Shown here: positions 1-64,000 of the stretch, piece after piece
Layout: every line of letters begins with the position of its first letter
Position numbering within the stretch: position 1 is the first letter of the stretch
Origin: an uncultured Syntrophobacteraceae bacterium
GTDB taxonomy: Bacteria > Desulfobacterota > Syntrophobacteria > Syntrophobacterales > Syntrophobacteraceae
Direction of reading: 5' to 3'
NCBI GenBank assembly: GCA_964603955.1
Contig: CAZRWT010000002.1
Location: 18,014-82,013, forward strand
DNA length: 64,000 nucleotides
Translations under genes and position numbers: made by a program
The notes under the pieces: generated by a model
What the model was told of the DNA's origin: nothing
The model's input: the letters and a program-made list of their open reading frames with translations, nothing else
Databases searched by the model: none

Positions 1-726
1 CTGGGCCAGGTGCGCCAGAATCCGGTCCCGACACACCATGAGCTTTTCCTTGGAGCAGAGCATTCCCGGAGCCTGACAGGTCACTACGGTTCGAGCTTTC
101 AGCATCGAGGAAAAACCGTATCTCTCGTGTACTGCGGCAAACCGGTGAAAGGAGTCATGTACCACGAGGGTCATGGGAATGGATCGAGTGTTTCCCGCAT
201 GAGTTACCAGGTCGTGAGTCAGGGTTCCCAGGCTTGAAGCCAGGCTCCAGGAAGCCTCCATGGTTTTTTCCATGAAAGCTCGCATGCCTTGAAGCCACGG
301 AGCCTGGGGAGAAAGGCTCCTGGGTTTGCGCGAGTTGAAGAAGGCGACATGAAAGGCTTCTTGCGGGAAATGCCCCCGTCCGAAAAGTATCCGGGGACAT
401 CCGAGCCCCTGGCCGTGTTCCGCCAAATCCTGGGGAGATGAAAAACGCGCCGCCCAAAAGCCTCCGAGCTTCCAACGATCCGGTTGCCCGGCTGCCCGGA
501 GGATCTGTGATCGAGAAAAACTCTTTTGCAGGGCGGTTTCCAGCCATTCTCGGATCATGGGAAAACCTTCCAAGGGTTCTTGCGATCCACTCACCAGGAG
601 AGAATGGTATTCCGGACCATTACGCCCGGGCAGCACGGAAAGGAGTGTCGCCAGGGCAAAGACCCTCGCCATGGTTTCGGGAGGCAGGAGATGCAGAACT
701 GTGGAGTTTTCGGTTTGGATACCCAT
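1..726 (-). CDS. hypothetical protein, 3'-partial (runs off window start); absent from supplied ORF track
   Basis: I checked every minus-strand codon in the frame with codon starts at p = 0 mod 3, from 726 to 1, and found no stop. The first ATG is at 726, with GAGG about 10 nt upstream; an alternative ATG is at 672. Translation MGIQTENSTVLHLLPPETMARVFALATLLSVLPGRNG...MTLVVHDSFHRFAAVHERYGF...RDRILAHLAQ looks protein-like. No family recognised. Confidence 0.4.
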   Translation of the reverse strand, partial: MGIQTENSTVLHLLPPETMARVFALATLLSVLPGRNGPEYHSLLVSGSQEPLEGFPMIREWLETALQKSFSRSQILRAAGQPDRWKLGGFWAARFSSPQDLAEHGQGLGCPRILFGRGHFPQEAFHVAFFNSRKPRSLSPQAPWLQGMRAFMEKTMEASWSLASSLGTLTHDLVTHAGNTRSIPMTLVVHDSFHRFAAVHERYGFSSMLKARTVVTCQAPGMLCSKEKLMVCRDRILAHLAQ

Positions 727-862
727 ATAAGGTTGACCTCGACATGGCCTTTGAGTATTTTCCTGCGGGTCTTGAGGGTGTGCTTGACCGTATGAAGCTT
801 ATGGAGAAGAGCCGCCTGAGTCAAGTTGATGTTGATCATGCTTTGAAAAAGGGAACAAACTT

Positions 863-1906
863 ATGAAATTGGGAATCATCGGCCTGGAGAGAAGCGGCAA
901 AACGACCATTTTCAATGCGCTCACGGGGCGCACGGGGGAGTCTGTCCCGCCGGGCGGACAGGTTGCTCCCGCCCTGGGTGTCGTCCCCGTGCCGGACGAT
1001 CGTGTGGATTGGCTGAGCGAACTCTACAAGCCCCAAAAAACCACCTACGCCCAGGTGACCTACCTGGACCTCCAAGGTCTTCCCGGCGGTGTCGAGAACA
1101 AACAGGAACACATCGCCCATCTTCTCAACCACATGAGGCCCATGGATGCCTTCCTCATGGTGGTGCGCAACTTTCACGATTCCATTTTGGGGCCACCCAG
1201 GGCAGCTGGGGATTTGAGCGACCTGGAAGACGAACTCATCCTGGCCGATCTCGCTACGGTGGAAAAACGCCTGGAAAAGCTTGCCATGGAGGAAAAACGC
1301 GGCAAAAAAATCACGGGAAACGAAAAGGAACTCCTCGAAAGTTGCCGGGAAGTACTCGATGCGGGACAACCCCTCAAATCCAGGCCGGAACTGGCCTCGG
1401 CTCCGGAACTACGTGGCTTCACCTTCCTTTCGGGCAAGCCCGCCCTGGTGATTTTCAACAACGAGGATGAAGATGATCGCATGCCCGAAGGCCCTTGTCC
1501 TCCCCAAAACACTATGGTGGTGCGCGGGAAGCTGGAAATGGAAATGGCCCAGCTGTCGGAAGAAGAAGTACTGGAGTTTCGAAAAGACTTCGGCATCGGG
1601 GAATCGGCCTTGAACCGTGTCATCGAGCGGTCCTTCCAGTTACTCCGCCTGGCTTCTTTTTTTACTGTGGGGGAAGATGAAGTGAAGGCCTGGACCATCC
1701 CCAGGGATACCCCGGCCCTCCAGGCGGCGGGTTGCATCCATTCGGATATCCAGAGGGGCTTCATCCGAGCCGAAATAGTGGCCTACGGCGACCTGTATGC
1801 CGCCGGCGACTACGCTGCGGCCAGAAAGCAGGGAACCGTACGCCTGGAAGGAAAACACTACCCGGTGCAGGACGGCGACGTGATCCATTTCCGTTTCAAT
1901 GTGTGA
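863..1906 (+). CDS. ychF: YchF/OLA1-family GTP/ATP-binding protein with C-terminal TGS (DUF933) domain
   Basis: N-terminal P-loop GLERSGKTTIFNALTG. C-terminal FFTVGEDEVKAWTI...GFIRAEIV...GDVIHFRFNV is typical of YchF. Confidence 0.85.
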   Translation: MKLGIIGLERSGKTTIFNALTGRTGESVPPGGQVAPALGVVPVPDDRVDWLSELYKPQKTTYAQVTYLDLQGLPGGVENKQEHIAHLLNHMRPMDAFLMVVRNFHDSILGPPRAAGDLSDLEDELILADLATVEKRLEKLAMEEKRGKKITGNEKELLESCREVLDAGQPLKSRPELASAPELRGFTFLSGKPALVIFNNEDEDDRMPEGPCPPQNTMVVRGKLEMEMAQLSEEEVLEFRKDFGIGESALNRVIERSFQLLRLASFFTVGEDEVKAWTIPRDTPALQAAGCIHSDIQRGFIRAEIVAYGDLYAAGDYAAARKQGTVRLEGKHYPVQDGDVIHFRFNV

Positions 1907-1961
1907 TCCCACTTTAAAAGCAGGGGCGGGAATTCCCATCCCCTTCAGAGGATTGGGAGTA

Positions 1962-3695
1962 TCACTGCCCGGAAGCTTTTGCATCCTGCCCCCGCTCCAG
2001 GAGTTCCACCGCATGAGCCCGGGTTTTTTCCGATATGGAGATCCCTCCCAACATGCGGGCCAGCTCCTCGATCCTCTCCCCTCTCGACAGGCTTCGAATG
2101 AGAGTCACCGTTTCTTCTCCCTTGAGTTCCTTGGTCACCTTGTAGTGGTGGTCTCCATGGGAGGCGATGGTGGGCATGTGCGTGATGCATACCACCTGGT
2201 GCTTTTGTGAAAGCTCTTTGAGCTGAAGGCCCACCAACTCGGCGGTTCTCCCCCCGATTCCCGTGTCCACTTCGTCGAAGATGAGGGTTTCCGCCTCACC
2301 CGAGCGGCTCAGGAGGCTCTTGACGGCCAGCAGGATACGGGAAAGCTCGCCCCCCGAGGCGACCTTCGCCAGGGGCTTCAGATCCTCTCCCGGATTGGCC
2401 GAGAGCAAGAACTGAAGCCGGTCGATACCCGTAGGACTGAAACGGGATTCGGTAATTTCAGCTCCGGGATCGGAGGGCTCTTCGAAACTCACGGAAAAGC
2501 GCGCCTTGCCCATATCCAGACACGTCAAGGTCTTTTGAACGGCCTGCGAGAGAAGCCCGGCGGTTTTTCGGCGCTGTCGGGAAAGCACGCCCGCCTTGCC
2601 GTTGTAGTCCGCACCGAGGGCGGCCAGCCTCTTTTCCAGCTCCGACTCCCGCTCCTGGGAGCCCTCTTCCTGAAGCAGGGAACCTTCGAGTTTTTTTTGA
2701 TGCTCGATCATGGCTTCCACAGTGCCCCCGTATTTCTTTCCCATACGGTGGAGCAGGGCCAGCCGATCCTCGATTTGGGCCAGCCGTGCCGGATCGAAAG
2801 AGACCCCCTGCCCGTATTGGTGAACGGCGTGGGCAAGCTCTTCCAGGTGGATGCGGGCCTGTTCCAGGTGCGTGTCGAGGGGAGCAAGGGATGCGTCTAT
2901 ACTTTGTAGGGTTTTCAGTTCCTTTTCCACGTTGGAGAGCTGTTCGAGGATGGCTCCCTTGCCCGCGTAGAGCAGCTGATGGGCTCCGCGTGAAGCTTCC
3001 GAAAGGGTGGCTGCGTGGCGCAGGAGATTTTTTTCCTTTTGCAGTTCGATGTCTTCATCGGGGATGAGCCTTGCCGTCTCGAGTTCATTGAGTTGAAAGC
3101 GCAGCCAGTCCATGCGATCGGCCTGTTCCGCACGGTCCTTGCGCAGCTTGCGGAGCGATTCCCGGCAGCGGGACCAGGCTTCGAAGGCTTCCCGCACTCC
3201 TTCCACCAGGGAATCGAGTTCCCCGAAGGTGTCCAGGAGGCCCACATGCACTTCCGGGTCCAGGAGGAGTTGGTGTTCGTGCTGGCCGGAAATGGAAATG
3301 AGTCCCCGGGACATCTGCTGGAGTTGCTGGAGGGTGATGGACTGGTCGCACAAGAAAATACGGTTGCGACCGTTGCGATGGATGACGCGGCGAATGACGA
3401 TCTCACTTCCATGGTATTCCAGCTCCCACCGGCGAAGCTTTTCCAGCAGGGAATGCTTTTCTCCAAGCTGGAACACCGCTTCCACCACGGCTTCCTTCGA
3501 TCCGGTGCGGATCATCTCCTGGGAAGCCCGGCTTCCCAGGATGAGGTTGACCGCCCCCACGATGATGGACTTTCCCGCACCCGTCTCGCCGGATAAAATA
3601 TTGAGACCGTCCTGCAAGACAACATTCAGGTCTCGGATAATGGCAAAATTGTGGACCGTAAGCTCACTGAGCACCAGAGGGCTCCTCCTGTTCAT
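1962..3695 (-). CDS. recN: DNA repair protein RecN
   Basis: N-terminus LTVHNFAIIRDLNVVLQDGLNILSGETGAGKSIIVGAV (Walker A). Long coiled-coil middle region. C-terminal SGGELSRILLAVK...LIFDEVDTGIGG (SMC signature and Walker B). Confidence 0.95.
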   Translation of the reverse strand: MNRRSPLVLSELTVHNFAIIRDLNVVLQDGLNILSGETGAGKSIIVGAVNLILGSRASQEMIRTGSKEAVVEAVFQLGEKHSLLEKLRRWELEYHGSEIVIRRVIHRNGRNRIFLCDQSITLQQLQQMSRGLISISGQHEHQLLLDPEVHVGLLDTFGELDSLVEGVREAFEAWSRCRESLRKLRKDRAEQADRMDWLRFQLNELETARLIPDEDIELQKEKNLLRHAATLSEASRGAHQLLYAGKGAILEQLSNVEKELKTLQSIDASLAPLDTHLEQARIHLEELAHAVHQYGQGVSFDPARLAQIEDRLALLHRMGKKYGGTVEAMIEHQKKLEGSLLQEEGSQERESELEKRLAALGADYNGKAGVLSRQRRKTAGLLSQAVQKTLTCLDMGKARFSVSFEEPSDPGAEITESRFSPTGIDRLQFLLSANPGEDLKPLAKVASGGELSRILLAVKSLLSRSGEAETLIFDEVDTGIGGRTAELVGLQLKELSQKHQVVCITHMPTIASHGDHHYKVTKELKGEETVTLIRSLSRGERIEELARMLGGISISEKTRAHAVELLERGQDAKASGQ

Positions 3696-4048
3696 TGCTC
3701 TTCAATCTATAGAAATCCTCAATGAATGCACCATGGTAGCATGAAACGGCAAAAATAAAAGAAAACATTTGAGCAGGGATAAAGCAAGCTGTCCATTATT
3801 TGTTGACTTTCAAGGTGCCGAACAGCCAAAAAAGTTTGGCTTTTCATCGAGGTCTTTGCTAACTTTACACTCTTGGCTTTGTGAAAACGCACGCTCGTGA
3901 AAGCAGCTTCACAGGCAGGGTAAGAGGCCGGACAAGCGGTTTCTTTAAGCTACAATTATCGGGCACTGTTCCACACTTATGGATTCCGAGCTTTCAACAT
4001 GCCAGGAAGGACATCAAACAGGAAGTGCATCAATAGAGGTTTGGAAGT

Positions 4049-6715
4049 ATGAAGCAGTGGTGGCGGAAAATCAGGAACAAAATCAAGTTTACCGGAAATC
4101 GGGATCCTTATGGTTATTCCCTGGATGTTAAACCGAAGGTGACTTTTCAGCGGTGGTTCGAGAAGCTCGTGGCCAAGATTTCCGTGCCCGAGGACCAACA
4201 GCGGCATCTGGAAGAACTTTCCCGCAAGGGATCCATCATCTATGCGATCAAGTACCGATCTCAACTGGACTACGTGTGCGCGTCCCTGAAGCTCCATCAG
4301 TTGGGAATTCCCAATGCGTCCTTCACCTTCGAGGTGAAGCCCTATTTCTGGCTTCCCAGGTGGCAGGCCTTCAAGCTGATCCTCTACCACTCCTGGCATC
4401 TCATTCGCCGCGGTTGCTTCCCCAATCCCTACGATGACGGCTACTATCACAGGAAAATCGAGGAGGGTGAATCGGGGCTGTTTTTCCTGCTCGGCAAGAA
4501 AGGATACTATAAGCGAGCGGTGCTGGTGGGTAACGATCCCATCGAACACCTGGTCGAATATCAAAAAGAGAGTTCCCGGCCCATCTTCCTGGTTCCTCTG
4601 GTGATTCTCTATCGGCGGCATCCCGGAAAGGAACGGGGCAACGGCTTTCGCCCCCTGGCAGGCCCTGCCGACCGGTTGAGCGGTATACGCAAGTTCTTTT
4701 ATTTTGTGGGAGGGTACTCGCATGCGGTGCTCGAGGTGGGCGAGGAGGTGAACCTACAGGAAGTTCTTCCGGAGCTTTCCGAAAAAACCGACGAAAAGCG
4801 CAAGCAGATTTTTACGCTGCGGAGGGATCTGATCGAGTCGGGAGAAAAAATTCGAAGAGCCATTGTGGGTCCCACCATCAAAGGGTCTCTCGAACTCAAG
4901 GAAATCATCCTCCACCACCCGCGACTGGAAGCATTCATGCGGCGCCGGGCACGTTCGAGCAACGTGGAAATATGGAAAGTGCGCAAGGAAGCCGACGGCT
5001 ATCTCGATGAAATCGCCGCCGGCTACAACCACACCGTTGTGGAAGTAGGGGCACGTTTTCTCACCTGGATATGGAACAATCTTTTCGACGGTATCGATGT
5101 GGATCAGGAATCCTTGCAGAGAGTCAAGAAAGTGGCTCGCGACAAGACGCTCGTGTACATCCCCTGTCACAAGAGTCACATCGATTATCTGATTTTGTCC
5201 TACATTTTGTTCCAGAACAACCTGTTCACCCCCTTTGTCGCGGCGGGAAGGAATCTGGCTTTCTGGCCGTTGGGGCCCATCTTCAGGCGCTGCGGAGCCT
5301 TCTTCATCCGCAGAAGCTTTAAGGGAGCTAAGTTCTACGCGGAAATCTTCTCCCTTTATGTGAAGACCATGGTGCAGCTGGGTCACAACATCGAATTTTT
5401 CATCGAGGGAGGACGAAGCCGCACGGGGAAAATGGTGCTCCCCAAGATGGGACTCCTGGCCATTCTCATACAGGCTGTGGAGGACGGTTTCTGTGACGAA
5501 CTGGTATTTGTGCCCACGTCCATCTGCTATGATCGTATTCCCGAAGAGGAATCCTACATGAAGGAGATCACCGGGGGGAGCAAGGTGGACGAAAACATCG
5601 GCCAGTTGGTTAAGGCCAGGAAATTTCTCAAGAAGCGCTATGGACGGGTTTACGTGCAGTTCGCCCAGCCCCTTTCCTTGCAACGTCACCTGGAGCGGTA
5701 TCGCACCGTCGATGGCAAAATGCGCCCTCGCGACCGCCACGCCATGTACCGGGACTTTGCCTATCGCATCATCAACAGTATCAACCAGTCCTCCCTGGTG
5801 ACGCCCCATGCCCTGGCGGCTTCGGCACTCCTGTGGTCTCCCCAGAAGGGGGTGTCCATGGCCGAATTCAACGAGGTCAGCCAGACGTTCCGTGAGTACC
5901 TGACCCTCCGTGGAGTGAGGTTTTCCAATACCTTGCGCCACTACGAAAAGTGCATGGAGGAAACCCTGACGGACCTGGAAAAGGGCAAGCTAGTCGGCAA
6001 GCTCAAGGACGACGACGACGACCTCGAAGAGGAGGTCTTCACCATGGACGACAACAAGCGGCTCATGCTCGAATACTACAAAAACAACATCCTCCATTTC
6101 CTTCTGCCTGCGGCTTTCGTTTCCACTTCCATCCTGGCCCAGGAAGCTTTCCAGTTCAGCCTGGCCAGGGTTACGGAAGATGTGGACTTCATGACGAATT
6201 TTTTCAAATATGAGTTCGTTTACGACAACCAGGTTCCCCCGGAAAAGCTCATCGACGATGTGCTCCAAAGCTTTGAATCCCTGGGATGGGTCCGGCGCGT
6301 GGGGGCCGATGACCAGCCTTACCAGTTGAATTCAAGGGGATTGCGAGCGGCTCATTTTTTCCATGGGCTCATTCGCAATTACCTGGAAGGTTACTGGCTG
6401 GTTTTGAGGGCTCTGAAGTACTTGCAGAAAAAACCCTACAACGAGCGAGATTTCCTGAAAAAAGTGCTCGGTCTGGGAAACAAGGCTCTCAAACTGCAAC
6501 TCATCGAACGTCCCGAAGCCGTTTCCAAGATCATCTTCACCAATGCCGTCAAATATTATGTGGAAAAGGGAGCCATGGGCAAAAAGCAGGACGACTCCCA
6601 GGGAAAGGACAAGGAGGTGGATGTTTACGTGGATGCTGGAAATCGAGTCCTGGTACAACATTTCAGCAAGGAAATCAGTCGTTTCATGAGGCTGCCGCAT
6701 TTCACTCTGCAATGA
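4049..6715 (+). CDS. plsB: glycerol-3-phosphate 1-O-acyltransferase (PlsB-type)
   Basis: 888 aa. Acyltransferase motifs HKSHIDYLILSY (HX4D), FFIRRSF and FIEGGRSRTGK. Size and layout match PlsB. Confidence 0.85.
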   Translation: MKQWWRKIRNKIKFTGNRDPYGYSLDVKPKVTFQRWFEKLVAKISVPEDQQRHLEELSRKGSIIYAIKYRSQLDYVCASLKLHQLGIPNASFTFEVKPYFWLPRWQAFKLILYHSWHLIRRGCFPNPYDDGYYHRKIEEGESGLFFLLGKKGYYKRAVLVGNDPIEHLVEYQKESSRPIFLVPLVILYRRHPGKERGNGFRPLAGPADRLSGIRKFFYFVGGYSHAVLEVGEEVNLQEVLPELSEKTDEKRKQIFTLRRDLIESGEKIRRAIVGPTIKGSLELKEIILHHPRLEAFMRRRARSSNVEIWKVRKEADGYLDEIAAGYNHTVVEVGARFLTWIWNNLFDGIDVDQESLQRVKKVARDKTLVYIPCHKSHIDYLILSYILFQNNLFTPFVAAGRNLAFWPLGPIFRRCGAFFIRRSFKGAKFYAEIFSLYVKTMVQLGHNIEFFIEGGRSRTGKMVLPKMGLLAILIQAVEDGFCDELVFVPTSICYDRIPEEESYMKEITGGSKVDENIGQLVKARKFLKKRYGRVYVQFAQPLSLQRHLERYRTVDGKMRPRDRHAMYRDFAYRIINSINQSSLVTPHALAASALLWSPQKGVSMAEFNEVSQTFREYLTLRGVRFSNTLRHYEKCMEETLTDLEKGKLVGKLKDDDDDLEEEVFTMDDNKRLMLEYYKNNILHFLLPAAFVSTSILAQEAFQFSLARVTEDVDFMTNFFKYEFVYDNQVPPEKLIDDVLQSFESLGWVRRVGADDQPYQLNSRGLRAAHFFHGLIRNYLEGYWLVLRALKYLQKKPYNERDFLKKVLGLGNKALKLQLIERPEAVSKIIFTNAVKYYVEKGAMGKKQDDSQGKDKEVDVYVDAGNRVLVQHFSKEISRFMRLPHFTLQ

Positions 6716-6834
6716 TTGGGTGACGACTCGAGTGGGAATGTAACCGTCGTCCGTGGGTGGATCATGGCGGGCGCTCGAGCCCGGCATTGTAAAGGGCGTT
6801 TGATGTCAGTAAAGACAGACCAGGGAGAAAGTGT

Positions 6835-7911
6835 ATGAAAATCAGTATTGAGCCGGTGGACCCCGCCAGGCGGCGTCCAAAACCGGAAGACGAAACGAAA
6901 CTCGTCTTTGGCAGAACATTCAGCGATCACATGTTCATGATGGATTACTTCGAAGGGCGGGGCTGGGTGGAACCGAGAGTCGTTCCCCACCAGAGTCTCA
7001 TCATGGACCCGGCGGCCATGGTCCTGCACTACGGGCAGGGCATCTTCGAGGGACTCAAAGCCTACCGCACCCAAAGCGGCAAGGTCAATCTCTTCCGACC
7101 GCGCTCCAACTGGGAACGGCTAAATCGCTCGACCGCCCGCATGTGCATGCCTCAAGTGGATGTGGATTTTCAATTCGAGATCATCGAAGCCCTTTTGAAA
7201 ATAGATCAGGATTGGATTCCTCACACCATGGGGTCCTCCTTGTACATTCGGCCCACCGTGATCGCCAATGAACCCCACCTGGGCGTACGGCCCGCACGCC
7301 AATACCTTTATTTCATCATAATGGGGCCCGTAGCCGCCTACTATGCGGAGGGTTTCAATCCCGTGAGCATCTATGTCGCGGGCGAACATGTGCGAGCCGT
7401 GAGGGGCGGCGTGGGAGAAGCCAAAACCATGGGCAATTACGCCGCCAGCCTTTACGCGGCGGAAATAGCCAAGAAAAAAGGCTTCACTCAGGTGCTCTGG
7501 CTCGATGCAGTGGAAAGAAAATACGTGGAAGAAGTGGGCACCATGAACATTTTCTTCCGCATCAAAGGCGAGCTGGTGACCCCCCCTCTCAATGGATCGA
7601 TCCTTCCTGGAATCACCAGGGATTCGGTCATACAGTTGGCCCGCCACTGGGAAATCCCAGTGGTCGAGCGGCCCGTGAGCATCGATGAAGTGGTGGACAC
7701 CATCGAATCGGGAGATATGAAGGAAGTTTTCGGCACGGGCACCGCCGCAGTCGTTTCTCCCGTGAAGTCTATTTCCTACAAGGACAAAAACTATAAAGTT
7801 CAAAATGGCGAAGTGGGAGAATGGGCGCAGAAGCTACATGATGAAATCGTCGGCATTCAATATGGTACGAAGGAAGACCCCTTCGGCTGGATATATGAGG
7901 TCAAGTTGTAG
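6835..7911 (+). CDS. ilvE: branched-chain amino acid aminotransferase (class IV)
   Basis: 358 aa. Motifs FEGLKAYR, GEAKTMGNYAASL, EEVGTMNIFF and LPGITRD are typical of long-form IlvE. RBS GGGAGAAAG upstream. Confidence 0.9.
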   Translation: MKISIEPVDPARRRPKPEDETKLVFGRTFSDHMFMMDYFEGRGWVEPRVVPHQSLIMDPAAMVLHYGQGIFEGLKAYRTQSGKVNLFRPRSNWERLNRSTARMCMPQVDVDFQFEIIEALLKIDQDWIPHTMGSSLYIRPTVIANEPHLGVRPARQYLYFIIMGPVAAYYAEGFNPVSIYVAGEHVRAVRGGVGEAKTMGNYAASLYAAEIAKKKGFTQVLWLDAVERKYVEEVGTMNIFFRIKGELVTPPLNGSILPGITRDSVIQLARHWEIPVVERPVSIDEVVDTIESGDMKEVFGTGTAAVVSPVKSISYKDKNYKVQNGEVGEWAQKLHDEIVGIQYGTKEDPFGWIYEVKL

Positions 7912-8091
7912 GAACCTGCCGGATAGGCGGGGACATGGCATTGTCGCTGGAGAGTCTTCAAGGCGGGGGGCTTGAATTTCGTCCATTCGAAGGTTAAATA
8001 TGATTTGAAGTCGACGATGAGTCGCCTTCTACCAACCCCTCCCGGCCTCGTTCAGAATTCCCCCCCTCCTGCTGAACGAGGCCATTCTTTT

Positions 8092-8583
8092 TTATTTCTT
8101 TTTTCGTTGGGCCGTGTATTCGTTGAGGGCTTTCTCCCACTGCTGCATGAAATGGTCGAAATAGTCCTGGGTGTAACCGTCCACAAAATCTTGTCCGGGC
8201 TCGCTCAAGGCCGTGTAACGGTAGGTTGCTTCAAGATCCGTTCCCTGGTCTTCGTTGGTTTTGAGGCACAAGCTGATTTTGCCGATGGTCATGCCCGGCG
8301 TCACCTTGACCAGTTCGATGCACATGTTACGTCGGTCATGCCGGGTGGTGATCCAGTAGGATTCGGGCTCTTGTTCGCCCGTCAGAAAAATGCAGTCGGG
8401 CTCTATGAGGCCGCTATGGGTATAAACCACGAGGGGGTTCCAGCCGGGTACCCACTCGAGTTCCCTCACGGGGCACAGAAGAGGAAAAACCTCTTCCGGG
8501 GCGGCGTTGATCTTTTGTGTATATGACCTGACCACGGTTACCGGTTCAGCTACTTCCATGATGCTTGTTTCCTTTCCATGCAA
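8092..8583 (-). CDS. SRPBCC (START/polyketide-cyclase-like) family protein
   Basis: 163 aa. Pattern INAAPEEVFPLLCPVRELEWVPGW is typical of SRPBCC/DUF1857-like small proteins. Weak, motif-level call. Confidence 0.55.
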   Translation of the reverse strand: MHGKETSIMEVAEPVTVVRSYTQKINAAPEEVFPLLCPVRELEWVPGWNPLVVYTHSGLIEPDCIFLTGEQEPESYWITTRHDRRNMCIELVKVTPGMTIGKISLCLKTNEDQGTDLEATYRYTALSEPGQDFVDGYTQDYFDHFMQQWEKALNEYTAQRKKK

Positions 8584-8628
8584 TGTTTGGGTTCAAAGTT
8601 TCGTTCCACTGCAAACTTTCTCTCATTT

Positions 8629-8838
8629 TTATTCATTATTTTTATATTCAAGAATCTCCCCCGGTTGACATTCAAGGTGTTTACAAATCGCGTCCAAGGT
8701 GGAAATGCGAATGGCCTTTGCCTTTCCTGTTTTCAGAATGGACAAGTTTTGCTCCGTGATTCCGATCAGCTTGGCAAGCTCGATGGATTTCATTTTGCGC
8801 TTTGCCAAAACCACATCCAAATTTATAATAATCGGCAT
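8629..8838 (-). CDS. XRE-family HTH transcriptional regulator (YozG-like)
   Basis: Internal start MPIIINLDVVLAKRKMKSIELAKLIGITEQNLSILKTGKAKAIRISTLDAICKHLECQPGEILEY, about 69 aa. This is the classic YozG-type HTH. It lies immediately downstream of a DUF2975-like membrane gene, which is the usual pairing. Confidence 0.8.
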   Translation of the reverse strand: MPIIINLDVVLAKRKMKSIELAKLIGITEQNLSILKTGKAKAIRISTLDAICKHLECQPGEILEYKNNE

Positions 8839-8851
8839 GCTGACTCCATGC

Positions 8852-9394
8852 TCAAATGGTGAGTTCATTTTCTTCGGACAATACCCTGGCCTCATCCATT
8901 ATCCATGCGATAATAAAAACAATACCACCGACCAAGAGTGAAGTGATCTCCGCAGTGCCGAAACCAACCTCCAAAACTCTGCTTCCGGGAGGATTTCCCA
9001 AGGAAAACAAAACACTTTTTGCCGATTCATAGATGATTGACAGGAAAACCCATAATACGAGAGCTTTCGCGGTATTTTTAAATATGATGACATGCTCGAT
9101 AGAAAATATGATGCCTTCCTTGTAAAAGGAAAAAAGCTTTCTGATGTTTAGAAGTCCAAGGGTCAATACGGCAAGGGGAAGCAAACTTATTGTAAAACCA
9201 ACAAGTTGCAGCTCAGCTGACAATTTGTGAGGAATCAATGCATTTGAGGAAATGTTTACGGCTATTATTTGGGCAGGTAAGTGATTGATAAAAGCCCAAT
9301 AAACAGCATAGTATACCGGGAGCGCTACAATCAAAAAGGAAATCAAAAAATAAAAATTTTTACTGAATTTTTTAATTTTGAACAGGTTGTCCAT
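8852..9394 (-). CDS. DUF2975-like multi-pass membrane protein
   Basis: 180 aa, about 4-5 hydrophobic segments, AT-rich codon usage. Conserved pairing with a YozG-like HTH. Confidence 0.6.
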   Translation of the reverse strand: MDNLFKIKKFSKNFYFLISFLIVALPVYYAVYWAFINHLPAQIIAVNISSNALIPHKLSAELQLVGFTISLLPLAVLTLGLLNIRKLFSFYKEGIIFSIEHVIIFKNTAKALVLWVFLSIIYESAKSVLFSLGNPPGSRVLEVGFGTAEITSLLVGGIVFIIAWIMDEARVLSEENELTI

Positions 9395-9572
9395 GCCGGT
9401 CTCCTCCTTTGTACATTTTTAAATCGCTCATAAAGGTCTTATTCCGCCGCTTGCCGTGTATCATTCAGCATCTTCCGTGTGCTCAACACTCGGCATGCAG
9501 CGCGCCGCAAGTGAGTTCGTTGAAGGAATAGATATTTTAAAAATAAATGTTTGTCAATTATTTTTTGTTGTT

Positions 9573-9594
9573 TTGCAATAATTTTTTATTGCAA
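9573..9594. promoter_or_regulatory. perfect inverted repeat TTGCAATAA-N4-TTATTGCAA in the divergent nrfH / DUF2975 intergenic region
   Basis: Read directly: ttgcaataa tttt ttattgcaa, with 9-bp perfect arms. It lies about 190 nt upstream of nrfH in an AT-rich promoter region. Confidence 0.4.
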
Positions 9595-9785
9595 ATACGG
9601 GGTCCACAAAAAACAGCGACAAAACCTTGTCTCCATCGCGGCTCCCTTTTGAACCACCTTCTTCATTGACAAAAAAAGTCTTCTCATTCATTATTTTTTC
9701 GAACTAAAAAGAAAAATGACAGCATGTTTTTCCCGTTGCACGAAGGCCGTTTCTCTATTTACATTTTGGCTGAGGTGCCGAGGCG

Positions 9786-10241
9786 ATGAAAACCCAAAAA
9801 TGGTCAATCCTTGCAGGAATCTTTGTACTGGCAGTGATCGGAGGCATTTTCATAAGCTTCGGTCCGCCTCAGCTCATGGCCAGGACGGAAACCCCCGAAT
9901 TCTGTGCTTCGTGCCACGTCATGCAATCTCAGTATGATGCATGGTTTCAGGTGGGTGCTCACCGCACCATCAGATGCGTCGATTGCCACCTTCCCCATGA
10001 AAATTCGGCCGCTTATTACATCTGGAAGTCCATCGACGGAATCAAGGATATGGTGGTGTTCCATTCGGGTAGAACTCCTGAATTCATTCGCATTTCCAGC
10101 CGGCAGGAGGGGGTTGTGCAGTCCAACTGCATTCGGTGTCATGACGCTCGAGTGAGTCAAATCGACAATGATCGCCATTGCTGGAGCTGCCACAGAGGCC
10201 TGCAGCATGGCCAGGCAGGTGTTCGGCTCACAAGCTGGTGA
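9786..10241 (+). CDS. nrfH: cytochrome c nitrite reductase small subunit NrfH (NapC/NirT tetraheme family)
   Basis: N-terminal TM helix plus four CXXCH motifs (CASCH, CVDCH, CIRCH, CWSCH). Directly upstream of nrfA. Confidence 0.9.
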   Translation: MKTQKWSILAGIFVLAVIGGIFISFGPPQLMARTETPEFCASCHVMQSQYDAWFQVGAHRTIRCVDCHLPHENSAAYYIWKSIDGIKDMVVFHSGRTPEFIRISSRQEGVVQSNCIRCHDARVSQIDNDRHCWSCHRGLQHGQAGVRLTSW

Positions 10242-10292
10242 CCCGGTAAGGTGAGCGAATGATCAAAAAACACGGAAAAACAGGAGCTGGAA

Positions 10293-11756
10293 ATGTCGAC
10301 CACTGTCAAGAGTCTGCTGGGATTCTGTTTCTGCCTGGCGTTGGCCCTGGGGCTTTGGGGTTGTGAGCAGCCCAAACCCGAGCTGATGCGAACGGTGGAT
10401 ATCCCCGACGGCACCATTGATCCTGTCGTCTGGGGAAAAGCTTTTCCCGAACAATACGAAGCCTGGAAGTTGACCGAAAAACCCTTCGACACTCGAAGGA
10501 GCAAGTACAAAACGGGAATGGACAGCGGAGGATTGCCCGTGGACAAGCTTTCCCAGTTTCCCTACATGGCTCTCCTGTTCAGTGGATGGGGTTTTGGAGT
10601 GGAATACAACGTCCCCCGGGGTCATGCCTATATGGTACGTGATCAGCTGGAAATCGATTCTTCACGCCTCAAGGCCGGGGGGGTCTGTTTGAGCTGTAAA
10701 TCCCCTTATGCACCGGGTTTGCAAAAGGAAATGGGGGGCGATTACTACAAGCAGCCCTTCAAGGAAGTCATTGGAAAAATTCCTGAAGAAAATCGAGAAC
10801 TGGGGGTGGCCTGCATCGATTGTCACGACAACCGGGACATGGGTCTTCGGATATCCCGCGACTTCACCCTCACCAAAGCTCTACAGTCCATGGGCACGGA
10901 CCCGGAAAAACTCACCCGCCAACAGATGCGCTCCGCCGTGTGTGCTCAGTGTCATGTTACCTACAATATTCCCAAGGATGTCGAAGGGAAGTCTGTGGGG
11001 CTCTATTTCCCATGGCAGAACAGTGAGTGGGGAGCCATCACCGTCGAAGACATCATCAAGCAGATTCGCAGTGATGAAACGGTCAAGGAATGGACTCAAT
11101 CCGTCACTGGATTCCAAATGGCTTTTATGCGGCATCCCGAATTTGAATTCTGGTCCAACGACAGTGTTCATTTTCGAGCTGGGGCTTCGTGCGCCGACTG
11201 CCACATGCCTTATACCGTGGCGGGTGTTCACAAGATTTCCGACCACCGTATCATGAGTCCCGTTCAGGGTGAGATGCGTGCGTGCAGGCAATGCCATGCC
11301 AATTCAGCCGAGTGGCTGCGGGATCGCGTCTTTTCCATCCAGGATCGTACTGTGTCCCTGCTCCTTCGCGCGGGGTATGCCACCGCGACGGTGGCCAAGC
11401 TGTTCGAAACAACCCATCGGGCCCAAGAGTCGGGCAAGGTTATCGACCAGGAGCTTTACGACAAGGCCAAAGACTTTTACATGGAGGCTTTTTATCGGCA
11501 GCTTTTCATCGGCGCTGAAAATTCCGTAGGTTTTCATAACCCAACGGAAGCTTTGCGCGTCCTGGGGGATTCCGTTGCGTTCGCCACCAAGGCGGAAGGG
11601 TTTCTCCGGCAGGCATTGGCCAAAGCCGGCGTGGATGTTCCCCTCAAGGTGGATCTCGAGATCATGAAGTATGTGGATGAACGGGGTGAGCGTCAAATCC
11701 GGTTCGATCCGGCTCTTGAGTTTAAAGATCCCATGGGACTTCAGGAAAGATTTTAA
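10293..11756 (+). CDS. nrfA: ammonia-forming cytochrome c nitrite reductase catalytic subunit NrfA (pentaheme)
   Basis: The diagnostic active-site heme motif CLSCK (CXXCK) plus four CXXCH motifs (CIDCH, CAQCH, CADCH, CRQCH). RBS AGGAG. The signal peptide ends in LWGC, which is lipobox-like. Confidence 0.93.
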   Translation: MSTTVKSLLGFCFCLALALGLWGCEQPKPELMRTVDIPDGTIDPVVWGKAFPEQYEAWKLTEKPFDTRRSKYKTGMDSGGLPVDKLSQFPYMALLFSGWGFGVEYNVPRGHAYMVRDQLEIDSSRLKAGGVCLSCKSPYAPGLQKEMGGDYYKQPFKEVIGKIPEENRELGVACIDCHDNRDMGLRISRDFTLTKALQSMGTDPEKLTRQQMRSAVCAQCHVTYNIPKDVEGKSVGLYFPWQNSEWGAITVEDIIKQIRSDETVKEWTQSVTGFQMAFMRHPEFEFWSNDSVHFRAGASCADCHMPYTVAGVHKISDHRIMSPVQGEMRACRQCHANSAEWLRDRVFSIQDRTVSLLLRAGYATATVAKLFETTHRAQESGKVIDQELYDKAKDFYMEAFYRQLFIGAENSVGFHNPTEALRVLGDSVAFATKAEGFLRQALAKAGVDVPLKVDLEIMKYVDERGERQIRFDPALEFKDPMGLQERF

Positions 11757-11777
11757 GCTTTTTCCGGAAGGATGCTC

Positions 11778-11821
11778 AAAAAAAGTTCCCGGTTGTCTGG
11801 CGCAACCGGGAACTTTTTTTG
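11778..11821 (+). terminator. intrinsic (potentially bidirectional) terminator after nrfA
   Basis: aaaaaaa GTTCCCGGTTG tctggcg CAACCGGGAAC ttttttttg: an 11-bp perfect GC-rich stem flanked by an A-run and a T-run. Confidence 0.85.
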
Positions 11822-11924
11822 AGAGAAGAATCCAGGATGGACCAAGAGGTACGTTGGGCTTTAAACGCTCCATCCTGACAGCTTTTCCAACATTGTCGAG
11901 ATCGACTTTACATCCGAAAGGGTA

Positions 11925-14735
11925 ATGATGGACCTGTCTTTAGCCTACAATGCAGGATTGTTCGAAAAAAATCATGAGCTGTGGAAAAAGGACCCCCGTT
12001 CCGTGAGCCGGGAATGGCAGCTTTTTTTTCAGGGCTTTGAACTGGGCATGGGGCCTCCACGGGATATTTCGGGTGCCTGTGAAAGGGAACAAGTGCTCGG
12101 GCAGGCCCGAGTGGAAGAACTCGTTCACCGATACCGGGACCTGGGGCATCTCCTGGCCTGCCTGGACCCCCTCGAGAGCTGCCCCATGAGTCACCCCCTC
12201 CTGACCCTCCAGGCTGTGGGGCTTTCGGAAGACGACCTGGGCCGCCCTTTTATCTTCCGCCACGGCCCTCACGAAGAGGAAAGGCCCCTCGAGGAAATCG
12301 TCGCGCACCTCCGGGAAACCTACTGCCGCTCCGTGGGCATCGAGTACATGCACCTCCAGGACCCCGACGAGCGGCTCTGGCTGCAAGAGCGCATGGAGGG
12401 CCGCAGCAGCCGGCCGGAAGTCCCGACGGAGTTCAAAGTGCGGCTCCTCCACAAGCTCACCCAGGCCACGATTTTCGAACACTATCTCAATAAAAAATAC
12501 CCGGCACAAAAACGGTTTTCCCTGGAAGGAGCCGAAGTGGTCCTGGCCATGCTCGATGTCCTGGTGCAGGGGGCGTCTCAAGCCGGCATCCGGGAAATCA
12601 TCCTGGGCATGGCCCACCGGGGGCGGCTCAATGTCCTGGTGAACATCCTGGGCAAGCCCTACGAACACATTTTCTGCGAATTCGAGGACAATTTCGACCC
12701 CGAAGCCCTGGTGGGCAGCGGCGACGTCAAATACCACAAAGGATACCTGGCTCATGTGAAAACCCTCGGGGACCGTGCCGTGAAGATGGTGCTGGCCGCC
12801 AACCCAAGCCACCTCGAGGCGGTGAGCCCCGTGGTGGAAGGCATGGCCCGTTCTCGCCGGGAAGCTCTGCCGGACCCCGACGACAAGCTCGTGCTGCCCC
12901 TGCTCCTCCATGGGGACGCGGCCTTCGCGGGGCAGGGCATCGTGGCCGAAACTCTCAACCTCTCCCAGCTCGAAGGCTACAAGACCGGGGGAACCATCCA
13001 TCTGGTCATCAACAACCAGATCGGCTTCACCACCCTCCCACAGGACGCCCGCTCCACCCCCTATTCCACCGATATCGCCAAGATGCTCATGTCCCCCATC
13101 TTTCACGTTCATGGAGAAAACCCCGAAGCTGCCCTGCACGTCATGCAACTGGCCCTCGAGTACCGACAACGGTTCGCCAAGGACGTGGTGGTGGATGTGG
13201 TCTGCTACCGGCGCCACGGCCACAACGAGGGAGACGAGCCCTACTTCACCCAGCCCGCCATGTACGACCGCATCCGGGAACGCCCCCTCCTGTACGGCAT
13301 GTACGGCGAAAAGCTCATGGAAGAAGGCGTGATCACCCGCGAAGACACGGAGGGCATCGTCAAGGGAATCGAACAGTGCCTGGACGAGGCGTTCAAGGCC
13401 GCCCACGATGGAACCTGCTCCCTCCCTTCTGCCCATGTGCATGAACTGTGGGATGCTCATGCCGGCGGCGGGTCTTTTGATGCCGGTGGGGCCGGGTCTG
13501 TCGGTTCCTTGCAGACCCCGGAAACCGCCGTGCCCGAGGAAACGCTGCGCTCCCTGGCCCAAAGCCTCGAGCGAATCCCCGACGGCTTTACGGTGCATCC
13601 CCGGCTGGCAAAGATTCTCCAGCGGCGGCGGGAATGCGTCGAGCAAGGGGAAGGCATCGACTGGGCCAACGGGGAAAGCCTGGCCTTCGCTTCCCTCCTT
13701 GTGGAAAGGACGCCCGTTCGCCTCAGCGGCGAAGATTCCCGGCGAGGAACCTTCAGCCAGCGCCACTGCGTGCTCACTGACCCTGGAAGCGGCGCCACCC
13801 ACACTCCCCTCGAACACCTGGCCCCCGATCAGGCCCCTTTTATGGTGTACGACAGCTTGCTGTCGGAATATGCCGTCCTCGGGTTCGAATACGGATATTC
13901 CCTCGCGGCTCCCCGAACCCTGGTGCTGTGGGAAGCCCAGTTCGGGGACTTTGCCAACAACGCCCAGGTGATCATCGATCAGTTCCTGGTGAGCGGCGAA
14001 CTCAAATGGCAGATTCCTTCGGGGCTGGTGCTGCTGCTCCCCCACGGCTTCGAAGGGCAGGGTTCGGAACATTCGAGCGCCCGGTTGGAAAGATTCCTCC
14101 AATTGTGCGCCCAAGACAACCTGCAAGTCTGCTACCCCACCACGCCCGCCCAGTATTTCCACCTGTTGCGCCGCCAGATGAAGCTCCCTCACAGAAAGCC
14201 CCTGGTGGTGATGGCTCCCAAGAGCCTCCTGCGCAACCCCCTGGCCGTTTCGACACTCGATGACTTTTCCGGGGGCAGCTTCCAGGAAGTGCTCGATGAC
14301 CCGCGCATGCCTTCCGCACTCGATTCCAAACTCGATGCCGACCCCGGCGCCGGTGCCGGCTCCACCCCCACCCCCGAGCGCGTCATCTGGTGCAGCGGCA
14401 AGATTTACTATGACCTGGAAGAAAAGCGGCGGGAGCGGGACCATCGAGAATCCCAAGATACGGTGATCCTCCGGGTGGAGCAGTTTTATCCTTTCCCTCG
14501 GGAGCGAATGCAAAGTCTCATGGAAAAGTACGCTTCCGTTTCCCGTTGGGCCTGGGTGCAGGAGGAGCCGGAAAACATGGGCGGGTGGCCGTTCATGAGG
14601 CTCCGTTTTGCCGACGAGTGGGGCAAGGATATGAAGTACGTGGGACGGCCCGCATCGGCGAGTCCCGCCACGGGGCATTTTCGAAGGCACAAGCTGGAGC
14701 AGGCAACGATTGTTCGGGAAGCGTTGAGCTTCTGA
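11925..14735 (+). CDS. sucA: 2-oxoglutarate dehydrogenase E1 component
   Basis: 936 aa. N-terminus LWKKDPRSVSREWQLFFQGF. Motifs RYRDLGHL, GMAHRGRLNVL, LLLHGDAAFAGQG, CYRRHGHNEGDEP and LWEAQFGDFANNAQ are typical of OGDH E1. Confidence 0.93.
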   Translation: MMDLSLAYNAGLFEKNHELWKKDPRSVSREWQLFFQGFELGMGPPRDISGACEREQVLGQARVEELVHRYRDLGHLLACLDPLESCPMSHPLLTLQAVGLSEDDLGRPFIFRHGPHEEERPLEEIVAHLRETYCRSVGIEYMHLQDPDERLWLQERMEGRSSRPEVPTEFKVRLLHKLTQATIFEHYLNKKYPAQKRFSLEGAEVVLAMLDVLVQGASQAGIREIILGMAHRGRLNVLVNILGKPYEHIFCEFEDNFDPEALVGSGDVKYHKGYLAHVKTLGDRAVKMVLAANPSHLEAVSPVVEGMARSRREALPDPDDKLVLPLLLHGDAAFAGQGIVAETLNLSQLEGYKTGGTIHLVINNQIGFTTLPQDARSTPYSTDIAKMLMSPIFHVHGENPEAALHVMQLALEYRQRFAKDVVVDVVCYRRHGHNEGDEPYFTQPAMYDRIRERPLLYGMYGEKLMEEGVITREDTEGIVKGIEQCLDEAFKAAHDGTCSLPSAHVHELWDAHAGGGSFDAGGAGSVGSLQTPETAVPEETLRSLAQSLERIPDGFTVHPRLAKILQRRRECVEQGEGIDWANGESLAFASLLVERTPVRLSGEDSRRGTFSQRHCVLTDPGSGATHTPLEHLAPDQAPFMVYDSLLSEYAVLGFEYGYSLAAPRTLVLWEAQFGDFANNAQVIIDQFLVSGELKWQIPSGLVLLLPHGFEGQGSEHSSARLERFLQLCAQDNLQVCYPTTPAQYFHLLRRQMKLPHRKPLVVMAPKSLLRNPLAVSTLDDFSGGSFQEVLDDPRMPSALDSKLDADPGAGAGSTPTPERVIWCSGKIYYDLEEKRRERDHRESQDTVILRVEQFYPFPRERMQSLMEKYASVSRWAWVQEEPENMGGWPFMRLRFADEWGKDMKYVGRPASASPATGHFRRHKLEQATIVREALSF

Positions 14736-14780
14736 TGGGCAAGCCAAGTCGCACACAAACCACGCCAACAATAATACGCG

Positions 14781-14974
14781 ATGTGCATCTTTCTTGTTCC
14801 CAAGCTCCAGCTTGGGAACACACTTGCCTGGAAGCTCCAGCTTCCCGTTTCGAAGCGGGTGGAAGCCGGAGCTTCCACAATAATAAAGGCGTTCCCAAGC
14901 TGGAGCTTGGGAACGAGAGATTTGGAGCTTGGGAACGAGAGGTTTGGCAAGGGGGGCATCAAAAAGTTGCACAT
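14781..14974 (+). repeat. MITE-like nested-palindrome element, copy A (between sucA and sucB)
   Basis: Termini ATGTGCATCTTT ... AAAGTTGCACAT form an imperfect 12-bp TIR. Internal hairpins are GTTCCCAAGCTCCAGCTTGGGAAC, GGAAGCTCCAGCTTCC...GGAAGCCGGAGCTTCC and GTTCCCAAGCTGGAGCTTGGGAAC. Near-identical to copy E. Confidence 0.85.
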
Positions 14975-15003
14975 GGGGTAATAAGATGGAACGAGGGACT
15001 GCC

Positions 15004-16242
15004 ATGAAAATCGACGTGAAAATTCCCGAAGTGGGTGAATCGGTACAGGAAGCTCTCCTGGTGGAATGGTACCACAAGGATGGGGACAAGGTGAAAAAGG
15101 ACCAGATTCTTTTCCTCATGGAAACGGACAAGGTGACCCTCGAAGTGGTTGCCGAAGCCGATGGAATCCTGCGCATCCTGGTAAACGAAGGCGAGACGGT
15201 GGCTGTGGGCGCCGTCGTGGCCGTCATAGAAACGGAAGCCGGCCGGAGCGAACCCGTGCCCCGAGAAACTCCCGATGCCGGCACGGGTAAAGGCACGGGT
15301 AAAGGTGATGCGGACGGTGCCGCCCAGGCTCCCCAAGAAGAAACGGCGCTGGTGGCCCCTTCGGCCCGGGTGCTCATGGAGGAAAAGGGCATCGAGGCTT
15401 CTCGAATCAAGGGAACGGGACCTGGAGGACGCATCACGCAGGGAGACGTTTTGCTCTACCTGGAAGGGCAGGAAGAAAAACCGCTCCAGGAAAAGGCTTC
15501 TCGACCGGCTCCGCCGGAGCCGACCCGGGGCGCTTCCCCATCGGAAGAGGTTTCCCGCAAACCCATGAGTCCCATTCGCAGGCGCATCGCCGAGCACCTG
15601 CTCCACGCCAGGCAGAGCACGGCCATGCTCACCACCTTCAACGAAGCGGACATGAGCCGGGTGATCGAACTCCGCCGCCGCTTCCGAGATGCCTTCAAGG
15701 AAAAACATGGAGTACCCCTGGGGCTCATGTCCTTTTTCGTCAAGGCGTCCGTGGCTGCCCTCGAAGAAATCCCCCAGGTCAACGCCTTCATCGACGGCAA
15801 CGACATCGTCCATCACCACTATCAGCACATCGGCGTGGCGGTGGGGGGTGACCGGGGGCTTGTGGTGCCCGTCATCCGGCATGCGGACCGGTTGAGCTTC
15901 GCGCAGATCGAAGGGACCATCGCCGACTTCATCAAGAAAATCCAGGAAAACAAGCTGGAAATTTCCCACATGGAAGGGGGAACCTTCACCATCAGTAACG
16001 GGGGGGTATATGGCTCCCTGTTGAGCACCCCCATTCTCAACACGCCCCAGAGCGCCATTTTGGGCATGCACAAAATCGAAGAGCGGCCCGTGGTGGTCGA
16101 TGGGCAAATCGTCATTCGCCCCATGATGTACCTGGCCCTCAGCTACGATCACCGCATCATCGACGGACGCCAGGCGGTGACGTTCCTCAAACGCATCAAG
16201 GAATGTGTCGAGCATCCCGAACGCCTTCTCCTGGAAGTGTGA
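15004..16242 (+). CDS. sucB: 2-oxoglutarate dehydrogenase E2 (dihydrolipoyllysine-residue succinyltransferase)
   Basis: Start chosen at [14 protein letters not shown] (GAGGG RBS). Lipoyl motif [15 protein letters not shown] (peripheral subunit-binding domain) motif [13 protein letters not shown]. Catalytic motif [14 protein letters not shown]. Confidence 0.92.
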
Positions 16243-16279
16243 AATCATCTGGTAGCATCTGCCGCGCAGGAATTAGGCC

Positions 16280-16358
16280 ATATGCAACTTTCTTGTTCCC
16301 AAGCTCCAGCTTGGGAACACACTTGTCCGGAAGTTCCAGCTTCCCTTTTGAAAGGGGG
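16280..16358 (+). repeat. MITE-like element, copy B (left half only, truncated)
   Basis: ATATGCAACTTTCTTGTTCCCAAGCTCCAGCTTGGGAACACACTTGTCCGGAAGTTCCAGCTTCCC matches the left arm of copies A, D and E. The right half is missing, and the element abuts the Uma2 start. Confidence 0.75.
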
Positions 16359-16361
16359 AAA

Positions 16362-16937
16362 ATGATGGAAACCCCAGCGCGGGAACCCCGGTACTCTCCA
16401 GAACAGTACCTGGCCATGGAGCGAAGGGCGGACCACAAGAGCGAGTACATGGACGGTCGCGTGTTTGCCATGGCGGGAGCGAGCAGGCAGCACAACCAGA
16501 TAACGTTCAATCTCTCCGTGGCAATGGGGATTCAGCTCAAAAAACGGCCGTGTGTTGCCTATTCGAGCGATATGCGCGTTAAAGTGACCCAAACGGGTTT
16601 GTATGCCTACCCTGATGTCGTGGCCACATGCAATGAACCTCAATTCGAGGATTCCTTTTTGGACACTCTGTTGAACCCTCAAGTCATCATCGAGGTGTTA
16701 TCGGAATCCACGGAATCTTATGATCGAGGCAGCAAATTCGCCCACTATCGCAGGCTCGATTCGTTGCAGGAATATGTGCTCGTTGCTCAAAACGCAATGT
16801 GCGTCGAGCATTATGCACGCCGCAGGGAGAAATGGCTTCTTACGGAAATCAGCCTGTCGAGGGGAGAGCTTCATCTCCGATCCATTGGCTGCACCATACC
16901 CTTGACGGACATTTACGACAAAGTGCCTTTGCCTTGA
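16362..16937 (+). CDS. Uma2-family (DUF820) putative endonuclease
   Basis: Start at MMETPAREPRYSPEQYLAMERRADHKSEYMDGRVFAMAGASRQHNQI (GGGGGAA RBS). The pattern E..G.i..M.g....H and later EVLSEST...D...K...Y is typical of Uma2. Confidence 0.8.
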   Translation: MMETPAREPRYSPEQYLAMERRADHKSEYMDGRVFAMAGASRQHNQITFNLSVAMGIQLKKRPCVAYSSDMRVKVTQTGLYAYPDVVATCNEPQFEDSFLDTLLNPQVIIEVLSESTESYDRGSKFAHYRRLDSLQEYVLVAQNAMCVEHYARRREKWLLTEISLSRGELHLRSIGCTIPLTDIYDKVPLP

Positions 16938-17016
16938 ACAACGTTATCGGCGGCGGGAAGTTTGCCGTGCCCCGGGTGAGGCGCCCCTTCCATGCTCCGA
17001 AAGTTGGAGAAACATC

Positions 17017-18453
17017 ATGAGCGACACGAACAAATACGACTTGGTGGTGATCGGATCGGGACCCGGCGGTTATGTGGCCTGTGTGCGCGCGGCTCGACTG
17101 GGAATGAAAACGGCCTGTATAGAAAAATCCGAGCGTCCGGGCGGCGTGTGCCTCAACATGGGGTGCGTTCCCAGCAAGGCCCTGCTCGATTCCAGCGAAC
17201 ACTATCACCTGGTGAAGGAAAGCCTGGGAAGCCACGGCATTATGGTACAAAAGGCGGAACTGGACCTCCGGACCATGATGGCACGCAAGGAAAAGGTCGT
17301 GGATTCACTGGCACGAGATGTCCGAAAGCTCCTCGAAGCCAATGGCGTCGTCATGTATCACGGCACTGCACGGGTCACTGCACCCCATCGAGTGAGCGTG
17401 CAGCCCACGGCAGCGGGGGAAGCGCCTTACGAGCTGGAAGCCCGGTCCATCCTCCTGGCCACGGGCAGCGAGCCCATTCGCCTGGAATCGCTTCCCGTGG
17501 ACGGCCGGCACATCGTGACATCGACGGAAGCTCTCGCCTTCGATACGGTACCCGATCACCTGGGGATCGTGGGCGGCGGGTATATCGGGCTCGAGCTGGG
17601 GTCCGTGTGGCTGAGGCTGGGAGCGCGGGTCACGGTTTTGGAAATGAGTCCCCACATTGCGGGAGGGTTGGACGGCCAGGTGAGACGCGCTCTGGAACGA
17701 GCGCTCACCCGGCAGGGGTTTCAGTGGAAGCTCGAAACCCGGGTCAAATCGGCATGGGTGGAGTCGGGGCGGGTACGGGTCGAGGTGGAATCACGGGGAG
17801 GTGAAAACGAAACCCTGACCTTCGACCGCCTGCTGGTGGCGGTGGGGAGAAGGCCCCTCACTCGGGACCTGGGCATCGAAGCCCTGGGCATGAGGCGAAA
17901 CCAAAGGACGGGAAGCATCTGGGTGGACGAGAGCTACCAAACGAGCGTGCCGGGAATTTTTGCCGTCGGGGACCTGATCGACGGTCCCATGCTGGCGCAC
18001 AAGGCATCGGCGGAAGGCGTGGCCGCCGTGGATTGCATGGCGGGGCTTCCGGGCGAGGTGAACTACGACGCCATTCCCGCCGTGGTGTACACCATGCCCG
18101 AAGTGGCGGCCGTGGGCCTGACCGAAGAGCAGGCCAGGGAGCGCCATGTGCCCGTCTGCGTGGGGCATTACGCCTTTTCGGGAACGGGGCGGGCTCACTG
18201 CCTGGGGGATACGGAAGGTTTCGTGAAGATCATAGGACACGCCAAGACGGGCCGTGTTTTGGGGGTCCATATCATCGGTCCCAAGGCATCGGAACTCATC
18301 GCCCAGTGCGCTCTCGCCATGGAGTTGGGAGCCGGCGTCGAAGATCTGGCCCGCACCATTCACCCTCACCCGACCCTCGGGGAGGCGGTGAAGGAAGCCG
18401 CCATTTCCGCTACGGTGATGCGGGACTCCTTTTCGAAAAACCATTCCAGGTAG
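17017..18453 (+). CDS. lpdA: dihydrolipoyl dehydrogenase (E3)
   Basis: N-terminus YDLVVIGSGPGGYVA. Redox-active disulfide GGVCLNMGCVPSK. NAD site GGGYIGLELG. C-terminal HPHPTLGEA. Confidence 0.95.
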   Translation: MSDTNKYDLVVIGSGPGGYVACVRAARLGMKTACIEKSERPGGVCLNMGCVPSKALLDSSEHYHLVKESLGSHGIMVQKAELDLRTMMARKEKVVDSLARDVRKLLEANGVVMYHGTARVTAPHRVSVQPTAAGEAPYELEARSILLATGSEPIRLESLPVDGRHIVTSTEALAFDTVPDHLGIVGGGYIGLELGSVWLRLGARVTVLEMSPHIAGGLDGQVRRALERALTRQGFQWKLETRVKSAWVESGRVRVEVESRGGENETLTFDRLLVAVGRRPLTRDLGIEALGMRRNQRTGSIWVDESYQTSVPGIFAVGDLIDGPMLAHKASAEGVAAVDCMAGLPGEVNYDAIPAVVYTMPEVAAVGLTEEQARERHVPVCVGHYAFSGTGRAHCLGDTEGFVKIIGHAKTGRVLGVHIIGPKASELIAQCALAMELGAGVEDLARTIHPHPTLGEAVKEAAISATVMRDSFSKNHSR

Positions 18454-18673
18454 TACGCACCTGCCGGAGGGGGTATTGCTAAAAATCATCACCGTGCAGG
18501 TCCCAAAAAGCTTGACATGGTCTGCGGCAGGTGTTAGCCAAGTCATTTTAAAAAGGGGTCTCTTATGGCCAATAAGTATATGATAAGGCTAGGTAATTTT
18601 TGTACTTGCCTGAAGGCGGAGGGGAAAATCTCTTTGCGGAAAAAATTGATGGCTTTCATGACAAAAGGACTCA

Positions 18674-19618
18674 ATGATGAAAAAGAACTTGCTCGACCTG
18701 CTCATTTGCCCCCGTTGCCTGCCCCAGGAGTTCCCCTTGCATGAAGTCACTCGAGAAGTTTCAAGAAACGACATTGTGGAAGGGGTGCTCCGCTGTGGAC
18801 ATTGCAGCGCCCAATACTCCATCCGAGAAGGAATTGCTTTTCTCGAGCCTTACCCCTCTTCCCATGAATACCGATCAAACAACCGCTATGAAACGCCCCA
18901 GGTGGTTTCCTCGTATCTCTGGAGCCACTTTGCCGATCTGCTCGAAGACCCGGATGCAGCCCAAGCCTACCTGGCCTGGGCCGACCGCATGACCCCTCAC
19001 ACGGGACTGTCCCTCGATGCGGGTGCGGCGGTGGGAAGATTCACCTTCGAAATGGCGCGCAAATGCGATTTCGCCATCGGCTTCGACAACGCCGTCGCAT
19101 TCATTCGCACGGCCCGGGAACTCATGACCCGGCGCACCGCCACTTTGGAACTGATCGAGGAAGGGCGGCTCAAGTCCCGGGTGCCTCTGTCCTTTCCCGA
19201 ACACTGGAAAACGGACAACTGTGAATTCATTGTGGCCGACGCCCTGGCCCTTCCTTTCCGCACGGGACTTTTCGACTCGGTGTCCTCCCTCAACATCGTG
19301 GACAAGGTTCCCGATCCCCTGACCCATCTCCAGGAGATCAACCGGGTTGCTCGCCCTCAATCGGCCCAGTGCCTTTTTTCGGACCCTTTTTCCTGGTCGG
19401 CGGACGTGGCCCCCCCTTCGCAATGGCTGGGGGGAACGGAGGAAGGGGAATTCGCCGGGCGAGGACACGACAACGTGATGGCACTGCTGGAAGGGCGGCT
19501 GGGAAAGCTCTCTCCCACCTGGCAAGTCCAGGATCACGGCAAGATCAGGTGGAAAATTCGAACTCACAGCAACCATTACGAAAGCATCCGGAGCTGTTAC
19601 GTCAAGGCGATCCGCTGA
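18674..19618 (+). CDS. class I SAM-dependent methyltransferase with N-terminal Trm112-like zinc-ribbon
   Basis: N-terminus LLDLLICPRC...LRCGHCSAQYSIREGIAFLE (Trm112/UPF0434-like). The middle region LDAGAAVGRFTFEMA...ADALALPF resembles methyltransferase motifs I and post-I. Confidence 0.65.
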   Translation: MMKKNLLDLLICPRCLPQEFPLHEVTREVSRNDIVEGVLRCGHCSAQYSIREGIAFLEPYPSSHEYRSNNRYETPQVVSSYLWSHFADLLEDPDAAQAYLAWADRMTPHTGLSLDAGAAVGRFTFEMARKCDFAIGFDNAVAFIRTARELMTRRTATLELIEEGRLKSRVPLSFPEHWKTDNCEFIVADALALPFRTGLFDSVSSLNIVDKVPDPLTHLQEINRVARPQSAQCLFSDPFSWSADVAPPSQWLGGTEEGEFAGRGHDNVMALLEGRLGKLSPTWQVQDHGKIRWKIRTHSNHYESIRSCYVKAIR

Positions 19619-19695
19619 GGTGATTTCTCAAAATGAACTCAGCGTGTAAGAAGAAGTGATGTAACCCTGCGAACAAGACAAATCCAGGAGGAATC

Positions 19696-21765
19696 ATGGA
19701 AGCTCATACCGTGTGCCGTCTTTGTTCGGCCTGCTGTCCCGTGACGGTCACCGTGGAAGAAGGAGAGCTGGTCCGGGCAAAGCGAAAATCCTTTTTGCCC
19801 CCTCATGAGAGGCTCCATTGTCCCAAGCTGGCCGCAGCCTCCGAAATCGTTTATTCCCCCGACCGTATTTTGAAGCCTCTTGTACGCAACCGCAAGGGCG
19901 CCTTCCAGGAAGCGTCCTGGGACGAAGCCCTGGGCCTCACGGCCGAAAAATTTGCCCATTTCAAAGCCGCCCATGGAGCCCGGTCCGTCGCCTGGCTGCG
20001 GGGCATGGCCGCCGACTGGGGGGCTCCCTGGGACTACGCAAACCGGCTCATGAACGCCTTCGGTTCCCCCAACACCATCGGCAACGGCTCCGTATGCCAT
20101 GTGGCTCGAGACATGGCCCATGTTTACACCTATGGCGCCATGACCCTGCCCCAGCCCAAGTCTTCCCGATGCATCGTCGTTTGGGGTAAAAACGACCGCA
20201 ACACCGCACCGGGAGCCTGCGAAGCCATCTTCCACGCCCGGAAGCAGGGTGCCCGGCTCATCGTCGTGGACCCCATCCGCACCCCCTTTGCCCAAGCCGC
20301 CGACATCTGGCTCCAGGTCAAGCCGGGCCACGACGGCCCCCTGGCCATGGCCATGCTCAACGAAATCATCGCCCGGGGGCTCCACGACACCCGCTTCGTC
20401 AGCCGGTACGGCCTGGGATTCGAAGCTCTCCAGGCGGCAGCGGCCCAGTTTCCCGCAGAAAAAGTCGCCCGCGAAGCCTGGCTCGATGCGGAAGCCATCC
20501 GGGAGGCAGCCCGCCTCTATGCCGTAACCAAACCCGCCTGCATCATCGACGGCAACGGCCTCGACATGCAGATTCATGCCTTCCAGGCCACCCGGGCCGT
20601 TTGCATGCTGCGAGCCGTGACGGGGAATCTCGACCTGGACGGCGGCGACTTCATACCCCAGCCCGTCCCCGCCCGCCCCATGCAACTCCGGGAGCGACTC
20701 TCCGCCGACGTCCTCCCCATCACGGCCGACCACCCCCTCTTCGACACCTTTCACCCCACCTGGGGCCGCCACTCTCAGTCCTGCCTGATCGATGCGATTA
20801 TTGAAGAAAAGCCTTACCCCATCAAGATGCTCGTCGTCCAATCGGGCAACCCGGTGGTGACCATGACCGATGCGGCCAGAGTGCATAAAGCCATGGAAAA
20901 ACTAGAATTCATCGTGTCGATCGATCTTTTTGTGAACCGGACCGCTCAAATGGCCGACGTGGTTCTGCCGGCATCGAGTTGTTTTGAAAAGACCCAGCTC
21001 AATCGAGCCTCCCTGCGCAACAGCCCGGTCATACTTCAAACCCGTGTCATCGAGTGCCTCGGGGAGAGCCGACCCGACTGGGAAATCACCTTCGATCTGG
21101 GGCGGCGCCTGGGACTGGTAGAAGAATTTCCCTGGCAAACGGTCGAGGAAGCCATTGACCACCAGCTGGCCCCCTCGGGCCTCACCGTGGCCGCACTGCA
21201 TGAGAACCCGGACGGCCTGCGCGCCGGCCCCCTCGAGTTCGAAAAGCACAAGACTGACGGCTTCGCCACGCCCTCGGGCAAAATCGAGTTTTATTCGGAA
21301 CGGCTGGCCCAGGCCGGACATCCGCCCGTTCCTTTTATGGACGGCACCTTCGAAGACCCCTTGAGCTTCCGGGAAGAATGCGGGGAAAACGCAATGATCG
21401 GCATGAGCGGTGAGCGTACAAGACACTTCACCCACACCCAGTTCTTCCGGATTCCGTCTCTCCGCAAGCAGGAGCAGGAGGGCTTCATCGACTTTCACCC
21501 TCGGGACGCTGCCGTAAGGGGCATTGCCGAGGGGCAGTGGGTGACGGCTTCCAATCCCCGGGGACGTGTCAGAATGAAAGCCCGCATGAGCGAGGAGGTC
21601 CACCCGGGTTCCATCAGGATCGGGTGGGGCTGGGGAGAACTCGATCCCGAAGCCAACGTCAACAACCTGACCGACGACGACCGCAGGGACCCCGTCACCG
21701 GCACTCCGGCCAACCGGGGATTTTTCTGTCGAATCGAACCGGACTCGCAAGGATCGAACACCTGA
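19696..21765 (+). CDS. molybdopterin-dependent oxidoreductase (DMSO reductase superfamily, cytoplasmic, substrate unknown)
   Basis: 689 aa. N-terminal FeS motif CRLCSACCPV...CPK and no Tat signal. The candidate Mo-ligand region is GSVCHVARD. The C-terminal beta-barrel domain motif is VRMKARMSEEVHPGSIRIGWGW. Confidence 0.8.
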   Translation: MEAHTVCRLCSACCPVTVTVEEGELVRAKRKSFLPPHERLHCPKLAAASEIVYSPDRILKPLVRNRKGAFQEASWDEALGLTAEKFAHFKAAHGARSVAWLRGMAADWGAPWDYANRLMNAFGSPNTIGNGSVCHVARDMAHVYTYGAMTLPQPKSSRCIVVWGKNDRNTAPGACEAIFHARKQGARLIVVDPIRTPFAQAADIWLQVKPGHDGPLAMAMLNEIIARGLHDTRFVSRYGLGFEALQAAAAQFPAEKVAREAWLDAEAIREAARLYAVTKPACIIDGNGLDMQIHAFQATRAVCMLRAVTGNLDLDGGDFIPQPVPARPMQLRERLSADVLPITADHPLFDTFHPTWGRHSQSCLIDAIIEEKPYPIKMLVVQSGNPVVTMTDAARVHKAMEKLEFIVSIDLFVNRTAQMADVVLPASSCFEKTQLNRASLRNSPVILQTRVIECLGESRPDWEITFDLGRRLGLVEEFPWQTVEEAIDHQLAPSGLTVAALHENPDGLRAGPLEFEKHKTDGFATPSGKIEFYSERLAQAGHPPVPFMDGTFEDPLSFREECGENAMIGMSGERTRHFTHTQFFRIPSLRKQEQEGFIDFHPRDAAVRGIAEGQWVTASNPRGRVRMKARMSEEVHPGSIRIGWGWGELDPEANVNNLTDDDRRDPVTGTPANRGFFCRIEPDSQGSNT

Positions 21766-21941
21766 TCCCAACACAAAGGCAAGGGCGATTTCCCAAAAGA
21801 AACATCCCGGAGAGTCAACCGGTGTCTTCATTTTGTGGAATTGCCTGAGAAACTGGCTGAAAATTGTTTTTCTGTCCGGAGAATTGTGGACATAATGGAC
21901 AAAGTGGGAAGCGCATTTTTACCGAATCCAAGGGTAGACTG

Positions 21942-21982
21942 ACGTAGGGTGGGCACAATAAAGCGTTGTGCCCACCCTACGT
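21942..21982. terminator. 17-bp perfect hairpin between convergent genes (no U-tract)
   Basis: ACGTAGGGTGGGCACAA taaagcg TTGTGCCCACCCTACGT. It lies between the stop of the Mo-oxidoreductase gene (21765) and the stop of pabC (22026). Confidence 0.5.
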
Positions 21983-22025
21983 TAGGTCCGAACCGGCGGA
22001 TAAGCGGCCATTTCGTTGGGTATTC

Positions 22026-22883
22026 CTATCGTCCCCGCAACACCCAACGATTCCTGAGTTTCCGGGCCAGAACCCTTTCGAGTTCGGGCAGCGGTTTTCC
22101 GTCCACTTCCCTGGCGGGCATGATTCCCACCAGGGCGTTGAGGACCCACAGGGTTCGAACTTCCTCCAGGTCCCGAGGGAAGACGGGGCGCTCCCGCACG
22201 CTCTGCCCGGTTTCCTCGATCAGTTCCCGGACGGCATCGAGAGTGGTGCCCGGCAGACGGTGGGGGCTTCGGGGAACGACCCACCCGCTTTCCATCCTGA
22301 ACAGCAGGCTTCCCATGGAAGCTTCGGTGATTCTTCCCTGGTGGTCCATGAGGATGGATTCGTCTCGGCCCGCGTCCAGGGCGGCCTGGCGAGCCGCCTG
22401 GAAAAAAAGGTAGCTCAGGGATTTGTGTCGAGCCGTAAACGGTGCATGGCCTTCCCGGAAAAGGTGGAGGCGGATGCCGCATTCGTAAGCTTCTTCTCCG
22501 GGCGCGGCGAAGGGTCTCAGGAAACAACAGAGGGTGGGGGATGCGGATCGAGGAAGCCCCATGCGTGCCTCCACTCCCCGCGTCACGATGATCTTGGCGG
22601 CGGCGACCTGCCCGGCCGCCCCGTTGCGTTCCGCCAGTTCCACGAGGACGGCATGCCAGTGGGGGGGCGATTGCACGGAAATGCGCAGGTCGGCCAGGGA
22701 ACGCTCCAGGCGCTCCAGGTGCCGTTTCAGGTAGAGGGGGCGGCCCGTTTCCATGCGGATGGTTTCAAAAAGACCGTCTCCGAACTGGAATCCCCGGTCC
22801 AGGGGGGAGACGGCGGCCTCCCTTTCTCGGACGAATCGGCCATCGAGCCACAGCCAGGAGTCGAGGTGCGTGTCAGGGTTCAT
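22026..22883 (-). CDS. pabC: aminodeoxychorismate lyase (class IV aminotransferase fold)
   Basis: 285 aa. N-terminus LDGRFVREREAAVSPLDRGFQFGDGLFETIR. 4-nt ATGA overlap with pabB. Confidence 0.8.
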   Translation of the reverse strand: MNPDTHLDSWLWLDGRFVREREAAVSPLDRGFQFGDGLFETIRMETGRPLYLKRHLERLERSLADLRISVQSPPHWHAVLVELAERNGAAGQVAAAKIIVTRGVEARMGLPRSASPTLCCFLRPFAAPGEEAYECGIRLHLFREGHAPFTARHKSLSYLFFQAARQAALDAGRDESILMDHQGRITEASMGSLLFRMESGWVVPRSPHRLPGTTLDAVRELIEETGQSVRERPVFPRDLEEVRTLWVLNALVGIMPAREVDGKPLPELERVLARKLRNRWVLRGR

Positions 22884-24403
22884 GGGGCCTCTTCGTTCAA
22901 GGCTTGCAGGGTCTGGAAAAAAGTGAGCCCCTTGTGCAGGGTTTCTTCGTATTCCTCCCGAGGATCCGAATCGTAAACGATGCCGCCCCCCACGGAAAAA
23001 TACAGCCTGCCCCGGTGAACCAACGCGGTGCGTATGGCAATGCTCAGGTCCATGTTGCCGTGAATGCCCAGGTAACCCAAAGAGCCCGTGTAGATGTGGC
23101 GTGCGTGGGGTTCGATTTCATCAATGATTTCAATGGCTCTGATCTTGGGGCATCCCGTGATGGACCCGCCGGGAAAGGCGGCCTTCAAAATATCCCCCAA
23201 AGTCGTCCCTGGGACGGGTTCCCCCGTGACGATGGAAACCAGGTGATGGACGTTGCGGTAGGATTCGAGACGCTTGTGCTCGATGACGCGCACCGTTCGA
23301 GGGGCGCACACCCGCCCCAGGTCGTTGCGCTCCAGGTCCACGATCATGGAAAGCTCCGCGTCGTCCTTGGGGTGGTCGAGCAGCTCGTGAGCCAGCGCCC
23401 GGTCTTCTTCCTCCGTCTTTCCGCGAGGGCGCGTGCCCTTGATGGGGCGGGTTTCCAGCAGGCCCCCCTCGAGGCGCAGGAAGCGCTCCATGGATGTGGA
23501 GACGACCTGGTGGTCCCCCGCGTTGACAAAGGCATAAAACGGCGCCGGATTCCTTCGGAAGAGGGCGACCCACAGGTCGAAGGGGTTCCCCTGGAACGCA
23601 CAGTCGAACCTCTGCGACAGGTTGACTTGGTACGCATCTCCCGCACGGATGTAGTCCCTGACCTTTTCCACCGCCGTGAGGTATTCTTTTCGCGTGAAAT
23701 TGCTTTGCAGAGGCCCCACCCGGAAGGCTGCATCCCATTCACACAAGGGCCATGGGGATTCCAAAGGGTTGCTCGCCCGCTCCTTTTGGCCGGTCGTACC
23801 ATGCAGACCATGCAGACCACACGGATCACCCGCACCGCCGTCGTCCCCGGCACATCGTTCGTGTTCGTCGTGCGGCGTGTCGTCGTATGGCTCGTACCGG
23901 AGGTCCATCTCGTGAATCCGTCGTGTAGCCCGGTCGTGGATGAGCAGGCGGCGAGGCCACATGAGATAAATGTCGGGCAGGCCCAGCGGGTCACTGGCGG
24001 ATGTGGGGAGCTTTTCCAGGGAATTTTTCAGGTCGTAGGAGAAGTATCCCAGGGCGCCGCCGGAAAAAGGGGGGCATTGGAACGGGATTCCTCGCGAGCC
24101 GTCGAGAAACATTTTGTCCAGGATGCTCAGGGGGGGTGCGATGGTGGAAAATGTTTCGCGGCCCGTGGAGAGGGTGCAGCCGTCCCCTCGGGTGCGCAGA
24201 ACCAGGTGTGGGTTCCAGGCGGCCAGGGAATAGCGGTTGATGGAGTCGGTTCGCAAGGGGCCGCCGCTGAGGAGGAAAACACAGTGGGCGAAAGGGGCGA
24301 TGGGGCGGGCCAGTTGAAGGAACCGGTCGTCGTCCGCGTTTTCCTCCATGAGGCGCACGTTCACGCTCCGGATGTCGGCGATGGGAAAGCCCCTGGCGGT
24401 CAT
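22880..24403 (-). CDS. pabB: aminodeoxychorismate synthase component I (chorismate-binding enzyme)
   Basis: Start at MTARGFPIADIR (ATG 24403, overlapping the pabA stop as ATGA). C-terminal motifs PGGSITGCPKIRAIEIIDEIE, RHIYTGSLGYLG and AIRT...VGGGIVYDSDP. Confidence 0.85.
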   Translation of the reverse strand: MTARGFPIADIRSVNVRLMEENADDDRFLQLARPIAPFAHCVFLLSGGPLRTDSINRYSLAAWNPHLVLRTRGDGCTLSTGRETFSTIAPPLSILDKMFLDGSRGIPFQCPPFSGGALGYFSYDLKNSLEKLPTSASDPLGLPDIYLMWPRRLLIHDRATRRIHEMDLRYEPYDDTPHDEHERCAGDDGGAGDPCGLHGLHGTTGQKERASNPLESPWPLCEWDAAFRVGPLQSNFTRKEYLTAVEKVRDYIRAGDAYQVNLSQRFDCAFQGNPFDLWVALFRRNPAPFYAFVNAGDHQVVSTSMERFLRLEGGLLETRPIKGTRPRGKTEEEDRALAHELLDHPKDDAELSMIVDLERNDLGRVCAPRTVRVIEHKRLESYRNVHHLVSIVTGEPVPGTTLGDILKAAFPGGSITGCPKIRAIEIIDEIEPHARHIYTGSLGYLGIHGNMDLSIAIRTALVHRGRLYFSVGGGIVYDSDPREEYEETLHKGLTFFQTLQALNEEAP

Positions 24404-25098
24404 GGCGTTGCCTGCCGGCGGGAAGGAAAGGGCGGGGAATGGGATGGGGACTCCGGGCGGGGAAGTATCGCCCTGGGAAACCTGTCTTCCGCCGGTTTCA
24501 GCAATGGTGACGAGGGGAGGGGCTTCCACTCTGGATGGAGGGCGAGGAAACCGGCAATGAGTTCCGGTCCGTATTCCGTCATGAAGGATTCGGGGTGGAA
24601 TTGAACCCCCACGATGGGGTGGCGTTCGTGGGCCAGGCCCATGATCACACCGTCTTCCCGGCAGTGGGCCAGGACTTTCAGTGAAGAACCCCGGCCAGCC
24701 ACGCAAAGGGAGTGATAACGTGCGGCCTGGAAAGGGGAGGGGATGCCCGCGAAAATGCTTTCCCCGTCGTGCCGGATCGAGGACCGCTTTCCGTGAACGG
24801 GCACAGGGGCTCTGCCCGTTGTGCCCCCGAAAACTTCGTTGACGGCCTGCATGCCCAGGCAGACGCCCAGGGTGGGAATGTCCCGGCCCAGGCGGGCGAT
24901 GACTTCCTTGCTGATGCCCGCCCGGCAAGGGTCCTTGGGACCCGGCGAGACGCAAATCCAGTGGGGAGCCAGCGCTTCGATCTGCCGGATTGTGACGGCA
25001 TCGTGCCTGCGCACGATCACTTCCACATGGAACTCATAGAAGAGCTGCACCAGGTTGTGGGTGAAGGAATCGTAGTTGTCGATCATGAGCAGGCGCAT
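24400..25098 (-). CDS. pabA: glutamine amidotransferase component II (PabA/TrpG type) with Pro-rich C-terminal tail
   Basis: Start MRLLMIDNYDSFTHNLVQLF. Catalytic motif GVCLGMQ. C-terminal motif GVQFHPES. About 40 extra Pro-rich residues follow the core. Confidence 0.85.
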   Translation of the reverse strand: MRLLMIDNYDSFTHNLVQLFYEFHVEVIVRRHDAVTIRQIEALAPHWICVSPGPKDPCRAGISKEVIARLGRDIPTLGVCLGMQAVNEVFGGTTGRAPVPVHGKRSSIRHDGESIFAGIPSPFQAARYHSLCVAGRGSSLKVLAHCREDGVIMGLAHERHPIVGVQFHPESFMTEYGPELIAGFLALHPEWKPLPSSPLLKPAEDRFPRAILPRPESPSHSPPFPSRRQATP

Positions 25099-25707
25099 GG
25101 TGATGATTTTTCTTTTCAGTTTGCATCCATGATCCGGTGTTGGGCCGGATCGGGTTGCCGTCCACGGCGCCGTGGTCCCCAATGCCGCTCCACGGAAATA
25201 GAATGATCGGCGTGCATTGTGACACTCCGCTCTCACTGAAGTGAGGCGGCTTCTTGCAATGTTCTGCAAGCTGCAGGGGAATGTTCCCCCGGCCGGTGTC
25301 TCGGCGTCTAAGCGTACTCCGCTTACTCTAAAAAGAGCAGCCGGTCCACTATGCTTGGTTCAAAGCGGCGTTCAAGATTTTACATGCCGGACTTCCCGGC
25401 ACAACCCGCTATCTTGAGTTTCAAAGAACCCGTGTTCGTCTGGTTCTGATCCGTCTAGTCTGCCCGTGGGCCTTCGGGTTGTGAACTGCGAACACGCAGA
25501 AAAACTGTACAGAACATAGCTTCATAATGCAACAAAAACACATTTTGGCTGAAGCCGGAAAGCGCCTAACCTCTGCCACCGAAGTGGCGAGGCTTGCGGC
25601 GGGCTAAAGCCCTAAGTCGGTCAAGAGAGGCAAAGGGCACAATTCCTCAACAGGAAGGATGATTGTGGTGATTGACGGCATCGGCCGGTGTTGGTATTAT
25701 TGACAAC

Positions 25708-25990
25708 ATGGATGTTGAATTGATGCTCAAAGAACGACACGCCGTTTCCGAAAGTGCTTTCGTTGAAATGGTGGTGTGGCGATTGACCTTTCCTGTTGCA
25801 GGGAGCCTGCATGCGTTCGAGTACCGCCTGGCCTTTGTGGTACATGGTCATTGCGTGCTGCGATATGACAACGAGCGGGGCAAGGGCGATCACAAGCATA
25901 TTAGGAGACCAAGAAATTCCATACGCTTTCACCACGCCTCAAGCCCTGCTCGATGATTTCTGGAACGATGTGGACAACTGGAGGTACTAA
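25708..25990 (+). pseudogene. TumE-like (DUF6516) toxin gene interrupted by a +1 frameshift near 25900-25904
   Basis: Frame 1 reads MDVELMLKERHAVSESAFVEMVVWRL...HCVLRYDNERGKGDHKHI. The family-typical continuation GDQEIPYAFTTPQALLDDFWNDVDNWRY is in the +1 frame (track ORF 25796..25990). Skipping one A at 25903 joins the two. Confidence 0.6.
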
Positions 25991-25991
25991 A

Positions 25992-26333
25992 ATGCGCACC
26001 GTCACGCTGGGGATATCTTCTCGCGAAGAGGCTAACCGGCGGTTCCTTCGATCATGCGAAGGAGAACCGCAAGGTGTTTTTATCAGCTTCGAATCTGCTG
26101 CTCTTCTGTTTAAAGTGCTCACCGGCAAGCGCTGGGAACTGCTCGACATGATGACCGGCGCCGGGCCGATGACCCTGCGTGAGGCCGCGCGACGGTTGGG
26201 GCGGGACGTGAAAGCGGTTCATGGCGACGTGCATGCGCTTCTCGATGTGGGTATTTTGCAAAAGACGGACAATGGCCGCATTGAATTTCCCTTTGATGCC
26301 GTTTGTGTGAATTTCACACTGAAAGCCGCTTGA
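25992..26333 (+). CDS. HTH DNA-binding protein, putative TumA-like antitoxin/regulator
   Basis: Start MRTVTLGISSREEANRRF with GGAGG RBS, 1 nt after the toxin stop. The wHTH-like region is MTLREAARRLGRDVKAVHGDVHALLDVGILQKTDNGRIEF. Confidence 0.6.
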   Translation: MRTVTLGISSREEANRRFLRSCEGEPQGVFISFESAALLFKVLTGKRWELLDMMTGAGPMTLREAARRLGRDVKAVHGDVHALLDVGILQKTDNGRIEFPFDAVCVNFTLKAA

Positions 26334-26439
26334 AAAACGATTCGTGTTTTCTGCTCGGGAAGCTTTGCAATCCAGCCGAGAGCACGCCTTGGATCGCCTG
26401 AATGCAAGGGCCGGTGTCCTGCTCGAAAAGGATATACCG

Positions 26440-26726
26440 CACCACCTTTTTGTCCCGGCTGTTGGTTGTTCGAACTTCCTTTCGAGAAAACGCGCCTTGA
26501 ACTGGTCGTCATGGGGATACACATCCATCAGAGCAGCGATCACTTCTTGCGACCTGGAATACGTTCCGTCGGAAACTTTCCGGGCAATGTCGTTATACAC
26601 GCGCTCCTGTTCGTGGATCTGGAGGTTGCAAATGACATTGTAACGAAAGGACACCACGGCCAGGGCTCTGAGAATTCGAGCAAAGGCTCCTCGATGGACG
26701 TCGGAATTTTGCGTGTTGGAGTGCAT
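26440..26726 (-). pseudogene. remnant of a DUF262/GmrSD-like gene (internal fragment only)
   Basis: The first ~90 aa of ORF 26052..26726 (ILRALAVVSFRYNVICNLQIHEQERVYNDIARKV...ALMDVYPHDDQFKARFLERKF) resemble the middle region of DUF262-family proteins. There is no N-terminal DGQQR domain or C-terminal HNH domain, and the remainder of the ORF looks like noise. Confidence 0.3.
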
Positions 26727-26876
26727 GGTTGCCGTCCTCGCTTACCTTATTGCCCGGTAATGGACCAGCCTACATTTTGAAACGCCCGCACCACTTGCAT
26801 GGGTATGTATGGGATGGCCCCATCTGCCTCCGGTCATGGGAATGTTCCCCGGAACGATAAATGGAATCCGCAGCCT

Positions 26877-29126
26877 TCAATATCCCCGGGCCAGGGCGTC
26901 GGCTGCTTCCTTGAGGTCCAGGTACCACTGGTGTTTGGGGCGGCCGCTTTCCGTGTCCATCTCCGCGAAGGCTTCCTCGATAGGTACTTTTTCGATGCCC
27001 CTTCCGCGCAGGCCCATGGCGTACACCTCCGAGTTCCCGTTTTTCAGGACATCGAGCATGTGGAAGGCGGCGTTGGCTCCCAGGCGGCTGGCGAGGATGC
27101 GGTCGAAGGCCGTGGGGAGCCCGCCCCTCTGGACGTGCCCCAGGATGGCGGTGCGCACTTCGAACTGTCCCTTGCTCTCCTCTTCCATGAGCCGCTGAAT
27201 GAAATCCGTGGTGTAGCGCCGGGAGGAATGTTCGTTGCGCATGAAGATGACCATGCGCTTTCCGCCATCGAAGCTCTTTTTGAGTGTCTTGACGTCTTCG
27301 TTGAGTTCGGCCAGGCTGATGCCGTATTCGGGCAGGTAGGCTTTTTCGGCTCCCGTGGCCAGGGCGCTCATGAGCGCCAGGAAGCCGCACCTGCGGCCCA
27401 TGACTTCCACGATGAAGGTGCGGCGGGTGGCCCCCGCCGTGTGGCGGATTTTGTCCGCCGCTTCGACGATGTTGTTCAAGGCCGTGTCCACTCCGATGGA
27501 AAATTCGGTGCCGGGGAGGTTGTTGTCGATGGTCGCGGGCAGGAGGACCATGGGAATGTTGAGTTCGTCGAATTCCCGGCGCCGTTCCACCAGTTGAGCC
27601 ACCTTTCGGTAGGTGCCCCAGCCTCCGATGGCGATGAGTCCCCGGATGTTGTGGCGGCGGATGTTGGCGGCGATTTCCGCGTAGTCGGTTTCCTTGAAAT
27701 CCACGCGGGCCGTTCCGATTTCCGATCCCGGCCGGTTGACCCAGAGCACCAGTTCGTTCCAGTCCAGGGGGGTGAGCCGCCCCTTGATGAGCCCCACGAA
27801 GCCGTCCCGAACACCAAGAACGGAGGCTCCCTGGTTGATGAGGCAGCGGGCCGCCACGCTCACGGCCGTGTTCATTCCCGGAGAATCGGCGCCTCCCGTG
27901 AGGATGGCCACCGTTCCTTCGTGGGTGCATTCCTGGGCGGGGGTGATGCGCGTGAGCGTCTTGACCAGTTCGAGGGTCTGGATGAAGGAGCCGCCGCGCA
28001 ATTCCTGAGCCCTTGCGTAGTTTCCGTTTTCCACTTCCGCCCGGACGGCCTGGCTCTTTTCCACCACCTCGACCAGGGGGGTGGCCACCACGCGATTTTT
28101 GATCAGTCCCAGCATGTGGCAATGGTCGGCATCGGGGGCGTTCACCAGGGTGTCCACGGCTGCCACTCCCAGCCGGGTGGCCATGATGCGGTCGAAGGCG
28201 GTGGGGGCTCCCCCCCGCTGCACATGCCCGAGGACGGTGACGCGAACATCGAGCTTGAGCCTTTCCGCCAGGATTTGCTTGACTTCGTTGGAGCTGATGA
28301 TGAGCCCGTCGGGATGCCTGGCGCCTTCCGCCACGATGACCATGTGGTGGGGGCGGCCGATCTCGCGGGCTCTCTCGATGGACTTCACCATTTTCTGGTG
28401 CCACCGCAGTTCGAGTTCCTCTTCGGGTACCAGGACCCAGGAGGCTCCTCCCGCCAGGGTGGCGCTCAGGGCCAGGTAGCCGCAATGCCTGCCCATGGTT
28501 TCCAGGATGAAAGTGCGCTGGTGGGACGCCGCCGTGGACGCCAGGTTGTCGATGGCCCGCACGATGTGGTTGAGGGCCGTATCGGCTCCGATGGACATGT
28601 CCGTGCCGTGGAGGTCGTTGTCGATGGAGCCCGGCAGGCCGATGACTTTCAGGGAAGGAGGGGGGGCGGCAGGGGCGGTTTCTTCCTCGCCTTCGTCCCG
28701 GCCCTCGTTTTCGCTTTCTTCGTCATCATCCTTGACCAGGCCTTTGGTCAGTGCTTCCACATGCTCCCGCCACTCGTCGGCCAGGACGTGGGCCCCCATG
28801 AGCGACCCGTCGCCTCCCACGACGATCAATGCATCCAGTCCCAACTCGAGCATGTTCCGGACTGCCAGCCTGCGGCCTTCGGGAGACCGGAACTTTTCCG
28901 ACCGGGCGGTGCCCAGGAAGGTGCCTCCCTTTTGGAGTGCCCCTCCCACATCGTTCCACGAGAGGGGTTTGACGGCGTCCCCCCCCTTGACCAGACCTTC
29001 GTACCCGTCGTAAATGCCGTAAATGGTCAGGCCTCTCTGAATGGCTCTTCGAACCACCGCCCTCACGGCCGCGCTCATTCCTGGAGAATCGCCTCCGCTG
29101 GTCATGACCCCCAAGGTTTTGATCAT
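26877..29126 (-). CDS. pfkA: tandem-fused (two-domain) 6-phosphofructokinase, 749 aa
   Basis: The N-terminal half carries GVMTSGGDSPGMSAAVRAVV, VVGGDGS, PGSIDND, MGRHCG and GHVQRGG. The C-terminal half carries a second, degenerate set: ILTGGADSPGMNTAV, IGGWGT, PATIDNN, MGRRCG and GHVQRGG. An acidic insert DDDEESENEGRDEGEEE sits in the N-terminal half. Confidence 0.9.
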   Translation of the reverse strand: MIKTLGVMTSGGDSPGMSAAVRAVVRRAIQRGLTIYGIYDGYEGLVKGGDAVKPLSWNDVGGALQKGGTFLGTARSEKFRSPEGRRLAVRNMLELGLDALIVVGGDGSLMGAHVLADEWREHVEALTKGLVKDDDEESENEGRDEGEEETAPAAPPPSLKVIGLPGSIDNDLHGTDMSIGADTALNHIVRAIDNLASTAASHQRTFILETMGRHCGYLALSATLAGGASWVLVPEEELELRWHQKMVKSIERAREIGRPHHMVIVAEGARHPDGLIISSNEVKQILAERLKLDVRVTVLGHVQRGGAPTAFDRIMATRLGVAAVDTLVNAPDADHCHMLGLIKNRVVATPLVEVVEKSQAVRAEVENGNYARAQELRGGSFIQTLELVKTLTRITPAQECTHEGTVAILTGGADSPGMNTAVSVAARCLINQGASVLGVRDGFVGLIKGRLTPLDWNELVLWVNRPGSEIGTARVDFKETDYAEIAANIRRHNIRGLIAIGGWGTYRKVAQLVERRREFDELNIPMVLLPATIDNNLPGTEFSIGVDTALNNIVEAADKIRHTAGATRRTFIVEVMGRRCGFLALMSALATGAEKAYLPEYGISLAELNEDVKTLKKSFDGGKRMVIFMRNEHSSRRYTTDFIQRLMEEESKGQFEVRTAILGHVQRGGLPTAFDRILASRLGANAAFHMLDVLKNGNSEVYAMGLRGRGIEKVPIEEAFAEMDTESGRPKHQWYLDLKEAADALARGY

Positions 29127-29169
29127 GATAAAGACCCCCTCATGGTGAAAGTGTAATCTGGTTTTTGCT

Positions 29170-29260
29170 TCTCGTTCCCAAGCGGAGCTTGGGAACGAGG
29201 GAACGAGCTGCTTTTGGTTCCCAGGCCGGAGCTTGAGAATCGGAGGAAAAATTTACACAT
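29170..29260 (+). repeat. MITE-like element, copy C (degenerate, right-end half)
   Basis: TCTCGTTCCCAAGCGGAGCTTGGGAACGAG ... GGTTCCCAGGCCGGAGCTTGAGAA ... AAATTTACACATGG matches the right arm and terminus of the family. Confidence 0.6.
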
Positions 29261-29687
29261 GGAGTACTATGACAGTATTGAAGGCTCAGCTCAACTCATT
29301 TCAGATGGGGGACGAGTTTCCATGACAGCTGCCGATCTCATGGGGGTGCAGGAAAATCCATGTGCTTTTCTTATCAAGCAGCTTGACTTGAATGATGCAA
29401 CTGGTTTAAGAAACGGTTTGAATTCTCAGATGGTGTGAGCTTGCTCCATGCTCTTATATATTTTGTCGGTGAGTCGAAATTTCCAGGTGTTTCTCATGGC
29501 TGCCGGGTGTGAGAGCGAAGAGCAGGAGTGGAAATTTTCCCATTTCCCTTACGAGGTGTCCGGTTTGTCCATTGTCTGCTTCCCCATTATCAGATCATGC
29601 GAAGGGTTGACGTGATTTTTTTGGTCGGGCGGCAGTGGCTGGGGCTCTCGTGTTTCGAGGGGAATGGGTTTTTTTATGGTTTTGTTT

Positions 29688-29703
29688 TGTGATTGTAATC
29701 ACA
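29688..29703. promoter_or_regulatory. perfect TGTGA-N6-TCACA palindrome (CRP/FNR- or Rex-type operator candidate) about 100 nt upstream of hdrA-like gene 1
   Basis: Read directly: tt TGTGATTGTAATCACA tt, with 7-bp arms TGTGATT/AATCACA. Confidence 0.45.
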
Positions 29704-29802
29704 TTAGCAATATGCGCAAACTTCAAACGTTTTTTGTAAGGAGCAGGATATTTTCAACTCGAGGCAACAGCGGGCCTTCTCAAAAGTTCCCTTACGGAGT
29801 GG

Positions 29803-32800
29803 ATGTTCATGAATGAAAAAAAAGCATCTCAGCCAGTAACTGGCGCGGTAATGGTGGTTGGAGGCGGTATCGCCGGGGTGCAGTCGGCTCTCGATCTGGC
29901 GGAGTCGGGCTACTACGTTTACCTGGTGGAAAACAGCCCTTCCATTGGTGGTGTGATGGCGCAGTTGGACAAGACTTTTCCGACCAACGACTGTTCCATG
30001 TGTATCCTTTCCCCCAAGCTGGTGGAAGGGGGCCGTCACCTCAACATTAAACTCATGACCCTGTGCGATGTGGAAGCCCTCGATGGAGAGGCCGGCAATT
30101 TCACCGTGACGGTGAAGGAACGCCCGAGATACATCGATACGACAAAGTGCATCGCCTGCGGGGTCTGTGCCGAAAAGTGCCCCAAGAAGGTCGAGGACAC
30201 CTTCAATGAAGGCCTGGGACCTCGCAAGGCGGCTTACGTCAAGTATCCCCAGGCGGTTCCTCTCAAGTATGCCATCGACGAGGACAACTGTATTTATTTC
30301 AAAAACGGCAAGTGCCGCGCCTGTGAAAAGTTCTGTCCCGCCGGTGCTGTTGATTTCAATCAGAAGCCTCAGACGCACACCGTCCAGGTGGGTTCCGTCA
30401 TTCTCGCCCCCGGCTTCAAGGCCTTCAGCCCCGAAGTCTATGATACCTACGGTTTCGGGAAATATCCCAACGTGATCACCAGCATGCAGTTTGAGCGCAT
30501 CCTGAGTGCTTCGGGTCCCTTCGAAGGCCACCTGGTGCGTCCTTCCGACAAGAAGGAGCCCAAAAAGATTGCCTGGCTCCAGTGCGTGGGGTCCCGCGAC
30601 ATCCACCATGGGGCTCACGGCTACTGTTCCGGCGTGTGCTGTATGTACGCCATCAAGGAAGCGGTCATCGCCAAGGAGCATTCCAAGGAAGGGCTCGATA
30701 CGGCCATCTTCTTCATGGACATGCGCACTTACGGCAAGGATTTCGAGCGCTATTACAACCGGGCCAAAGGAGAGACGGGGGTACGCTTCATCCGGTCCCG
30801 TATCCACAGTGTGGCCACCCTTCCCGGTACCGATGACCTGGTGCTCGAATATGCCGACGAAAACGGTCAGCTTCAAAGTGAAGTCTTCGACATGGTGGTT
30901 TTGTCCATCGGCCTGGAAATCGGCGACGAACTGAAGAAAATGGCGGAAAGAATCGGAGTGGGGCTCGATGCCGATGGGTTTGCGCAAACGAGCTGCTTCA
31001 CGCCCGTGGCCACTTCGAAAGAAGGTGTTTTCGCCTGTGGCGCCTTTTCCGGTCCCAAGGACATTCCCTACTCGGTCATGGAAGCATCCGCGGCATCTGC
31101 GGCATCCGCCGCCCTGCTTTCTTCCGTGCGGGGCACCCTCACCCAGGAAAAGACCTACCCGGCCGAGGAGGATGTGGAAAAAGAAGAGCCGCGTGTCGGT
31201 GTTTTTGTCTGCCATTGCGGCATCAACATCGGCAGCGTGGTGAATGTTCCAGGGGTGAAGGAATATGCCCGGTCCCTCCCCGGAGTGGCTTACGTGGCGG
31301 AAAACCTTTTCACCTGTTCGCAGGACACGCAGCAGATCATTCGCGATGCCATCAAGGAACACAAGCTCAACCGCGTAGTGGTGGCGGCCTGTACGCCCCG
31401 CACCCATGAGCCCCTCTTCCAGGAAACCATCCGCGAGGCGGGCCTCAACCGTTATCTTTTTGAACTGGCCAACATTCGCGACCAGGATTCCTGGGTGCAT
31501 CAGGCCGAACCCGAAAAGGCCACGGAAAAGGCCAAGGACCTGGTGCGCATGGCGGTGGCCAAGGTGGCGTTGCTCGAACCTATCGAGCGCATGAGGGTCG
31601 ATTTGAACCAGGATGCCCTGGTGATCGGCGGTGGTGTTTCGGGCATGAGCGCCGCCGTGAACCTGGCGGACCAGGGCTTCAAGACCTACCTTGTCGAGGA
31701 AAAGCCCGAACTTGGCGGCCATGCCCTCAAGGTGCATAAGACCTGGAAAGGCGAAGATGTTGCTTCCTACGTCAAGGCACTGGTGGACAAGGTCGAAAAG
31801 CATGCCAATATCGAGGTGCTCAAGGGCGCCAAGGTGACCGATGTTTCCGGCTTCGTGGGGCAGTTCAAGACCACGGTGCAGACCGACGGCGCGGCTCGCG
31901 AATTGGAGCACGGGGTGGCCATTATCGCCACGGGCGCTCATTCCCTGGCTCCCGATCTGTACCTCTACGGTCAAAATGATCGCGTGAGCCGCTGGCACGA
32001 CTTGCAAAAAATGCTTGAGGAAGACCCCAAAAAGCTGGACGAGGCGGAAGCTGTGGCCTTCATCCAGTGTGTAGGGTCCCGCGAACCCGAACGTCCCTAC
32101 TGCTCGAAAATCTGCTGTACCGCTTCGGTGCAACAGGCACTGGACCTCAAGGCGAAAAAGCCGGACCTGGATGTTTACATCCTGTATCGCGACATGCGTA
32201 CTTACGGCGGACGGGAAGACCTGTACAAAAAGGCCCGCGAGCAGGGCGTTCTTTTCATTCGTTTCAACCAGGATGAAAAGCCGACCGTGGAAGCCGTGAA
32301 GGACGGCGGCAAGGAAAAATTGCGGCTCACCGTCAAGGACCATATCCTGGGGCGTCCCATCAAGATCGATGTGGATTACCTCAACCTGGCCACGGCCATC
32401 ATTCCCAAGGGCCAGGAAGAGCTGGCCAAGTTCTTCAAGGTGCCCCTCAATGAAGACGGCTTCTTCCTGGAAGCCCACATGAAACTGCGCCCGGTGGATT
32501 TTGCCACGGACGGCGTGTTCATTGCCGGTCTGGCGCATTATCCCAAGCCCATCGAGGAGTCCATCGCCCAGGCCCAGGCGGCGGCGGCTCGGGCATCGAG
32601 CGTGCTGGCCAAGCCCTATGTCGAGGTCGAGCCGGTTGTTTCCGTGGTGAACCAGGATATGTGTATCGGCTGCGGACTCTGTGAAGCTTCCTGTCCCTTC
32701 GGGGCCATTCGGCTGCACAAAATCGTCGGCAAGGGGTATCGAGCTGAAACCATTTCCGCATCCTGCAAGGGCTGCGGTGTTTGCGCCGCGTCGTGTCCCA

Positions 32801-32877
32801 TGAAAGCCATCGACATGATGCATTTCCGTGACCGTCAAATCTGTGCTGCGATTCGTGCGGGTGGTGCACGTCAATAG
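29803..32877 (+). CDS. hdrA: large HdrA-like flavoprotein (internally duplicated HdrA core; HdrL-like), Cys form
   Basis: 1024 aa. First FAD site VVGGGIAGVQSALDLAESG; second dinucleotide site VIGGGVSGMSAAVNLADQG. Two copies of the HdrA cluster motif are present: CVGSRDIHHGAHGYCSGVCC and CVGSREPERPYCSKICC. Several ferredoxin-type CxxCxxCxxxCP motifs. Confidence 0.88.
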   Translation: MFMNEKKASQPVTGAVMVVGGGIAGVQSALDLAESGYYVYLVENSPSIGGVMAQLDKTFPTNDCSMCILSPKLVEGGRHLNIKLMTLCDVEALDGEAGNFTVTVKERPRYIDTTKCIACGVCAEKCPKKVEDTFNEGLGPRKAAYVKYPQAVPLKYAIDEDNCIYFKNGKCRACEKFCPAGAVDFNQKPQTHTVQVGSVILAPGFKAFSPEVYDTYGFGKYPNVITSMQFERILSASGPFEGHLVRPSDKKEPKKIAWLQCVGSRDIHHGAHGYCSGVCCMYAIKEAVIAKEHSKEGLDTAIFFMDMRTYGKDFERYYNRAKGETGVRFIRSRIHSVATLPGTDDLVLEYADENGQLQSEVFDMVVLSIGLEIGDELKKMAERIGVGLDADGFAQTSCFTPVATSKEGVFACGAFSGPKDIPYSVMEASAASAASAALLSSVRGTLTQEKTYPAEEDVEKEEPRVGVFVCHCGINIGSVVNVPGVKEYARSLPGVAYVAENLFTCSQDTQQIIRDAIKEHKLNRVVVAACTPRTHEPLFQETIREAGLNRYLFELANIRDQDSWVHQAEPEKATEKAKDLVRMAVAKVALLEPIERMRVDLNQDALVIGGGVSGMSAAVNLADQGFKTYLVEEKPELGGHALKVHKTWKGEDVASYVKALVDKVEKHANIEVLKGAKVTDVSGFVGQFKTTVQTDGAARELEHGVAIIATGAHSLAPDLYLYGQNDRVSRWHDLQKMLEEDPKKLDEAEAVAFIQCVGSREPERPYCSKICCTASVQQALDLKAKKPDLDVYILYRDMRTYGGREDLYKKAREQGVLFIRFNQDEKPTVEAVKDGGKEKLRLTVKDHILGRPIKIDVDYLNLATAIIPKGQEELAKFFKVPLNEDGFFLEAHMKLRPVDFATDGVFIAGLAHYPKPIEESIAQAQAAAARASSVLAKPYVEVEPVVSVVNQDMCIGCGLCEASCPFGAIRLHKIVGKGYRAETISASCKGCGVCAASCPMKAIDMMHFRDRQICAAIRAGGARQ

Positions 32878-32963
32878 ATATCGATAGATAGCTGTTTTTT
32901 GAACCTCTTGAATCCTCCGGGGCCTTGCGGGGCTCCGGAGCCCCATGAAACAGGAGATGTGAA

Positions 32964-33722
32964 ATGAGTCAAACTTTCGAGCCGAAGATTCTGGCCTTCC
33001 TATGCAACTGGTGTGCATATGCCGGGGCCGACCTGGCGGGCGTGTCCCGCTTTCAATACCCGCCGACCATCCGGGTCATCCGCACCATGTGCTCGGGCCG
33101 CGTCGATCCCACTCACGTGGTGGAGGGGTTGAAGAGCGGCTTTGACGGTGTCTTCGTCTTTGGTTGACACCTCGGCGACTGTCATTACCTGGAAGGTAAT
33201 GTTTATACCCAGAAGCGTATGCGCGTTGTGTCCCGGTTGCTGGAACTGGCCGGTATCGGCAGTGACAGGATGCACCTGAGATGGGTGAGTGCCGCGGAGG
33301 GACAGATTTTCGCGGATTTTGTAAAGGAATTGAGCGCTGTCATCGGTGAAAAGGGCCCCTTCGATCCCAAGGAGCATCAGTTGAAGCTGGCCGCTGTGGA
33401 GGGAGCATTGAATTCTCCTCGCCTCAGGTGGCTTTTGGGCATGGATCGGCAGCTCACCGAGCGGGAGAATGTGTATCACCATAAGTTGGACGATGCGGCT
33501 TATGAGAAGCTGGTGGATCAGGCGACGGAAGAAGAGTATCAGAAAGCCATGATCCTGGAGGTTCTCAAGGATGGGCCGCAATCAGTGCGCGAAATCGCAG
33601 GCAAGAGCGGGCTGCCGATTTACACGGTGTCTCAGCTGCTCGGTGACATCGAAAAGGCCGGTAAAATCGAGTTTCACGGCTACGAAGGGACCACACCGAA
33701 GTTCATCAGGCTGGCGGCATAG
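32964..33722 (+). CDS. mvhD: MvhD-like protein with in-frame UGA (probable Sec at 33165..33167) and C-terminal winged-helix-like extension
   Basis: Track ORFs 32964..33167 and 33219..33722 share a frame, and the only stop between them is this TGA. VFVFG-TGA-HLGDCHYLEGN aligns to VWVSGCHPGDCHYIEGN of the paralog at 37032. The C-terminal region is ILEVLKDGPQSVREIAGKSGLPIYTVSQLLGDIEKAGKIEF. Confidence 0.8.
33183..33201 (+). other. putative bacterial SECIS-like hairpin for UGA 33165
   Basis: CATTACC tggaa GGTAATG: a 7-bp perfect stem starting 15 nt after the UGA, with a GG-containing loop. Confidence 0.55.
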
Positions 33723-33845
33723 GTCCGCGTGGTTTGTGTGATGGGGCGGACGCCGCGAGGGGAGGGGGCTTCGATACAGGTTCCCGGTCTTCGGGGTGCT
33801 GCCCGTAAACGCTAAAGTAGCAGAGGAAACGACAGCAGGATAAAA

Positions 33846-36800
33846 ATGATGAACGCTAGCAATAACAATAAAGTCGGCGCTGTAATGGTCGTCGGAGCCG
33901 GCATCGCCGGCATGCAGGCGGCCCTGGACCTGGCAGATTCAGGTTATTACGTCCATCTCGTGGACCGCTCACCCACCGTGGGCGGGATCATGGCTCAGCT
34001 GGACAAGACGTTCCCGACCAACGACTGTGCCATGTGAGTCATCTCACCCAAACTGGTCGAGGTCGGCCGGCATCATAATGTAAATATCATCACCAACTCT
34101 TCCGTTGATTCTCTGGAGGGGGAAGCTGGAAACTTTACGGCAAAGCTCAAAACTCAACCGAGGTACATCGATCCGCTGCGCTGCACCGGTTGCGGCGACT
34201 GCGCCAAGGTGTGCCCCGTGACAAGCGTCAACGAGCACAACTGTGGACTGGACAAGCGTGCGGCTACCTATATCCGCTATGCTCAGGCCGTGCCCCTGGT
34301 TTTTGCCATCGATACGGACATCTGTATCGGGTGCGGCCTTTGTGAAAAAGTGTGTCTGGCCCAGGCCATCAAGTACGACGATCAGGCCCGCTACACCGAA
34401 GTGAAGATCGGGTCCGTCATTTTGGCCACCGGTAACGACGTGTTCGATCCTTCTCATTTCGATACCTACAGCTACGCTCAACTTCCCAACGTGATCACCA
34501 GTATGGAGTTCGAGCGTATTCTCAGTGCTTCCGGTCCTTATATGGGCCATCTCATGCGGCCCTACGACCGGGAAGAGCCCAGAAAGGTCGCCTGGTTGCA
34601 ATGCGTGGGTTCCCGAGACACGCACCACTGTGACAATCCCTACTGTTCGGGCGTGTGTTGTATGTATGCCATCAAGGAAGCCGTCATCGCCAAGGAGCAT
34701 TCGCACAGCGGCATGGAGGCGTCCATCTTCTATATGGACATGCGCACTTACGGAAAAGACTTCGAGCAGTATTACGACAAGGCCAAGGAAGAAGGCGTGC
34801 GATTTATCCGGTCGCGCGTCCATTCGGTGGAACCGGTGGGGGATGGAGACCTCGAAATCACCTATGCGGATGAAACCGGCCAGGTCAAGCAGGAAGTGTT
34901 CAACCTGGTGATCCTTTCCGTAGGGTTCCAGGTAGGGAAGGAAGGCATCGAGCTTGCTGAAAAGCTTGGTATCGACCTCAATGAAAACCGTTTCGTCAAA
35001 ACCGACAGTTTCACCCCCGTGGCCACTTCGCGGGAAGGTGTGTATGTCTGCGGAACCTTCCAGGGTCCCAAGGACATTCCCCAGTCCGTGATGGAAGCAT
35101 CGGCGGCGGCGTCGGCATCCAGCCTCCTTTTGAGCGACGCGCGCTGGACCGAAGCCACGGTCAAGGAAAAGCCCACGGAAAGAAATATCATCGGTGAACG
35201 CCCCCGCATCGGCGTGTTTGTGTGCCAGTGCGGTATCAACATCGGCGGCATCGTGAACATTCCCAAGGTGCGGGAATATGCCCGTACCCTGCCTTATGTG
35301 ACTTATGTGGAAGACAATCTCTATACCTGTTCCCAGGACACCCAGGTGAAAATGGCCCAGGTGATCAAGGAACAGGGGATCAACCGCGTGGTGGTGGCTG
35401 CCTGTACGCCTCGTACTCACGAGCCTCTCTTCCAGGAGACTCTGGCCAACGCGGAACTGAACAAGTACCTCTTTGAAATGGCCAACATTCGAAACCAGGA
35501 TTCCTGGGTGCATTCGGGCGATCCCGTGAAAGCCACGGAGAAAGCCATGGACCTGGTGCGCATGGCCGTTTCCAAGGTAGCCCTCCTCGAACCCCTCAAG
35601 GAATCGGAACTGGGAGTGACGAGGAAGGCCATGGTGGTCGGCGGCGGTGTTGCCGGCATGGTGGCGGCCAAGGAACTGGCGGACCAGGGGTATCCCGTGT
35701 ACCTCGTGGAGAGGTCTGCACAGTTGGGCGGCCAGGCGAGGAAGCTGTTCCAGACCTGGAGGGGCGAGAGCATCCCGGCCTATGTGGATGAGCTGGCCAA
35801 AGAAGTGGAAAACCACCCCAACATCACGCTTTACCTGAACAGTGAACTGAAAAACGTGGACGGGTTTGTAGGGAATTTCAAGTCTACCATTCAAAACGGC
35901 GGTGAACCGGAACTCGTCGAGCACGGGGTCACCATCATCGCCACGGGTGGTCGAGAACTGCAACCCGAGGAATATTGCTATAAAAAACATCCCCGTATCG
36001 TGACGCATCAGGAACTGGATCAGCGGTTCGCTGAGAAAGATCCCAGTCTCAAGAGCATCAACAGTGCCGTTTTCATTCAGTGCGTGGGCTCGCGAGAACC
36101 TGACCGTCCCTATTGCAGCCGAGTTTGCTGCACCCATTCCGTGGAGAGCGCTCTCGAGCTGAAAAAGCTCAATCCCGAAAGTGATGTGTATGTGCTCTAC
36201 CGGGATATGCGGACTTACGGGGAACGTGAATTGATTTACCAGGAAGCCCGCAAGAAAGGTGTGATCTTCATCCGCTACTCCCTGGACAACAAGCCCCAGG
36301 TGGAAGTGGTGAACGACAAGGTCCAGGTGACCGTGTTCGATCCCATCCTTCAGCGGCCCATCCGTGTGGTGAGTGACCTGGTGACGCTGGCGACGGCCAT
36401 CCTTCCCAATGAAACCGATGCCCTGTCTCAGTTTTTCAAGGTACCGGTCAACGCGGAAGGGTTTTTCATCGAGGCCCATGCCAAGCTGCGTCCCGTGGAT
36501 TTCTCCACGGACGGTGTGTTTTTATGCGGTCTGGCCCACTATCCCAAGGCCATTGACGAGAGCATCGCTCAGGCCAAGGCTGCGTCGGCCCGCGCCGCGA
36601 CCCTCCTGGCTCGCGACTCGATTTTCTTCAGTGGGATGGTGGCCTACACGAGGCCCATCGATTGCAGCAGCTGCGGGGTTTGTGTGAGCATCTGCCCGTT
36701 CAGTGCGCCGCGTTTCATCGAGACGGGGCGGGATGCGGGCAAGGCGGAAATCAACCCGGCTCTTTGCAAGGGCTGCGGGCTTTGCGTGGCTTCGTGCCGT

Positions 36801-36866
36801 TCGGGTGCCATCGGGCTGCGAGGCTTCGATGACTCCCAGATTTTTGCCATGATCGATAATGTTTGA
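33846..36866 (+). CDS. hdrA: large HdrA-like flavoprotein, selenocysteine form (UGA at 34035..34037)
   Basis: Track ORFs 33846..34037 and 34209..36866 share a frame, and I read no other stop between them. [21 protein letters not shown] aligns to FPTNDCSMCILSPKLVEGG of the paralog at 29803. The rest is collinear with paralog 1 ([37 protein letters not shown]). Confidence 0.85.
34053..34070 (+). other. putative bacterial SECIS-like hairpin for UGA 34035
   Basis: CTGGTCG aggt CGGCCGG: a 7-bp stem including 2 G-U pairs, loop AGGU, starting 15 nt after the UGA. Confidence 0.5.
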
Positions 36867-37031
36867 TCCATTCTTCGAGCCTTTTTTTTCATGGGCGGAT
36901 GAAGTCGGACTTCCTCTGCCCATGGCTCGGTTTGAGAGAGAGTTTGAAACGAGCTGAAGCCCTTTTGGAAAGTTGGAGCACAATCGAGCGCGAGTGTCGC
37001 TTCAGTTTCAGTTTGAAATAGGAGAACTTAC

Positions 37032-37463
37032 ATGTCCGATTGGGAACCGAAAATCGTAGCCTTCCTGTGCAACTGGTGTTCGTATGGGGCGGCGGACCTC
37101 GCAGGCGTCAGCCGCATGCAGTATCCGCCGAACTTTCGTGTCATCAGAGTACCTTGTACAGGTCGAATCAATCCTAAATTCATTCTTTCCGCCCTGCGTC
37201 ACGGCGCGGATGGGGTATGGGTGTCCGGATGCCACCCCGGAGATTGCCATTACATCGAGGGGAACCTCTACGCGCGCCGGAAATTTGCCCTTTTGAAAAA
37301 CATGTTGGAGCATATGGGCATCGAGCCCAAACGTCTCCATTTTTCATGGATTTCTTCCGCGGAATCCACCAAGTTTGCCGATGTGGCTCGCGAAGTGATC
37401 CGTACGGTCAAGGAAGCAGGTCCGGCTCGACATTTCATCAAAAAGCAAGCTGAGGTGGCGTAG
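37032..37463 (+). CDS. mvhD: MvhD/FlxD-like protein (methyl-viologen-reducing hydrogenase delta subunit family), Cys form
   Basis: 143 aa. Motifs KIVAFLCNWCSYGAADLAG, RVPCTGR and VSGCHPGDCHY. Confidence 0.88.
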   Translation: MSDWEPKIVAFLCNWCSYGAADLAGVSRMQYPPNFRVIRVPCTGRINPKFILSALRHGADGVWVSGCHPGDCHYIEGNLYARRKFALLKNMLEHMGIEPKRLHFSWISSAESTKFADVAREVIRTVKEAGPARHFIKKQAEVA

Positions 37464-38414
37464 ATGCAAGCATATACCGAACGGATTCGAGAGGCGGCGA
37501 AACGCTTGTTGAGTGAGGGCAAGGCGGATGTGGTGATCGGATTTCGCAAGGGCACCATTCCCTTCATGAACGAGCCCTACCTTGCCAAAACGGCCGAACA
37601 GGTCGATCAGCTCATGTGGGACGGCAACTGTGGTGTGAACCTCGCCAATTATCTCACCAAGAGGACGGATCGCGTTGCCGTTGTGGCCAAGGGGTGCGAT
37701 TCGAGAAACATCGTGGAGCACATTGTCGAGAACCAGGTCAAACGCGACAACCTCCACATCATCGGAGTCCCCTGCAAGGGGATGATCGACAAGCGTCGCA
37801 TCAACGGCGAACTCAAGGGCAAGGAGCCTTTGACCGTCGAGGAAACGGAAAAGGAAATTCAGATTAAGGGCCGTGACTGGAACTTGACGCTGGATCGTAA
37901 GGAATTCCTCCAGGAAAATTGTGCCATCTGTATCCACCGCAATCCCGTCATTTACGATGAGCTGGTGGGTGACCTGGTGGAGGAGCAGAAAGACGTTGAT
38001 CGTTACGCCGACGTGAGGAAGATCGAGGCCATGGGTGCCGAGGAGAAATGGAAATATTTCGACGATCTCATCTCCGGGTGCATCCGCTGTTATGCCTGCC
38101 GCAACGCCTGTCCGGCATGCTATTGCCCGACCTGCTTCGTGGATGAGTCGCGGCCTCAGTGGGTGGGAAAATCCACTGATCCCACCGACACGCGCACCTT
38201 TCACTTTTTGAGGGCTTACCACCTGGCGGGGCGTTGTACCGATTGCGGCTCCTGTGAGAGGGCCTGTCCCGTGGGCATCAAGGTACGCCAATTCAATAAG
38301 AAGCTCGAGAAGGACGTCAAGGAACTGTTCGATTACGAAGCCGGGATCAACCCGGATGTGCGCCCGGCTCTCGACTTCTATCGACCCGATGATCCCCAGG
38401 GATTCATCAAGTGA
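37464..38414 (+). CDS. 4Fe-4S cluster protein (FlxB/FlxC- or FrhB-related)
   Basis: 316 aa. The start ATG directly follows the mvhD stop. Motifs CIRCYACRNACPACYCPTC and CTDCGSCERACP. Confidence 0.7.
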   Translation: MQAYTERIREAAKRLLSEGKADVVIGFRKGTIPFMNEPYLAKTAEQVDQLMWDGNCGVNLANYLTKRTDRVAVVAKGCDSRNIVEHIVENQVKRDNLHIIGVPCKGMIDKRRINGELKGKEPLTVEETEKEIQIKGRDWNLTLDRKEFLQENCAICIHRNPVIYDELVGDLVEEQKDVDRYADVRKIEAMGAEEKWKYFDDLISGCIRCYACRNACPACYCPTCFVDESRPQWVGKSTDPTDTRTFHFLRAYHLAGRCTDCGSCERACPVGIKVRQFNKKLEKDVKELFDYEAGINPDVRPALDFYRPDDPQGFIK

Positions 38415-38557
38415 TCCCGTCTCCCGGCCGGCGGCGTTTTGCGTCGCGGTACCCATGGAGACGCATGAATGTATGGACCTTGTTGGACCTGGGAGCGGCT
38501 TTTTCATCCAACAGTCGATCACGGGTAGAAGAACTCTGCTGAAAAAGGATTGAATTC

Positions 38558-39604
38558 ATGTCGGAAATTTATATCTCCAAAGAAAAATTTCCAGAAGTCG
38601 TAGGACAGCTCATGAGCCGCGGTCGTGTCTATGGACCCGTGTTTCAAGGGATGTATCATGAGTTTGCCCGGCTGGAGAAACCGGAAGACATAGACCTCGG
38701 CTTTCAGAACACGCGCCTTTCGCCAAAGGAGCTTTTTCATCCTCAATGTGAAAGGATGTTCACCTATTCCCTGGCCAAGGACGATCCCGAGTGTTGCATC
38801 GTCAAGGAAGCTCCCAAGGATTACTCGCCTCGAGTGGTTTTGGGCATCCGTCCCTGTGACGCCAAGGCGTTTCAACTGGACGACTGCAACTTCGACACGG
38901 AAACCATCAAGGACCCCTGGTGGGTGGAAAGAAGAAAAACCACCACCCTGGTGGGGCTTGCCTGCAACACCCCTTGCAACACCTGTTTTTGTACCACGGT
39001 GGGTACCGGCCCCTTCGATACATCGGGACTGGACGCGCTCATGGTGGATGTGGGAGACGGCTATGTGATCCGTGCCGTCACGGACAAGGGCAAAGAATGC
39101 ATCGGGGCCGTGAAGGGCGCTCAAGCGGTGCCGACCCCCGCCGCAGAAAAGGAAGCCCAGCTCAAAAAAGCGGCCGAGGACGGCATGGGCCAGGTATTCG
39201 ATATGAAGCCCATCTACGAGAAAAAGACCCTGGACCTTTTCAACGATCCCCTTTGGGATGAGGTCCAGTTCGCGTGCATCAACTGCGGAACCTGCACTTT
39301 TGTATGCCCCACCTGCTGGTGCTTCGACATTCAGGACGAAGTTCAGGGAGATGCGGGAGACCGCTTGAAAATGTGGGATTCCTGCATGTTTCCCCTGTTC
39401 ACCTTCCATGGGTCGGGTCACAATCCGCGCTCTCAAAAGCTTCAGAGGGTTCGGCAGCGGTTCATGCACAAGCTCAAGTACTATCCCGAAAAGTACGGAA
39501 ACGGACCGACTTGCGTGGGTTGTGGTCGCTGTGTGAAGTCCTGCCCGGTCAACATCGACATTCGACATGTGGCTCGCCTCATGTCCGCAGCCTGCAGTTG
39601 TTAG
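38558..39604 (+). CDS. 4Fe-4S dicluster protein (AsrA / sulfhydrogenase-beta / FlxB/C-like)
   Basis: 348 aa. Motifs CINCGTCTFVCPTCWCFD and CVGCGRCVKSCP. Positioned directly upstream of an AsrB/HydG-like flavoprotein. Confidence 0.7.
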   Translation: MSEIYISKEKFPEVVGQLMSRGRVYGPVFQGMYHEFARLEKPEDIDLGFQNTRLSPKELFHPQCERMFTYSLAKDDPECCIVKEAPKDYSPRVVLGIRPCDAKAFQLDDCNFDTETIKDPWWVERRKTTTLVGLACNTPCNTCFCTTVGTGPFDTSGLDALMVDVGDGYVIRAVTDKGKECIGAVKGAQAVPTPAAEKEAQLKKAAEDGMGQVFDMKPIYEKKTLDLFNDPLWDEVQFACINCGTCTFVCPTCWCFDIQDEVQGDAGDRLKMWDSCMFPLFTFHGSGHNPRSQKLQRVRQRFMHKLKYYPEKYGNGPTCVGCGRCVKSCPVNIDIRHVARLMSAACSC

Positions 39605-39634
39605 ACCTGCGCGCTCATAAATGGAGGAACGAAG

Positions 39635-40477
39635 GTGAGGAATCCTTATCTGCCTTATCCTGTCCGTATCGAGTCCATCGTGACGGAAACGGAAGATCGC
39701 AATCTCAAGACGTTCAAGTTCGTCTTTCTCAACAAGGAAGACGAAGAGAGCTTCAAATACATTCCCGGCCAGTTTGCCGAGCTTTCCGTGCCGGGCCAGG
39801 GCGAAATCCCCATCGGTATCGCCTCGTCCCCCACGGAAAAAGGCTTCATCATGTTCACGGTCAACAAGGTGGGGAAGGTATCGAGCTACATGCACAACAT
39901 GCAGGTCGGCGACATCATGGGTGTGCGCGGCCCCCTGGGCAACTGGTACCCCTGGGAAACGCTCGAGGGCAAGAATATCGTCATCATCGGCGGTGGTTTT
40001 GCCTTCACGACCCTGCGCTCGTCCATCGAGTACATGTTGCAGCCCGAAAACCGCTCCCGTTTCGGGAAGATCGACGTGGTTTACGGCGCCCGGACCCCCG
40101 GCCTTTTGCTCTACAAGGACCAGTTGGCGGCCTGGGAACAGCGGGACGACATCGACATGCACATCACCGTGGATTCCAGCAACGACCCCAACTGGAAGTA
40201 CAACGTGGGTTTCGTGCCGGCGGTGACCAAGGAGAAGGCCCCGAGCGCGGAAAATTCCTACGCCATCATCTGCGGGCCCCCCATCATGATCAAGTTCACC
40301 CTGCCGGTGCTGACCGAACTGGGATTCCCGCCCGAGCGGATCATTTCCAGTCTCGAAATGAGGATGAAATGTGGCATCGGCATTTGCGGTCGCTGTAACC
40401 TGGGGACCGAGTATGTTTGTAAGGACGGTCCCGTTTTCACGTTGGAAAAGCTTTCCCAGTTGCCCAACGAGTATTGA
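39635..40477 (+). CDS. FAD/NAD(P)H-binding oxidoreductase with C-terminal 2Fe-2S (AsrB / HydG / PyrK / FlxA-like)
   Basis: 280 aa, GTG start with GGAGGA RBS. Motifs FKYIPGQFAEL, VIIGGGFAFTTLRS and a C-terminal CGIGICGRCNLG. Confidence 0.8.
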   Translation: MRNPYLPYPVRIESIVTETEDRNLKTFKFVFLNKEDEESFKYIPGQFAELSVPGQGEIPIGIASSPTEKGFIMFTVNKVGKVSSYMHNMQVGDIMGVRGPLGNWYPWETLEGKNIVIIGGGFAFTTLRSSIEYMLQPENRSRFGKIDVVYGARTPGLLLYKDQLAAWEQRDDIDMHITVDSSNDPNWKYNVGFVPAVTKEKAPSAENSYAIICGPPIMIKFTLPVLTELGFPPERIISSLEMRMKCGIGICGRCNLGTEYVCKDGPVFTLEKLSQLPNEY

Positions 40478-40641
40478 TTTCGAGCATTGTTTTTTGCTGT
40501 GAAGCCTCGTGCATTGTCCTCGAGCCGGGGGCGATGCGCGGGGAAGACGTCTCACGGAAAAAGTGCTTCAAATGAAGAGTACCGTGTGTTATAGGCTTTA
40601 AGCGAGCCATCTACTTGAAAAACATTTCAGGGGAGAGAATT

Positions 40642-41862
40642 ATGGAGCCATTGCTGTTGACAAAGCGCGATAAGCGCAAACTGGCGAGCCAATACGCCGA
40701 CCTGTGCCTCACCTGTGGCACTTGTTCCGGTGGCTGTCCGGTCACAGGTGTTGACGGCCTGGATGTGCGGAAAGTCGTGCGCCTGGCCTTGCTCGGGTTG
40801 GATCAGGAAGTGATCGACTCGAAATTTCCTTGGGTTTGTACCCTCTGTGGACGGTGTGAGCACGCATGTCCCATGAACATCGACCTCCTTGCCCTGCTGC
40901 GGTCCGCCCGTAGCAAAAGAGCCAGGGACAAGGTGCCCGGTGTGCTGCACAAGGGTGTCGAGATGTGCTTGAAGACCGGCAACAACGTGGGCATTCCCAA
41001 GGATGACTTTGTCTTCCTGCTGGAAGATCTGGGAGTGGAGTTGGCCGAGGAACTGCCGGGTTTCGAGGTTCCCGTGGACAAAAAGGGAGCCAAGTACCTT
41101 TTCACCATCAATTCCAAGGAACCCTTCGCCGAACCCGAAGACATGATGTACTGGTGGCGTATCCTGTATGCCGCCAATGAATCGTGGACGGTGCCGTCGG
41201 AAAACTGGGAAGGTGTCAACTGGGGTCTGTTCACTGGTGACGACGAGGCCATGAAGGAAATCGTCGGACGCCTGGTGAAGAACTACAAGGAACTCGAGTG
41301 CGAGTACCTTGTCTTACCCGAATGAGGCCACGCTTACTATGCGACCAGGCTTGGTCTGCAAAAATGGTATGCCGACGAAGGCGTCAAGTTCCTCAGTATT
41401 CATGATCTCCTCACTTCGTATGTGAAAGAGGGTCGGATTAAACTGGACAAGACGATTCATCATCATCTGACCACGTATCACGATCCTTGCAACTATGCGC
41501 GTAAGAGCGAGCGCACTTTCGGCCACGGCTACTACGAGGAGCCCCGTTGGGTGACTCAGCAGTGCTGTGAGAATTTCGTGGAAATGTATCCCAACCGCGC
41601 CAACAATTTCTGTTGCGGTGCCGGCGGCGGTGCCTGGGCTTCCCCCTACGTGGAAGAGAGAATCTTCTACGGCAGGACCAAGGCCAAACAAATCAAGGAC
41701 ACCGGGGCCAAGCTGCTCATCGCTCCGTGTCACAACTGTCGTGACCAGATCATGAAGAGCCTCCGCAAGGAGTACGATTTTGAAGATGTAGAAGTCAAAT
41801 ACCTCTGGGAGCTGGTGGCCGACTCTTTGATCATCGAGCCCCGCGAGGAAGCCGAAGAATAA
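40642..41862 (+). CDS. fused HdrC/HdrB-type (HdrD/DsrK/GlpC-like) Fe-S protein with in-frame UGA (probable Sec at 41323..41325)
   Basis: Start at MEPLLL (GGGAGAG RBS). N-terminal ferredoxin motifs CLTCGTCSGGCP and CTLCGRCEHACP. Track ORFs 40615..41325 and 41422..41862 share a frame, and the only stop between them is this TGA. The C-terminal CCG domain reads DPC...CCGAGGG...PCHNC. Confidence 0.72.
41341..41359 (+). other. putative bacterial SECIS-like hairpin for UGA 41323
   Basis: GCGACC aggctt GGTC(t)GC: 6 bp with one bulge, a GG-containing loop, starting 15 nt after the UGA. Confidence 0.4.
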
Positions 41863-41891
41863 AGATTGTTCGGTTGACTCCATGAAACGAA

Positions 41892-41935
41892 AGCCCCAGA
41901 ATCGCGCCGTCGGCGTGTGCATGGGGCTTTTTTTT
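41892..41935 (+). terminator. intrinsic terminator after the hdr/flx-like operon
   Basis: AGCCCCA ...23 nt... TGGGGCT followed by an 8-nt T-run. Confidence 0.6.
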
Positions 41936-41964
41936 GCCCTCTCAACCACAAATCAAGTGTGGGT

Positions 41965-43188
41965 ATGAAAAAGAAACGAGACACCAAAAAAGCAAAAAAG
42001 AGCAGCGTGACTCTCTCCCGGGAAGACCAGCTCGAGTTGCAGATGATCCTGGATCGCCTTTCCGTCCAGAATCCTGATGGAGAGAGCTTCCATAATTACC
42101 TGGAATCGCTTGCGGGAATCCTTGGGAACCGGGAGGAATTCACTCTCGCTTTCCTGGAAGATTTGAGTAGGAAGCCCACGGTGGCGGGATTCAAAGTGTT
42201 CCAAAAGCTGAAGGATATTGTGAGGGGATCGGATAACAAGAGAGCCGTGAGGCAGGCGGCCTACAGGTTCGAGCAAAAAGGTTTTACCGTGGACGAGGGG
42301 AGTGAGGCTCGAGAAAAAGTTGTACTGGTTTCCAAAGAAGAGCGCAAAGCGGCGGCTCACCTCATTTCCATGGGAGGGACTTTCGGTTTTGTGGCAGCCA
42401 TCGTTCCGATCGAGGGTTATCCTGTTCCCATGGCTTTGACCGTTTACGCGCATGTTGCATCGGAAGCCATCAAGGCAAGCGTGACTCAGAGCTCCCACAG
42501 TGTTTATCGGGATTACCTGCGGATGGTTGCCGGAGAAGTTCCTGGATCAAATATCTGTGAGGTGCCCATCAGCCATGCGGCTCGTTTGGTGTTCGAATTG
42601 CCGGATTTGCTCGGGAGGCATGGGTATGTGGTCGAACTGGAAAGGGCTAAGGAACTCCTGAAACCCTACCATGATCCTCAAAAACCTCCACATATTCATG
42701 TTTTGATGGAAAAAATCGAGCATCCGGGCGAGGCGATACGGGCGGTTCGTATCCGGGAACTGATGGAGCACCTGGACCTTTCATGGCTCTTGTTTTCCCA
42801 GGAAGAACTGGCACCGTATCGCGATGATCTGGAAAGTTCGCGCAGCACCGTGCTCGTGCTGTCGACGGATATCATGCAGGATCGCACACAAGCCTTGTTG
42901 AAGCGGGCAGCCGACTCCTTGTGCGTCGGCAATAAAAAGCATTTCTACATCCGCTTTTTCGAAGAACAGGCACTGGTGTTTTATCTTTCCGGCATGATGA
43001 ATGCCGCTAAAGACGCCTGGATCACGGCACAACACCTTGCATCGGATCTGCCGCCCGGTGAAAATCCTGTTGTCGTCCAAGTGATTCTCTCGTCCATACA
43101 TGAACACTGGCCGGAAGCAAGCGAAGTGGCGCAGGAAGAACCGGAGCCTTACGAAACGACCGATTCAGGGTTGCTGATTCTGCGGTGA
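41965..43188 (+). CDS. hypothetical protein (no recognisable domain)
   Basis: 407 aa from MKKKRDTKKAKKSS. Coding-like composition. Located after a terminator and before yjbQ. Confidence 0.55.
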   Translation: MKKKRDTKKAKKSSVTLSREDQLELQMILDRLSVQNPDGESFHNYLESLAGILGNREEFTLAFLEDLSRKPTVAGFKVFQKLKDIVRGSDNKRAVRQAAYRFEQKGFTVDEGSEAREKVVLVSKEERKAAAHLISMGGTFGFVAAIVPIEGYPVPMALTVYAHVASEAIKASVTQSSHSVYRDYLRMVAGEVPGSNICEVPISHAARLVFELPDLLGRHGYVVELERAKELLKPYHDPQKPPHIHVLMEKIEHPGEAIRAVRIRELMEHLDLSWLLFSQEELAPYRDDLESSRSTVLVLSTDIMQDRTQALLKRAADSLCVGNKKHFYIRFFEEQALVFYLSGMMNAAKDAWITAQHLASDLPPGENPVVVQVILSSIHEHWPEASEVAQEEPEPYETTDSGLLILR

Positions 43189-43300
43189 GCGGGGCGACTG
43201 TTCATGGATGGTGCCCAAAGTATGCGTTCCCACGCAGGAATGTGGGAATGAGGGGCAAGTGGTTGTGGTGAAACCTCAAACTTCGAAGGGGAGCTGAGCA

Positions 43301-43699
43301 ATGTTGGAAACCATTCAGGTCAATACTCCGGATCACGGTGTCATGGTGGATATCACCGATCTCGTGTCCCATAGGGTCAAGGAAAGCGGCGTGCAAAGCG
43401 GAATCTGCATGGTTTATGTGCCGCATACCACTGCGGCAGTAACCATAAATGAGGGTATCGATCCAGATGTCATGGACGACATCCTCAAAACCCTGGATAA
43501 GGTGATTCCCTGGCGCGCCGGTTACAAGCACACCGAGGGCAATTCGGCGGCACACATTAAGGCCATGCTGACGGGTGGGAGCTGTCACCTCATCATCGAC
43601 GGAGGACGCCTGATGCTGGGTACCTGGGAGCGTATTTTCCTGTGTGAGTACGATGGGCCGAGAACCAGGAAAATACGGATCAAGATCATGAGAGATTGA
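43301..43699 (+). CDS. yjbQ: YjbQ-family protein (UPF0047, secondary thiamine-phosphate synthase)
   Basis: 132 aa. Motifs GICMVYVPHTTAAVTINE, HTEGNSAAHIKAML and GTWERIFLCEYDGPR. Confidence 0.88.
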   Translation: MLETIQVNTPDHGVMVDITDLVSHRVKESGVQSGICMVYVPHTTAAVTINEGIDPDVMDDILKTLDKVIPWRAGYKHTEGNSAAHIKAMLTGGSCHLIIDGGRLMLGTWERIFLCEYDGPRTRKIRIKIMRD

Positions 43700-43705
43700 G
43701 GGGAT

Positions 43706-44614
43706 TCACTCGAAAATTTCGATCACGTTGGACAGCGTCTCATCGGGCATTTCCTCGAAGGGTTTTTGGCAGAACACCACTCGCATCCTGTACTTGCCCG
43801 GCTGAAGGTGTTCCGGTATTTCCAGGGAAATGTGGCGGGATGCTTTCCGGTCGGCTATGGGGATGCAGTTCTCGGCGCCCTGTTGAATCACCGGAGCCCA
43901 TGCCGCCGTGTGATCCTGCTGAGCATTGCTCACGAATAGCACCGTGGCCGATATGCCGAATCCGAAATCGCTCACCGAAGCGAACCGCAGGCGTACCGGG
44001 TCTCCGGGGCGGTACCGGTCCAGGTCCGAAGAGAGATGGATGCGCCGGTTTTGTTCGCTTTGGTCCGTTCTCGTACCCGATGTGCCCGCTTCCCAGAACC
44101 TGGGTCGCCCTGAATCCAGGTGAATGGCCGGCCCACCGTAGTGCCCCACTCCACAGCAGTCTTCACTCCTGATGAGTTCCCACAGTTCCTTCCCGTTCAC
44201 TCCCTCGATTTTAAAATCCAGGGCCATACCGTCCATGTGCAGGCTTGTCATGGCCACATTGCCGCCCCGTTCTCTCAGGGCTGCGTTGTAGTCGGGATCG
44301 CGGTAGGCCGATACCACATCGATCCTTTTTCCCGGTGCCGCCAGGTCCGTGAAATGGTCCAGTATGAAAAGCATCCTCGGGCAGATGTGTTCCCCCTTCT
44401 CCTCTGTGGGAAATCCGAAGAGTTCATCAATGCGGGCCAGTTCATCATGGTCGAGGGAGCCGTCGGGGTTGAGCAGGGACACACGGATTTCCCGGCCCGA
44501 GTGCATGTTTTTGAGGTGCAGCTTTCCGTCTCCCATGAGGAAAAAACGATTCGGTTGCATGTCCGCATGGGAGATGCCCGCAGCGAAAAAAAGGCACATG
44601 CAGGTGAAAAGCAA
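43706..44614 (-). CDS. DUF882 (YcbK-like, peptidase M15A fold) protein with C-terminal extension; start uncertain
   Basis: Motifs VVSAYRDPDYNAAL, TSLHMDGMALDF and GVGHYGGPAIHLD. A signal-like segment KTFSWPTLLFTCMCLFFAAGISHA has no canonical upstream ATG or GTG; a TTG at 44614 was used provisionally. The ORF stays open into MITE copy D. Confidence 0.65.
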   Translation of the reverse strand: MLFTCMCLFFAAGISHADMQPNRFFLMGDGKLHLKNMHSGREIRVSLLNPDGSLDHDELARIDELFGFPTEEKGEHICPRMLFILDHFTDLAAPGKRIDVVSAYRDPDYNAALRERGGNVAMTSLHMDGMALDFKIEGVNGKELWELIRSEDCCGVGHYGGPAIHLDSGRPRFWEAGTSGTRTDQSEQNRRIHLSSDLDRYRPGDPVRLRFASVSDFGFGISATVLFVSNAQQDHTAAWAPVIQQGAENCIPIADRKASRHISLEIPEHLQPGKYRMRVVFCQKPFEEMPDETLSNVIEIFE

Positions 44615-44643
44615 GGTGGGCCATGAGAACGTCTTTATACGCG

Positions 44644-44890
44644 ATGTGCAACTTTCTTGTTCCCAAGCTCCGGCTTGGGAACACACTTGCCTGGAAGCTC
44701 CAGCTTCCACCTTGTCATCCTGTTCAAAAGCTCCCCGTGAACTGGTCAACGAATCCAGGGGCTGCTTCCCCACGCCACGAAGATTGGAAGCGGGAGCTTC
44801 CAAGGCAAAGGCATCCCCAAGCTGGAGCTTGGGAACGAGAAGTAGAGAGGCCGAAGGGGGTGATAAACGCACTTTCGAAAAGTTGCACAT
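44644..44890 (+). repeat. MITE-like element, copy D (perfect 12-bp TIRs, divergent centre)
   Basis: ATGTGCAACTTTCTTGTTCCCAAGCTCCGGCTTGGGAAC ... CCCCAAGCTGGAGCTTGGGAACGAGA ... AAAGTTGCACAT. The central stem GGAAGCTCCAGCTTCC...GGAAGCGGGAGCTTCC encloses a longer loop than in copies A and E. Confidence 0.85.
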
Positions 44891-44932
44891 AACGTTCCTA
44901 ACGGTTGTCGGCTCCATGGTGATTTTTGTTTT

Positions 44933-54500: not shown

Positions 54501-55197
54501 GGCCGACCAGTCCCAAGGTCCCGATCAACACATAGACAAGGGCCATGGCGCTTAGCTGCTTTTCGGATTGCGACAAATAAGCCGCCAGGGGTACGGAGAG
54601 GCTGATACCTCCATGAATTTCGCCCACACTGTATCCCTGATCGGCGTGACACTTGAGACAGTTTTTCTCGGTGGTGATGGGCCGCATGAATCGCAAGTAA
54701 GGTTTGCCGTTCATGATTTCCAGGTCGGTTGCCTGTTGTGCTCCCTCCTTGAACGACCGCAGAGCCTCGGCTTCCCAGGCGTCGGGAGCGTTTTTCCGGC
54801 GAATGGGGTTCAGGCTCGTGATGCGTCCCTGTAAGCCGTATTGCTCCCGTCCCAACTCGTATACCTGGCGGGTCATGTAGGCCGGGTTGATGAGGGTGAG
54901 TTGATTGCCGCTCGTGGTGGTCACATCCCGGTCCGGCAAATGTGCCAGGTAGGGGTTGGGCGGCGAGGCTTCGGTGGGCGGGACGTATACACCGCCATGA
55001 GCGGCGGCCCAGCGGCGATAAACCAGGTCTTTCTCGAATGAAGCCCGCGCTTCGTTTTGGGCCAACACCATCATGGAATGGTTTATCTGGTGCCGGTTCC
55101 AGGCAAAGGAAGCTGCAAGCACGACGACCCACAACACCGCGGCTGCTAGAGCCAGGCGATCGGTGGTCTGGAATCTATGCGGCGATTTTTGTTTCAT
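51571..55197 (-). CDS. hybrid sensor histidine kinase: DUF3365 (c-type heme) sensor, 2 PAS, HisKA/HATPase, 2 REC, Hpt
   Basis: 1208 aa. Sensor motif CLKCH within a DUF3365-like domain. Phosphoacceptor motif H-box SHEIRTPMNGV. Motifs GNAVKFT and GGSGLGLAI. REC domains VLVVDN...AIVD and ILVAEDNPVNRQV...DLVLMDVMMPEMDG. Hpt motif AHTIKGMAANL. Confidence 0.9.
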   Translation of the reverse strand: MKQKSPHRFQTTDRLALAAAVLWVVVLAASFAWNRHQINHSMMVLAQNEARASFEKDLVYRRWAAAHGGVYVPPTEASPPNPYLAHLPDRDVTTTSGNQLTLINPAYMTRQVYELGREQYGLQGRITSLNPIRRKNAPDAWEAEALRSFKEGAQQATDLEIMNGKPYLRFMRPITTEKNCLKCHADQGYSVGEIHGGISLSVPLAAYLSQSEKQLSAMALVYVLIGTLGLVGLWVGNRLLRRERDLNEYYLDSIRNCVMALDPTGRVTMINRAGCELLGHAEEEILGRHWFSTFLPQPHGMTDVYPVFQRMMAGEPSSADYFENSVVCRDGTVRLMGWHNTCLKNHDGKILGILSSGEDITARKQIEEQLRKLSRAVEQSPVSIVLTDLDGTIEYVNPAFTRVTGYSFEEAIGENPRILKSSDKNKEEYRELWETISSGREWRGEFKNIKKNGEVFWESASISPIVNDQDHPTHYIAVKEDITERKKAEAALLEARREAEAATQAKSQFLANMSHEIRTPMNGVIGMIELLLDTRLTKEQRRYAEMAQSSGKALLNLVNDILDFSKIEAGRMELEMLDFDLQSLMDDFTATMALSAYEKGLEFLSIMNHDVPPLLRGDPGRLRQILTNLVGNAVKFTEHGEIVVGTSVEQTEDQQVLLRFSIRDTGIGIPEDKTNLLFDKFSQVDASITRKFGGSGLGLAISKQLAEMMGGKVGVTSTPGQGSEFWFTARFTRQKIERPSVVETHKDLRGLHVLVVDNHVGIRTFLAKELTSWGMRPEVADSGEAVLQVLAAAQDKGDPFELAIVDTQIPCMNDGELSRQIKSDPRFQAIPLVMVTSLGRPGDARRYAELGFAAYLNKPIRRSELFDTLVLVMAHMGQRSPTKPIITRHLVRETLHRPKPLPRLSGHILVAEDNPVNRQVALNMLNKLGLSADIVANGREALNALEATHYDLVLMDVMMPEMDGLEATRLIRKREAERMKGEGEKAISPDPSPLASRLSPLPIIAMTAGALQQDRERCIEAGMDDYTAKPVKPDELALVLDKWLQKNASPESKDRNGGLGGGRLDTKSKEPEHLPAHELPLQEFQYTGISQVPSAPIVFNRKALLNRVMDDEELIQEIVEIFLENTPGRIEDLRAAVNAGDAPTARLLAHTIKGMAANLSGEALQALAQEIEDAAGSEDLNAIRDLTAELERRFDQLRKTLQEELRGF

Positions 55198-56723
55198 GGG
55201 AGCGGTGTGTTCGTCATCAGTTCACTGCAGGGTACCACCGCGATGCCTTCTCTGCCAAACCTCTCCACGTTTCGGCGCAGAACTTTGAGTGTGCATTCAT
55301 GGGGATGGCCTATGGCGATGGCTGTTCCCCTGGTCCTGGCTCTGGCGATGAGCTGGTCGATTTGACCACTCACAAACTTTTCGGTTTGGATGTGATCCAG
55401 GAAAATATCCCTTTTTCCCGTGGGAACGTACAATTTTCGCGCGGTGGGCACCACCACGCTGGTGGCCGTGGTGTGGCTGTCCAGGAAAAACATTCCATTA
55501 CGGCCGACTTCTTTCAATACCACTTCCATATGGGGCCCACTTTCGGTGAATTTTGATCCCATATGATTGTTGACTCCACTGAAAAAGGGGCTCGTGTCCA
55601 GTGCTGTCCGCAAGGAAGTTCGGATCGCGTCATCATTCATGGACAGGAGGAGCGCACCGGTTCCGGGGTTTACCTTGGGGTATCCTTTGGGCTCCATGGG
55701 CACATGCAGGAGCACTTCCCGGCCCATGGCATGGGCGAGCCTTGCGATTTCCCGGGTATGAGTCTGGTGGGGAAGAACCGAAAAGGTGATGGCCAGGGGA
55801 ATTTGGAGGAACCTTTTGGCCATGTTCAAATCCTGCCCGAAATCATCGATGACGATGGCGACTCTACCCATGGGAGGCATCAAGTCCGGATCGGTTCTTG
55901 GCGCCGGTGGTGGAGATGCCTCGCGCGGAGTTGCGGCGCTGGGAGGGAGAGCGGCAAGATGTGTGGGCTTTTCCGGAGTTTGTCCACCTGGGGTGGAAGG
56001 CAAAGGATCATCCGGCGGGGGCTGTGCGGCAGGTGCCGCCGGTTCGATGTTTCCCGTGGGCAAGGGGGGATGGGGTTTGGGAATGGCCGCTTGTTGCGGA
56101 GAAGGCGGTGCGATTTTCAAGGAATCTTCCGCTGTTCCGAGCTTTTTGCTTTCGGTATCCGCAATAGGATGCGGGATGCCGTTGTTGTCGCGACTGACCG
56201 TGGTGGGATGTTCGGGCGAAATGACCTGTCGGTGCGAGGGAGTGGCCGGTTCTTGAGCTTCAGGGACAACGACGGGGTCTTCGACCCTGGTGTGAGTGGG
56301 CGGTGAAGGCGGCTTTGCCTCTTTCTGCTTTTGGTTCATGGCAAGAGGGGGGCGGATTTGCGATGAGTTGTCCCGATTGCCGTTTTCAATGCCCCAATAT
56401 ATGAGGCCGGAAAGGACGACCATTACGAGGAGCCAGGCAGCGGTAAGGGGCAGGATAGGGAACGAAAATCCCCATCCTGCCTTTCCCGGTTTTTTCTTCC
56501 CGGCAGTGGTCTTGGATGAGCCGGCAGACCTTTTGGGGCTTTGGGAGATATTGGGCTTTCGGTTTTTACCGGCGGTGGTCTTCCCGGGCTTTTGGGTGTT
56601 TTTATCTGGAGGCATTGGTTTGGCGGATGTGCTTTTGAGCCGAAAAAACTTTTTGAAAATGCTCAGGGCACCCGTTTCTGATTTTTTATCGATGTCGTCC
56701 GGGGTGCCCTGAGAGCTTCTCAT
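55194..56723 (-). CDS. yibQ: divergent polysaccharide deacetylase family protein (YibQ-like) with ~250-aa Lys/Pro-rich N-terminal region
   Basis: The C-terminal domain reads VAIVIDDFGQDL...PLAITFSVLPH...LLHVPMEP...NNHMGSKFT. The N-terminus has one TM segment plus low-complexity P/A/K-rich sequence. Confidence 0.8.
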   Translation of the reverse strand: MRSSQGTPDDIDKKSETGALSIFKKFFRLKSTSAKPMPPDKNTQKPGKTTAGKNRKPNISQSPKRSAGSSKTTAGKKKPGKAGWGFSFPILPLTAAWLLVMVVLSGLIYWGIENGNRDNSSQIRPPLAMNQKQKEAKPPSPPTHTRVEDPVVVPEAQEPATPSHRQVISPEHPTTVSRDNNGIPHPIADTESKKLGTAEDSLKIAPPSPQQAAIPKPHPPLPTGNIEPAAPAAQPPPDDPLPSTPGGQTPEKPTHLAALPPSAATPREASPPPAPRTDPDLMPPMGRVAIVIDDFGQDLNMAKRFLQIPLAITFSVLPHQTHTREIARLAHAMGREVLLHVPMEPKGYPKVNPGTGALLLSMNDDAIRTSLRTALDTSPFFSGVNNHMGSKFTESGPHMEVVLKEVGRNGMFFLDSHTTATSVVVPTARKLYVPTGKRDIFLDHIQTEKFVSGQIDQLIARARTRGTAIAIGHPHECTLKVLRRNVERFGREGIAVVPCSELMTNTPLP

Positions 56724-56733
56724 GCCTTTTGTA

Positions 56734-58047
56734 TCAGTTTAGCCGCATGTCTCCCATGATTCTGTAGCCTTTGAGCAAGTCGAGCGCTCTGCGCAATTGA
56801 TTGTCCTGCGCAAGAATCTTTTGAGCTTCCTCCAGGGCCGCATCCATTTTGGGATCATTGGATGGTTTTGAATTTTGCATGTGCCTGGGGAGATCGATTT
56901 CCCTTAACCTTCTTGGGGTGTCGGGAGCCTCGTCTTGATCCGTGGGCGGCATTTCACGCACAACCAGGATATCCGGTTCGATGCCCTTGGCCTGAATGGA
57001 TCGCCCCGATGGTGTGTAATAGAGCGACGTGGTGAGGCGAATGGCAGACCCGTCCGTCAGGGGAATCACCGTTTGTACGGAGCCCTTGCCGAAAGTGGGT
57101 TCTCCCAGGATGATCGCTCTCTTGTGGTCTTGCAACGCTCCGGCCACAATCTCCGATGCGCTGGCGCTGCCCGAATTCACCAAAACCACAATGGGGTAGT
57201 TTCGGGGGGTGGAATTTCTTTTGGCTTCAAAGCGCATTTTCTGGCTTTCCAGGCGACCTCCCGTATAAACGATGAGGCCCTGTTCCAGGAATTCATCGGC
57301 TACTTCCACGGCCTGATCCAAAAGCCCACCCGGGTCGCTCCGTAGGTCGAGAATGAGGCCGTGCAAGGGATTGTTCACGGCTTCCAGCTCATTGAGAGCC
57401 TTTCTTAAGTCCCCGGCCGTGCCGCTCTGAAACGTGGAAATGCGTACATACCCGTATCCCAGTTCCAGTGTGCGTGACCTCACGCTCTGTATGGAAATGG
57501 TGTCACGCACGATGTTGAATTCAAGAGCCTCCTGCGCGCCCTTTCTGATTATAGTGAGCTTGACGCGTGTGCCCTTGGGACCTCTCATCTTTTGCACGGC
57601 TTCCGTGAGCGTCATGTCTTGGGTCGGCTGGTCGTCGATCCTGACGATCTGGTCTCCGGCTTCTATGCCCGCGCGATCCGCCGGAGTGTCTTCAAGGGGG
57701 GCCACAACGGTAAGGATACTGTCGCGCATGGATATTTCGATACCGAGCCCTCCGAATTTACCCCGCGTTTCCACCTGAAGCTCTTTGTACTCCTCGGGCT
57801 TCATAAAGGAAGAGTGGGGATCGAGTTCCCGCAGCATACCGTTGATGGCTCCGTAAATCAGGTTTTGTGCATCCACGGTTTCCACATAGTTTTCCTGCAC
57901 GATGTTCAGAACATCGCTGAACAGGCGCAGGTACTGGTACATGTTGGAATCGTCCGTGTTGGTTTTGGCCGTCAATGTCGACCATGCAGCGAGCATGAGG
58001 GCGAAACCGGTGACAAGTACAAAAATTTTGTAATTCTTCTTGAACAT
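56734..58047 (-). CDS. ctpA: S41 carboxyl-terminal processing protease
   Basis: PDZ motif GIEAGDQIVRID. Catalytic region LVNSGSASASEIVAGALQD...GEPTFGKGSVQ. N-terminal signal anchor. Confidence 0.92.
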   Translation of the reverse strand: MFKKNYKIFVLVTGFALMLAAWSTLTAKTNTDDSNMYQYLRLFSDVLNIVQENYVETVDAQNLIYGAINGMLRELDPHSSFMKPEEYKELQVETRGKFGGLGIEISMRDSILTVVAPLEDTPADRAGIEAGDQIVRIDDQPTQDMTLTEAVQKMRGPKGTRVKLTIIRKGAQEALEFNIVRDTISIQSVRSRTLELGYGYVRISTFQSGTAGDLRKALNELEAVNNPLHGLILDLRSDPGGLLDQAVEVADEFLEQGLIVYTGGRLESQKMRFEAKRNSTPRNYPIVVLVNSGSASASEIVAGALQDHKRAIILGEPTFGKGSVQTVIPLTDGSAIRLTTSLYYTPSGRSIQAKGIEPDILVVREMPPTDQDEAPDTPRRLREIDLPRHMQNSKPSNDPKMDAALEEAQKILAQDNQLRRALDLLKGYRIMGDMRLN

Positions 58048-58644
58048 GGAATTTCCTCTTTTCCGAATATGGAGATACCTTTGAGGTTCGCTCAGTGTGT
58101 AAGACTTCGCGAATCAATACATTCTCATAGTTGCGCCCGAATTCTCGCGATGACAGCGGTTTGATGGGAACGTGGGCACATGTGCGACGATTGCATCCCG
58201 GCTTTTTGAAAAAAGCAAAAAAATTTCATATCCTATAAAAAGGCTCTTGTAAAGAGTTACCCACGATGCCCGCACGCTCACCTGCTGCGCCGTAAAGCCC
58301 CGTCTTTTCAGGGCGGAGATATAAGACGCTTTCCCTGCCTCTTACAACAAGCAGGAGGCAGGGAAACAATTTATGTTGAGTTGGCAAAGGCTCCGATTTC
58401 ATTTATCTTTTTCCTGTGCGGCGGGGCATGCCGTGTCAGCCTGTGGAGGGGCAGTGAGACCTGGGGGATTATGTGGTTGGTTCAAAGCCGTAAAACTCCC
58501 CACTGTGGGAGCTAAAGCAAAAACCAAGCAGGTTCTTCCCTGGGCAGCCTCGTTGAAGCAGGAACCCCTTGGGACGGCCGCATAAGCCGCTTCAGGAATC
58601 CTCGGCCTTCAGGCCGGGAAGGATGTCAATTGCGTGCGGCTGTA

Positions 58645-60576
58645 CTATTCCGTCAGGCACGCTTCCGTCGGATTGTCGAGCAACAACCGGATCTCGTATG
58701 CCCCTTCCCTGAAGGACCCCTCCACCACGTAACCGAGTTTTGCAAAGACTCCAAAAACCTGCTCATTGCCCGAAGTGATATAGGCCACCAGCTTACGGAT
58801 ACCGTTGCTTCTGGCGATTTCCGCTACATGCTGAATGAGGAAGCTCGCGATGCCCTTTCGTCCGTGGTCGGGATGCACCAAAAAGTCGATCTCCGCCGTG
58901 CCCGTTTCTTCATCTTCCCAGCTATAGCGGCCGATACAGATGATCCGTTCCGCTTCCACATCTCCCATAAGTCCCACAATGGACATCTCTTTATGATAAT
59001 CGATGTTGACCATGCGTGCCACGTCATAGTGGGGAAAAACCTTCATGATGGACAAAAATCGGATGTAAGATTCATCGCGTGGAAGCGAATAAAAAAATTC
59101 TTTCAAAGGCCGTTCGTCGGTGGGTTTGGCCGGTCGAAAAAAAACTTTTGTTTCATCGTGAAAAATCTGTGTCAATTCATAATGAGATGGATAGAGGGCC
59201 TTGGGAGTGCTGAGGTGGACGATACTCTTTCGAAGATAGTTCAACTCCTGTGCCGCGTGGAGGAGCTCCTCTCGAAAGTCGGGATGGGCAATTCCGATGA
59301 GGGCCAGAGCTCGTTCCCGTATGCTCTTGCCGCTAAGATTGGCGATGCCGAATTCCGTGACCACGTACTGCACACCCCCTCGAGTGGTTACAACTCCACC
59401 TCCTTCGGAAAGAGCCGGCACAATACGCGATTTACCCCCATCGAGAGTCGTTGAGGGGAGGACCATGATGGCTTTGCCCTTTTTGGAGGATCGAGCTCCT
59501 CGCAGGAAATCGATGGCACCCCCCACGCCACTGTAAATCTCGTAGCCCTGTGAGTCCGCGCATACCTGTCCCGTGAGGTCCACCTCGAGGGCCGAGTTGA
59601 TGGAAATCATTTTTTCGTTTTCAGAGATCACCAGGTTGTTGTTGACGTATTGAGAGGGGTGAAAGTACACCATGGGATTATTGTTCACAAAGTCATAAAG
59701 CTTTCGTGTTCCCAGGCAAAAGCTGGTGATGATCTTTCCCGGATGAAGGCTCTTGCGCGCATTGGTGATGATGCCGAGGTCGATGAGGTGGAGGTAGGCA
59801 TCGGTGAGCATGTCCGCGTGAACCCCCAGGTCTTTCTTTTCCTCCAGGGCATAGAGGACGGCAGTGGAAACACTACCGACTCCCACGCGAATGGTGGAGC
59901 CGTCTTCAATGAGTTTGGCCACGTTGGTGCCGATTGCCTGCGCGATGGGATTGAGCAGGGGAGGCGCGACTTCCAAAAGAGGCTCTTCGTATTCCACGAC
60001 GGCGTCCATGTCGCGCACATGAATGAAAGCGTCTCCCAGTGTCATGGGCATTTGCGGATTCACCTGGGCAATGACGTAAGCGGCGCTTTCCGTGGCCGCC
60101 TTTACGATGTCCACGGATATTCCGTAGCTGCAAAAACCGTGTTCGTCCGGTGGTGAAACCTGGATGAGAGCCACATCGATAGGAATGGCTCCGCTGCGAA
60201 AAAGCTCGGGAGTGTCTCCCAGGTTGATGGGAGTATAGTCCGCTCGCCCCTCCGCCACGGCCTCACGGCTTGCCGAAGCCACGAAAAAGGACTTTAATCT
60301 GCACTTGTCGAACAGGTTTTCGCTGGTGTACCTGGGCTTGCCGACGCTCAAGATATGAAGGATTTCCAGATCGGAAAGGAGCGGGATGACTTCTTCGAGG
60401 GTTTGAGCCAGGTGCTGGGGTTCTCCGCACCCCGACCCCACAAAGACACGATGCCCGCGCTTGATGGCCGACAGGGCCTTTTCCGCCGTGGTTTTCTTCT
60501 GTTCGTAAATCTCCCGCCAGGGGCGAGGAGACATATCGGTAACGTTTAGCGAGGGTTCTTCTATGAATAGAGGCAT
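58645..60576 (-). CDS. acetyl-CoA hydrolase/transferase family protein fused to a C-terminal GNAT acetyltransferase domain
   Basis: The N-terminal ~430 aa read GSGCGEPQHL...EVDLTGQV...GGAIDF (Cat1/4-hydroxybutyrate CoA-transferase-like). The C-terminus reads FLVHPDHGRKGIASFLIQHV (GNAT motif A-like). Confidence 0.8.
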   Translation of the reverse strand: MPLFIEEPSLNVTDMSPRPWREIYEQKKTTAEKALSAIKRGHRVFVGSGCGEPQHLAQTLEEVIPLLSDLEILHILSVGKPRYTSENLFDKCRLKSFFVASASREAVAEGRADYTPINLGDTPELFRSGAIPIDVALIQVSPPDEHGFCSYGISVDIVKAATESAAYVIAQVNPQMPMTLGDAFIHVRDMDAVVEYEEPLLEVAPPLLNPIAQAIGTNVAKLIEDGSTIRVGVGSVSTAVLYALEEKKDLGVHADMLTDAYLHLIDLGIITNARKSLHPGKIITSFCLGTRKLYDFVNNNPMVYFHPSQYVNNNLVISENEKMISINSALEVDLTGQVCADSQGYEIYSGVGGAIDFLRGARSSKKGKAIMVLPSTTLDGGKSRIVPALSEGGGVVTTRGGVQYVVTEFGIANLSGKSIRERALALIGIAHPDFREELLHAAQELNYLRKSIVHLSTPKALYPSHYELTQIFHDETKVFFRPAKPTDERPLKEFFYSLPRDESYIRFLSIMKVFPHYDVARMVNIDYHKEMSIVGLMGDVEAERIICIGRYSWEDEETGTAEIDFLVHPDHGRKGIASFLIQHVAEIARSNGIRKLVAYITSGNEQVFGVFAKLGYVVEGSFREGAYEIRLLLDNPTEACLTE

Positions 60577-60579
60577 GGA

Positions 60580-61413
60580 TCACCTTTTTTTGTCATTTTT
60601 TAAGCCCTTCTTCAGGAACGGCTTGCATGTTGAATGCTTCGATATGAAAAATGCCAGCAACAGGCCGGTCAGGACCATTGCGATACACAGAATTTGCCCC
60701 ATGGTGAGAGTACTCATGAGGAATCCCAGGTGTGCATCGGGTTCCCGGAAAAATTCGATGAAAAACCTGATGGTACCGTAAAAAGAAAGGAAAAGAGCCA
60801 CCATCATGCCGTCCCGGTATTCTTTTTTTCGAAGAATCCAGAGCACCAGGAACAACACCAATCCTTCTCCAAAAGCCTCGTAGAGCTGTGAGGGATGGCG
60901 GGGTAAGGGACCTGCTCCCGGAAACACCATGGCCCAGGGCACCTCCGAGGGCCTCCCCCACAGCTCCCCATTTATGAAATTACCGATCCTACCCAACCCC
61001 AGGCCTACCGGAGCCGTGACGATCACGCTGTCCGCCGTGGCGAAAAAGGGTAACTTTCTACGGCGGCAGAACAGGTAACCTCCCAGTGCCGCCCCCAGGA
61101 GCCCCCCGTGGAAGGACATGCCCCCTTGCCAGGTGGCGATGATTTCGAGAGGGTTCTTGAGATACGTCAGGTAATCGGTATACTGGTAGAACACGACGTA
61201 CCCGAGCCTGGCTCCCACGATGAGTCCAATGGCGAGAAAAAAGATGAGATCTTGTGCTGTTTGCCCTGTCAGTCCGATCTCTCGAGACCTTTTCTGCCGT
61301 TGTATGAGGAAATAAGATGCCAAAAACCCAAAGACATACATCAGCCCATACCAGCGGATTCTGACGGGGCCTATGCGAATCAAGTCGGGGTCGATGTCGG
61401 GAAACGGAATCAT
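60580..61413 (-). CDS. lgt: prolipoprotein diacylglyceryl transferase
   Basis: Motifs IRWYGLMYVFGF, GGMSFHGGLLG, GRIGNFINGELWGRP and HPSQLYEA. Confidence 0.93.
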   Translation of the reverse strand: MIPFPDIDPDLIRIGPVRIRWYGLMYVFGFLASYFLIQRQKRSREIGLTGQTAQDLIFFLAIGLIVGARLGYVVFYQYTDYLTYLKNPLEIIATWQGGMSFHGGLLGAALGGYLFCRRRKLPFFATADSVIVTAPVGLGLGRIGNFINGELWGRPSEVPWAMVFPGAGPLPRHPSQLYEAFGEGLVLFLVLWILRKKEYRDGMMVALFLSFYGTIRFFIEFFREPDAHLGFLMSTLTMGQILCIAMVLTGLLLAFFISKHSTCKPFLKKGLKNDKKR

Positions 61414-61505
61414 TTTGTCGGATCGCCTTTCTGTTAGAATCCACAGGCTAGCATTCCGAATCTAAAGGGTCAATCAGTAACACGAGTTTCAAGGAGGAGA
61501 AAGTA

Positions 61506-61811
61506 ATGGGTCATCATACACATCACCATGGTCAGGAGCATCATCATAGTCATCAGCATGGTCATCAGCATGCGGGGGAGGATCAAGCCGGCACGGCTGA
61601 ATCGTCCCTCGGTGATCGCGACAAGCTCATTCGCATGCTGGAACACTGGCTACGGCACAACGACGAACATGCTCAATCCTATGGCAGGTGGGCGGACACA
61701 GCCCGGTCCCTTGGGGAGGAAGAAATCCAAAACCTTTTGCAGGAAATGGCCGGGGATGCTCGCAGGCAAAATCAAAGACTACAATCCCTCATTCGCAAGG
61801 CCGCCGGATAG
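61506..61811 (+). CDS. small histidine-rich protein (possible metal-binding)
   Basis: 101 aa. RBS AAGGAGGAG. N-terminus MGHHTHHHGQEHHHSHQHGHQH, followed by a helical region LEHWLRHNDEHAQSY. Confidence 0.6.
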   Translation: MGHHTHHHGQEHHHSHQHGHQHAGEDQAGTAESSLGDRDKLIRMLEHWLRHNDEHAQSYGRWADTARSLGEEEIQNLLQEMAGDARRQNQRLQSLIRKAAG

Positions 61812-61825
61812 CTTTGCGGGCTTCA

Positions 61826-61854
61826 TTGACAGTGAGTGTACCGTGTGCCAATAT
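61826..61854 (+). promoter_or_regulatory. sigma70-like promoter candidate for the aldehyde dehydrogenase gene
   Basis: TTGACA (61826-61831), a 17-nt spacer ending in TGc, then CAATAT (61849-61854). Confidence 0.35.
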
Positions 61855-61900
61855 ACATCGTTTCGTAAGGTAATTCATAAAGTACACGGAGAACGCTAGA

Positions 61901-63343
61901 GTGGAAAATCGCCGGACGGATTGTTTTGCGTGTTGGGTGGATGGAAAACGGGAAAGGGGAGCCCAAAGCTCTCCTCTTGTGGACCCCTCTACCGGAAAAG
62001 AGTTTGCCTGGGTCACCATCGCCGGGTCGGAGCTGGTGCATGCGGCCCTGGAAAGTGCGGCGGGTGCTTTCCGGGGTTGGAGCACTACTCCGGCGGCAAA
62101 GCGAGCTGAATTGCTGCATGTGTTTGCGGAAAACGTGCGCAAGGAGCTTCATTCACTGGCCGGAATGTTGAGCCTGGAGGTGGGAAAAACCATTAGAGGG
62201 TCCCGAGATGAAGTGAGCAGTGCCGCGGCCCTTCTCGATTACTTTGCCGAGGAGGCCTTACGCCTGTCGGGAGACATCCCTCTTCTGGGGCATGACCGTG
62301 AGCACGTGCTGGTTGTTCGGGAACCGGTGGGAGTGGTGGCGGCCATAATGCCCTTCAACTATCCCTTGAGCACTCTCGTGTGCAAAATGGGGGCAGCCCT
62401 GGCTTCCGGCTGTACCGTGGTGGCAAAACCCGATGAGCATACTCCCCTCACCACGCTGCGAATGGCTGAACTGGCCATGGAATCCGGAATTCCGGCAGGG
62501 GTTTTCAATGTGGTGACGGGACCGGGCGGACATACGGGGCGTTTTTTGGTGGACCATCCCATTCCACGCCTGGTTTCGTTCACGGGCAGCACGACCGTGG
62601 GTAAAGAAATTGCCCGGGTGAGCGCCTCGTGGGTGCGGAAGGTGATCCTGGAGTTGGGCGGCCACTGCCCGGCTATCGTGTGTGAAGATGCTCCCCTCGA
62701 TGTCATACTGCCCCAGTTGCTTTCCCAGGCGCTGAAGAACAGCGGTCAGTATTGCTATCGCGTCAGTCATATTCATGTGTCGGAGCCCATCTACGATCGG
62801 TTTATGGAGGAATTCATCAACCTGGTTGCCGCTCTCGAAGTCGGCCCACCTTCCGATGTCAATGTAGATATCGGGCCTCTCAACAACTCTCAAATCATCG
62901 AGACCGTTTCTCGCCAGGTGGAGCTTGCCGTTCAAGAGGGGGCCAAGATCGAATGGGGAGGGTGTTCCCTCGGTGAAAAGCTGAGTGGGTTTTACTATTC
63001 TCCCACGATCCTCTCCGAGGTACGTTCGGACATGTCCATTACACAAGAAGAAGTTTTTGGTCCCGTGGTGATGGTCTCGCCTTTCCAGCACCTGGATGAC
63101 GCCATCGAGCGAGCCAATAGCAGTCCTTTCGGCCTTGCCGCCTATGTTTTTTCGAAGGATGTGGGGGCGGCTCTGGAATGCGCGGGCAAGCTCGATGCCG
63201 GGAGCGTCTGGATCAACAGGATTCATCAGGCCTATCCCCAGGCTCCCTTTGGGGGGGTCAAGGAGAGCGGACTGGGGCGGGAGAAGTCCCCTTACGGAGT
63301 CCGGGAATACACGGAGTTGAAAACCATTTATCTGTCCTATTGA
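61901..63343 (+). CDS. NAD(P)+-dependent aldehyde dehydrogenase family protein
   Basis: 480 aa. Motifs FTGSTTVGKEI, ELGGHCPAIV (ELGG plus catalytic-Cys region) and EEVFGPV. GTG start is uncertain. Confidence 0.88.
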   Translation: MENRRTDCFACWVDGKRERGAQSSPLVDPSTGKEFAWVTIAGSELVHAALESAAGAFRGWSTTPAAKRAELLHVFAENVRKELHSLAGMLSLEVGKTIRGSRDEVSSAAALLDYFAEEALRLSGDIPLLGHDREHVLVVREPVGVVAAIMPFNYPLSTLVCKMGAALASGCTVVAKPDEHTPLTTLRMAELAMESGIPAGVFNVVTGPGGHTGRFLVDHPIPRLVSFTGSTTVGKEIARVSASWVRKVILELGGHCPAIVCEDAPLDVILPQLLSQALKNSGQYCYRVSHIHVSEPIYDRFMEEFINLVAALEVGPPSDVNVDIGPLNNSQIIETVSRQVELAVQEGAKIEWGGCSLGEKLSGFYYSPTILSEVRSDMSITQEEVFGPVVMVSPFQHLDDAIERANSSPFGLAAYVFSKDVGAALECAGKLDAGSVWINRIHQAYPQAPFGGVKESGLGREKSPYGVREYTELKTIYLSY

Positions 63344-63428
63344 TTTTAAGGATCGGGGTTCATAAAGCCTGAGGGTTGCTTCTCATGAAAAAGAGTCCGT
63401 TGGTTTACCCCGCCAGCAGGAGCGAACT

Positions 63429-64000
63429 GTGATCCCCATTGTTTGCTTTGTTGGTGCGTCCGGTTCCGGCAAGACGACTTTCCTGGAAAAACTGATCCCG
63501 ATTTTTACGGACGGAGGCTATCGGGTGGGGACGGTCAAGCACGATGTCCATGGCTTTGAAATGGATCGAGAAGGCAAGGATACCTGGCGGCATGGCAAGG
63601 CCGGGGCTCAAACCATCGGCATTGTTTCCCCCTACAAGACGGCGAGTATTCGGAATACCCGCGAGGAGATGGACCTCGCCAGGTTTGTTGGAAGAACTTT
63701 TTGGAACGAAGACATTGTTTTTGCGGAAGGTTTTAAGCGTTCTCCATTTCCCAAGATTGAAATTTTTCGTTCGCGATCGGGATGTCGTCCCCTTTGCGGT
63801 CGCAAGGATCATTTGGTGGCTTTGGTGACCGATGATCCCGGCAAGGTGAGCGAGAACGCCGATGATGTTCCCGTTTTCGCACTCCATGACTTCGGTGGAG
63901 TGGCGAATTTTATTGTCGAGAGGTATCTCCTGGAGCGAAAAGCGGCGGCTCTTCAAGTTTTTCTTGACGGCAGGCGTCTTCCCATGAACCATTTTGTGGA
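63429..64000 (+). CDS. mobB: molybdopterin-guanine dinucleotide biosynthesis adapter MobB, 3'-partial (runs off window end); absent from ORF track
   Basis: GTG start 6 nt after AGGAG. I checked the frame codon by codon to 64000 and found no stop. Translation VIPIVCFVGASGSGKTTFLEKLIPIF...VGTVKHDVHGFEMDREGKDTWRHGKAGA is typical of MobB. Confidence 0.8.
   Translation, partial: MIPIVCFVGASGSGKTTFLEKLIPIFTDGGYRVGTVKHDVHGFEMDREGKDTWRHGKAGAQTIGIVSPYKTASIRNTREEMDLARFVGRTFWNEDIVFAEGFKRSPFPKIEIFRSRSGCRPLCGRKDHLVALVTDDPGKVSENADDVPVFALHDFGGVANFIVERYLLERKAAALQVFLDGRRLPMNHFV

Follow-up and report, generated by a model that had tools for sequence, protein, structure and literature searches.

The intergenic repeats in a 64,000-nucleotide stretch of DNA from an uncultured Syntrophobacteraceae bacterium (the whole stretch analysed is called the window below) constitute a dispersed, non-coding, non-autonomous and recently mobile repeat family. 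On balance, we regard them as probably REPIN/BIME-like elements that are mobilised in trans by a RAYT. The comparison with REP and BIME elements, made in a first-pass annotation of this DNA, is the appropriate one, and the conserved core is a REP hairpin flanking RAYT (HUH/Y1) genes elsewhere. The unusual aspect of the family is a hairpin that is near-identical across many phyla; otherwise the elements are of an ordinary kind.

All five copies of the first-pass annotation (A to E) were recovered by sequence and pattern matches where it had placed them, and two relics, F and G, were found beyond these five (Table 1). The unit starts with TACGCG as annotated, but its limits are wider than had been proposed. 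In copy A, homology with other genomic copies begins at 14775 (TACGCG) and stops at 14979/14980 (GGGGT[A]). Since the homology limits run from TACGCG to GGGGT[A], the terminal inverted repeat (TIR) is 18 nt long, TACSSSATGTGCAACTTT. A full unit, from TACGCG to GGGGT(A), has a length of ~205-260 nt and carries this TIR, two 10-bp hairpins GTTCCCAAGC-N4-GCTTGGGAAC (H1 and H1') and two inner hairpins (H2 and H2'). The TIR is indeed perfect in copy D, over a 12-nt core, and the 10-bp-stem hairpin described inside each end is well supported, with 8 plus-strand matches of GTTCCCAAGC-N4-GCTTGGGAAC in the 64-kb window versus 0.01 expected. Allowing at most one mismatch, the pattern GGAAGC-N3-AGCTTCC gave 15 strand matches in the window versus 0.09 expected, 14 of them being both-strand matches at 7 sites within A, B, D and E. 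Ends resembling ATGTGCAACTTT are also enriched in the window. Two other features of the earlier description had to be revised. The central long hairpin is not one hairpin, being composed of two local palindromes and a small central stem, and the GGGGT reported as conserved after the right end is present in A and E only, with GGAGT in C, GGCGT in G and AACGT in D.

Table 1. Copies and relics of the repeat family in the window.
Feature	Type	Location	Span	Strand	Parts	Identified from
Copy A	Full element	sucA/sucB spacer	14775..14980	+	left TIR 14775-14792; H1 14796-14819; H2 14830-14845; central stem 14844-14859; H2' 14861-14876; H1' (REP strand) 14891-14914; 22-nt tandem half-hairpin repeat 14901-14946; right TIR 14963-14980	sequence, pattern matches, contigs of other copies
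Copy B	Left half only	sucB/Uma2 gene spacer	16274..16358	+	TIR-like TAGGCCATATGCAACTTT; H1 16295-16318; H2 16329-16344; central stem	
Copy C	Degenerate right half		29171..29266	+	hairpin GTTCCCAAGC-GGA-GCTTGGGAAC 29174-29196; second decayed hairpin 29217-29240; right end AAATTTACACATGGAGTA 29249-29266	
Relic F	Solo variant REP, GTATGC GTTCCCACGC AGGA ATGTGGGAAT GAG	between 423-aa gene and UPF0047 gene	43220..43253	+		
Copy D	Full element, longer centre	dCMP deaminase/DUF882 spacer (both genes minus strand)	44638..44896 (left limit set from other copies)	+	perfect 12-nt core TIR; H1 44659-44682; H2 44693-44708; H2' 44786-44801; H1' 44813-44836	
Copy E	Full element	Hsp70-like/DUF3731 spacer (genes minus strand)	48461..48676	+	left terminal 16 nt tandemly duplicated 48461-48494; H1 48498-48521; H2 48532-48547; H2' 48563-48578; H1' 48593-48616	
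Relic G	Right-end fragment (…CGAAAAGTTGCGCATGGCGTA)	histidine-kinase gene/DUF2760 gene spacer	51520..51556	+		

The hairpin, 24 nt long with its 10-bp stem, agrees with REP palindromes in size, composition and copy number. The left and right hairpins are reverse complements of each other, with loops TCCA and TGGA, and the resulting inverted doublet H1/H2 … H2'/H1' with reverse-complementary loops has the layout of a REPIN. External to H1 there are half-hairpin repeats in tandem. Over 150 nt, copies A and E share 94% identity, and the RNA folds of these two copies reach about -100 to -111 kcal/mol (A, -111 kcal/mol, z -10.4; E on the transcribed strand, -99.8 kcal/mol, z -7.4). Fold z-scores for A, D and E range from -7 to -10, the DNA fold of copy D being -70.6 kcal/mol with z -9.4. 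The degenerate copy C retains two right-type hairpins, and the one with the 3-nt loop is identical to the REP adjoining the RAYT gene of locus L147. Contigs of other copies link H1 to a right end of the relic G type via a linker of ~30-35 nt.

The copy number of the family and its movement were evaluated in contigs from the source metagenome of the sludge bacterium (X1) and from samples with a near-identical lake-water strain (X3/X4). In the source sample, contigs at the depth of the organism itself carry ~40-50 copies of the right end, and no two of these have the same flank; the listed X1 contigs with the right end have depths of 24-47, with four at 39-47, close to that of the organism. Depth in X1 is ~1600 for the right end and 3000-8000 for the hairpins, compared to 35-40 for the flanks, and the element region is 40-200x deeper than single-copy flanks. 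Contigs from X1-X4 break off inside the hairpins. In the X3/X4 relative, which is ~97-99% identical, a contig joins 14765 to 14986, leaving the copy A site empty, while copies D and E are present. The sucA/sucB spacer is also short and empty in the more distant relatives L123, L119 and L120, and at the position orthologous to copy B, L119 has a relic of the right-end type in the opposite orientation. Considering that a near-identical relative has an empty site, the insertion of copy A is recent. The high copy number and the empty site that the first-pass annotation proposed to look for are both found. The suggestion of a non-autonomous transposon or MITE stands as far as dispersal, lack of coding capacity and recent movement are concerned; the parent IS that it implies was not found, and the target duplications are equivocal, as described later.

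As had been noted, the copies are intergenic, several of them inside apparent operons; all lie between co-directional genes, those of A, B, D and E being sucA/sucB, sucB/Uma2, dCMP deaminase/DUF882 and Hsp70-like/DUF3731. The common orientation also holds, all six orientable copies (A-E and G) pointing the same way. The GC skew rises monotonically along the window, and the two-sided chance of six copies sharing one direction is ~0.03, a figure that comes from only six copies. Uniform orientation would be expected for movement by a RAYT because the insertion is then single-stranded and linked to the replication fork.

The elements are confined neither to this window nor to this organism. The hairpin module is spread across Planctomycetota, Desulfobacterota, Methylococcales, Verrucomicrobiota, Campylobacterota, cyanobacteria and others, and the arrangement CTC-H1-GCA…H2 … H2'…GTGC-H1'-GAG was identified in at least 118 loci. 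Of 148 instances, 90 have H2', located 10-14 nt upstream of H1'; in 79 of the 90, the outer pair of H2' is a Watson-Crick pair, of which three types are used. The inverted H1/H2 … H2'/H1' layout is seen across phyla as well. The loops keep GGA with a free first base, NGGA and TCCN accounting for 58 and 53, respectively, of 144 exact hairpins. The foot of the RAYT-flanking copies is GTGC; the canonical GT[AG]G head is replaced by GTGC, GTGT or GTAT. In dispersed copies no 4-mer is more frequent than GTGC, which nevertheless accounts for just 12%, with GTGG at 3%, and the feet within the window are GTGT (left halves, minus strand), AGGC and GTATGC. An outer GTTGCR motif, considered as part of the REP unit, showed no enrichment (19/154 versus 13/148 in the background). 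The outer ends vary among lineages, with the core in common, for example in L084. As an anecdotal observation, the flank at L147 resembles the TIR of the window.

No recurring protein family was found beside the hairpins at the 118 loci, except common housekeeping families. An Uma2 endonuclease was considered as a partner, as it adjoins copy B and the L039 element, and was rejected, with the gene present at only 1 of 118 loci. It is noted separately that ispD lies near the hairpin at 4 loci.

The link to RAYTs comes from other genomes. HUH/Y1 proteins of 177-178 aa encoded in Planctomycetota have identical or closely related hairpins on both sides, in inverted orientation. Such REPtrons include L016, with a RAYT homologue scoring 78.8 bits on NF047646, the NCBIfam model of REP-associated tyrosine transposases; L143, L144 and L145, in which RAYT homologues are found with inverted REPs of this hairpin family; L147/P0230, with an exact GAAGCGGAGCTTC…GTTCCCAAGCGGAGCTTGGGAAC GAG; and L148/P0265, from a Schlesneria paludicola isolate. 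The curated cut-off of NF047646 was passed by four of the five proteins scored (P0230, P0131, P0202 and P0229). When the family profile was compared to the PDB, the sole match was E. coli TnpA-REP (4ER8), with the HUH and Y motifs aligned. Compensatory stems, GTTCCC/GGGAAC, GTTACC/GGTAAC and GTTGCC/GGCAAC, are found beside different RAYTs, so that stem and RAYT covary. The 64-kb window has no HUH/Y1 ORF; no transposase adjoins the copies in the window and none is recurrent at the 118 loci. A comparison of X1/X3 contigs with the L016 RAYT gene matched the REP only, not the gene. The RAYT-flanked examples are all from Planctomycetota, apart from one literature case in Desulfobacterota, and the RAYT link in the window's own lineage would be an extrapolation from these.

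In Desulfatibacillum alkenivorans AK-01, the REP GTATGCATTCCCACGCAAAGCATGGGAACGAG is listed beside the Y1 transposase ACL04004.1 (PMC6006769, Table S1). Relic F closely resembles this REP. The D. alkenivorans REPs share the foot, lower stem and tail of the present family, GTATGC-(A/G)TTCCCACGC…GGGAAC-GAG, are nearly the relic F sequence, and have the lower stem of H1'. In contrast, their upper stem and loop are CGC-AAA-GC(A/G) instead of AGC-NGGA-GCT. The ACL04004.1 REPs in that table were manually identified and are given without family description, one entry being of subclass '0' and the others '?'. The first-pass annotation recognised no named family in the sequence; the family is not wholly new, as a closely related REP had been tabulated. 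There is no match in Rfam. A literature search with the hairpin string matched only primers, a keyword search was empty, and a paper on GTAG/CGTC REPs does not have the motif.

REP, REPIN and BIME elements with their RAYT (TnpA-REP) are established in E. coli and Pseudomonas (Nunvar 2010, Bertels & Rainey 2011, Ton-Hoang 2012, Quentin 2018). The present family has in common with them short GC-rich extragenic palindromes of high copy number, inverted doublets that form long hairpins, clusters of alternating orientation, copies within operons, a stem that covaries with the transposase, and, in the other genomes studied here, a REPtron in which hairpins flank a single small HUH/Y1 gene. It differs in the foot, GTGC/GTGT/GTAT instead of GT[AG]G; in having two hairpins per REP unit, with the same tops AAGC-NGGA-GCTT; in the tandem half-hairpin repeats outside H1; in the extra 18-nt inverted end, possibly with a 5-bp duplication, of the unit in the source genome; and in a hairpin that is nearly identical across many phyla.

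Read on the strand of the NGGA loop, each half-element is a two-hairpin REP unit, in which a small hairpin, nAAGC-NGGA-GCTTn, is followed by a linker of 7-14 nt often ending with GTGC, by the 10-bp hairpin GTTCCCAAGC-NGGA-GCTTGGGAAC and by GAG. Two inverted REP units make the doublet, which in the source organism is extended outward by the 18-nt inverted end. For its movement we propose the following mechanism. A single-copy RAYT, a nuclease of the HUH/Y1 type whose gene would lie elsewhere in this genome, may recognise the folded hairpin and its foot on ssDNA, and could cut and rejoin it nearby; we infer that such an enzyme moves the copies in the source genome. Doublets would in this way spread into AT-rich intergenic spacers, and every copy in the replichore would have the same orientation because insertion probably takes place at the replication fork. 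An element inserted in an operon would be co-transcribed in the mRNA, with a hairpin of about -100 kcal/mol possible on either strand. Any effect at the RNA level, on mRNA stability or processing, would presumably be a secondary, REP-like consequence.

A more far-reaching proposal may be made only tentatively. The compact RAYT clade and the hairpin GTTNCCAAGC-NGGA-GCTTGGN'AAC could together be a horizontally spreading REPIN-RAYT system, and the doublet in the lineage of the window a REPIN/MITE hybrid that has gained the 18-nt ends and a target duplication. One hairpin that is nearly unchanged across phyla is at odds with the current picture of species-specific REPs and vertically inherited REPIN-RAYT pairs. 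REPs have been described as species-specific (PMC6006769).

The main rival to mobilisation by a RAYT, owing to the 18-nt TIR and the possible AATAA duplication, is a classical MITE of the DDE type, which we consider rather unlikely. A DDE transposase would bind the TIR, move dsDNA and duplicate AATAA or TA (as in the IS630/Tc1 type), and the REP hairpins would then be sequence that the MITE had picked up, or would belong to a REPIN inside or around which the MITE arose. The 18-nt TIR, the AATAA and the TA ends are features that one would sooner expect in a DDE-type MITE than in a REPIN, and in other copies the homology limits fall at the ends of the TIR. Solo relics of the TIR type without hairpins (G and L119) and the variation of the outer ends around a common core also agree with a MITE. 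However, a REPIN is inverted-symmetric over its whole length, so that a 'TIR' is expected anyway. Copy A has AATAA on either side, and the empty site is most simply interpreted as pointing to a duplication of 5 bp; by contrast, copies D and E have no clean duplication, the flanks of E being AAACC/AAAACC and offset, and those of D showing none. TA is present at 5/5 left and 3/5 right ends, where it could equally belong to the TIR, and the empty X3/X4 site has no TA. The evidence for target duplication across copies A, D and E is thus equivocal. The uniform orientation is also unexpected for DDE insertion.

Calling the elements MITEs presupposes a DDE transposon that has a parent IS and duplicates its target site. 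An autonomous IS with matching TIRs, the search for which had been advised at first pass, was not found in the window, the 118 loci or the plasmid collection; no parent IS with the element ends (TACGCGATGTGCAACTTT) is present in the window or the 118 loci, the plasmid collection had no match to these ends, and a scan of JGI metagenomes with the left end of the subfamily gave one partial match. The elements resemble bacterial MITEs (Chunjie of Geobacter uraniireducens, Correia, Nezha and ERIC) in their size of 100-260 nt, TIRs, lack of coding sequence, insertion in operons without disruption and very stable RNA folds, and differ from these in that neither a parent IS nor a consistent duplication is seen and in that the core is linked to RAYTs. 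Chunjie is A+T-rich, 178-235 bp long, with 21-bp TIRs and 9-bp direct repeats (PMC3184786), and is set apart by that description from the present elements, which have a GC-rich core and no 9-bp repeats.

That the hairpins represent a host regulatory RNA module kept by selection, through CsrA-type binding to the GGA loops or as an RNase III or stability element, is improbable. Known CsrA sites have an A(N)GGA context. The GGA is kept in the loops, as counted above, either strand yields a 5' UCCN and a 3' NGGA loop, the copies are all within operons, and the RNA folds of A and E are very stable. One metatranscriptome contig, which covers flanking sequence of copy D and continues into the element, gives a hint of transcription. 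Against a regulatory role, the insertion polymorphism and dozens of unrelated flanks indicate spread instead of site-specific regulation, the tetraloop lacks the CsrA context, and the RAYT linkage already explains the conservation. Rfam covariance models gave 0 matches in the whole window, and near copy A only chance-level scores (E >= 0.8). A sigma-54 or sigma-70 promoter at the right end was ruled out on inspection by its spacing.

Least probable of all is an IS200/IS605-type PATE, in which TnpA-IS200 would recognise a hairpin of the same orientation at both ends and insert the element on the 3' side of a fixed target of 4-5 nt, which would not be duplicated: the subterminal hairpins, the HUH/Y1 enzyme class shared with RAYTs and the strand-biased insertion, with one orientation for all copies, are alike, but the end hairpins are reverse complements (TCCA/TGGA loops), inverted and not direct copies on one strand, the left flanks (AATAA, TTTA, AACC, AAT) contain no conserved target tetranucleotide, and the hairpin-linked proteins score 79-104 bits as REP-associated transposases versus 13-24 bits on the IS200 model.

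The identification of this family explains a conspicuous class of intergenic repeats that breaks metagenome assemblies, and which, in an uncultured bacterium from sludge, sits within operons for central metabolism and chaperones. It connects these repeats to a RAYT clade of >2,600 members; the REPs that go with this clade have so far received little description. If the identity of the hairpin across phyla does reflect horizontal spread of REPIN-RAYT systems, it would be a useful counter-example to long-term vertical residence. The polymorphism of copy A, which is present here and absent in the near-identical lake-water strain, is a natural experiment that allows one to ask whether operon expression changes when a hairpin of about -110 kcal/mol separates sucA from sucB.

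The five MITE-like copies A–E proposed in the first-pass annotation were borne out, as the sequences at all five places are as described and can be aligned as one family, with A and E showing 94% identity across 150 nt. Their location stands, but the true unit is slightly larger than reported. In contigs of other genomic copies, the shared sequence runs from 14775 (TACGCG) to 14979/14980 (GGGGT[A]), and for copy D it starts at 44638. Because the homology reaches these points, the terminal inverted repeat (TIR) is 18 nt long, TACSSSATGTGCAACTTT. The outer hairpins, H1 on the left (loop TCCA) and H1' on the right (loop TGGA), are reverse complements, which makes the entire element a single large inverted repeat composed of local palindromes. 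As RNA, the element folds into a single hairpin at about -100 to -111 kcal/mol; the corresponding z scores lie between -7 and -10. The 24-nt hairpin GTTCCCAAGC-N4-GCTTGGGAAC occurs 8 times in the window, and every occurrence falls within a reported copy; shuffled sequences give an expectation of 0.01. For the inner palindrome GGAAGC-N3-AGCTTCC there are 15 strand matches at ≤1 mismatch versus 0.09 expected, 14 of them both-strand matches at 7 sites within A, B, D and E; the end motif is likewise enriched. No family was matched in an Rfam search. It should be mentioned that the left end of copy E is partly duplicated, perhaps because a second end-joining event there was aborted.

Element copies, RAYT-flanking repeats and other features
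Feature	Position	Description
Copy A	window 14775-14980	element
Copy B	window 16274-16358	left half
Copy C	window 29171-29266	degenerate right half
Copy D	window 44638-44896	element
Copy E	window 48461-48676	element
Copy E, left end	window 48461-48494	terminal 16 nt tandemly duplicated (TACGCGATGTGCAACC TACACGATGTACAACTTT)
Relic F	window 43220-43253	further relic beyond the five reported copies
Relic G	window 51520-51556	further relic beyond the five reported copies
L016		flanking hairpins GTGC-GTTCCCACGC-GAA-GCGCGGGAAC, each with a small hairpin before
L143		flanking REP GTGC GTTCCCACGC AAA GCGTGGGAAC GAG, both sides, inverted
L144		flanking REP GTTACCACGC AGA GCGTGGTAAC
L145		flanking REP GTTCCCAC…GTGGGAAC
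L147 (P0230)		flanking REP GAAGCGGAGCTTC-N9-GTTCCCAAGC-GGA-GCTTGGGAAC-GAG
L148 (P0265, Schlesneria paludicola isolate)		both sides: GTTGCCAAGC-TCC-GCTTGGCAAC and GTTACCAAGC-(N)GGA-GCTTGGTAAC
Uma2-family (PD-(D/E)XK) gene	window 16362-16937; L119 1560-2144	after sucB in the window and in the relative L119
Uma2 gene	L039 527-1150	adjoins an element, Schlesneria MAG
Tandem units	L099 6054-6450	three units of about 186 nt each, exact H1 in each; Desulfobacteraceae MAG
HdrA-like tandem paralogues	window 29803-32877 and about 33876-36866	about 1000 aa each, Pyr_redox_2 and 4Fe-4S domains; common blocks at 73-76% nucleotide identity, spaced about 4.0 kb
DUF2760, Hsp70-like (608 aa) and DnaK-related DUF3731 (973 aa) genes	window 45495-51456, minus strand	cluster downstream of a large hybrid histidine kinase; copy E and relic G in its spacers

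The uncultured source bacterium was detected in an activated-sludge metagenome, of which run X1 contains 98% of the sampled words; the SucB encoded in the window has only 59-63% identity to named Desulfobacterota-like and other proteins. Contig depth in X1 is 35-40 for the flanking genes, about 1600 in sum for the right end of the element and 3000-8000 for the hairpin region. The listed right-end contigs have depths of 24-47 (four at 39-47), near the organism's own, and their flanks differ. The depth excess and these contigs together indicate dozens of element copies in the source genome. With other flanks in X1 and the hairpin in other genomes, the element is not confined to the window. The search for empty sites suggested in the first-pass annotation was successful in two lake-water runs, X3 and X4, whose strain is about 97-99% identical to the window. 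In a contig there, 14765 and 14986 are separated by only seven letters, so copy A is absent from this strain, in which D and E are present. In more distant relatives, the sucA/sucB spacer is 56 nt (L123), about 50 nt (L119) or 14 nt (L120), versus 269 nt in the window, and the sucB/Uma2 spacer holds a right-end-type relic in L119 versus a left-end-type half copy in the window. Based on the empty sites and the differing relics, insertion of the element into AT-rich spacers has been both recent and repeated.

Outside this genome, the exact hairpin was found in at least 118 loci in a genome-collection scan with one genome per species, which gives lower bounds for taxonomic spread and copy numbers. 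Many Planctomycetota and Desulfobacterota carry it, including the isolates Geomonas and Citrifermentans, and it also occurs in Methylococcales, Thiotrichaceae, Verrucomicrobiota, Campylobacterota, a cyanobacterium, Ignavibacteria and others. Contamination of MAG bins is possible, yet the isolates Geomonas, Citrifermentans, Schlesneria and D. alkenivorans have the family. Exact hairpin modules of like architecture are also carried by 16 stretches of IMG/VR viral contigs (L127-L142), candidate phage or misbinned host DNA. In all surroundings, the left half of the module passes from a pyrimidine-rich run through CTC, H1 (TCCN loop) and GCA… to a small hairpin, nAAGC-TCYR-GCTTn. After a variable centre, the right half is its mirror image to …GTGC-H1'(NGGA)-GAG, followed by a purine-rich run. 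Across genomes the outer half-arm is often in tandem copies, and the outer ends vary by lineage (e.g. L084). GGA is kept in the hairpin loops and the first base is variable; on the NGGA strand the 3' flank reads GAG in 53% of cases and CAG in 33%, and the commonest 5' foot is GTGC. A second hairpin lies at a constant spacing of 10-14 nt in 90 of 148 instances, its outer pair being Watson-Crick in 79 of the 90, with three pair types.

No recurrent protein family adjoining the hairpins was found among the hairpin loci listed. The Uma2 nuclease was rejected as a partner for want of a general association with hairpins. In 4 of the 118 loci listed (L034, L067, L080 and L112; Planctomycetota and Methylobacter), no more than a few hundred bases separate ispD from an exact hairpin, with about 0.2 such loci expected by chance; the relative position varies by locus.

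When all the retrieved loci were searched for HUH/Y1 motifs, a single ORF was returned. It lies on the Thermoguttaceae contig L016, where an exact H1 is present as well. This ORF matches the full NCBIfam model NF047646 (REP-associated tyrosine transposase, RAYT) at 78.8 bits, the cut-off being 80. Its homologues form a large uniform family of 177-178 aa, with 1343 hits at E ≤ 1e-5 (L016 protein as query) and 2676 at E ≤ 1e-20 (P0230 as query). Many are labelled RayT by their sources, those named are mainly Planctomycetota, and the contigs are often very short. The curated NF047646 cut-off is passed by P0230, P0131, P0202 and P0229, and the only PDB match to a profile of ten members is E. coli TnpA-REP (4ER8), in which the HUH and Y motifs line up with those of the family. 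REPs of the same kind flank every homologue for which the DNA was read (L016, L143, L144, L145, L147 and L148), and the L147 hairpin is identical to that of copy C. In these REPs, the fourth stem position changes jointly on both arms between genomes, as expected if the enzyme reads the folded hairpin. A REP, GTATGCATTCCCACGCAAAGCATGGGAACGAG, adjoins a Y1 transposase of Desulfatibacillum alkenivorans in Table S1 of Quentin et al. 2018 (PMC6006769). It is almost the sequence of relic F, and its foot, lower stem and tail are the same as those of H1'.

The window elements are most likely REPIN/BIME-like REP doublets that belong to a RAYT-linked REP family. Both a MITE and REP/BIME elements had been named in the first-pass annotation; the mobile multicopy repeat and the REP comparison hold, but the MITE label is less likely. 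A DDE-type MITE is the main rival, to which the 18-nt TIR, TA at most ends, solo relics of ends and AATAA on either side of copy A (a duplication inferred essentially from one young copy) would conform. However, its parent IS was not found in the window, the hairpin loci listed, the plasmid collection or the metagenome scan, D and E have no clean duplication, the X3/X4 empty site has no TA, and the copies are biased in orientation. A PATE (palindrome-associated transposable element) of IS200/IS605 type is disfavoured, since the hairpins at the two ends stand in inverted, not direct, orientation and the linked proteins score as REP-type, not IS200-type. A purely regulatory RNA element leaves insertion polymorphism and copy number unexplained.

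The gene contexts originally assigned to the copies are correct (sucA/sucB, sucB/Uma2, dCMP deaminase/DUF882 and Hsp70-like/DUF3731), and co-directional genes flank every copy. The shared orientation also holds, as A-E and G, the six copies with a definable orientation, all point one way, with a two-sided chance of only about 0.03; GC skew rises across the entire window. For the REP doublets, we propose that the nuclease comes from one RAYT gene located elsewhere in the genome; this enzyme would recognise hairpin and foot on single-stranded DNA and then move or copy doublets. The common orientation of the copies under rising GC skew fits insertion coupled to a single strand of the replication fork. 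Because the doublet is symmetric, RNA from either direction would carry hairpins with UCCN loops on the 5' side and with NGGA loops on the 3' side, able to zip into one long hairpin. Weak evidence of transcription comes from one metatranscriptome contig that spans the junction between copy D and its flank. Secondary effects on mRNA decay or processing are known for REP, BIME and Correia elements, and by analogy any such effect here would be a secondary consequence.

This kind of element, REP/REPIN with RAYT, is already known. Compared to textbook REPs, the present family has a non-canonical foot, a unit of two hairpins with the same tops, tandem half-arm repeats and, in the lineage of the window, extra inverted ends. 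No named family had been recognised in the first-pass annotation; in the literature searched, the only closely related sequence to turn up was that of the D. alkenivorans REPs, tabulated with one under subclass '0' and the others under '?' (PMC6006769). The foremost difference is that REPs are described as species-specific (PMC6006769), whereas the hairpin of the present family is near-identical across phyla.

Follow-up and report, generated by a model that had tools for sequence, protein, structure and literature searches.

The window, the whole 64-kb stretch of DNA that was analysed and from whose first letter all coordinates are counted, contains genes in the order hdrA1, mvhD1, hdrA2, mvhD2 (flxD), flxC-like, flxB-like, flxA-like, and fused hdrC-hdrB (Table 1). 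The genes occupy one strand throughout with short gaps, and the flxC/flxB-type gene begins immediately after the mvhD2 stop codon. Between the genes of this cluster, terminator and promoter signals did not exceed the shuffled expectation. Domain calls (Pfam and NCBIfam) supported its identity as one Flx/Flox-Hdr operon, which probably encodes an electron-bifurcating or confurcating flavin-based complex of a Syntrophobacterales-like uncultured host.

Table 1. Genes, UGA codons and putative SECIS elements of the operon.
Feature	Position	Strand	Description	Basis
hdrA1	29803..32877	+	1024 aa, "fused double HdrA"	ORF; Pfam Pyr_redox_2/Fer4
mvhD1	32964..33722	+	252 aa, MvhD/FlpD-family [2Fe-2S] adaptor, one UGA read through	
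UGA, predicted Sec68 of MvhD1	33165..33167	+	VFVFG-U-HLGDCHY	
Putative bacterial SECIS of mvhD1	33183..33201	+	CAUUACCU-GGA-AGGUAAUG, 15 nt past UGA	Fold and conservation
hdrA2	33846..36866	+	1006 aa, fused double HdrA, one UGA read through	Translation; Pfam
UGA, predicted Sec64 of HdrA2	34035..34037	+	Motif C61-x-x-U64; TNDCAM-U-VISPKLV	
Putative bacterial SECIS of hdrA2	34053..34070	+	CUGGUCG-AGGU-CGGCCGG, 15 nt past UGA	Fold and conservation
mvhD2	37032..37463	+	143 aa, FlxD/FloxD-like	Pfam FlpD, 188 bits
flxC/flxB-type	37464..38414	+	316 aa, Flx/Flox Fe-S subunit	Pfam Fer4_8
flxB-like	38558..39604	+	348 aa, second Flx/Flox Fe-S subunit	Pfam Fer4_22
flxA-like	39635..40477	+	280 aa, FlxA/FloxA-like FAD/NAD(P)H-binding subunit with Fe-S domain	Pfam NAD_binding_1, FAD_binding_6, DHODB_Fe-S_bind
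Fused hdrC-hdrB	40642..41862	+	406 aa, HdrD/DsrK/HmcF-like; HdrC-like and HdrB-like (CCG) parts joined by UGA	
UGA, predicted Sec228 of HdrD-like protein	41323..41325	+		
Putative SECIS of HdrD-like gene	41341..41359	+	GCGACCA-GGCU-UGGUCUGC, 15 nt past UGA	Fold; conservation in L002, L010, L088

The flxB-like product resembles the sulfhydrogenase beta subunit and AsrA, with NCBIfam ShyB/HydB/AsrA matches below cutoff; the sulfhydrogenase gamma/AsrB matches of the flxA-like product were also below cutoff. The electron donor is presumably NAD(P)H, and both HdrA-MvhD modules appear to be parts of one complex. Synteny of the full operon, including an upstream PFK gene, was found in L002-L004 and L088, and the flxC/flxB-type gene is syntenic in L002 and L088. 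These last two are the nearest recovered relatives at 76-78% identity, with the exception of L001, a 2.8-kb fragment at 95%. The recovered relatives are annotated as Syntrophobacter or Syntrophobacteraceae.

The HdrA-MvhD modules

HdrA1 starts with a TrxR-like FAD domain that has a ferredoxin inserted; an HdrA N-terminal domain and another TrxR domain follow, and a ferredoxin forms the C-terminus. Its score against the NCBIfam HdrA2 model was 996.7 bits, below the 1100-bit cutoff. The CxxC pair of HdrA1 is Cys64/Cys67, and the Cys67 codon is TGT at 30001-30003 (context ...FPTNDCSMCILSPK). HdrA2 matched the HdrA chain 8rvu_a at 1e-193 and aligned with the HdrA chains of 8rvu and 5odc as three permuted stretches. 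Its TGA is the sole internal stop of the gene, and the frame runs on for 942 codons. By phmmer, U64 aligned to residue 197 of 5odc_A and to the equivalent residue of 8rvu_a. This column is Cys197 in M. thermolithotrophicus and Sec197 in Methanococcus maripaludis HdrA (PMC13518236).

MvhD1 scored 163.7 bits with Pfam FlpD and matched 5odc_D at 3e-45; 7898 homologues were found, many of exactly 252 aa. Weak winged-helix matches suggested that its C-terminus is extended by such a domain, a feature also described for BamF (bioRxiv 10.64898/2026.04.10.717634). The TGA is again the sole internal stop, with the frame continuing for 184 codons. U68 aligned to residue 67 of 5odc_D (phmmer), the column of MvhD Cys67 just before His68, and this column probably ligates the [2Fe-2S] cluster. 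In VhuD, 50 codons separate the two Sec sites (PMC4989117), a spacing that fits the MvhD Cys16 and Cys67 columns, and U68 of MvhD1 corresponds to the second site. MvhD2 has Cys in both canonical Sec columns. Its codon in VWVSG-C-HPGDCHY is TGC (37230-37232), and the hairpin is absent downstream of it.

The coordinates and motifs of the original prediction, with Cys HdrA1 and TGA MvhD1 in module 1 and TGA HdrA2 and Cys MvhD2 in module 2, were exact. BLASTP alignments of both paralog pairs placed each TGA opposite the Cys of the in-window paralog, as had been proposed (57% identity over 1005 residues for HdrA1 and HdrA2; 52% over 128 residues for MvhD1 and MvhD2). Alignment with known Sec sites, which had been recommended as a check, placed both UGAs at the canonical HdrA and VhuD/MvhD Sec columns (PMC13518236, PMC4989117).

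UGA codons and downstream hairpins

A third UGA, absent from the original prediction, lies in the HdrD-like gene. NCBIfam HmcF, TmcB, and DsrK each span it in one alignment (residues 20-398), and the HdrC part of the protein matches 8rvv_C. The TGA is also present in L002, L010, and L088, while a sister subfamily has TGT/TGC at the U228 position (L011, L051, L064, L097, and L154). GlpC-type Fe-S oxidoreductases are a recognised selenoprotein family (PMC1794560).

The three UGAs (MvhD1 U68, HdrA2 U64, and HdrD-like U228) are probably read as Sec. Both HdrA/MvhD TGAs fall on Cys columns invariant in their families. Independent assemblies, L001 (95% identity) and dozens more, have TGAs at these positions too, and in-frame homology persists past each stop, with downstream frames 57-95% identical. 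Together, these results indicated that TGA placement is far beyond chance.

The HdrA and MvhD hairpins have stems of 7-8 bp, which are conserved where the codon specifies Sec and decayed where it specifies Cys. They were surveyed in 168 sequences for a perfect stem of at least 7 bp starting 10-25 nt past the codon. Such a stem was found at 87/90 Sec sites and 10/149 Cys sites in HdrA, and at 82/84 and 16/133, respectively, in MvhD; the surveyed loci are phylogenetically related, and Fisher p-values overstate their independence. When only sites with an identical downstream peptide were compared, all stem pairs formed in 86/88 Sec sites vs. 0/13 Cys sites for HdrA, and in 60/77 vs. 2/20 for MvhD. 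Stem variants with compensatory changes were present among the relatives. The case for these putative SECIS elements is comparative: hairpin energies of individual sequences did not improve on shuffled controls (z between about 0 and -1), and the Rfam SECIS families gave no match. The sole archaeal Sec site in the set (L057) has no hairpin, which is expected because archaeal selenoprotein genes have their SECIS in the 3'-UTR.

Decoding would follow the bacterial mechanism. The stem-loop 15 nt past each UGA, with G residues in its loop, would serve as the binding site of Sec-tRNA-loaded SelB during the time that the ribosome is positioned at the UGA. In the protein, the [2Fe-2S] cluster of MvhD would hand electrons to the Cys-x-x-Cys/Sec pair of HdrA beside the bifurcating FAD. 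The Sec residues would sit at this junction, a position taken from published Hdr structures (PMC13580544, PMC13518236).

Origin of the reciprocal Sec/Cys pattern

The tandem hdrA-mvhD-hdrA-mvhD unit is of old origin and wide distribution, and is co-conserved across phyla, also in all-Cys form. HdrA1 sequences group in one orthologous clade and HdrA2 sequences in another. The modules are old paralogs co-conserved with the flx and hdrCB genes, not recent isoenzyme duplicates. In 93 tandem clusters, peptide-pattern scans, which bias the states that were recoverable, recorded about 20 different states, with at least 12 Sec/Cys combinations among the relatives. The relatives showed all-Cys, C/U/C, C/C/U, C/U/U, and U/U/U states, with Cys or Sec at either site of MvhD2. 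U/CU/U/U was the commonest Sec-bearing state, and all-Cys clusters were common. The exact four-gene state C/U/U/C was found in the window only, and partially in L001. The MvhD1 codon of L002 is TGT, yet the hairpin downstream of it is still perfect; as a leftover SECIS, it suggests that Sec was replaced by Cys recently. By 2006, Sec-Cys conversions had already been tabulated for both FrhD/MvhD and HdrA (PMC1794560). The reciprocal pattern is best read as incidental, the sites having switched between Sec and Cys independently in different lineages, with no designed pairing; taken jointly with the operon assignment and the reading of the UGAs as Sec, this was given a probability of about 0.8.

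It is unlikely that the pattern reflects adaptive complementarity, in which one Sec per [2Fe-2S]-to-CxxC junction is enough on either partner, the pairing of HdrA with MvhD being presumed. With Sec in MvhD for module 1 and in HdrA for module 2, there would then be two differently tuned electron-entry junctions. The interface of MvhD with HdrA Cys202/Cys205 includes Cys16, His68, and Asp71 of MvhD (PMC13580544). His68 and Asp71, the one directly and the other shortly after the Sec column, are beside the HdrA CxxC/U pair in structures (PMC13580544, PMC13518236), and both Sec columns are thus around one interface. Each module in the window has exactly one Sec, the two HdrA clades are separate, and module 2 of L008, L010, L091, L093, L095, and L100 combines Cys HdrA2 with Sec MvhD2 (at CxxU, the other junction residue). 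However, relatives showed no one-per-junction rule: module 1 of L002 has zero Sec, both partners have Sec at many loci, all-Cys clusters are common, and Methanococcales have three Sec at this junction (PMC4989117, PMC13518236). The C/U/U/C state itself may have lineage-specific adaptive value. The view that the swapped side-by-side arrangement is unusual and meaningful found no support among relatives with the same tandem unit, which show many combinations. Subfunctionalised complexes are possible, but the Sec pattern is no evidence for them.

The other suggestion, that the modules are alternative isoenzymes used according to selenium supply, like Methanococcus Vhu/Vhc and Fru/Frc, is very improbable. 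Sec/Cys paralogs do lie side by side, and such replacement was speculated for the Hdr/Mvh paralogs of Db. autotrophicum (PMC2702500). Nevertheless, Sec is needed in MvhD1 and in HdrA2, and no Sec-free module exists to serve as a backup. The HdrD-like protein needs a third Sec; as the operon's only HdrB/C-type gene, it is presumably common to both modules. The uninterrupted single-strand layout and the co-conservation of paralogs only 52-57% identical, also as all-Cys, are further evidence against separate isoenzymes. There is a close to negligible chance that no Sec is inserted and that the TGAs truly end translation, in split genes or pseudogenes, or stem from faulty assembly. Gene callers do split these genes (e.g., 67 + 167 aa and 63 + 944 aa), and no selA, selB, selD, or tRNA-Sec was found within the 64-kb window. 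This reading is opposed by the recurrence of the same TGAs at the same invariant Cys columns in many independent assemblies, by the conserved downstream frames, and by tight coupling to a conserved hairpin that decays with TGT/TGC.

Comparison with known systems

By published description, the Hdr/Flox cluster Sfum_1969-1977 of Syntrophobacter fumaroxidans shares the gene content of the window (two hdrA, MvhD-like FlxD, FlxC/FlxB, and FlxA), and in both HdrD replaces separate HdrB and HdrC (PMC5947623). The FlxABCD-HdrABC of Desulfovibrio vulgaris, as far as Ramos et al. 2015 is cited in PMC5947623, differs from the window in having only one HdrA and in keeping HdrB and HdrC as separate proteins.

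Methanococcales HdrA and VhuD share the Sec columns of the window, HdrA CxxU and VhuD G-U-H (PMC13518236, PMC4989117), and hdrA-mvhD adjacency is the same. The window differs in its permuted, fused double HdrA of about 1000 aa, and in its putative bacterial in-frame hairpin right after each UGA instead of a 3'-UTR SECIS. It is without the Vhu hydrogenase of Methanococcales, and its donor module is Flx of the NAD(P)H type.

BamE of the class II benzoyl-CoA reductase of Geobacter metallireducens is a fused HdrA dimer, whose N-terminal TrxR domain has Cys59-x-x-Cys62 and, close to the bifurcating FAD, a Lys that is replaced by Gln in the second domain (bioRxiv 10.64898/2026.04.10.717634). By inspection against this description, HdrA1 and HdrA2 have the same layout, with CxxC/U at 64/67 and 61/64, Lys285/Lys277, and Gln/Glu at the second CC-motif. 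U64 of HdrA2 corresponds to BamE Cys62 by numbering offset only (bioRxiv 10.64898/2026.04.10.717634). BamF is a selenoprotein consisting of MvhD and a winged helix (bioRxiv 10.64898/2026.04.10.717634); MvhD1 is similar by description in its C-terminal region, but its Sec occupies the G-U-H column, and that of BamF (Sec19) the N-terminal CxxU column. No BamB, BamC (tungsten AOR), or BamGHI genes were found within the 64-kb window.

Desulfobacterium autotrophicum HRM2 has several hdrA/hdrL-mvhD loci mixing Sec and Cys paralogs, as in the window, and its selenoproteins include HdrA, HdrL, MvhD, and HdrD (PMC2702500). The partner genes there are dsr, fdh, and mvhAG, whereas the window operon is of the Flx type. 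The earlier statement that Sec-HdrA and Sec-MvhD occur in Deltaproteobacteria is documented (PMC1794560, PMC2702500), and these proteins and their Sec/Cys turnover were already published in 2006-2009. As one of many Sec/Cys mixtures among relatives, and in a known selenoprotein class, the swap in the window is ordinary.

Two hdrA-mvhD modules and their Sec columns

The original prediction described two tandem hdrA-mvhD modules with Sec and Cys swapped between them. Its coordinates and motifs agreed to the base with the ORF list and translations. BLASTP alignments also placed each TGA opposite the Cys of the paralog in the window, as had been claimed, both for HdrA1 and HdrA2 (57% identity across 1005 residues) and for MvhD1 and MvhD2 (52% across 128 residues). 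UGA at a Cys column, with in-frame homology continuing beyond it, was found in mvhD1, in hdrA2 and in an HdrD-like gene of the same operon.

Features of the hdrA-mvhD operon and of a neighboring dehydrogenase cluster (U, Sec encoded by in-frame UGA)
Feature	Position	Product	Codon, motif or remark
hdrA1	29803-32877	1024 aa	Cys, TGT at 30001-30003, in FPTNDCSMCILSPK (ORF list, translation)
mvhD1	32964-33722	252 aa	one in-frame TGA, 33165-33167, VFVFG-U-HLGDCHY (translation)
mvhD1 hairpin	33183-33201		15 nt past UGA, CAUUACCU-GGA-AGGUAAUG (fold)
hdrA2	33846-36866		one in-frame TGA, 34035-34037, TNDCAM-U-VISPKLV (translation)
hdrA2 hairpin	34053-34070		15 nt past UGA, CUGGUCG-AGGU-CGGCCGG (fold)
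HdrA2, first stretch	residues 14-371	TrxR-like FAD domain with inserted ferredoxin	match to solved HdrA
HdrA2, second stretch	residues 449-622	HdrA N-terminal domain	match to solved HdrA
HdrA2, third stretch	residues 834-1004	C-terminal part	match to solved HdrA
mvhD2	37032-37463	143 aa	Cys, TGC at 37230-37232, VWVSG-C-HPGDCHY (ORF list, translation)
Flx/Flox gene	37464-38414	Fe-S protein, 316 aa	3' of mvhD2
Fe-S gene	38558-39604	Fe-S protein, similar to sulfhydrogenase beta and AsrA	3' of mvhD2
FAD/NAD(P)H gene	39635-40477	FAD/NAD(P)H-binding protein with Fe-S domain	3' of mvhD2
HdrD-like gene	40642-41862	HdrD/DsrK/HmcF-like fused protein, 406 aa	HdrC-like and HdrB/CCG-like parts joined by TGA, LVLPE-U-GHAYY
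third hairpin	41341-41359		15 nt past TGA 41323-41325
E1 gene	11865-14732	2-oxoglutarate dehydrogenase-type E1
E2 gene	14887-16239	2-oxoglutarate dehydrogenase-type E2
E3 gene	16906-18450	dihydrolipoyl dehydrogenase (E3)

Both MvhDs matched the Pfam family FlpD/MvhD (PF02662) with 163.7 and 188 bits, against a cutoff of 22.3 bits. Positions C14, C17, C43, C68 and C73 (CxxC, C, C, C) were unchanged in 30 homologues, consistent with the MvhD/VhuD/FlpD family. The NCBIfam VhuD cutoff of 215 was missed by both proteins (115.9 and 134.2). The C-terminal 115 residues of MvhD1 (33370-33722) formed a conserved extension with weak Pfam winged-helix matches (DprA_WH, DUF742), and the architecture of this 252-aa protein was found in thousands of homologues. 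MvhD2 was a minimal MvhD of 143 aa. In exact-sequence look-ups, HdrA1 had no record, and identical MvhD2 and 316-aa Flx subunits occurred only on metagenome (Logan) contigs, which marks the source organism as uncultured.

Both HdrAs contained FAD/pyridine-nucleotide-disulfide oxidoreductase and ferredoxin domains in Pfam. HdrA2 matched the methanogen HdrA chains of the solved structures 8rvu, 8rvv, 5odc and 7bkb with E = 1e-193 to 1e-160. It had the full HdrA domain set, including the CxxC/U pair, the N-terminal Fe-S domain and the C-terminal ferredoxin, with the order permuted and duplicated. Since the match consisted of three permuted stretches, each HdrA of about 1000 aa can be described as a "fused double HdrA". 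HdrA1 was assigned to the family through its identity to HdrA2; it scored 996.7 bits against 1100 for the NCBIfam equivalog NF040770 and 742.7 against 1400 for NF041778. Because the cutoffs for methanogen HdrA and VhuD were missed, the HdrA and MvhD proteins of the window were classed as family members, not equivalogs.

The original prediction had proposed to compare the UGA columns with curated HdrA and VhuD selenoproteins. In the alignment to 5odc both columns were canonical Sec sites: U64 of HdrA2 aligned to residue 197 of 5odc_A, and U68 of MvhD1 to residue 67 of 5odc_D. In M. maripaludis HdrA, a Cys-x-x-Sec pair lies between the bifurcating FAD and an Fe-S cluster, and Sec197 is its second member (PMC13518236). 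The two Sec of archaeal VhuD are separated by 50 codons (PMC4989117), a spacing that fits the 51 positions between the Cys16 (CNWC) and Cys67 (G-C-H) columns. In the M. marburgensis structure, MvhD Cys16 is an additional, non-ligand Cys, and MvhD His68 and Asp71 face the ligand bound by HdrA Cys202/Cys205 (PMC13580544). With five invariant Cys, and Cys16 set aside as a non-ligand, MvhD column 67/68 is, by elimination, probably a ligand of the [2Fe-2S] cluster. No statement that MvhD Cys67 ligates this cluster was found in a literature search.

Operon context and a third in-frame UGA

The operon genes share a strand, with 0-165 nt between them. An HdrC-like ORF and an HdrB/CCG-like ORF (Pfam, NCBIfam) followed the FAD/NAD(P)H-binding gene, and FlxA, FlxB, FlxC, FlxD (MvhD-like), HdrA and HdrD were found in one cluster, the FlxABCD-HdrABC/Hdr-Flox gene set. 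Promoter and terminator counts in 29100-43800 were no higher than in shuffled sequence, and no intergenic terminator between the modules was found there, in a pattern scan that cannot decide transcription units. The nearest named relatives among the matches listed were Syntrophobacter and Syntrophobacteraceae MAGs. L002, a related locus on a 5.6-Mb contig with 78% MvhD1 identity, showed full synteny from the upstream phosphofructokinase gene through the genes past hdrB. Directly past the Hdr/Flox genes lies a conserved ORF (41878-43185, about 404-436 aa); neither this ORF nor its counterpart in the equivalent position of L002 (18813-20027) had a Pfam or NCBIfam match.

A third in-frame TGA, absent from the original prediction, ended the "HdrC" ORF, and the "HdrB" ORF continued in the same frame. 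The read-through product matched the NCBIfam models HmcF, TmcB and DsrK over a single stretch that spans the UGA (residues 20-398), with 196.6, 186.1 and 164.1 bits, all under the equivalog cutoffs. Its HdrC-like 2x[4Fe-4S] part and its CCG domain flank the Sec/Cys column, as in selenoproteins of the HdrD/DsrK/HmcF/GlpC type. The codon was TGA in L002 and in the related loci L010 and L088, and TGT or TGC in a sister subfamily. The one-piece match together with the TGA and hairpin identifies the predicted product as an HdrD/DsrK-like selenoprotein. The known deltaproteobacterial counterpart is the selenoprotein family "GlpC Fe-S oxidoreductase" (PMC1794560).

Elsewhere in the window, cytochrome c nitrite reductase genes, NrfH-like (NapC/NirT) and NrfA (cytochrome c552), were located at 9774-11753. 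Just upstream was a low-GC stretch (8001-10000, GC 0.45 vs about 0.57 elsewhere) with a DUF2975 gene on the minus strand (8855-9418). A complete 2-oxoglutarate dehydrogenase-type cluster (11865-18450) was present near the operon of this presumed strict anaerobe. The 701-aa molybdopterin oxidoreductase at 19660-21762 carried a Cys motif at its N terminus, lacked any in-frame TGA, and is not a formate dehydrogenase of the Sec type. A non-canonical DnaK-related cluster on the minus strand at 45498-51468 consisted of a DUF2760 gene and two genes for Hsp70-like proteins, one of 973 aa with DUF3731 and one of 647 aa.

Hairpins, Sec/Cys states and competing readings

In all three genes a stem-loop with G in the apical loop was found shortly 3' of the UGA, and it was kept where the codon was UGA. 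The comparison covered 168 sequences, the window and 167 related loci among the matches listed. A perfect stem of at least 7 bp was in place at 87 of 90 UGA sites in HdrA, against 10 of 149 TGT/TGC sites; in MvhD the numbers were 82/84 UGA sites and 16/133 Cys sites. Amino-acid constraint was controlled by using only sites with an identical downstream peptide. Every stem pair was then formed in 86/88 Sec vs 0/13 Cys sites for HdrA, and in 60/77 vs 2/20 for MvhD. Compensatory stem variants existed, such as CAUUACCA/UGGUAAUG and UGCCACUA/UAGUGGCA. The sequences are related, so that p-values for the hairpins exaggerate independence; the effect was unambiguous in direction. Single-sequence folding z-scores were not significant, and support was taken from the comparison of loci. 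The sole archaeal Sec site in the set was without a hairpin, as expected because archaeal SECIS elements lie in the 3'-UTR.

Rfam gave no SECIS or other credible match at gathering thresholds (whole window) or at permissive E-values (32900-41600), which is uninformative because the SECIS elements of bacteria are short and specific to each gene. The tRNA scan found no tRNA-Sec in the 64-kb window, and none of 30 further ORFs annotated there with Pfam was selA, selB or selD. Three independent genes with UGA and hairpin would indirectly favor selA, selB, selC and selD in the genome. That the TGAs are true stops or assembly errors is very unlikely, as they recur across assemblies and the hairpin is coupled to the codon state.

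The tandem hdrA-mvhD-hdrA(-mvhD) unit was widespread: beyond Desulfobacterota, all-Cys versions were found in Asgard archaea, Bathyarchaeia, Thermoplasmata, Dehalococcoidia, Clostridia and WOR-3. Many of the loci L021-L058 (for example L021 7146-14014), from MAGs of Asgard (Promethearchaeota), Bathyarchaeia and Thermoplasmata, had all-Cys hdrA-mvhD-hdrA-mvhD, and L028 (Methanomassiliicoccales) had four to five successive copies. States are written in the order HdrA1/MvhD1/HdrA2/MvhD2. Among the 93 tandem clusters in the matches listed, all-Cys was the commonest state; of the states with Sec, U/U/U plus a Sec-containing MvhD2 was the most frequent. C/C/U/C (L002), C/U/U/U (L088), U/U/U/C, and C/U/C in which MvhD2 had its Sec at CxxU, the other canonical site, also occurred. 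L008 (13981-14420) and L010 (13937-14380) had Sec in the second MvhD at CCSY-U and CCNY-U, Cys at the G-C column and Cys in HdrA2, the opposite distribution to module 2 of the window. Among the matches listed, exact C/U/U/C was seen only in the window and partly in L001, a 95% identical fragment, and three-gene C/U/U also in L007, L013, L051, L088 and L116. The genome- and metagenome-contig scans used the Cys-containing peptide patterns FLCNWCSY and CHLGDCHY, which biases the Sec/Cys frequencies; they should not be taken as population estimates.

The MvhD1 orthologue of L002 (10202-10262, TGT) retained a perfect CAUUACCUGGAAGGUAAUG hairpin, apparently the remnant of a SECIS left by a recent change from Sec to Cys. 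No remnant hairpin was found at the MvhD2 and HdrA1 Cys codons of the window. In a rough NJ tree, HdrA1 and HdrA2 formed separate orthologous clades within Desulfobacterota, and MvhD2 grouped with short MvhDs of other phyla. These clades and the 52-57% identity ruled out recent duplication of the modules. Diverse Sec/Cys states, the apparent remnant SECIS and the separate clades suggest that the reciprocal pattern captures one moment in a history of frequent, independent switches between Sec and Cys.

We assign a probability of about 0.8 to the reading that the operon encodes one Flx/Flox-Hdr complex with three Sec and an incidental reciprocal pattern. The UGAs of mvhD1, hdrA2 and the HdrD-like gene would be decoded by SelB with the downstream SECIS hairpins, and the predicted product would be a single NAD(P)H-linked, bifurcating or confurcating complex. 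The original prediction considered the swapped pair unusual and suggested subfunctionalization or a selenium-dependent backup. Frequent switching and the many states among the 93 clusters listed speak against the view that the pair is unusual. A backup, with the modules as a Sec/Cys isoenzyme pair of the Vhu/Vhc type, would need a Sec-free set, and there is none: module 1 has Sec in MvhD1, module 2 in HdrA2, and the operon's only HdrB/C-type gene, that of the HdrD-like protein, likewise encodes Sec. The backup idea fails because each module and the HdrD-like subunit need Sec. Different tuning of the two modules survives as an unlikely reading, in which Sec would lie on either side of the MvhD-[2Fe-2S]/HdrA-CxxC junction; loci with zero, one, two and three Sec at the junction all exist, which argues against it. 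It is similarly doubtful that, in two-module Hdr/Flox systems, Sec is functionally interchangeable between the MvhD residue before His68 and the second HdrA CxxC residue. In that case the window, with its reciprocal pattern, would amount to a "swap experiment" done by nature.

Significance and comparison with known systems

In this energy-metabolism operon, standard gene callers split or truncate three genes, mvhD1, hdrA2 and the fused hdrC-hdrB (HdrD-like) gene, which should be read through as selenoprotein genes. The hairpin tracked the UGA state codon by codon, a clean natural control that may help to train bacterial SECIS detection on HdrA and MvhD genes. The Sec sites gather at the HdrA electron-entry junction and are relevant to the question of how the bifurcating flavin is reduced by one-electron Fe-S chemistry.

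The "fused double HdrA" layout of HdrA1 and HdrA2 is the same as that of BamE of class II benzoyl-CoA reductase (bioRxiv 10.64898/2026.04.10.717634). The MvhD1 extension resembles, by description, the winged helix reported for the adaptor BamF of that enzyme; no Bam catalytic genes were found near the MvhD1 operon. Sfum_1969-1977 of Syntrophobacter fumaroxidans is a two-hdrA and HdrD version of the Flx/Flox-Hdr set, as in the window (PMC5947623). Sec-Cys switching in FrhD/MvhD and HdrA was documented in 2006 (PMC1794560), and Sec and Cys paralogs of the HdrA/MvhD families side by side in Db. autotrophicum were catalogued in 2009 (PMC2702500). The Sec-containing HdrA and MvhD of deltaproteobacteria named in the original prediction were already on record in these two papers. 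Sec-HdrA, Sec-MvhD and Sec-GlpC/HdrD in Syntrophobacter-like bacteria, the canonical Sec columns, Sec-Cys turnover and the two-hdrA Flox cluster were likewise known. The window is one more case of syntrophic and sulfate-reducing Desulfobacterota rich in Sec-HdrA, Sec-MvhD and Sec-HdrD, with frequent Sec/Cys switching at these sites.

Follow-up and report, generated by a model that had tools for sequence, protein, structure and literature searches.

A UGA codon within a long mvhD-like gene of an Hdr-like operon as a predicted selenocysteine codon

Two open reading frames (ORFs), 32964..33167 and 33219..33722, lie in one common frame on the plus strand of the 64-kb stretch of DNA analysed here (hereafter the window), and the question that they raise is whether they represent a gene interrupted by a true stop codon, or a single gene in which an internal UGA is decoded as selenocysteine (Sec). 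According to the initial annotation, the only stop between them is the TGA at 33165..33167, and the two ORFs are parts of one mvhD-like gene. Translation of 32964..33722 confirmed that this TGA, which is codon 68, is the single stop in the frame; likewise, the union of both ORFs into one gene is supported by a match to the family PF02662 that runs through the TGA. The codons between the two ORFs, 17 in number, are HLGDCHYLEGNVYTQKR. Regarding the start of translation, a Shine-Dalgarno-like AGGAG precedes the ATG at 32964, and inspection of the sequence upstream of the ATG at 33219 revealed no Shine-Dalgarno motif comparable to it; this fits with one gene that starts at 32964. The features of the locus are collected in Table 1.

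Table 1. Features of the mvhD-like locus and of the operon in which it is located (positions in the window)
Feature	Position	Strand	Remarks
Tandem HdrA-like protein, 1024 aa	29803..32877	+	Cys in FPTNDCSMC
Shine-Dalgarno-like AGGAG	32952..32956	+	7 nt 5' of ATG 32964, read from the sequence
Long MvhD/FlpD gene, 252 aa, predicted Sec at residue 68	32964..33722	+	PF02662, homologs, PDB chains
In-frame UGA, predicted Sec68, motif F-G-U-H-L-G-D-C-H-Y	33165..33167	+	Cys column, TGA in other species
Candidate SECIS hairpin	33183..33201	+	Arms CAUUACC(U) / (A)GGUAAUG; loop GGA, or UGGAA with U-A open
Tandem HdrA-like protein, 1006 aa	33846..36866	+	In-frame UGA 34035..34037
Short MvhD with Cys	37032..37463	+	
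Fe-S protein	37464..38414	+	
ShyB/AsrA-like protein	38558..39604	+	
ShyC/AsrB-like protein, FAD/NAD-binding	39635..40477	+	
GlpC/HdrD-like Fe-S protein, last gene of the operon	40615..41862	+	In-frame UGA 41323..41325, LVLPE-U-GHAYY

The merged product of 252 residues was used in the searches with a Cys in place of the stop. PF02662 (FlpD, methyl-viologen-reducing hydrogenase delta subunit; cut-off 22.3 bits) was matched over residues 9–127 with a score of 163.7 bits; that is, the domain of the FrhD/MvhD/VhuD family is found above its curated threshold and continues unbroken through the UGA. The NCBIfam equivalog model for VhuD (NF045873) gave 115.9 bits, under its cut-off of 215; as far as its sequence goes, the focal protein is a homolog of the methanogen VhuD and not a VhuD equivalog. 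Its layout comprises an MvhD [2Fe-2S]-type domain (residues ~5–135) and a C-terminal extension of ~115 residues that ends in a winged-helix-like segment, with weak matches to winged-helix Pfam families at residues 187–238. HTH families had already been assigned, as precomputed annotations, to homologs of the focal protein. Conserved Cys positions in this protein are five, i.e., 14, 17, 43, 68 (here the UGA) and 73; residue 17 is a Cys that forms part of the sequence CNWC.

In the homologs, the residue that faces the TGA is a Cys. The short MvhD paralog encoded within the window (37032..37463) aligns with 52% identity over 128 residues (E 1e-55), ungapped through the TGA, and the Cys of its VSGCHPGDCHY motif lies opposite to it; hence, the 17 intervening codons do extend the MvhD alignment to this paralog, as had been claimed. 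The MvhD chains present in the PDB also align without gaps (5ODC_D, E 3e-45 over 134 residues, 7BKB_F, 9SW2_D and 8RVU_F), and a Cys is found opposite the TGA in five PDB sequences of the MvhD/VhuD type, in the motif G-C-H-x-G-D-C-H-Y. A search of 5.8 billion proteins revealed more than 110 full-length homologs of 252 residues with 57–79% identity, many of them labelled "hydrogenase iron-sulfur subunit" and belonging to Syntrophobacter and Syntrophobacteraceae; across the homologs the motif around the invariant Cys reads G-C-H-x-G-D/E-C-H-Y. Among the 120 best homologs, 113 show Cys at this column within the strict motif, and the others show it in a slightly different motif, save for three exceptions. 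One of these (P0111) is a fragment of 167 residues with 95% identity to the focal protein, and the remaining two (P0084 and P0110, both JGI proteins) show W at the column. The W was traced to DNA for P0084 alone of the two, and its locus carries TGA; the stored protein is not reproduced from it under table 11. The Sec/Cys pair that distinguishes the FrhD/MvhD/VhuD family is, in consequence, seen with the paralog, with the PDB chains and with the homologs.

The presence of TGA at the same column in other organisms was evaluated by scanning genomes, one per species (GTDB), with the pattern TGA-CAY-NNN-GGN-GAN-TGY-CAY-TA. Among the matches listed, 118 of 121 are bona fide MvhD genes in which the upstream part is in frame with the TGA; the 60–70 upstream codons of these MvhD matches begin FLCNWCSYAGADLAGVSR... 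and at least 118 MvhD genes of other species have TGA at the same column. With Cys in at least 113 of the 120 best homologs and TGA in these genes, the presumption that homologs carry either Cys or Sec at this position was borne out. The hosts include Desulfobacterota (Desulfosarcina, Desulfosudis, Syntrophobacteraceae, Smithellaceae and others), as well as Syntrophomonadaceae, Desulforudis, Pelotomaculum, Dehalococcoidia and Planctomycetota; Sec users among the host lineages are the Deltaproteobacteria, Syntrophomonas and Firmicutes of the Desulfotomaculum type (PMC1794560). The contig that encodes P0111 (L241) shows 98% nucleotide identity to the window and retains the TGA, and the codons that flank it differ only by synonymous changes at the third position (GGT to GGG, GGC to GGA). 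In the MvhD loci that were fetched, the predicted Sec occurs only at the G-U-H site in the majority of cases, as expected from the design of the scan, only at CxxU in L034 and L156, and at both sites in L024, L043, L044 and L112. Some of the homologs with two Sec are short.

Downstream of the TGA the initial annotation had described a perfect hairpin of 7 bp, exactly 15 nt past the UGA and with GG in its loop, that was interpreted as a bacterial SECIS element; its distance, its pairing and the GG of its loop were confirmed. Fifteen bases (33168..33182) separate the TGA from the stem, which is formed by CATTACC (33183..33189) and GGTAATG (33195..33201) around the sequence tggaa, and RNAfold predicts an extra U-A pair that results in a stem of 8 bp with a GGA loop. 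The hairpin falls within the stretch that encodes H-Y-L-E-G-N-V, with its loop ~22 nt away from the UGA. In the window, 11 of the 2025 TGA trinucleotides (0.5%, both strands) precede a comparable hairpin, i.e., a perfect 7-bp Watson-Crick stem that starts 11 to 25 nt downstream. The folding energy of the single sequence is unexceptional when compared with that of shuffled sequences (z of 0.65 and -0.68); for this reason the hairpin seen in the single sequence is only suggestive, and the case rests on comparative data. No Rfam family reached its gathering score in the whole 64-kb window, and a permissive search of positions 33100..33300, with E values up to 10, detected no SECIS family and one chance match to a miRNA (E 0.81). 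The Rfam models for bacterial SECIS elements represent gene families other than MvhD; therefore, a missing match is no argument against a SECIS, and the covariance-model check that had been suggested was uninformative, given that no Rfam SECIS model matches.

A matched control was provided by a metagenome scan with the same pattern in which TGY replaced TGA; after filtering for MvhD and removal of duplicates, the comparison comprised 107 Sec-type and 105 Cys-type sequences. The mean local folding energy from +10 to +45 is -7.65 kcal/mol in the Sec-type set versus -4.40 kcal/mol in the Cys-type set (Mann-Whitney p 5e-18), and a value of -5 kcal/mol or lower is reached by 100% of the former and 40% of the latter. 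An uninterrupted stem of 6 bp or more close to the site is present in 100/107 Sec-type genes (93%) versus 12/105 Cys-type genes (11%), and this conservation of the stem supports the interpretation of the hairpin as a bacterial SECIS. The usage of codons follows the same line, since the peptide HYLEGN is written with one single set of codons, CATTACCTGGAAGGTAAT, in 43/43 Sec-type genes, and with nine different sets in nine Cys-type genes, none of which is the former (0/9). A drop of the third-position entropy at codons 6, 7, 8, 10 and 11 after the UGA is observed only in the Sec-type set; the codons located just before, for His1, Gly3 and Cys5, vary equally in both sets.

The hairpin of the window (type 1) is present in 85 of the 107 Sec-type genes, with six invariant core pairs and a closing pair that is U-A in 44 sequences, A-U in 8 and G-C in 2. 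The type 1 stem overlaps strongly conserved codons, and classical covariation in it rests on one pair. The same consensus was obtained with RNAalifold from 15 Sec orthologs of the long subfamily, with 6 compensatory cells and compensatory changes in the closing pair. A second hairpin (type 2), UGCCACUA-UGN-UAGUGGCA, is found at the same place in 22 Sec-type genes, mostly from Firmicutes, and starts at +13. Regarding the Cys orthologs of the 252-aa subfamily, the stem is broken by synonymous changes in five out of six; for instance, L245 encodes the same HYLEGN as CAC TAT CTG GAA GGC AAT, which breaks the stem. In L242, the nearest Cys ortholog (TGT, 78% identity), the hairpin is intact, and for this reason the hairpin alone is no proof of recoding; the best reading of this ortholog is that of a recent conversion from Sec to Cys that left a fossil SECIS behind, a situation that has already been described (PMC1794560). 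The element is thus a stem-loop within the ORF and near the UGA, with a G in the loop and conserved in the Sec-type orthologs, as is characteristic of a bacterial SECIS, and the comparison supports a link of the hairpin with the TGA rather than with the encoded amino acids.

The gene is part of a co-directional cluster located downstream of a divergently oriented phosphofructokinase gene, and two other genes of this operon have in-frame UGAs. In the HdrA-like gene, a hairpin with the loop AGGU (34053..34070) starts 15 nt after UGA 34035; in the GlpC/HdrD-like gene, a hairpin with the loop GGCU (41340..41360) also starts 15 nt after UGA 41323. The HdrA paralog at 29803..32877 has a Cys (DCSMC) at the position that matches UGA 34035, and this UGA corresponds to the CxxU Sec of HdrA (PMC13188914, PMC13518236). 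In the GlpC/HdrD-like gene the Pfam CCG domain is encoded 3' of TGA 41323, hence read-through is needed for a complete protein; GlpC has been listed as a selenoprotein family in operons of this kind (PMC1794560). The same gene order is found in L241, L242 and L245, where the split of HdrA is retained. A scan of the operon for promoters and terminators gave nothing above chance, and no genes for hydrogenase large or small subunits were detected in it with Pfam and NCBIfam. By its gene content the operon looks like one that encodes an Hdr-like complex, electron-bifurcating and linked to NAD(P)H, in a bacterium resembling the Syntrophobacteraceae; any substrate ascribed to this complex would be putative. 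Concerning the machinery for Sec insertion, ARAGORN detected no tRNA, hence no tRNA-Sec, in the 64-kb window, and NCBIfam and Pfam scans of ~30 other ORFs in it detected no selA, selB or selD. Sec competence of the organism, i.e., the presence of selABCD in its genome, is implied, and is indirectly supported by the fact that two further genes of the operon, both from known selenoprotein families, contain an in-frame UGA.

If the TGA were a true stop, caused by a nonsense mutation in a pseudogene or by a sequencing error, the products would be a 67-aa fragment and perhaps a separate protein of 167 residues translated from the ATG at 33219. It is true that TGA is the usual stop in this genome, that gene callers split the gene at this point, and that the database contains the 167-aa P0111 together with a 67-aa FlpD fragment of a close relative. 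However, the TGA recurs in the independent assembly that is 98% identical, with synonymous changes on both sides of it, and also in no fewer than 118 other species; the 17 codons past the TGA retain the invariant HxGDCHY, and only in genes with the TGA are the downstream synonymous sites fixed in such a way that a hairpin is formed. Moreover, 33219 is not preceded by a Shine-Dalgarno motif, and neither fragment contains all five of the conserved Cys, which makes a true stop extremely improbable. A different possibility would be that the UGA is read without selenium, as Trp, Cys or Gly, either by the code of table 4 or 25 or by near-cognate suppression that the hairpin merely stimulates; P0084 and P0110, with their W, indicate that some pipelines have applied such a code. 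The stops of the 29 family-supported genes of the window are TGA in 19, TAG in 9 and TAA in 1, and the only internal TGAs in these genes are those at 33165, 34035 and 41323. TGA being the normal stop of 19 of these 29 genes, the recoding is local and does not reflect a changed code, and a global reassignment of UGA is ruled out. In addition, the W of P0084 is a TGA in the DNA that does not match the stored protein under table 11, the column is that of an invariant Cys, which gives the classic Sec/Cys pair, and the taxa with TGA are known Sec users; decoding without selenium has therefore very little to be said for it.

It could also be argued that the hairpin is a by-product of the conserved peptide H-Y-x-x-G-N, in which CAY-UAY pairs with GGN-AAY, and that it has no role in recoding. 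In favour of this idea, the stem is wholly contained in conserved codons and six of its pairs never vary, the Cys ortholog L242 possesses the hairpin, and a stem of 6 bp or longer occurs in 11% of the Cys-type genes. Nevertheless, many codon sets are found for the same peptide in the Cys-type genes, and these genes are mostly stemless, whereas one set is used in the Sec-type genes (43/43 versus 0/9 for HYLEGN); the distributions of energy and stem length differ (p 5e-18), a non-homologous second hairpin occupies the same position in the Sec-type genes of Firmicutes, and L242 is, as mentioned above, best taken as a recent convert with a fossil SECIS. That the peptide alone would account for the hairpin is hence scarcely credible.

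It is almost certain, from the comparative evidence, that positions 32964..33722 form one gene, and that its predicted product is a 252-aa Fe-S electron-transfer subunit of the MvhD/FrhD family with Sec at residue 68. In bacteria, a hairpin located just 3' of the UGA is bound at its apical part by SelB-GTP loaded with Sec-tRNA(Sec), and in this way Sec is brought to the ribosomal A site. We infer that Sec is inserted at UGA 33165 and that SelB binds to the hairpin in the following manner: when the ribosome reaches this UGA, SelB would bind the hairpin at 33183..33201 by means of its G-containing apical loop and would deliver Sec from Sec-tRNA(Sec), termination would be avoided, and translation would proceed through H-L-G-D-C-H-Y and the remaining part of the MvhD domain. 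In the resulting protein, Sec68 would take the place of one of the five invariant Cys around the MvhD [2Fe-2S] centre. In solved complexes, the MvhD-type protein is the connection between a module for electron input and the FAD of HdrA at which bifurcation takes place (PMC6019823, PMC12350162, PMC13518236), and its [2Fe-2S] centre passes single electrons to this FAD. Residue 68 may be a putative ligand of the cluster or a neighbour placed beside it. A bolder proposal would be that long BamF-like MvhD adaptors may carry selenium at either CxxU or G-U-H-x-G-D-C, and that residue 68 could bind the [2Fe-2S] cluster directly as a selenolate if the Cys of CxxC is, as stated in the BamF preprint, a non-ligand redox-active residue near the cluster. 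We consider this proposal rather unlikely; if true, the Sec68 ligand would adjust the potential at the point where electrons enter an as yet uncharacterised bifurcating complex, Hdr-like and linked to NAD(P)H, with three selenoproteins.

As a whole, the finding is a correct but routine instance of a well-described selenoprotein family that ranks among the most frequent ones in bacteria (PMC1794560, PMC5109826); for syntrophic Deltaproteobacteria, selenoproteins of the MvhD/FrhD, HdrA and GlpC families were already known in 2006, and no new principle is involved. Its practical relevance concerns annotation: standard gene callers split three genes of the operon, into products of 67 + 167 aa, of 63 + 885 aa (counted as window ORFs) and of 236 + 146 aa. 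This splitting hides an intact Hdr-like electron-bifurcation operon with three predicted selenoproteins and makes a functional locus resemble a series of pseudogenes. Furthermore, the set of 107 Sec-type and 105 Cys-type MvhD sequences may be useful by itself, since it illustrates cleanly and in quantitative terms how an RNA signal can be contained in conserved codons, and it could seed a covariance model for the MvhD-type bacterial SECIS, which is absent from Rfam.

Compared with known SECIS elements, the hairpin fits the bSECISearch model (Zhang and Gladyshev 2005, cited in PMC5109826). This model reportedly considers a spacing of 16–37 nt and a conserved G in the loop; the loop of the focal hairpin has a G and is ~22 nt distant from the UGA. 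With the fdhF-type SECIS from Escherichia coli it shares the location of the stem-loop, directly 3' of the UGA and within the ORF; in contrast, the focal stem is short (7–8 bp), it has no evident bulged U, and the loop is GGA instead of GGUC. The VhuD from Methanococcus is a selenoprotein. The archaeal VhuD/MvhD proteins taken as reference (PDB 5ODC chain D, 7BKB chain F, and 9SFI chain K, the VhuD from M. maripaludis) have in common with the focal protein the homologous domain, the five Cys positions and, by prediction for the focal protein, a function as the [2Fe-2S] connector that supplies the FAD of HdrA (PMC6019823, PMC13518236). However, the archaeal SECIS is located in untranslated regions and operates by another mechanism, whereas the focal hairpin lies within the reading frame, as is typical of bacteria; the archaeal proteins have ~135–140 residues and lack the C-terminal extension of the 252-aa focal protein, and, unlike the archaeal Hdr-hydrogenase complexes, the focal operon contains no genes for the large or small subunits of a hydrogenase.

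Another protein that resembles the product of this gene is BamF, the MvhD-like adaptor of class II benzoyl-CoA reductase, in which a redox-active Cys near the cluster is the residue replaced by Sec19, in CxxU (bioRxiv 10.64898/2026.04.10.717634). The likeness was judged from the description of BamF, with the L034 homolog as the aligned sequence; this long MvhD homolog, which has its Sec at CxxU, aligns end to end with the focal protein with 36% identity (E 2e-63). BamF and the focal protein both have an MvhD domain followed by an extension of more than 100 residues with a winged helix-turn-helix, both are selenoproteins (the latter by prediction), and each is partnered by a fused HdrA dimer of ~1000 residues. 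The difference resides in the position of Sec, which in BamF is Sec19 of the CxxU motif, whereas the focal protein has Cys17 there and the predicted Sec at residue 68. On account of the BamF-like layout and the ~1000-aa tandem HdrA, a Bam (class II benzoyl-CoA reductase) cluster was considered, and it was discarded because the other bam genes are absent: no homologs of BamB (tungsten aldehyde-oxidoreductase type), BamC or BamGHI adjoin the focal gene, and no NuoEFG-like or tungsten aldehyde-oxidoreductase-type genes were found among its neighbours in the operon.

The closest counterparts are the bacterial FrhD/MvhD selenoproteins reported by Zhang, Romero, Salinas and Gladyshev in 2006, of which Syntrophobacter fumaroxidans has 8 copies, together with 7 HdrA and 3 GlpC selenoproteins encoded in operons shared with FrhD/MvhD; the co-occurrence of these three families in operons extends to other Deltaproteobacteria (PMC1794560). 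Likewise, in the annotation of Desulfococcus multivorans, mvhD is divided by a UGA that is accompanied by a SECIS (PMC5109826). A review from 2026 gives CxxU as the motif of the family, with two Sec in an archaeal representative (PMC13188914); the focal protein differs from it in having a single predicted Sec, at G-U-H-x-G-D-C. The focal gene shares with the bacterial FrhD/MvhD (COG1908, PF02662) the domain family, a UGA that faces Cys and a SECIS-like element within the ORF, and common to both are the HdrA and GlpC selenoprotein partners and the syntrophic or sulfate-reducing Desulfobacterota as hosts. Nothing essential distinguishes them, the focal copy being a member of the long subfamily of 252 residues with a C-terminal winged-helix extension.

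On a 5.6-Mb contig of a relative (L242, ENA ERZ21831265), the nearest Cys ortholog (6001..6759) of the focal mvhD gene has TGT in place of the predicted Sec codon, shares 78% amino acid identity with the focal protein and is located in the same synteny. The hairpin CATTACCTGGAAGGTAATG is intact in this Cys gene, and it looks like a fossil SECIS left by a recent Sec-to-Cys change. A third residue, Trp, appears at this invariant Cys/Sec column in two database proteins (P0084 and P0110). The DNA of P0084 (L244 792..1550, JGI Ga0599216_0029961) has a TGA at the column and its translation with table 11 differs from the stored protein, so the source pipeline took UGA as Trp; judged from this DNA, the Trp of P0084 is an annotation artefact that masks a predicted selenoprotein.

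Other bacterial MvhD homologs carry the predicted Sec at the CxxU position, which is nearer the N-terminus, either alone or together with the one at G-U-H. The presence of CxxU-only and double-site homologs indicates that the bacterial MvhD family has two alternative Sec sites. The hairpin varies as well, since in the Firmicute-type Sec mvhD genes a different one is found at the same place, UGCCACUA-UGN-UAGUGGCA, starting 12 nt past the UGA, and the Sec mvhD genes of Smithellaceae/Syntrophaceae show a third type, with the longer-range pairing GCCAC...GUGGC. The loci for these alternative hairpins are L015, L019, L020, L040, L041, L054, L057, L063, L064, L066, L069, L071, L073, L085 and L090, and also L011, L023, L032 and L097.

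Features of the window, and predicted Sec sites of MvhD homologs at loci (L) fetched from other genomes or metagenomes
Feature	Coordinates	Strand	Remark
Tandem 6-phosphofructokinase (duplicated), 748-aa ORF	26877..29126	-	TIGR02478, 829 bits vs cut-off 708
Tandem HdrA-like gene, ~1006 aa, next after the focal gene	33846..36866	+	own in-frame TGA 34035..34037
GlpC/HdrD-like Fe-S protein gene	40615..41862		third in-frame TGA 41323..41325, LVLPE-U-GHAYY
Three-gene cluster	45495..51456	-	two Hsp70-like proteins, one DUF2760 protein
Sec at CxxU only	L034 6425..7247		274-codon long form
Sec at CxxU only	L156 ~110
Sec at CxxU and G-U-H	L024 ~5994
Sec at CxxU and G-U-H	L043 ~3830	-
Sec at CxxU and G-U-H	L044 ~5867
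Sec at CxxU and G-U-H	L112 ~7338	-

Regarding other genes in the window, TIGR02478 is a 'eukaryotic' phosphofructokinase model, and a score above its cut-off is unusual in a bacterium. The 785-aa ORF that overlies this gene (26799..29156, +), probably spurious and antisense to it, gave zero family matches. One of the two Hsp70-like proteins carries DUF3731, 'DnaK-related'. Immediately 3' of the operon, a candidate 423-aa ORF (41917..43188, +) had no match in Pfam or NCBIfam.

Two further operon genes contain an in-frame TGA. The HdrA-like gene is cut into 63 + 885 aa in the annotation track; its paralog (29803..32877) has Cys (DCSMC) where the TGA is located, and a 7-bp hairpin with the loop AGGU (34053..34070) begins 15 nt 3' of this TGA. 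The split is kept in a contig 98% identical to the window (L241) and in two relatives with the same gene order (L242 and L245); in L242 the HdrA gene still split by TGA adjoins the Cys mvhD. In the GlpC/HdrD-like gene the TGA lies upstream of the Pfam CCG domain, and a hairpin with the loop GGCU (41340..41360) likewise starts 15 nt past it; GlpC is already known as a selenoprotein family in operons of this type (PMC1794560).

Follow-up and report, generated by a model that had tools for sequence, protein, structure and literature searches.

Selenocysteine (Sec) insertion in bacteria depends on an RNA hairpin, the SECIS element, and both the tethering of SelB to this element and the delivery of Sec were established in the Escherichia coli system, in which the SECIS of fdhF is the experimentally characterised reference. 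In the fdhF sequence the UGA is followed by 11 nt and then by GGUUGCAGGUCUGCACC, which puts the GGUC loop at a distance of 18 nt from the UGA. The bacterial consensus (Zhang & Gladyshev 2005, bSECISearch; PMC13188914 Fig. 2A) describes a stem-loop that lies within the ORF directly 3′ of the UGA for Sec, with an apical loop of 3–9 nt, an upper stem of 4–16 bp, a UGA-to-loop distance of 16–37 nt, and a G at loop position 1 or 2 or both, usually as GG or GU (PMC13188914); the accompanying free-energy criterion is −7.5 kcal/mol or lower. Selenoproteins of Deltaproteobacteria, for example the Olavius symbionts, include FrhD/MvhD, HdrA and an Fe-S oxidoreductase (GlpC), and the symbiont set also lists HesB-like, DsrE-like, Prx, FdhA and hydrogenase large-subunit (FrhA) selenoproteins (PMC1976440).

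Here we analyse three in-frame UGAs in a Hdr/Flx-like redox cluster of an uncultured Syntrophobacteraceae MAG, within a 64,000-nucleotide stretch of DNA (the window). Judging from sequence comparisons, it is very likely that all three are Sec codons in known families (MvhD/FlpD, or 'FrhD'; HdrA; and HdrD/GlpC-type Fe-S oxidoreductase), that each is served by an ordinary bacterial SECIS, and that the 15-nt spacing they share is coincidental.

Results

Three hairpins downstream of in-frame UGAs

The UGAs lie in genes for an MvhD/FlpD-like protein (32964..33722), an HdrA-like protein of 1006 aa (33846..36866) and an HdrD/GlpC-type Fe-S oxidoreductase (40642..41862), all on the + strand, as are the codons and hairpins within them. 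Read directly from the sequence, a hairpin follows each UGA after 15 nt, at the coordinates given by the first-pass annotation. At site 1 the codon (33165..33167) and spacer (33168–33182) are followed by hairpin 1 (33183..33201), CAUUACC-UGGAA-GGUAAUG, which in the minimum-energy fold gains a U-A pair, CAUUACC(U)-GGA-(A)GGUAAUG, extending the stem from 7 to 8 bp and leaving GGA as the loop. Hairpin 2 (34053..34070), 15 nt after the codon at 34035..34037, is CUGGUCG-AGGU-CGGCCGG, with 7 bp that include two G-U pairs. Hairpin 3 (41341..41359), 15 nt after the codon at 41323..41325, is GCGACCA-GGCU-UGGUC(U)GC, with 7 bp and a bulged U; here U41340 can also pair with A41360, which would shift the start of the contiguous helix to 14 nt; depending on the definition used, the helix begins 14, 15 or 17 nt after the UGA. 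The earlier statement that the first paired base is the 16th nucleotide after the UGA thus holds at all three sites, but at site 3 it depends on the helix end chosen. The distance from UGA to loop is 22–23 nt at site 1 and 22 nt at sites 2 and 3. Every loop contains GG, as had been described; the further description of a U after the GG in two of the three was wrong, as the triplets are GGA, GGU and GGC, with GGU only at site 2.

All three hairpins were recovered in predicted folds. Their loops (GGA/UGGAA, AGGU and GGCU) and 7–8 bp stems fall within the consensus ranges, as do the loop G and the distance from the UGA at each site. Minimum free energies of the 60-nt segments at sites 1, 2 and 3 (−11.5, −12.8 and −15.2 kcal/mol) are below the consensus limit, whereas the isolated hairpins (−7.1, −9.1 and −6.9 kcal/mol, or −8.5 at site 3 with the extra U-A pair) are borderline at sites 1 and 3. 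Folding z-scores of the 60-nt segments against shuffles were not significant (0.30, −1.01 and 0.00), the hairpins being too short to stand out in shuffles of that length. A search of the whole window against Rfam at the gathering score returned no match, and one of 33100–34150 at E<=10 returned no SECIS family; bacterial SECIS elements, being short and variable in sequence, are ill-suited to models of this type.

Frequency of the pattern in the genome

We scanned all 104,118 TGAs of the genome with an explicit pattern in place of the covariance model that had been suggested, because a three-sequence model of ~37 positions is too poor in information for a 3-Mb search. Under a strict template, the TGA had to be followed after 15 nt by a hairpin with no fewer than 7 bp and a loop of 3–6 nt that includes GG. 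It matched 358 TGAs (0.34%); the corresponding share was 0.22% for Cys codons in frame and 0.27% for true TGA stops of long ORFs. The chance of three matches out of three is ~4e-8. Random TGA contexts therefore do not carry such hairpins at a similar frequency, contrary to one half of the outcome that the first-pass annotation had named as refuting its reading. As a search tool, the strict template recovered 3 of 12 true sites among its 358 matches, and a relaxed version gave 4,276 matches. Scanning for in-frame TGAs by codon usage only produced 1,314 and then 162 candidates, mostly antisense frames and gene junctions; with a hairpin filter added, 17 remained, of which 12 were real as told apart by Pfam and by Sec/Cys pairing (tblastn). 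Among the candidates set aside, read-through translation placed the TGA at C4:43634 ahead of the probable start of a gene resembling glucose-1-phosphate adenylyltransferase, that at C39:4451 at the junction of two regulatory genes and that at C8:67239 at the end of a radical-SAM-like gene, while for C16:23337 and C5:14840 Pfam gave no match.

Spacing across the selenoprotein set

The genome has at least 12 selenoprotein genes, among them HesB-like, DsrE-like, Prx, FdhA and hydrogenase large-subunit (FrhA) genes, and GG is present in the loop at all 12 sites. In the nine genes other than our three, the helix starts 16, 19, 20, 12, 14, 19, 16, 14 and 13 nt after the UGA, the SECIS elements of the HesB-like, NiFeSe, DsrE-like, Prx, contig C33 HdrA and YedE-like genes each being assigned from a single sequence. 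Across all 12 elements the spacers run from 12 to 20 nt and cluster at 13–16, while the loop lies 18–27 nt from the UGA, with a mode of 21–23 nt (8 of 12).

These values bear on the idea, put forward in the first-pass annotation, that the geometry of this organism's SelB and ribosome demands a fixed 15-nt spacer and that the three sites could serve as a species-specific template for finding further selenoprotein genes. The shared offset, the rarity of the strict pattern at random TGAs and the genome-wide mode in UGA-to-loop distance all speak for it. Nevertheless, we consider it improbable and largely refuted by comparison within the genome. In none of the nine other genes is the spacer exactly 15 nt, and the 15-nt start is itself a matter of definition at site 3. 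The known selenoprotein proposed as a comparison, formate dehydrogenase, differs as well, in agreement with the other half of the refuting outcome: the spacer of FdhA is 12 nt and its loop, GGUCU, lies 18 nt after the UGA, the distance found in E. coli fdhF. Paralogous HdrA lineages, moreover, conserve different offsets. The window's lineage keeps 22 nt to the loop in 19 genomes, while that of contig C20 has another hairpin, conserved in 15 genomes, in which 27 nt separate the UGA from the loop GGUCG; in the C20 lineage the positions corresponding to the window-type stem vary freely. With only 3 of 12 true sites at 15 nt, the template is not characteristic of the organism. We conclude that the common distance is real but coincidental, because the nine other genes place their hairpins 12–20 nt from the UGA, and that it reflects no fixed requirement. 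The three sites do agree somewhat more tightly than the genome-wide spread predicts, which may indicate a weak local preference. What the elements have in common is a GG loop at variable distance, that is, the published consensus.

Selection on the hairpins as RNA

Comparison of Sec and Cys orthologues indicates that the hairpins are under selection as RNA. Hairpin 1, counted as kept when at least 7 of 8 pairs and the GG loop were present, is intact in 21 of 21 Sec orthologues versus 4 of 10 Cys forms (Fisher p=2.9e-4), and among Sec orthologues it has the lowest synonymous diversity of the 74 six-codon windows in the MvhD gene. Hairpin 2 is intact in all 19 Sec orthologues and broken in all four Cys orthologues (Fisher p=1.1e-4), as well as in the Cys paralogue of the window, and shows the lowest synonymous diversity of 263 windows in the HdrA gene. 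Single compensatory changes occur in each of the HdrA orthologues L104 and L212; in L104 the closing pair has changed from C-G to U-A. For hairpin 3, the 30 closest orthologues show no nucleotide change in the upper stem or loop (one of them deviates at the two basal pairs), while the spacer codons vary. Alignment columns 24/31 covary, with CG in 55 sequences, UA in 12 and no unpaired case, a score exceeding 500 of 500 shuffles. This hairpin has the second-lowest synonymous diversity of 284 windows in the HdrD-like gene, and in the Cys forms either the hairpin or its loop G is lost. Within the same genome, a SECIS-like hairpin is found at 12 of 12 Sec sites versus 0 of 12 paralogous Cys sites.

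It could be argued that the hairpins are by-products of conserved peptide motifs (HYLEGN, KLVEVGR and ATRLGLQ) combined with codon bias. All three do fall within strongly conserved motifs, and four Cys-form MvhD orthologues (L063, L076, L081 and L082) retain hairpin 1. However, some Cys forms encode the same peptide through synonymous codons incompatible with the helix (L069, L070 and L080 for HYLEGN; L097, L100 and L115 for KLVEVGR), and synonymous diversity in the Sec forms falls to ~0 only across the hairpin codons. Some members of the HdrD-like family combine a Gly-to-Ser replacement with a synonymous change in a Thr codon, and the two together preserve one base pair; this is a compensatory double change made at the cost of the amino acid, and the SECIS constraint thus appears visibly to shape the protein. 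We regard the by-product explanation as very improbable. The synonymous-site constraint, the compensatory C-G to U-A changes, the contrasts between Sec and Cys forms and the rarity of the pattern together argue that the hairpins are functional RNA rather than chance structures. They also uphold the proposal of a common recoding signal, in that the three hairpins are of one kind, the bacterial SECIS, in which constraint on the RNA is relaxed in Cys forms.

Coding across the UGAs

Translated with TGA as U, the MvhD/FlpD-like protein has Sec at residue 68 (FGUHLGDCHY), a match to Pfam FlpD (PF02662, E=2.3e-48) over residues 9–127 that runs across the UGA, and a C-terminal winged-helix-like extension. 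This U aligns with Cys in six paralogues of its own genome, and orthologues with one TGA were found across the order. In the HdrA-like protein, Sec is residue 64 (NDCAMUVISPK) and aligns with Cys in four paralogues encoded elsewhere in this genome, one of them by the upstream gene 29803–32877. The HdrD-like protein, with two 4Fe-4S motifs and a CCG domain, has Sec in LPEUGHAYY; its likely start is ATG 40642 rather than TTG 40615, as a stop codon lies shortly before MEPLLL in the orthologues. Of the order's 96 genomes, 95 have matches to this gene, most of them orthologues with one TGA at the same codon (80–94% identity), and this TGA aligns with TGC (Cys) in the more distant homologues L052, L054 and L055. 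All three U residues fall within Pfam domain matches, and homologues in other genomes have Cys at the aligned position. Two paralogues in the window, both on the + strand and assigned with Pfam, served as internal negative controls: an HdrA with Cys (TGT 30001) at the Sec position (29803..32877), in which a SECIS-like hairpin was sought 3′ of the Cys codon and none was found, and an MvhD/FlpD (37032..37463; FlpD E=6.8e-56) with Cys (TGC 37230), in which the same search at the Cys codon was negative.

Of the Sec machinery, the MAG encodes tRNA-Sec, selB (410 bits, above cut-off) and selA (614 bits). For selD (TIGR00476), the best match in the genome scored 88 bits against a cut-off of 125; as the MAG is ~92% complete, the gene may sit in unassembled sequence. 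That the TGAs are genuine stops of split genes or pseudogenes, or assembly errors, is almost certainly wrong: table 11 does give two ORFs for each gene, but the HdrD-like TGA is shared as above, those of the MvhD-like and HdrA genes recur in many independent assemblies, Pfam domains span the TGA and the Sec machinery is present.

Discussion

Each of the three genes carries, within its ORF, a 7–8 bp hairpin whose small apical loop starts with (N)GG 22–23 nt 3′ of the UGA. By analogy with E. coli, when the UGA occupied the ribosomal A site, SelB-GTP-Sec-tRNA(Sec) would be tethered to the apical loop through the C-terminal winged-helix domains of SelB, and the tethered complex would deliver Sec in competition with release factor 2. 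SelB binding and Sec insertion at the three UGAs are thus predictions of our analysis. As both mechanism and families are known, the locus adds nothing new on how Sec is decoded. One speculative suggestion, which we hold only tentatively, is that the SelB of Syntrophobacteraceae works best with 21–23 nt between UGA and GG loop and tolerates 18–27, and that the two HdrA offsets (22 vs 27) might tune the efficiency of Sec insertion between paralogues.

There are practical consequences for annotation, in that 32964–33722, 33846–36866 and 40642–41862 should each be given as one selenoprotein where table-11 callers split them. A SECIS template derived from a handful of adjacent genes is over-fitted, and its portable features are only those already in the published consensus. 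The comparative data also provide a clean, textbook-style case of RNA-level selection within coding sequence: synonymous sites stay invariant where Sec is encoded, the structure decays where Cys takes its place, and compensatory pairs occur.

Set against known systems, the three sites and the nine others in the genome fit the bacterial consensus with no substantive difference, though those in the window are confined to a narrow part (22–23 nt) of the allowed 16–37 nt. Like E. coli fdhF, they present a GG(U) apical loop on a hairpin, and the bulged U of the fdhF stem is matched at site 3. They lie 4–5 nt further from the UGA (22–23 vs 18 nt), the 18-nt distance of fdhF being shared by the genome's own FdhA, and the fdhF loop residues G22 G23 U24 are reproduced as GGU only at site 2, with GGA at site 1 and GGC at site 3. 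With the selenoproteins of Deltaproteobacteria (PMC1976440) the locus has three families in common, along with the use of Sec for a conserved Cys and the clustering of hdrA with frhD/mvhD. The window adds further instances from an uncultured Syntrophobacteraceae MAG, and its MvhD bears the C-terminal winged-helix-like extension.

Results

The three selenoprotein genes of the window

On translation with TGA read as selenocysteine (U), three ORF pairs of the window become three fused proteins, all on the + strand. The first product (site 1, 32964-33722) is MvhD/FlpD-like, with a PF02662 match (E=2.3e-48) that spans U; the second (site 2, 33846-36866) is an HdrA of 1006 aa, and the third (site 3, 40642-41862) is of the HdrD/GlpC type, with two 4Fe-4S motifs and a CCG domain. 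The gene order is HdrA(Cys), MvhD(Sec), HdrA(Sec), MvhD(Cys), two Fe-S proteins, an FAD/NAD oxidoreductase and HdrD-like(Sec), and the neighbourhood is an Hdr/Flx-like cluster. Downstream of the HdrD-like gene lie two ORFs (41917-43188, 423 aa, and 43696-44172, 158 aa), neither of which gives a Pfam match at E<=1e-5. The Sec-MvhD protein is extended at its C-terminus by ~110 aa, where weak winged-helix matches (DprA_WH and DUF742, E ~2e-4) are found; full-length matches occur in many genomes of the order, in Sec and Cys forms alike. The longest HdrD-like ORF begins at TTG 40615; because orthologues have TAG or TAA directly upstream of MEPLLL, the true start is probably ATG 40642. A pyrrolysine candidate, raised by "1 TAG" in several HdrD-like orthologue matches, was rejected, as this codon is the stop upstream of the start.

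Direct reading of the window sequence confirmed the coordinates of all three TGAs and their hairpins, and ViennaRNA folding recovered each hairpin. At site 1 the TGA (33165-33167) is followed after 15 nt by CAUUACC-UGGAA-GGUAAUG (33183-33201), at site 2 (TGA 34035-34037) after 15 nt by CUGGUCG-AGGU-CGGCCGG (34053-34070), and at site 3 (TGA 41323-41325) after 15 nt by GCGACCA-GGCU-UGGUC(U)GC (41341-41359). The 15-nt spacing reported in the first-pass annotation is thus present at every site, but the site 3 helix can be extended by U41340-A41360 to start after 14 nt; that annotation was also mistaken in placing U after GG in two of the three loops, which read GGA, GGU and GGC. Folding energies over 60 nt were unremarkable (z = 0.30, -1.01 and 0.00 at sites 1-3), and counting the pattern directly was more informative. 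A strict pattern was defined, in which a hairpin of >=7 bp with GG in its loop begins 15 nt past the triplet; it lies 3' of 358 of the 104,118 TGAs in the genome (0.34%), of 0.22% of its in-frame Cys codons and of 0.27% of its real TGA stops ending long ORFs. Its presence at 3/3 sites, against 0.34% of all TGAs, is not due to chance.

Hairpin conservation in Sec and Cys forms

Orthologues were drawn from 96 genomes of the same order and from public contigs. Of the 95 genomes with a match to the HdrD-like gene, most have a single TGA at the same codon. Upper stem and loop show no nucleotide difference among the 30 closest orthologues, one of which departs at the two basal pairs; synonymous variation is seen in the spacer codons. 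The 67 distinct Sec-form sequences include 55 with C-G and 12 with U-A at one stem pair, and none in which this pair is open; neither the 500 shuffles nor the slid controls reached the covariation score. The U-A state (orthologues L142, L162, L164-L168, L170, L171, L173, L176 and L182) combines a synonymous change, ACC to ACU (Thr), with GGU to AGU (Gly to Ser); the RNA constraint here goes along with an amino-acid change. More distant Sec paralogues retain the hairpin via register-shifted compensations, and in Cys forms the hairpin or its loop Gs are gone; one Cys form, L052, has retained the stem and lost the loop Gs.

In MvhD, helix and GG loop are kept in 21/21 Sec forms versus 4/10 Cys forms (p=2.9e-4), and Cys forms with the same HYLEGN peptide have the helix broken by synonymous codons. 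The HdrA helix is kept in 19/19 Sec forms versus 0/4 Cys forms (p=1.1e-4), with a compensatory change of the closing pair from C-G to U-A in one Sec form. Across Sec forms, the six hairpin codons are the window of lowest synonymous variability in the MvhD and HdrA genes, and of second-lowest in the HdrD-like gene. Within the genome itself, a SECIS-like hairpin is found at 12/12 Sec sites versus 0/12 paralogous Cys sites. Taken together, orthologue retention, synonymous constraint, covariation and the contrast between Sec and Cys forms mark the three hairpins as SECIS elements under RNA-level selection, and the proposal of a common recoding signal is supported.

Four MvhD Cys forms (L063, L076, L081 and L082) still have the hairpin. 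These hairpins, and that of L052, seem to be fossil SECIS elements that date from recent Sec-to-Cys conversions.

Spacing at the other Sec sites of the genome

The genome (3.05 Mb, 104 contigs, ~92% complete) encodes tRNA-Sec, selB and selA. No selD (TIGR00476) scored above cut-off in this ~92% complete MAG, and the gene probably lies in the missing ~8%. The whole genome was searched for in-frame TGAs flanked on either side by coding signal, and follow-up by Pfam and Sec/Cys pairing gave 12 selenoprotein genes, three in the window and nine elsewhere. The latter, each with an in-frame TGA, encode FdhA (contig C10, 6529, +), a peroxiredoxin (C38, 24661, -), a HesB-like protein (Fe-S_biosyn; C6, 5006, +), a [NiFeSe] hydrogenase large subunit (C20, 936, -), a second MvhD (C20, 4724, -), a second HdrA (C20, 7869, -), a DsrE-like protein (C20, 26658, -), an HdrA-MvhD fusion (C33, 17265, -) and, least certain of the nine, a YedE/Sulf_transp-like protein (GUPSGHG; C39, 9293, +). 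The fusion (C33, ~15547-17415, -, 824 aa) is one polypeptide with Sec and Cys in different domains, Sec in the HdrA motif (DCSIU) and Cys in the MvhD domain (SGCHIGDCHY).

All 12 Sec sites have GG in the apical loop. Helix-start spacers are 15, 15 and 15 (or 14) nt in the window and 16, 19, 20, 12, 14, 19, 16, 14 and 13 nt at the other nine sites; the corresponding UGA-to-loop distances are 23, 22 and 22 nt, and 23, 27, 27, 18, 21, 25, 22, 21 and 21 nt. With spacers of 12-20 nt elsewhere, the idea of a fixed spacer serving as a species-specific template is unsupported. The first-pass annotation had named a different spacing in formate dehydrogenase, along with similar hairpins at random TGAs, as evidence against it, and the former is what was found: the FdhA loop lies at 18 nt, and the fixed spacing fails on that count. 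The second HdrA, on C20, belongs to an orthologue group (15 genomes) that keeps another hairpin, UCGAGUGC-GGUCG-GCACUUGA, with a 19-nt spacer and the loop at 27 nt; its outer pair shows wobble and compensatory states. Since this group conserves its own hairpin and the positions of the window-type stem vary freely in it, two HdrA lineages of one genome keep separate offsets. Evidently, UGA-to-loop distances of 18 to 27 nt are tolerated in this genome, with a mode of 21-23 nt.

Used for searching, the strict 15-nt template recovers 3/12 true sites among its 358 matches. A relaxed template, which matches 4.1% of all TGAs, is of use only once a coding filter has been applied; 17 matches then remain, 12 of them real.

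Discussion

Three things are established by the analysis: that UGA corresponds to Cys, that most of the Sec machinery is present, and that the GG-loop hairpin is under RNA-level constraint. By analogy with the E. coli paradigm, SelB-GTP-Sec-tRNA(Sec) would be bound to the apical loop via its C-terminal winged-helix domains and would deliver Sec while the UGA occupies the A site; how far the loop lies from the UGA would then have to suit the route between mRNA entry channel and SelB.

In E. coli fdhF, the SECIS (K-12 record) consists of UGA, 11 nt and GGUUGCAGGUCUGCACC, with the loop GGUC 18 nt from the UGA; the loop of this genome's FdhA, GGUCU, lies at the same distance. The published bacterial SECIS consensus specifies a loop of 3-9 nt, a stem of 4-16 bp, G in the first two loop positions, usually then G or U, a UGA-to-loop distance of 16-37 nt and a minimum free energy <= -7.5 kcal/mol (PMC13188914), and it covers all three window sites and the other nine of the genome. 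Bacterial SECIS elements are considered variable, and prediction from SECIS alone imprecise (PMC12013277), in agreement with the variable set and imprecise template described here. Selenoprotein families known from Deltaproteobacteria include FrhD/MvhD, HdrA, Fe-S oxidoreductase (GlpC), HesB-like, DsrE-like, Prx and FdhA, and hdrA clusters with frhD (PMC1976440). At the three sites, both the mechanism and the selenoprotein families are already known.

Follow-up and report, generated by a model that had tools for sequence, protein, structure and literature searches.

A cluster of eight co-oriented genes, three of which encode selenoproteins, occupies positions 29803-41862 on the + strand of the window, the 64,000-nt stretch of DNA analyzed here (Table 1). 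Each gene has a profile match that fits a Flx/Hdr assignment, and solved relatives exist for the HdrA, FdhB-like, sulfhydrogenase beta/gamma, and HdrC/HdrB/EtfD modules. The initial annotation, which already proposed the Flx/Hdr reading, described an operon of six genes beginning with hdrA2. All six genes are real, but the unit is larger: an hdrA paralog (hdrA1) and a Sec-containing mvhD (mvhD1) lie directly 5' of hdrA2 in the same orientation. The six genes had also been called tightly spaced, which is true only in part, the spacers measuring 165, 0, 143, 30, and 164 nt. Within the six-gene segment both predicted selenoproteins, the HdrA and the HdrCB fusion, were verified.

Table 1 Features of the hdr/flx cluster and its borders in the window
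Feature	Position	Strand	Description	Evidence or remark
CRP/FNR-type palindrome	29688..29703	+	TGTGATTGTAATCACA, perfect; candidate operator for the main promoter of the cluster	100 nt 5' of first hdrA
hdrA1	29803..32877	+	1024-aa fused double HdrA, Cys form (NDCSMC, C64/C67; K285; Q777)	
mvhD1	32964..33722	+	Long (252-aa) Sec-containing MvhD/FlpD	Translation; FlpD E 2e-48
hdrA2	33846..36866	+	1006-aa fused double HdrA, Sec64	In-frame TGA 34035-34037, NDCAMU
mvhD2 (flxD)	37032..37463	+	143-aa MvhD/FlpD [2Fe-2S] adaptor, Cys form	FlpD E 7e-56
flxC	37464..38414	+	316-aa 2x[4Fe-4S] protein, truncated FdhB/FrhB-like connector	Fer4_8, weak FrhB_FdhB_N
flxB	38558..39604	+	348-aa AsrA/HydB/ShyB-like FeS subunit	Fer4_22 E 7e-35; ShyB, HydB, AsrA profiles
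flxA	39635..40477	+	280-aa FAD/NAD(P)H-binding subunit, [2Fe-2S] site	FAD_binding_6, NAD_binding_1, DHODB_Fe-S_bind; HydG, AsrB profiles
flxA-hdrD spacer	40505..40595	+	Strong hairpin (40505-40543) without U tract, then promoter-like motif	
hdrD	40642..41862	+	406-aa HdrC+HdrB fusion, DsrK/HmcF/TmcB type	In-frame TGA 41323-41325
Intrinsic terminator	41889..41935	+	GC-rich hairpin, then eight U	-26.9 kcal/mol, z -4.1
Syntenic downstream gene	41962..43188	+	408 aa; cluster membership only putative	

HdrA1 and HdrA2 are 57% identical over their full length, and the HdrA1 ortholog of Syntrophobacter fumaroxidans measures 1021 aa. Residues 14-433 of HdrA2 form a TrxR domain with an inserted ferredoxin domain, residues 449-580 correspond to the HdrA N-terminal [4Fe-4S] domain, and residues 590-1004 comprise a second TrxR domain together with a C-terminal ferredoxin domain. 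The internal duplication suspected earlier is evident from the 30% identity of the two halves over 251 aa (E 1e-23); likewise, the two dinucleotide sites (GxGxxG) and the two CxGSR(D/E)...CC cluster motifs are both present. The DC(A/S)M(C/U) motif is retained in the first half only, and the N-terminal domain occurs once. Sec64 of HdrA2 aligns with Cys197 of HdrA in PDB 5ODC, and complementarity between Cys197 and the N-terminal domain has been seen in fused HdrAs (PMC9012536).

All three UGA codons are conserved, and synonymous change is suppressed in the hairpins downstream of them. The hdrA2 codon is kept in about 50 loci, and third-position identity in its SECIS hairpin (34053-34070) is 0.97-1.0, compared with 0.4-0.7 in the flanks. 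The mvhD1 codon (TGA 33165-33167; motif GUHLGDCH), also kept in relatives, precedes a SECIS-like hairpin (33183-33201) with a synonymous-site identity of 0.96-0.97. In hdrD, Sec lies in the motif P-E-U-G-H, followed by a SECIS hairpin at 41341-41359; the TGA was found in 14/14 loci carrying the gene, and Cys-type homologs almost always have Cys there (TECGH in a paralog). In mvhD2, which has the Cys form in the window, most Desulfobacterales orthologs have TGA at the same position. MvhD1 also has a C-terminal winged-helix-like extension with a weak DprA_WH match.

Profile searches place the three middle genes in the proposed Flx-type families rather than in unrelated ones. FlxC, whose gene directly adjoins mvhD2, has more than 6600 homologs; a profile search aligns it with FdhB of the Fdh-Hdr supercomplex (7bkb_E, E 9e-26), in the N- as well as the C-terminal portion of that subunit. 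FlxB matches the beta subunit of P. furiosus sulfhydrogenase I (9nez_B, E 9e-42), while FlxA matches 9nez_C (E 7e-56) and, judged from its sequence, would be the NAD(P)H entry point. RNA contigs of a ~92% identical relative cross the mvhD2-flxC and flxB-flxA junctions. The absence of a hydrogenase or formate dehydrogenase partner, noted in the initial annotation, was confirmed: searches of the 64,000-nt window found no genes for hydrogenase, ETF, or DsrC/TusA-like proteins. The sole molybdopterin enzyme of the window (19696-21765) lies 8 kb away, with opposite-strand biosynthetic genes between.

The last gene of the cluster had been read as a fusion of HdrB and HdrC. The fusion stands, and the module can be refined to a single-CCG protein of the DsrK type, HdrD, with two cubane motifs, one intact CCG motif, and profile matches to Fer4_8, CCG, and HmcF/TmcB/DsrK. 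Judged by the S. fumaroxidans ortholog, translation likely starts at ATG 40642, not at TTG 40615. The AF2 model (pLDDT 83.6) matches HdrB, HdrC, and EtfD, with M. smegmatis EtfD as the best structural match (E 1.6e-13, TMq 0.67). DsrK, HmcF, and TmcB, the best NCBIfam matches, share the two cubane motifs, the single CCG, and the conserved Cys of (G/T)ECGH that is Sec in HdrD; in those enzymes this Cys has been proposed to catalyze the reduction of DsrC-trisulfide (PMC10861901). HdrD differs from them in scoring far under the curated cut-offs (197 vs 750, 187 vs 735, 164 vs 400) and in being soluble and encoded beside HdrA and Flx genes without a membrane cytochrome b partner.

The spacer that precedes hdrD (40478-40620) folds at -52.7 kcal/mol (z -3.2), and no conserved secondary structure was found in it across the compared loci. 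Its promoter-like motif (TTCAAA at 40567-40572, 17 nt, then TGtTATAGG at 40587-40595) is kept in the window and eight related loci; hdrD may also be transcribed from this putative promoter of its own. The intrinsic terminator predicted after hdrD was recovered, and 0/200 shuffles fold equally well. The next gene lies 3' of the cluster in 11 Syntrophobacterales loci, two of them without hdrD. Its product has no Pfam or NCBIfam match, and its AF2 model (pLDDT 82) has no PDB fold match.

We surveyed gene order in 80 related genomes. The core mvhD-flxC-flxB-flxA is present in 59/60 evaluable loci, with an hdrA gene 5' of it in 53/56. Desulforhabdus amnigena carries a similar core (Cys-HdrD, fused Sec-HdrA, MvhD) joined to MvhG/MvhA [NiFe] hydrogenase genes, not to Flx. 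The palindrome upstream of hdrA1 is the sole perfect match in the window; only seven perfect CRP/FNR-type palindromes occur among 83 loci, each ~100-150 nt upstream of the cluster's first hdrA.

The cluster is of a known, already described type, the Hdr/Flox of Syntrophobacter-like sulfate reducers. In S. fumaroxidans MPOB (Sfum_1969-1977; Sedano-Nunez et al. 2018, PMC5947623), which has HdrD in place of HdrBC and two hdrA genes, the same eight genes stand in the same order, with protein identities of 69-91% and the same three TGA positions, followed by the same gene of no assigned family and a YjbQ gene. The window belongs to a different organism, a Syntrophobacteraceae relative that is uncultured and comes from sludge-type metagenomes; its spacers are longer, and no functional difference is visible in the sequence. 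FlxABCD-HdrABC of D. vulgaris Hildenborough (Ramos et al. 2015) shares the FlxA, FlxB, FlxC, and FlxD families and HdrA, includes no hydrogenase or formate dehydrogenase, and is proposed to pass electrons from NADH to ferredoxin and DsrC by bifurcation. Its assigned function rests on D. vulgaris genetics. The gene order in the window is inverted (hdrA-flxDCBA-hdrD), as the initial annotation stated. Moreover, HdrA is a fused double protein, one DsrK-type single-CCG HdrD replaces HdrB and HdrC, three subunits are selenoproteins, and there is a second hdrA-mvhD pair.

Two further known systems resemble the cluster. The HdrABC-MvhAGD and Fdh-Hdr supercomplexes of methanogens (PDB 5ODC, 7BKB, 8RVU) have in common with it the domains and cluster motifs of HdrA, an MvhD adaptor, and an FdhB-like connector. 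The window, in contrast, has a fused, permuted HdrA and an HdrB/HdrC fusion that has lost one CCG motif; NAD(P)H would replace H2 or formate as the input, and CoM-S-S-CoB is not expected. BamDEF of the G. metallireducens class II benzoyl-CoA reductase (BCRII; cryo-EM preprint 10.64898/2026.04.10.717634) likewise contains a fused HdrA dimer whose first TrxR domain carries the bifurcating FAD. Compared by published residue numbers only, not by sequences, C59/C62, K280, and Q768 of BamE correspond to C61/U64, K277, and E767 of HdrA2 and to C64/C67, K285, and Q777 of HdrA1. Both systems place a Cys-x-x-Cys pair at about residue 60 and a Lys at about 280, and neither has Lys at the second FAD. Both also have a long, Sec-containing MvhD with a winged helix and an HdrD-like output subunit. 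The window differs in lacking tungsten BamBC and NuoEFG-like BamGHI, its NAD(P)H module being Flx, and in its Sec positions: Sec19 in BamF versus Sec68 in MvhD1 and Sec64 in HdrA2, with one more in HdrD.

With subunit families, synteny, three Sec codons, and the domain map established, we put at roughly 0.65 the probability that the product of 29803-41862 is a soluble complex of the HdrA type, linked to NAD(P)H and orthologous to Hdr/Flox, that carries out flavin-based electron bifurcation (in reverse, confurcation). In the path that we propose, FlxA (FAD, [2Fe-2S]) would oxidize NAD(P)H, and the electrons would travel via FlxB and FlxC, the FdhB-like connector, to MvhD/FlxD, the [2Fe-2S] adaptor, which would hand them to the fused HdrA. 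There they would enter by the C-terminal ferredoxin domain and reach the flavin in the first TrxR domain, which carries Lys277 (compare Lys280 at the bifurcating FAD site of BamE). The low-potential electron would exit by Cys61/Sec64 to the [4Fe-4S] cluster of the "N-terminal" domain, the inserted ferredoxin domain, and finally ferredoxin. In methanogen HdrA, Cys197, the counterpart of Sec64, is contributed by the partner protomer as a ligand to the N-terminal-domain cluster; the fused HdrA would therefore serve as its own heterodimer. The high-potential electron would pass through the CxGSRD...CC cluster to HdrD, which has a pair of cubane clusters, a single non-cubane cluster, and, within its ECGH-type motif, Sec228 (numbered from Met10). 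HdrD would reduce a protein disulfide or trisulfide, most likely that of DsrC. The HdrA1(Cys)-MvhD1(Sec) pair could add another bifurcating module to this complex, or it could be an alternative isoform.

Several observations count against this proposal. They include the separate promoter-like motif and hairpin before hdrD, the rarity of hdrD after flxA, and the lack of a DsrC gene in the window. HdrD keeps one intact CCG motif where canonical HdrB/HdrD has two, and, by analogy, the closest solved or characterized HdrD-like modules (EtfD, TM 0.67; BamD) argue against a disulfide role, as they exchange electrons with ETF. Under all growth conditions the proteome of S. fumaroxidans contained the Flox proteins and one HdrA, but HdrD (Sfum_1969) and Sec-HdrA (Sfum_1974) were not detected (PMC5947623).

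That the only HdrA detected there is the Cys form (Sfum_1977) suits a possible but doubtful alternative with two separate enzymes, in which HdrA2-FlxDCBA-HdrD is the Flx-Hdr proper and HdrA1-MvhD1 works with partners elsewhere or exchanges as an isoform with HdrA2. The hdrA1-mvhD1 pair occurs in only five examined loci, and in Desulforhabdus sp. TSK an HdrA1-type gene stands immediately 5' of mvhD2-flxCBA-hdrD, so that HdrA types look interchangeable. Against two enzymes, the putative CRP/FNR-type operator lies upstream of hdrA1 only, the mvhD1-hdrA2 spacer narrows to 16-67 nt in relatives and has no terminator, each HdrA-MvhD pair contains one Sec, so that neither is a selenium-free back-up, and BCRII shows that hierarchical multi-module assemblies exist.

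It is equally tentative to suppose that the physiological direction is confurcating, with reduced ferredoxin and a reduced thiol carrier (or other donor) reducing NAD(P)+ and carriers being recycled in syntrophic propionate oxidation. The authors of the S. fumaroxidans proteome propose confurcation for Hdr/Flox (PMC5947623); the host is a Syntrophobacteraceae relative whose FlxC is 75-88% identical to proteins of that family, and the most similar sequences come from sludge and digester metagenomes. Direction, however, is not readable from sequence, and D. vulgaris Flx-Hdr genetics, as cited in the literature, favor NADH oxidation.

We consider it improbable that HdrD is instead an output/input module for a protein carrier (ETF), with the complex coupling NAD(P)H, ferredoxin, and ETF/menaquinone. 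BamD, an HdrD-like subunit whose heterodisulfide pocket is blocked (His230, Trp325, Tyr356), reduces ETF (10.64898/2026.04.10.717634); HdrD has a His at 230 (numbered from its ATG) and a model closest to EtfD, and the fused HdrA and long MvhD resemble BamE and BamF. However, the window contains no etf genes, and BamD of G. metallireducens, compared by published residues, has Ser for Cys in its distal cluster site, whereas the nearly invariant position in HdrD is Cys/Sec. Sec is normally retained at catalytic redox residues, and that of HdrD replaces the Cys of the ECGH-type motif tied to DsrK/HmcF/TmcB thiol chemistry (PMC10861901).

The cluster's product probably couples NAD(P)H oxidation to the simultaneous reduction of ferredoxin and a protein-bound sulfur compound. 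Because hdrD follows flxA in only 11/54 evaluable related loci, the Flx-HdrA core would work without hdrD in most lineages.

The Flx/Hdr cluster comprises eight genes on the + strand and ends in an intrinsic terminator. Pfam and NCBIfam searches bear out the six gene families named in the initial annotation, including those of the three middle genes, and the terminator behind hdrD is strong; the observation is confirmed and its interpretation as an Flx/Hdr system is supported. The unit is larger than the six genes (33846–41862) first recognized, since hdrA1 and mvhD1 lie directly upstream (29803–33722). The gene next upstream of hdrA1 encodes a phosphofructokinase on the other strand. Spacers within 33846–41862 measure 165, 0, 143, 30, and 164 nt, so the description of these genes as tightly spaced is only partly correct.

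Table. Genes of the Flx/Hdr cluster and the terminator behind it.
Feature	Position	Strand	Description
hdrA1	29803–32877	+	1024-aa fused HdrA; Cys at Sec position; 57% identical to hdrA2
mvhD1	32964–33722	+	252-aa MvhD; in-frame TGA; winged-helix-like tail
hdrA2	33846–36866	+	1006-aa fused double HdrA; TGA 34035–37
mvhD2/flxD	37032–37463	+	MvhD/FlpD; FlpD/MvhD match E 7e-56
flxC	37464–38414	+	316-aa FeS protein; Fer4_8, weak FrhB/FdhB N-terminal match
flxB	38558–39604	+	348-aa FeS protein; Fer4_22, ShyB/HydB/AsrA profiles
flxA	39635–40477	+	280-aa flavoprotein; FAD_binding_6, NAD_binding_1, DHODB_Fe-S_bind; HydG/AsrB profiles
hdrD	40642–41862	+	HdrC+HdrB fusion; TGA 41323–25; Fer4_8 + CCG
terminator	41889–41935		-26.9 kcal/mol, z -4.1, U8

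FlxA contains the domains PF00970, PF00175, and PF10418 (Pfam), which correspond to the FAD, NAD(P), and [2Fe-2S] sites expected of Flx-Hdr, and it matches the gamma subunit of P. furiosus sulfhydrogenase I (9nez_C; E 7e-56). FlxB resembles the beta subunit of the same enzyme in a solved-structure match. FlxC corresponds to the FdhB of the Fdh-Hdr supercomplex in its N- and C-terminal parts and lacks the middle part of that protein. As expected from FlxABCD-HdrABC, the window has the iron-sulfur subunits FlxB and FlxC and an MvhD-like FlxD adjoining hdrA. FlxABCD-HdrABC has a separate HdrB with two CCG motifs and a separate HdrC, whereas the window encodes a fused HdrC+HdrB with one intact CCG, a fusion that is also found in the published variant of Syntrophobacter fumaroxidans. 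The fusion into one protein had been recognized correctly; its motif content, a single intact CCG, is of the DsrK type.

S. fumaroxidans MPOB has the identical eight-gene order, followed by a matching gene of unknown function and then a YjbQ gene. For FlxC, identity is 75% to the S. fumaroxidans homolog and 87–88% to proteins of uncultured Syntrophobacteraceae. The S. fumaroxidans cluster (Sfum_1969–1977) was named Hdr/Flox and has HdrD in place of HdrBC and two hdrA genes (PMC5947623). Under every condition covered by the proteomics, the Flox proteins were found together with the HdrA Sfum_1977, and neither HdrD nor Sfum_1974 was seen (PMC5947623). Selenocysteine-containing HdrA, HdrL, HdrD, and MvhD have already been catalogued in Desulfobacterium autotrophicum (PMC2702500), and a comparable set, made up of Flx-like genes together with mvhD and hdrD, is present in locus I of D. 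reducens (PMC4759654). The cluster is a member of this already described Flx-Hdr variant (Hdr/Flox), with a function predicted from its sequence. The gene that follows in the window (41962–43188) encodes a 408-aa protein without a family match, which lies behind the cluster in 11 Syntrophobacterales loci, two of them without hdrD; its structural model is confident (pLDDT 82) and has no fold match in the PDB. A YjbQ/UPF0047 gene (43301–43699) comes next, as in S. fumaroxidans.

We surveyed 80 genome loci, with counts taken over those that were evaluable. The order mvhD-flxC-flxB-flxA is present in 59/60 loci, and hdrA lies immediately upstream of it in 53/56. Of 54 loci, only 11 have hdrD behind flxA (14 loci carry it when S. 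fumaroxidans and truncated loci are counted), and its carriers are a Syntrophobacteraceae-like group plus a small number of further genomes from uncultured deltaproteobacteria. Five loci contain the extra pair of hdrA1 and long mvhD. In 19 loci, a gap of ~1.4 kb is seen in the HdrA gene; in Desulfosarcina widdelii (L071, 5068–9552) this gap is a ~475-aa glutamate-synthase/NfnB-like insertion of the HdrL type, located within the inserted ferredoxin domain of a 1494-aa HdrA with selenocysteine. Ten further loci have a gap of ~3 kb at the same place. Both HdrAs of the window lack the HdrL-type insertion. That hdrD and this insertion are mutually exclusive alternatives is ruled out by two loci, L008 and L016, which carry both.

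In Desulforhabdus amnigena (L084, 7495–15524), the neighboring genes encode HycI, an HTH_17-fused Cys-HdrD, a fused Sec-HdrA (1023 aa), MvhD, MvhG, and MvhA. This HdrD homolog is 57% identical to that of the window, is a Cys form, and has an N-terminal HTH domain, which is present in most full-length database homologs of HdrD. Because D. amnigena joins the HdrD/fused-HdrA/MvhD core to MvhG/MvhA [NiFe] hydrogenase genes and the window joins it to Flx, the core is modular. In the window the input module is Flx and not a hydrogenase, as first suspected. The window also encodes a cytoplasmic molybdopterin oxidoreductase (19696–21765; 689 aa) whose first residues show no signal peptide and for which PhsA and FdhA profile scores are about equal and both below cut-off. 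A role for this enzyme as a hidden formate dehydrogenase partner is ruled out: its gene lies 8 kb away with opposite-strand genes between, and its scores are sub-cut-off for every family. Elsewhere, a NapC/NirT-type tetrahaem protein gene and a gene for a multihaem protein with CxxCH and CxxCK motifs (9786–11756) look like an NrfH/NrfA nitrite reductase. From their translations alone, genes at 11925–18453 look like 2-oxoglutarate dehydrogenase E1, E2, and E3, with a 244-aa ORF (16203–16937) between E2 and E3.

Both selenoproteins first proposed stand within 33846–41862, and a third UGA lies upstream in mvhD1. The HdrA TGA (TNDCAM-U-(V/I)IS) is present in about 50 loci and replaced by Cys in a few, such as L037 and L074; hdrA1 of the window has Cys where hdrA2 has TGA. 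The HdrD TGA (LPE-U-GHAY) is found in all 14 hdrD-carrying loci, with Cys in Cys-type homologs. The TGA of MvhD1 aligns with a Cys of MvhD2, and the MvhD/FlxD motif position (GCHPGDCH in mvhD2) is Cys in Syntrophobacteraceae and TGA in most Desulfobacterales orthologs. Hairpins with a G in the loop begin 15–18 nt behind each of the three UGAs. Third-codon-position identity in these hairpins reaches 0.97–1.0 for HdrA (48 distinct sequences) and 0.96–0.97 for MvhD (65 distinct sequences), with flanks of 0.4–0.7 in both cases, and 0.87–1.0 for HdrD (13 distinct sequences), with flanks of about 0.7. The HdrA hairpin also shows compensatory C-G to U-A changes. The third-position pattern indicates constraint at the RNA level, as expected for SECIS elements. 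An Rfam search returned no match at the gathering score, and no tRNA was found within the window.

[quoted passage not shown] All domains of the canonical methanogen protein (~650 aa) are present in HdrA2, but in a permuted double arrangement of 1006 aa. NCBIfam scores lie below cut-off, at 969 bits against 1100 for the HdrA2 profile and 709 against 1400 for the HdrA profile. A GxGxxG site and a CxGSR(D/E)...CC cluster motif are retained in each half; DC(A/S)M(C/U) is kept only in the first half, and Sec64 aligns with Cys197 of HdrA in 5ODC. In methanogen HdrA, the N-terminal-domain cluster of one protomer is ligated by Cys197 of the other, and among fused HdrAs the loss of the N-terminal domain and that of Cys197 are complementary (PMC9012536). 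The Cys197 alignment, together with this complementarity, suggests that the fused HdrA is probably a heterodimer in itself, in which Sec64 belongs to the low-potential branch.

Another fused HdrA, BamE, is part of the class II benzoyl-CoA reductase (BCRII) of Geobacter metallireducens. The cryo-EM preprint places the bifurcating FAD of BamE in the first TrxR domain with Lys280, the non-bifurcating FAD with Gln768, and a Cys59-Cys62 pair beside the low-potential cluster (10.64898/2026.04.10.717634). A comparison of published residue numbers, made without alignment, finds similar residues at nearly equal positions in hdrA2 (C61/U64, K277, and E767) and in hdrA1 (C64/C67, K285, and Q777).

HdrD residues are counted here from TTG 40615; subtracting 9 gives the numbering from Met10. 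The protein has cubane cysteines at 31/34/37/41 and 75/78/81/85 and CCG-motif cysteines at 292/333/334/372/375, matching the DsrK/HmcF/TmcB type with its two CX2CX2CX3CP cubane motifs and one CXnCCGXnCX2C motif. The protein aligns to HdrC. Only its C-terminal CCG is intact, and the counterpart of this motif in the alignment is the C-terminal CCG of HdrB; for the degenerate N-terminal CCG region, no sequence alignment with HdrB or EtfD was obtained. The structural model (pLDDT 83.6) matches the folds of HdrB, HdrC, and M. smegmatis EtfD. The best NCBIfam matches, all below cut-off, are HmcF (196.9/750), TmcB (187.4/735), and DsrK (164.4/400). In the motif P-E-U237-G-H (Sec228 from Met10), Sec replaces the Cys of (G/T)ECGH; this position is a nearly invariant Cys among Cys-type homologs, and a paralog has TECGH. 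DsrK, HmcF, and TmcB have one CCG motif and a strictly conserved (G/T)ECGH Cys, the proposed catalytic residue in DsrC-trisulfide reduction (PMC10861901). These proteins are expected to have a membrane cytochrome b partner, whereas a membrane partner gene is absent from the cluster. Because HdrD combines a single CCG with Sec in an ECGH-type motif, we read it as most likely a soluble thiol/disulfide (trisulfide) reductase subunit that resembles DsrK and has Sec in the active site. Analogy with BamD and EtfD, HdrD-like modules able to exchange electrons with ETF, makes it possible that HdrD exchanges electrons with ETF rather than reducing a thiol/disulfide.

With HdrD as a DsrK-like reductase, the complex is most likely an NAD(P)H:ferredoxin/DsrC bifurcating enzyme, a prediction that extends to operation in reverse. 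A more elaborate and unlikely arrangement is that all eight genes would form one BCRII-like hierarchical machine for reduction of DsrC trisulfide directly from NAD(P)H, bypassing membrane DsrMKJOP. The single Flx NAD(P)H module would connect to two fused-HdrA modules, with the short MvhD as the link to one and the long winged-helix MvhD as the link to the other. On the output side, the soluble DsrK-like subunit would work with one non-cubane cluster and selenocysteine, at which a selenenylsulfide would form as in ferredoxin:thioredoxin reductase. The window contains no AOR-type or NuoE/F-type genes, and the tungsten BamBC and NuoEFG-like BamGHI partners of BamDEF, the HdrD-, HdrA-, and MvhD-like module of BCRII, are absent.

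A perfect palindrome, TGTGATTGTAATCACA (TGTGA-N6-TCACA), lies at 29688–29703, 100 nt before hdrA1, and is the sole perfect match in the window. Across 83 fetched loci the pattern occurs 7 times, in every case ~100–150 nt ahead of the cluster's first hdrA. We infer that the palindrome is a putative CRP/FNR-family operator of the main promoter. The mvhD1-hdrA2 spacer (33723–33845; 123 nt) contains no terminator and folds unusually well, at -53.5 kcal/mol (z -3.6); it shrinks to 16–67 nt in relatives, among which its length varies from 16 to 125 nt overall. The flxA-hdrD spacer (40505–40595) has a strong hairpin without a U tract, followed by a promoter-like motif at 40567–40595 (TTCAAA, 17 nt, TGtTATAGG) that is preceded by an A-run and kept in nine orthologous loci. 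A test of the hairpin as a conserved RNA structure gave zero consensus pairs; the promoter-like sequence motif was found instead. hdrD may have its own promoter, and this motif, together with the non-detection of HdrD in the S. fumaroxidans proteome, suggests that hdrD may be regulated apart from the Flx genes. RNA contigs of a ~92% identical relative span two gene junctions; the only other RNA data are one very thin run, so that co-transcription of the cluster is weakly supported.

Flx-Hdr-type complexes are considered a principal means by which sulfate reducers and syntrophs balance NADH, ferredoxin, and DsrC. To our knowledge, no HdrD/fused-HdrA variant has ever been purified. Although the locus belongs to a known kind of system, it gives several testable points a sharper form. 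The Sec of HdrA marks a Cys197-type cluster ligand on the low-potential branch, and the Sec of HdrD singles out the ECGH residue as the place where a soluble DsrK-like subunit probably has its active site. The conserved CRP/FNR-type operator and the internal promoter-like motif of hdrD suggest how the unit is regulated.
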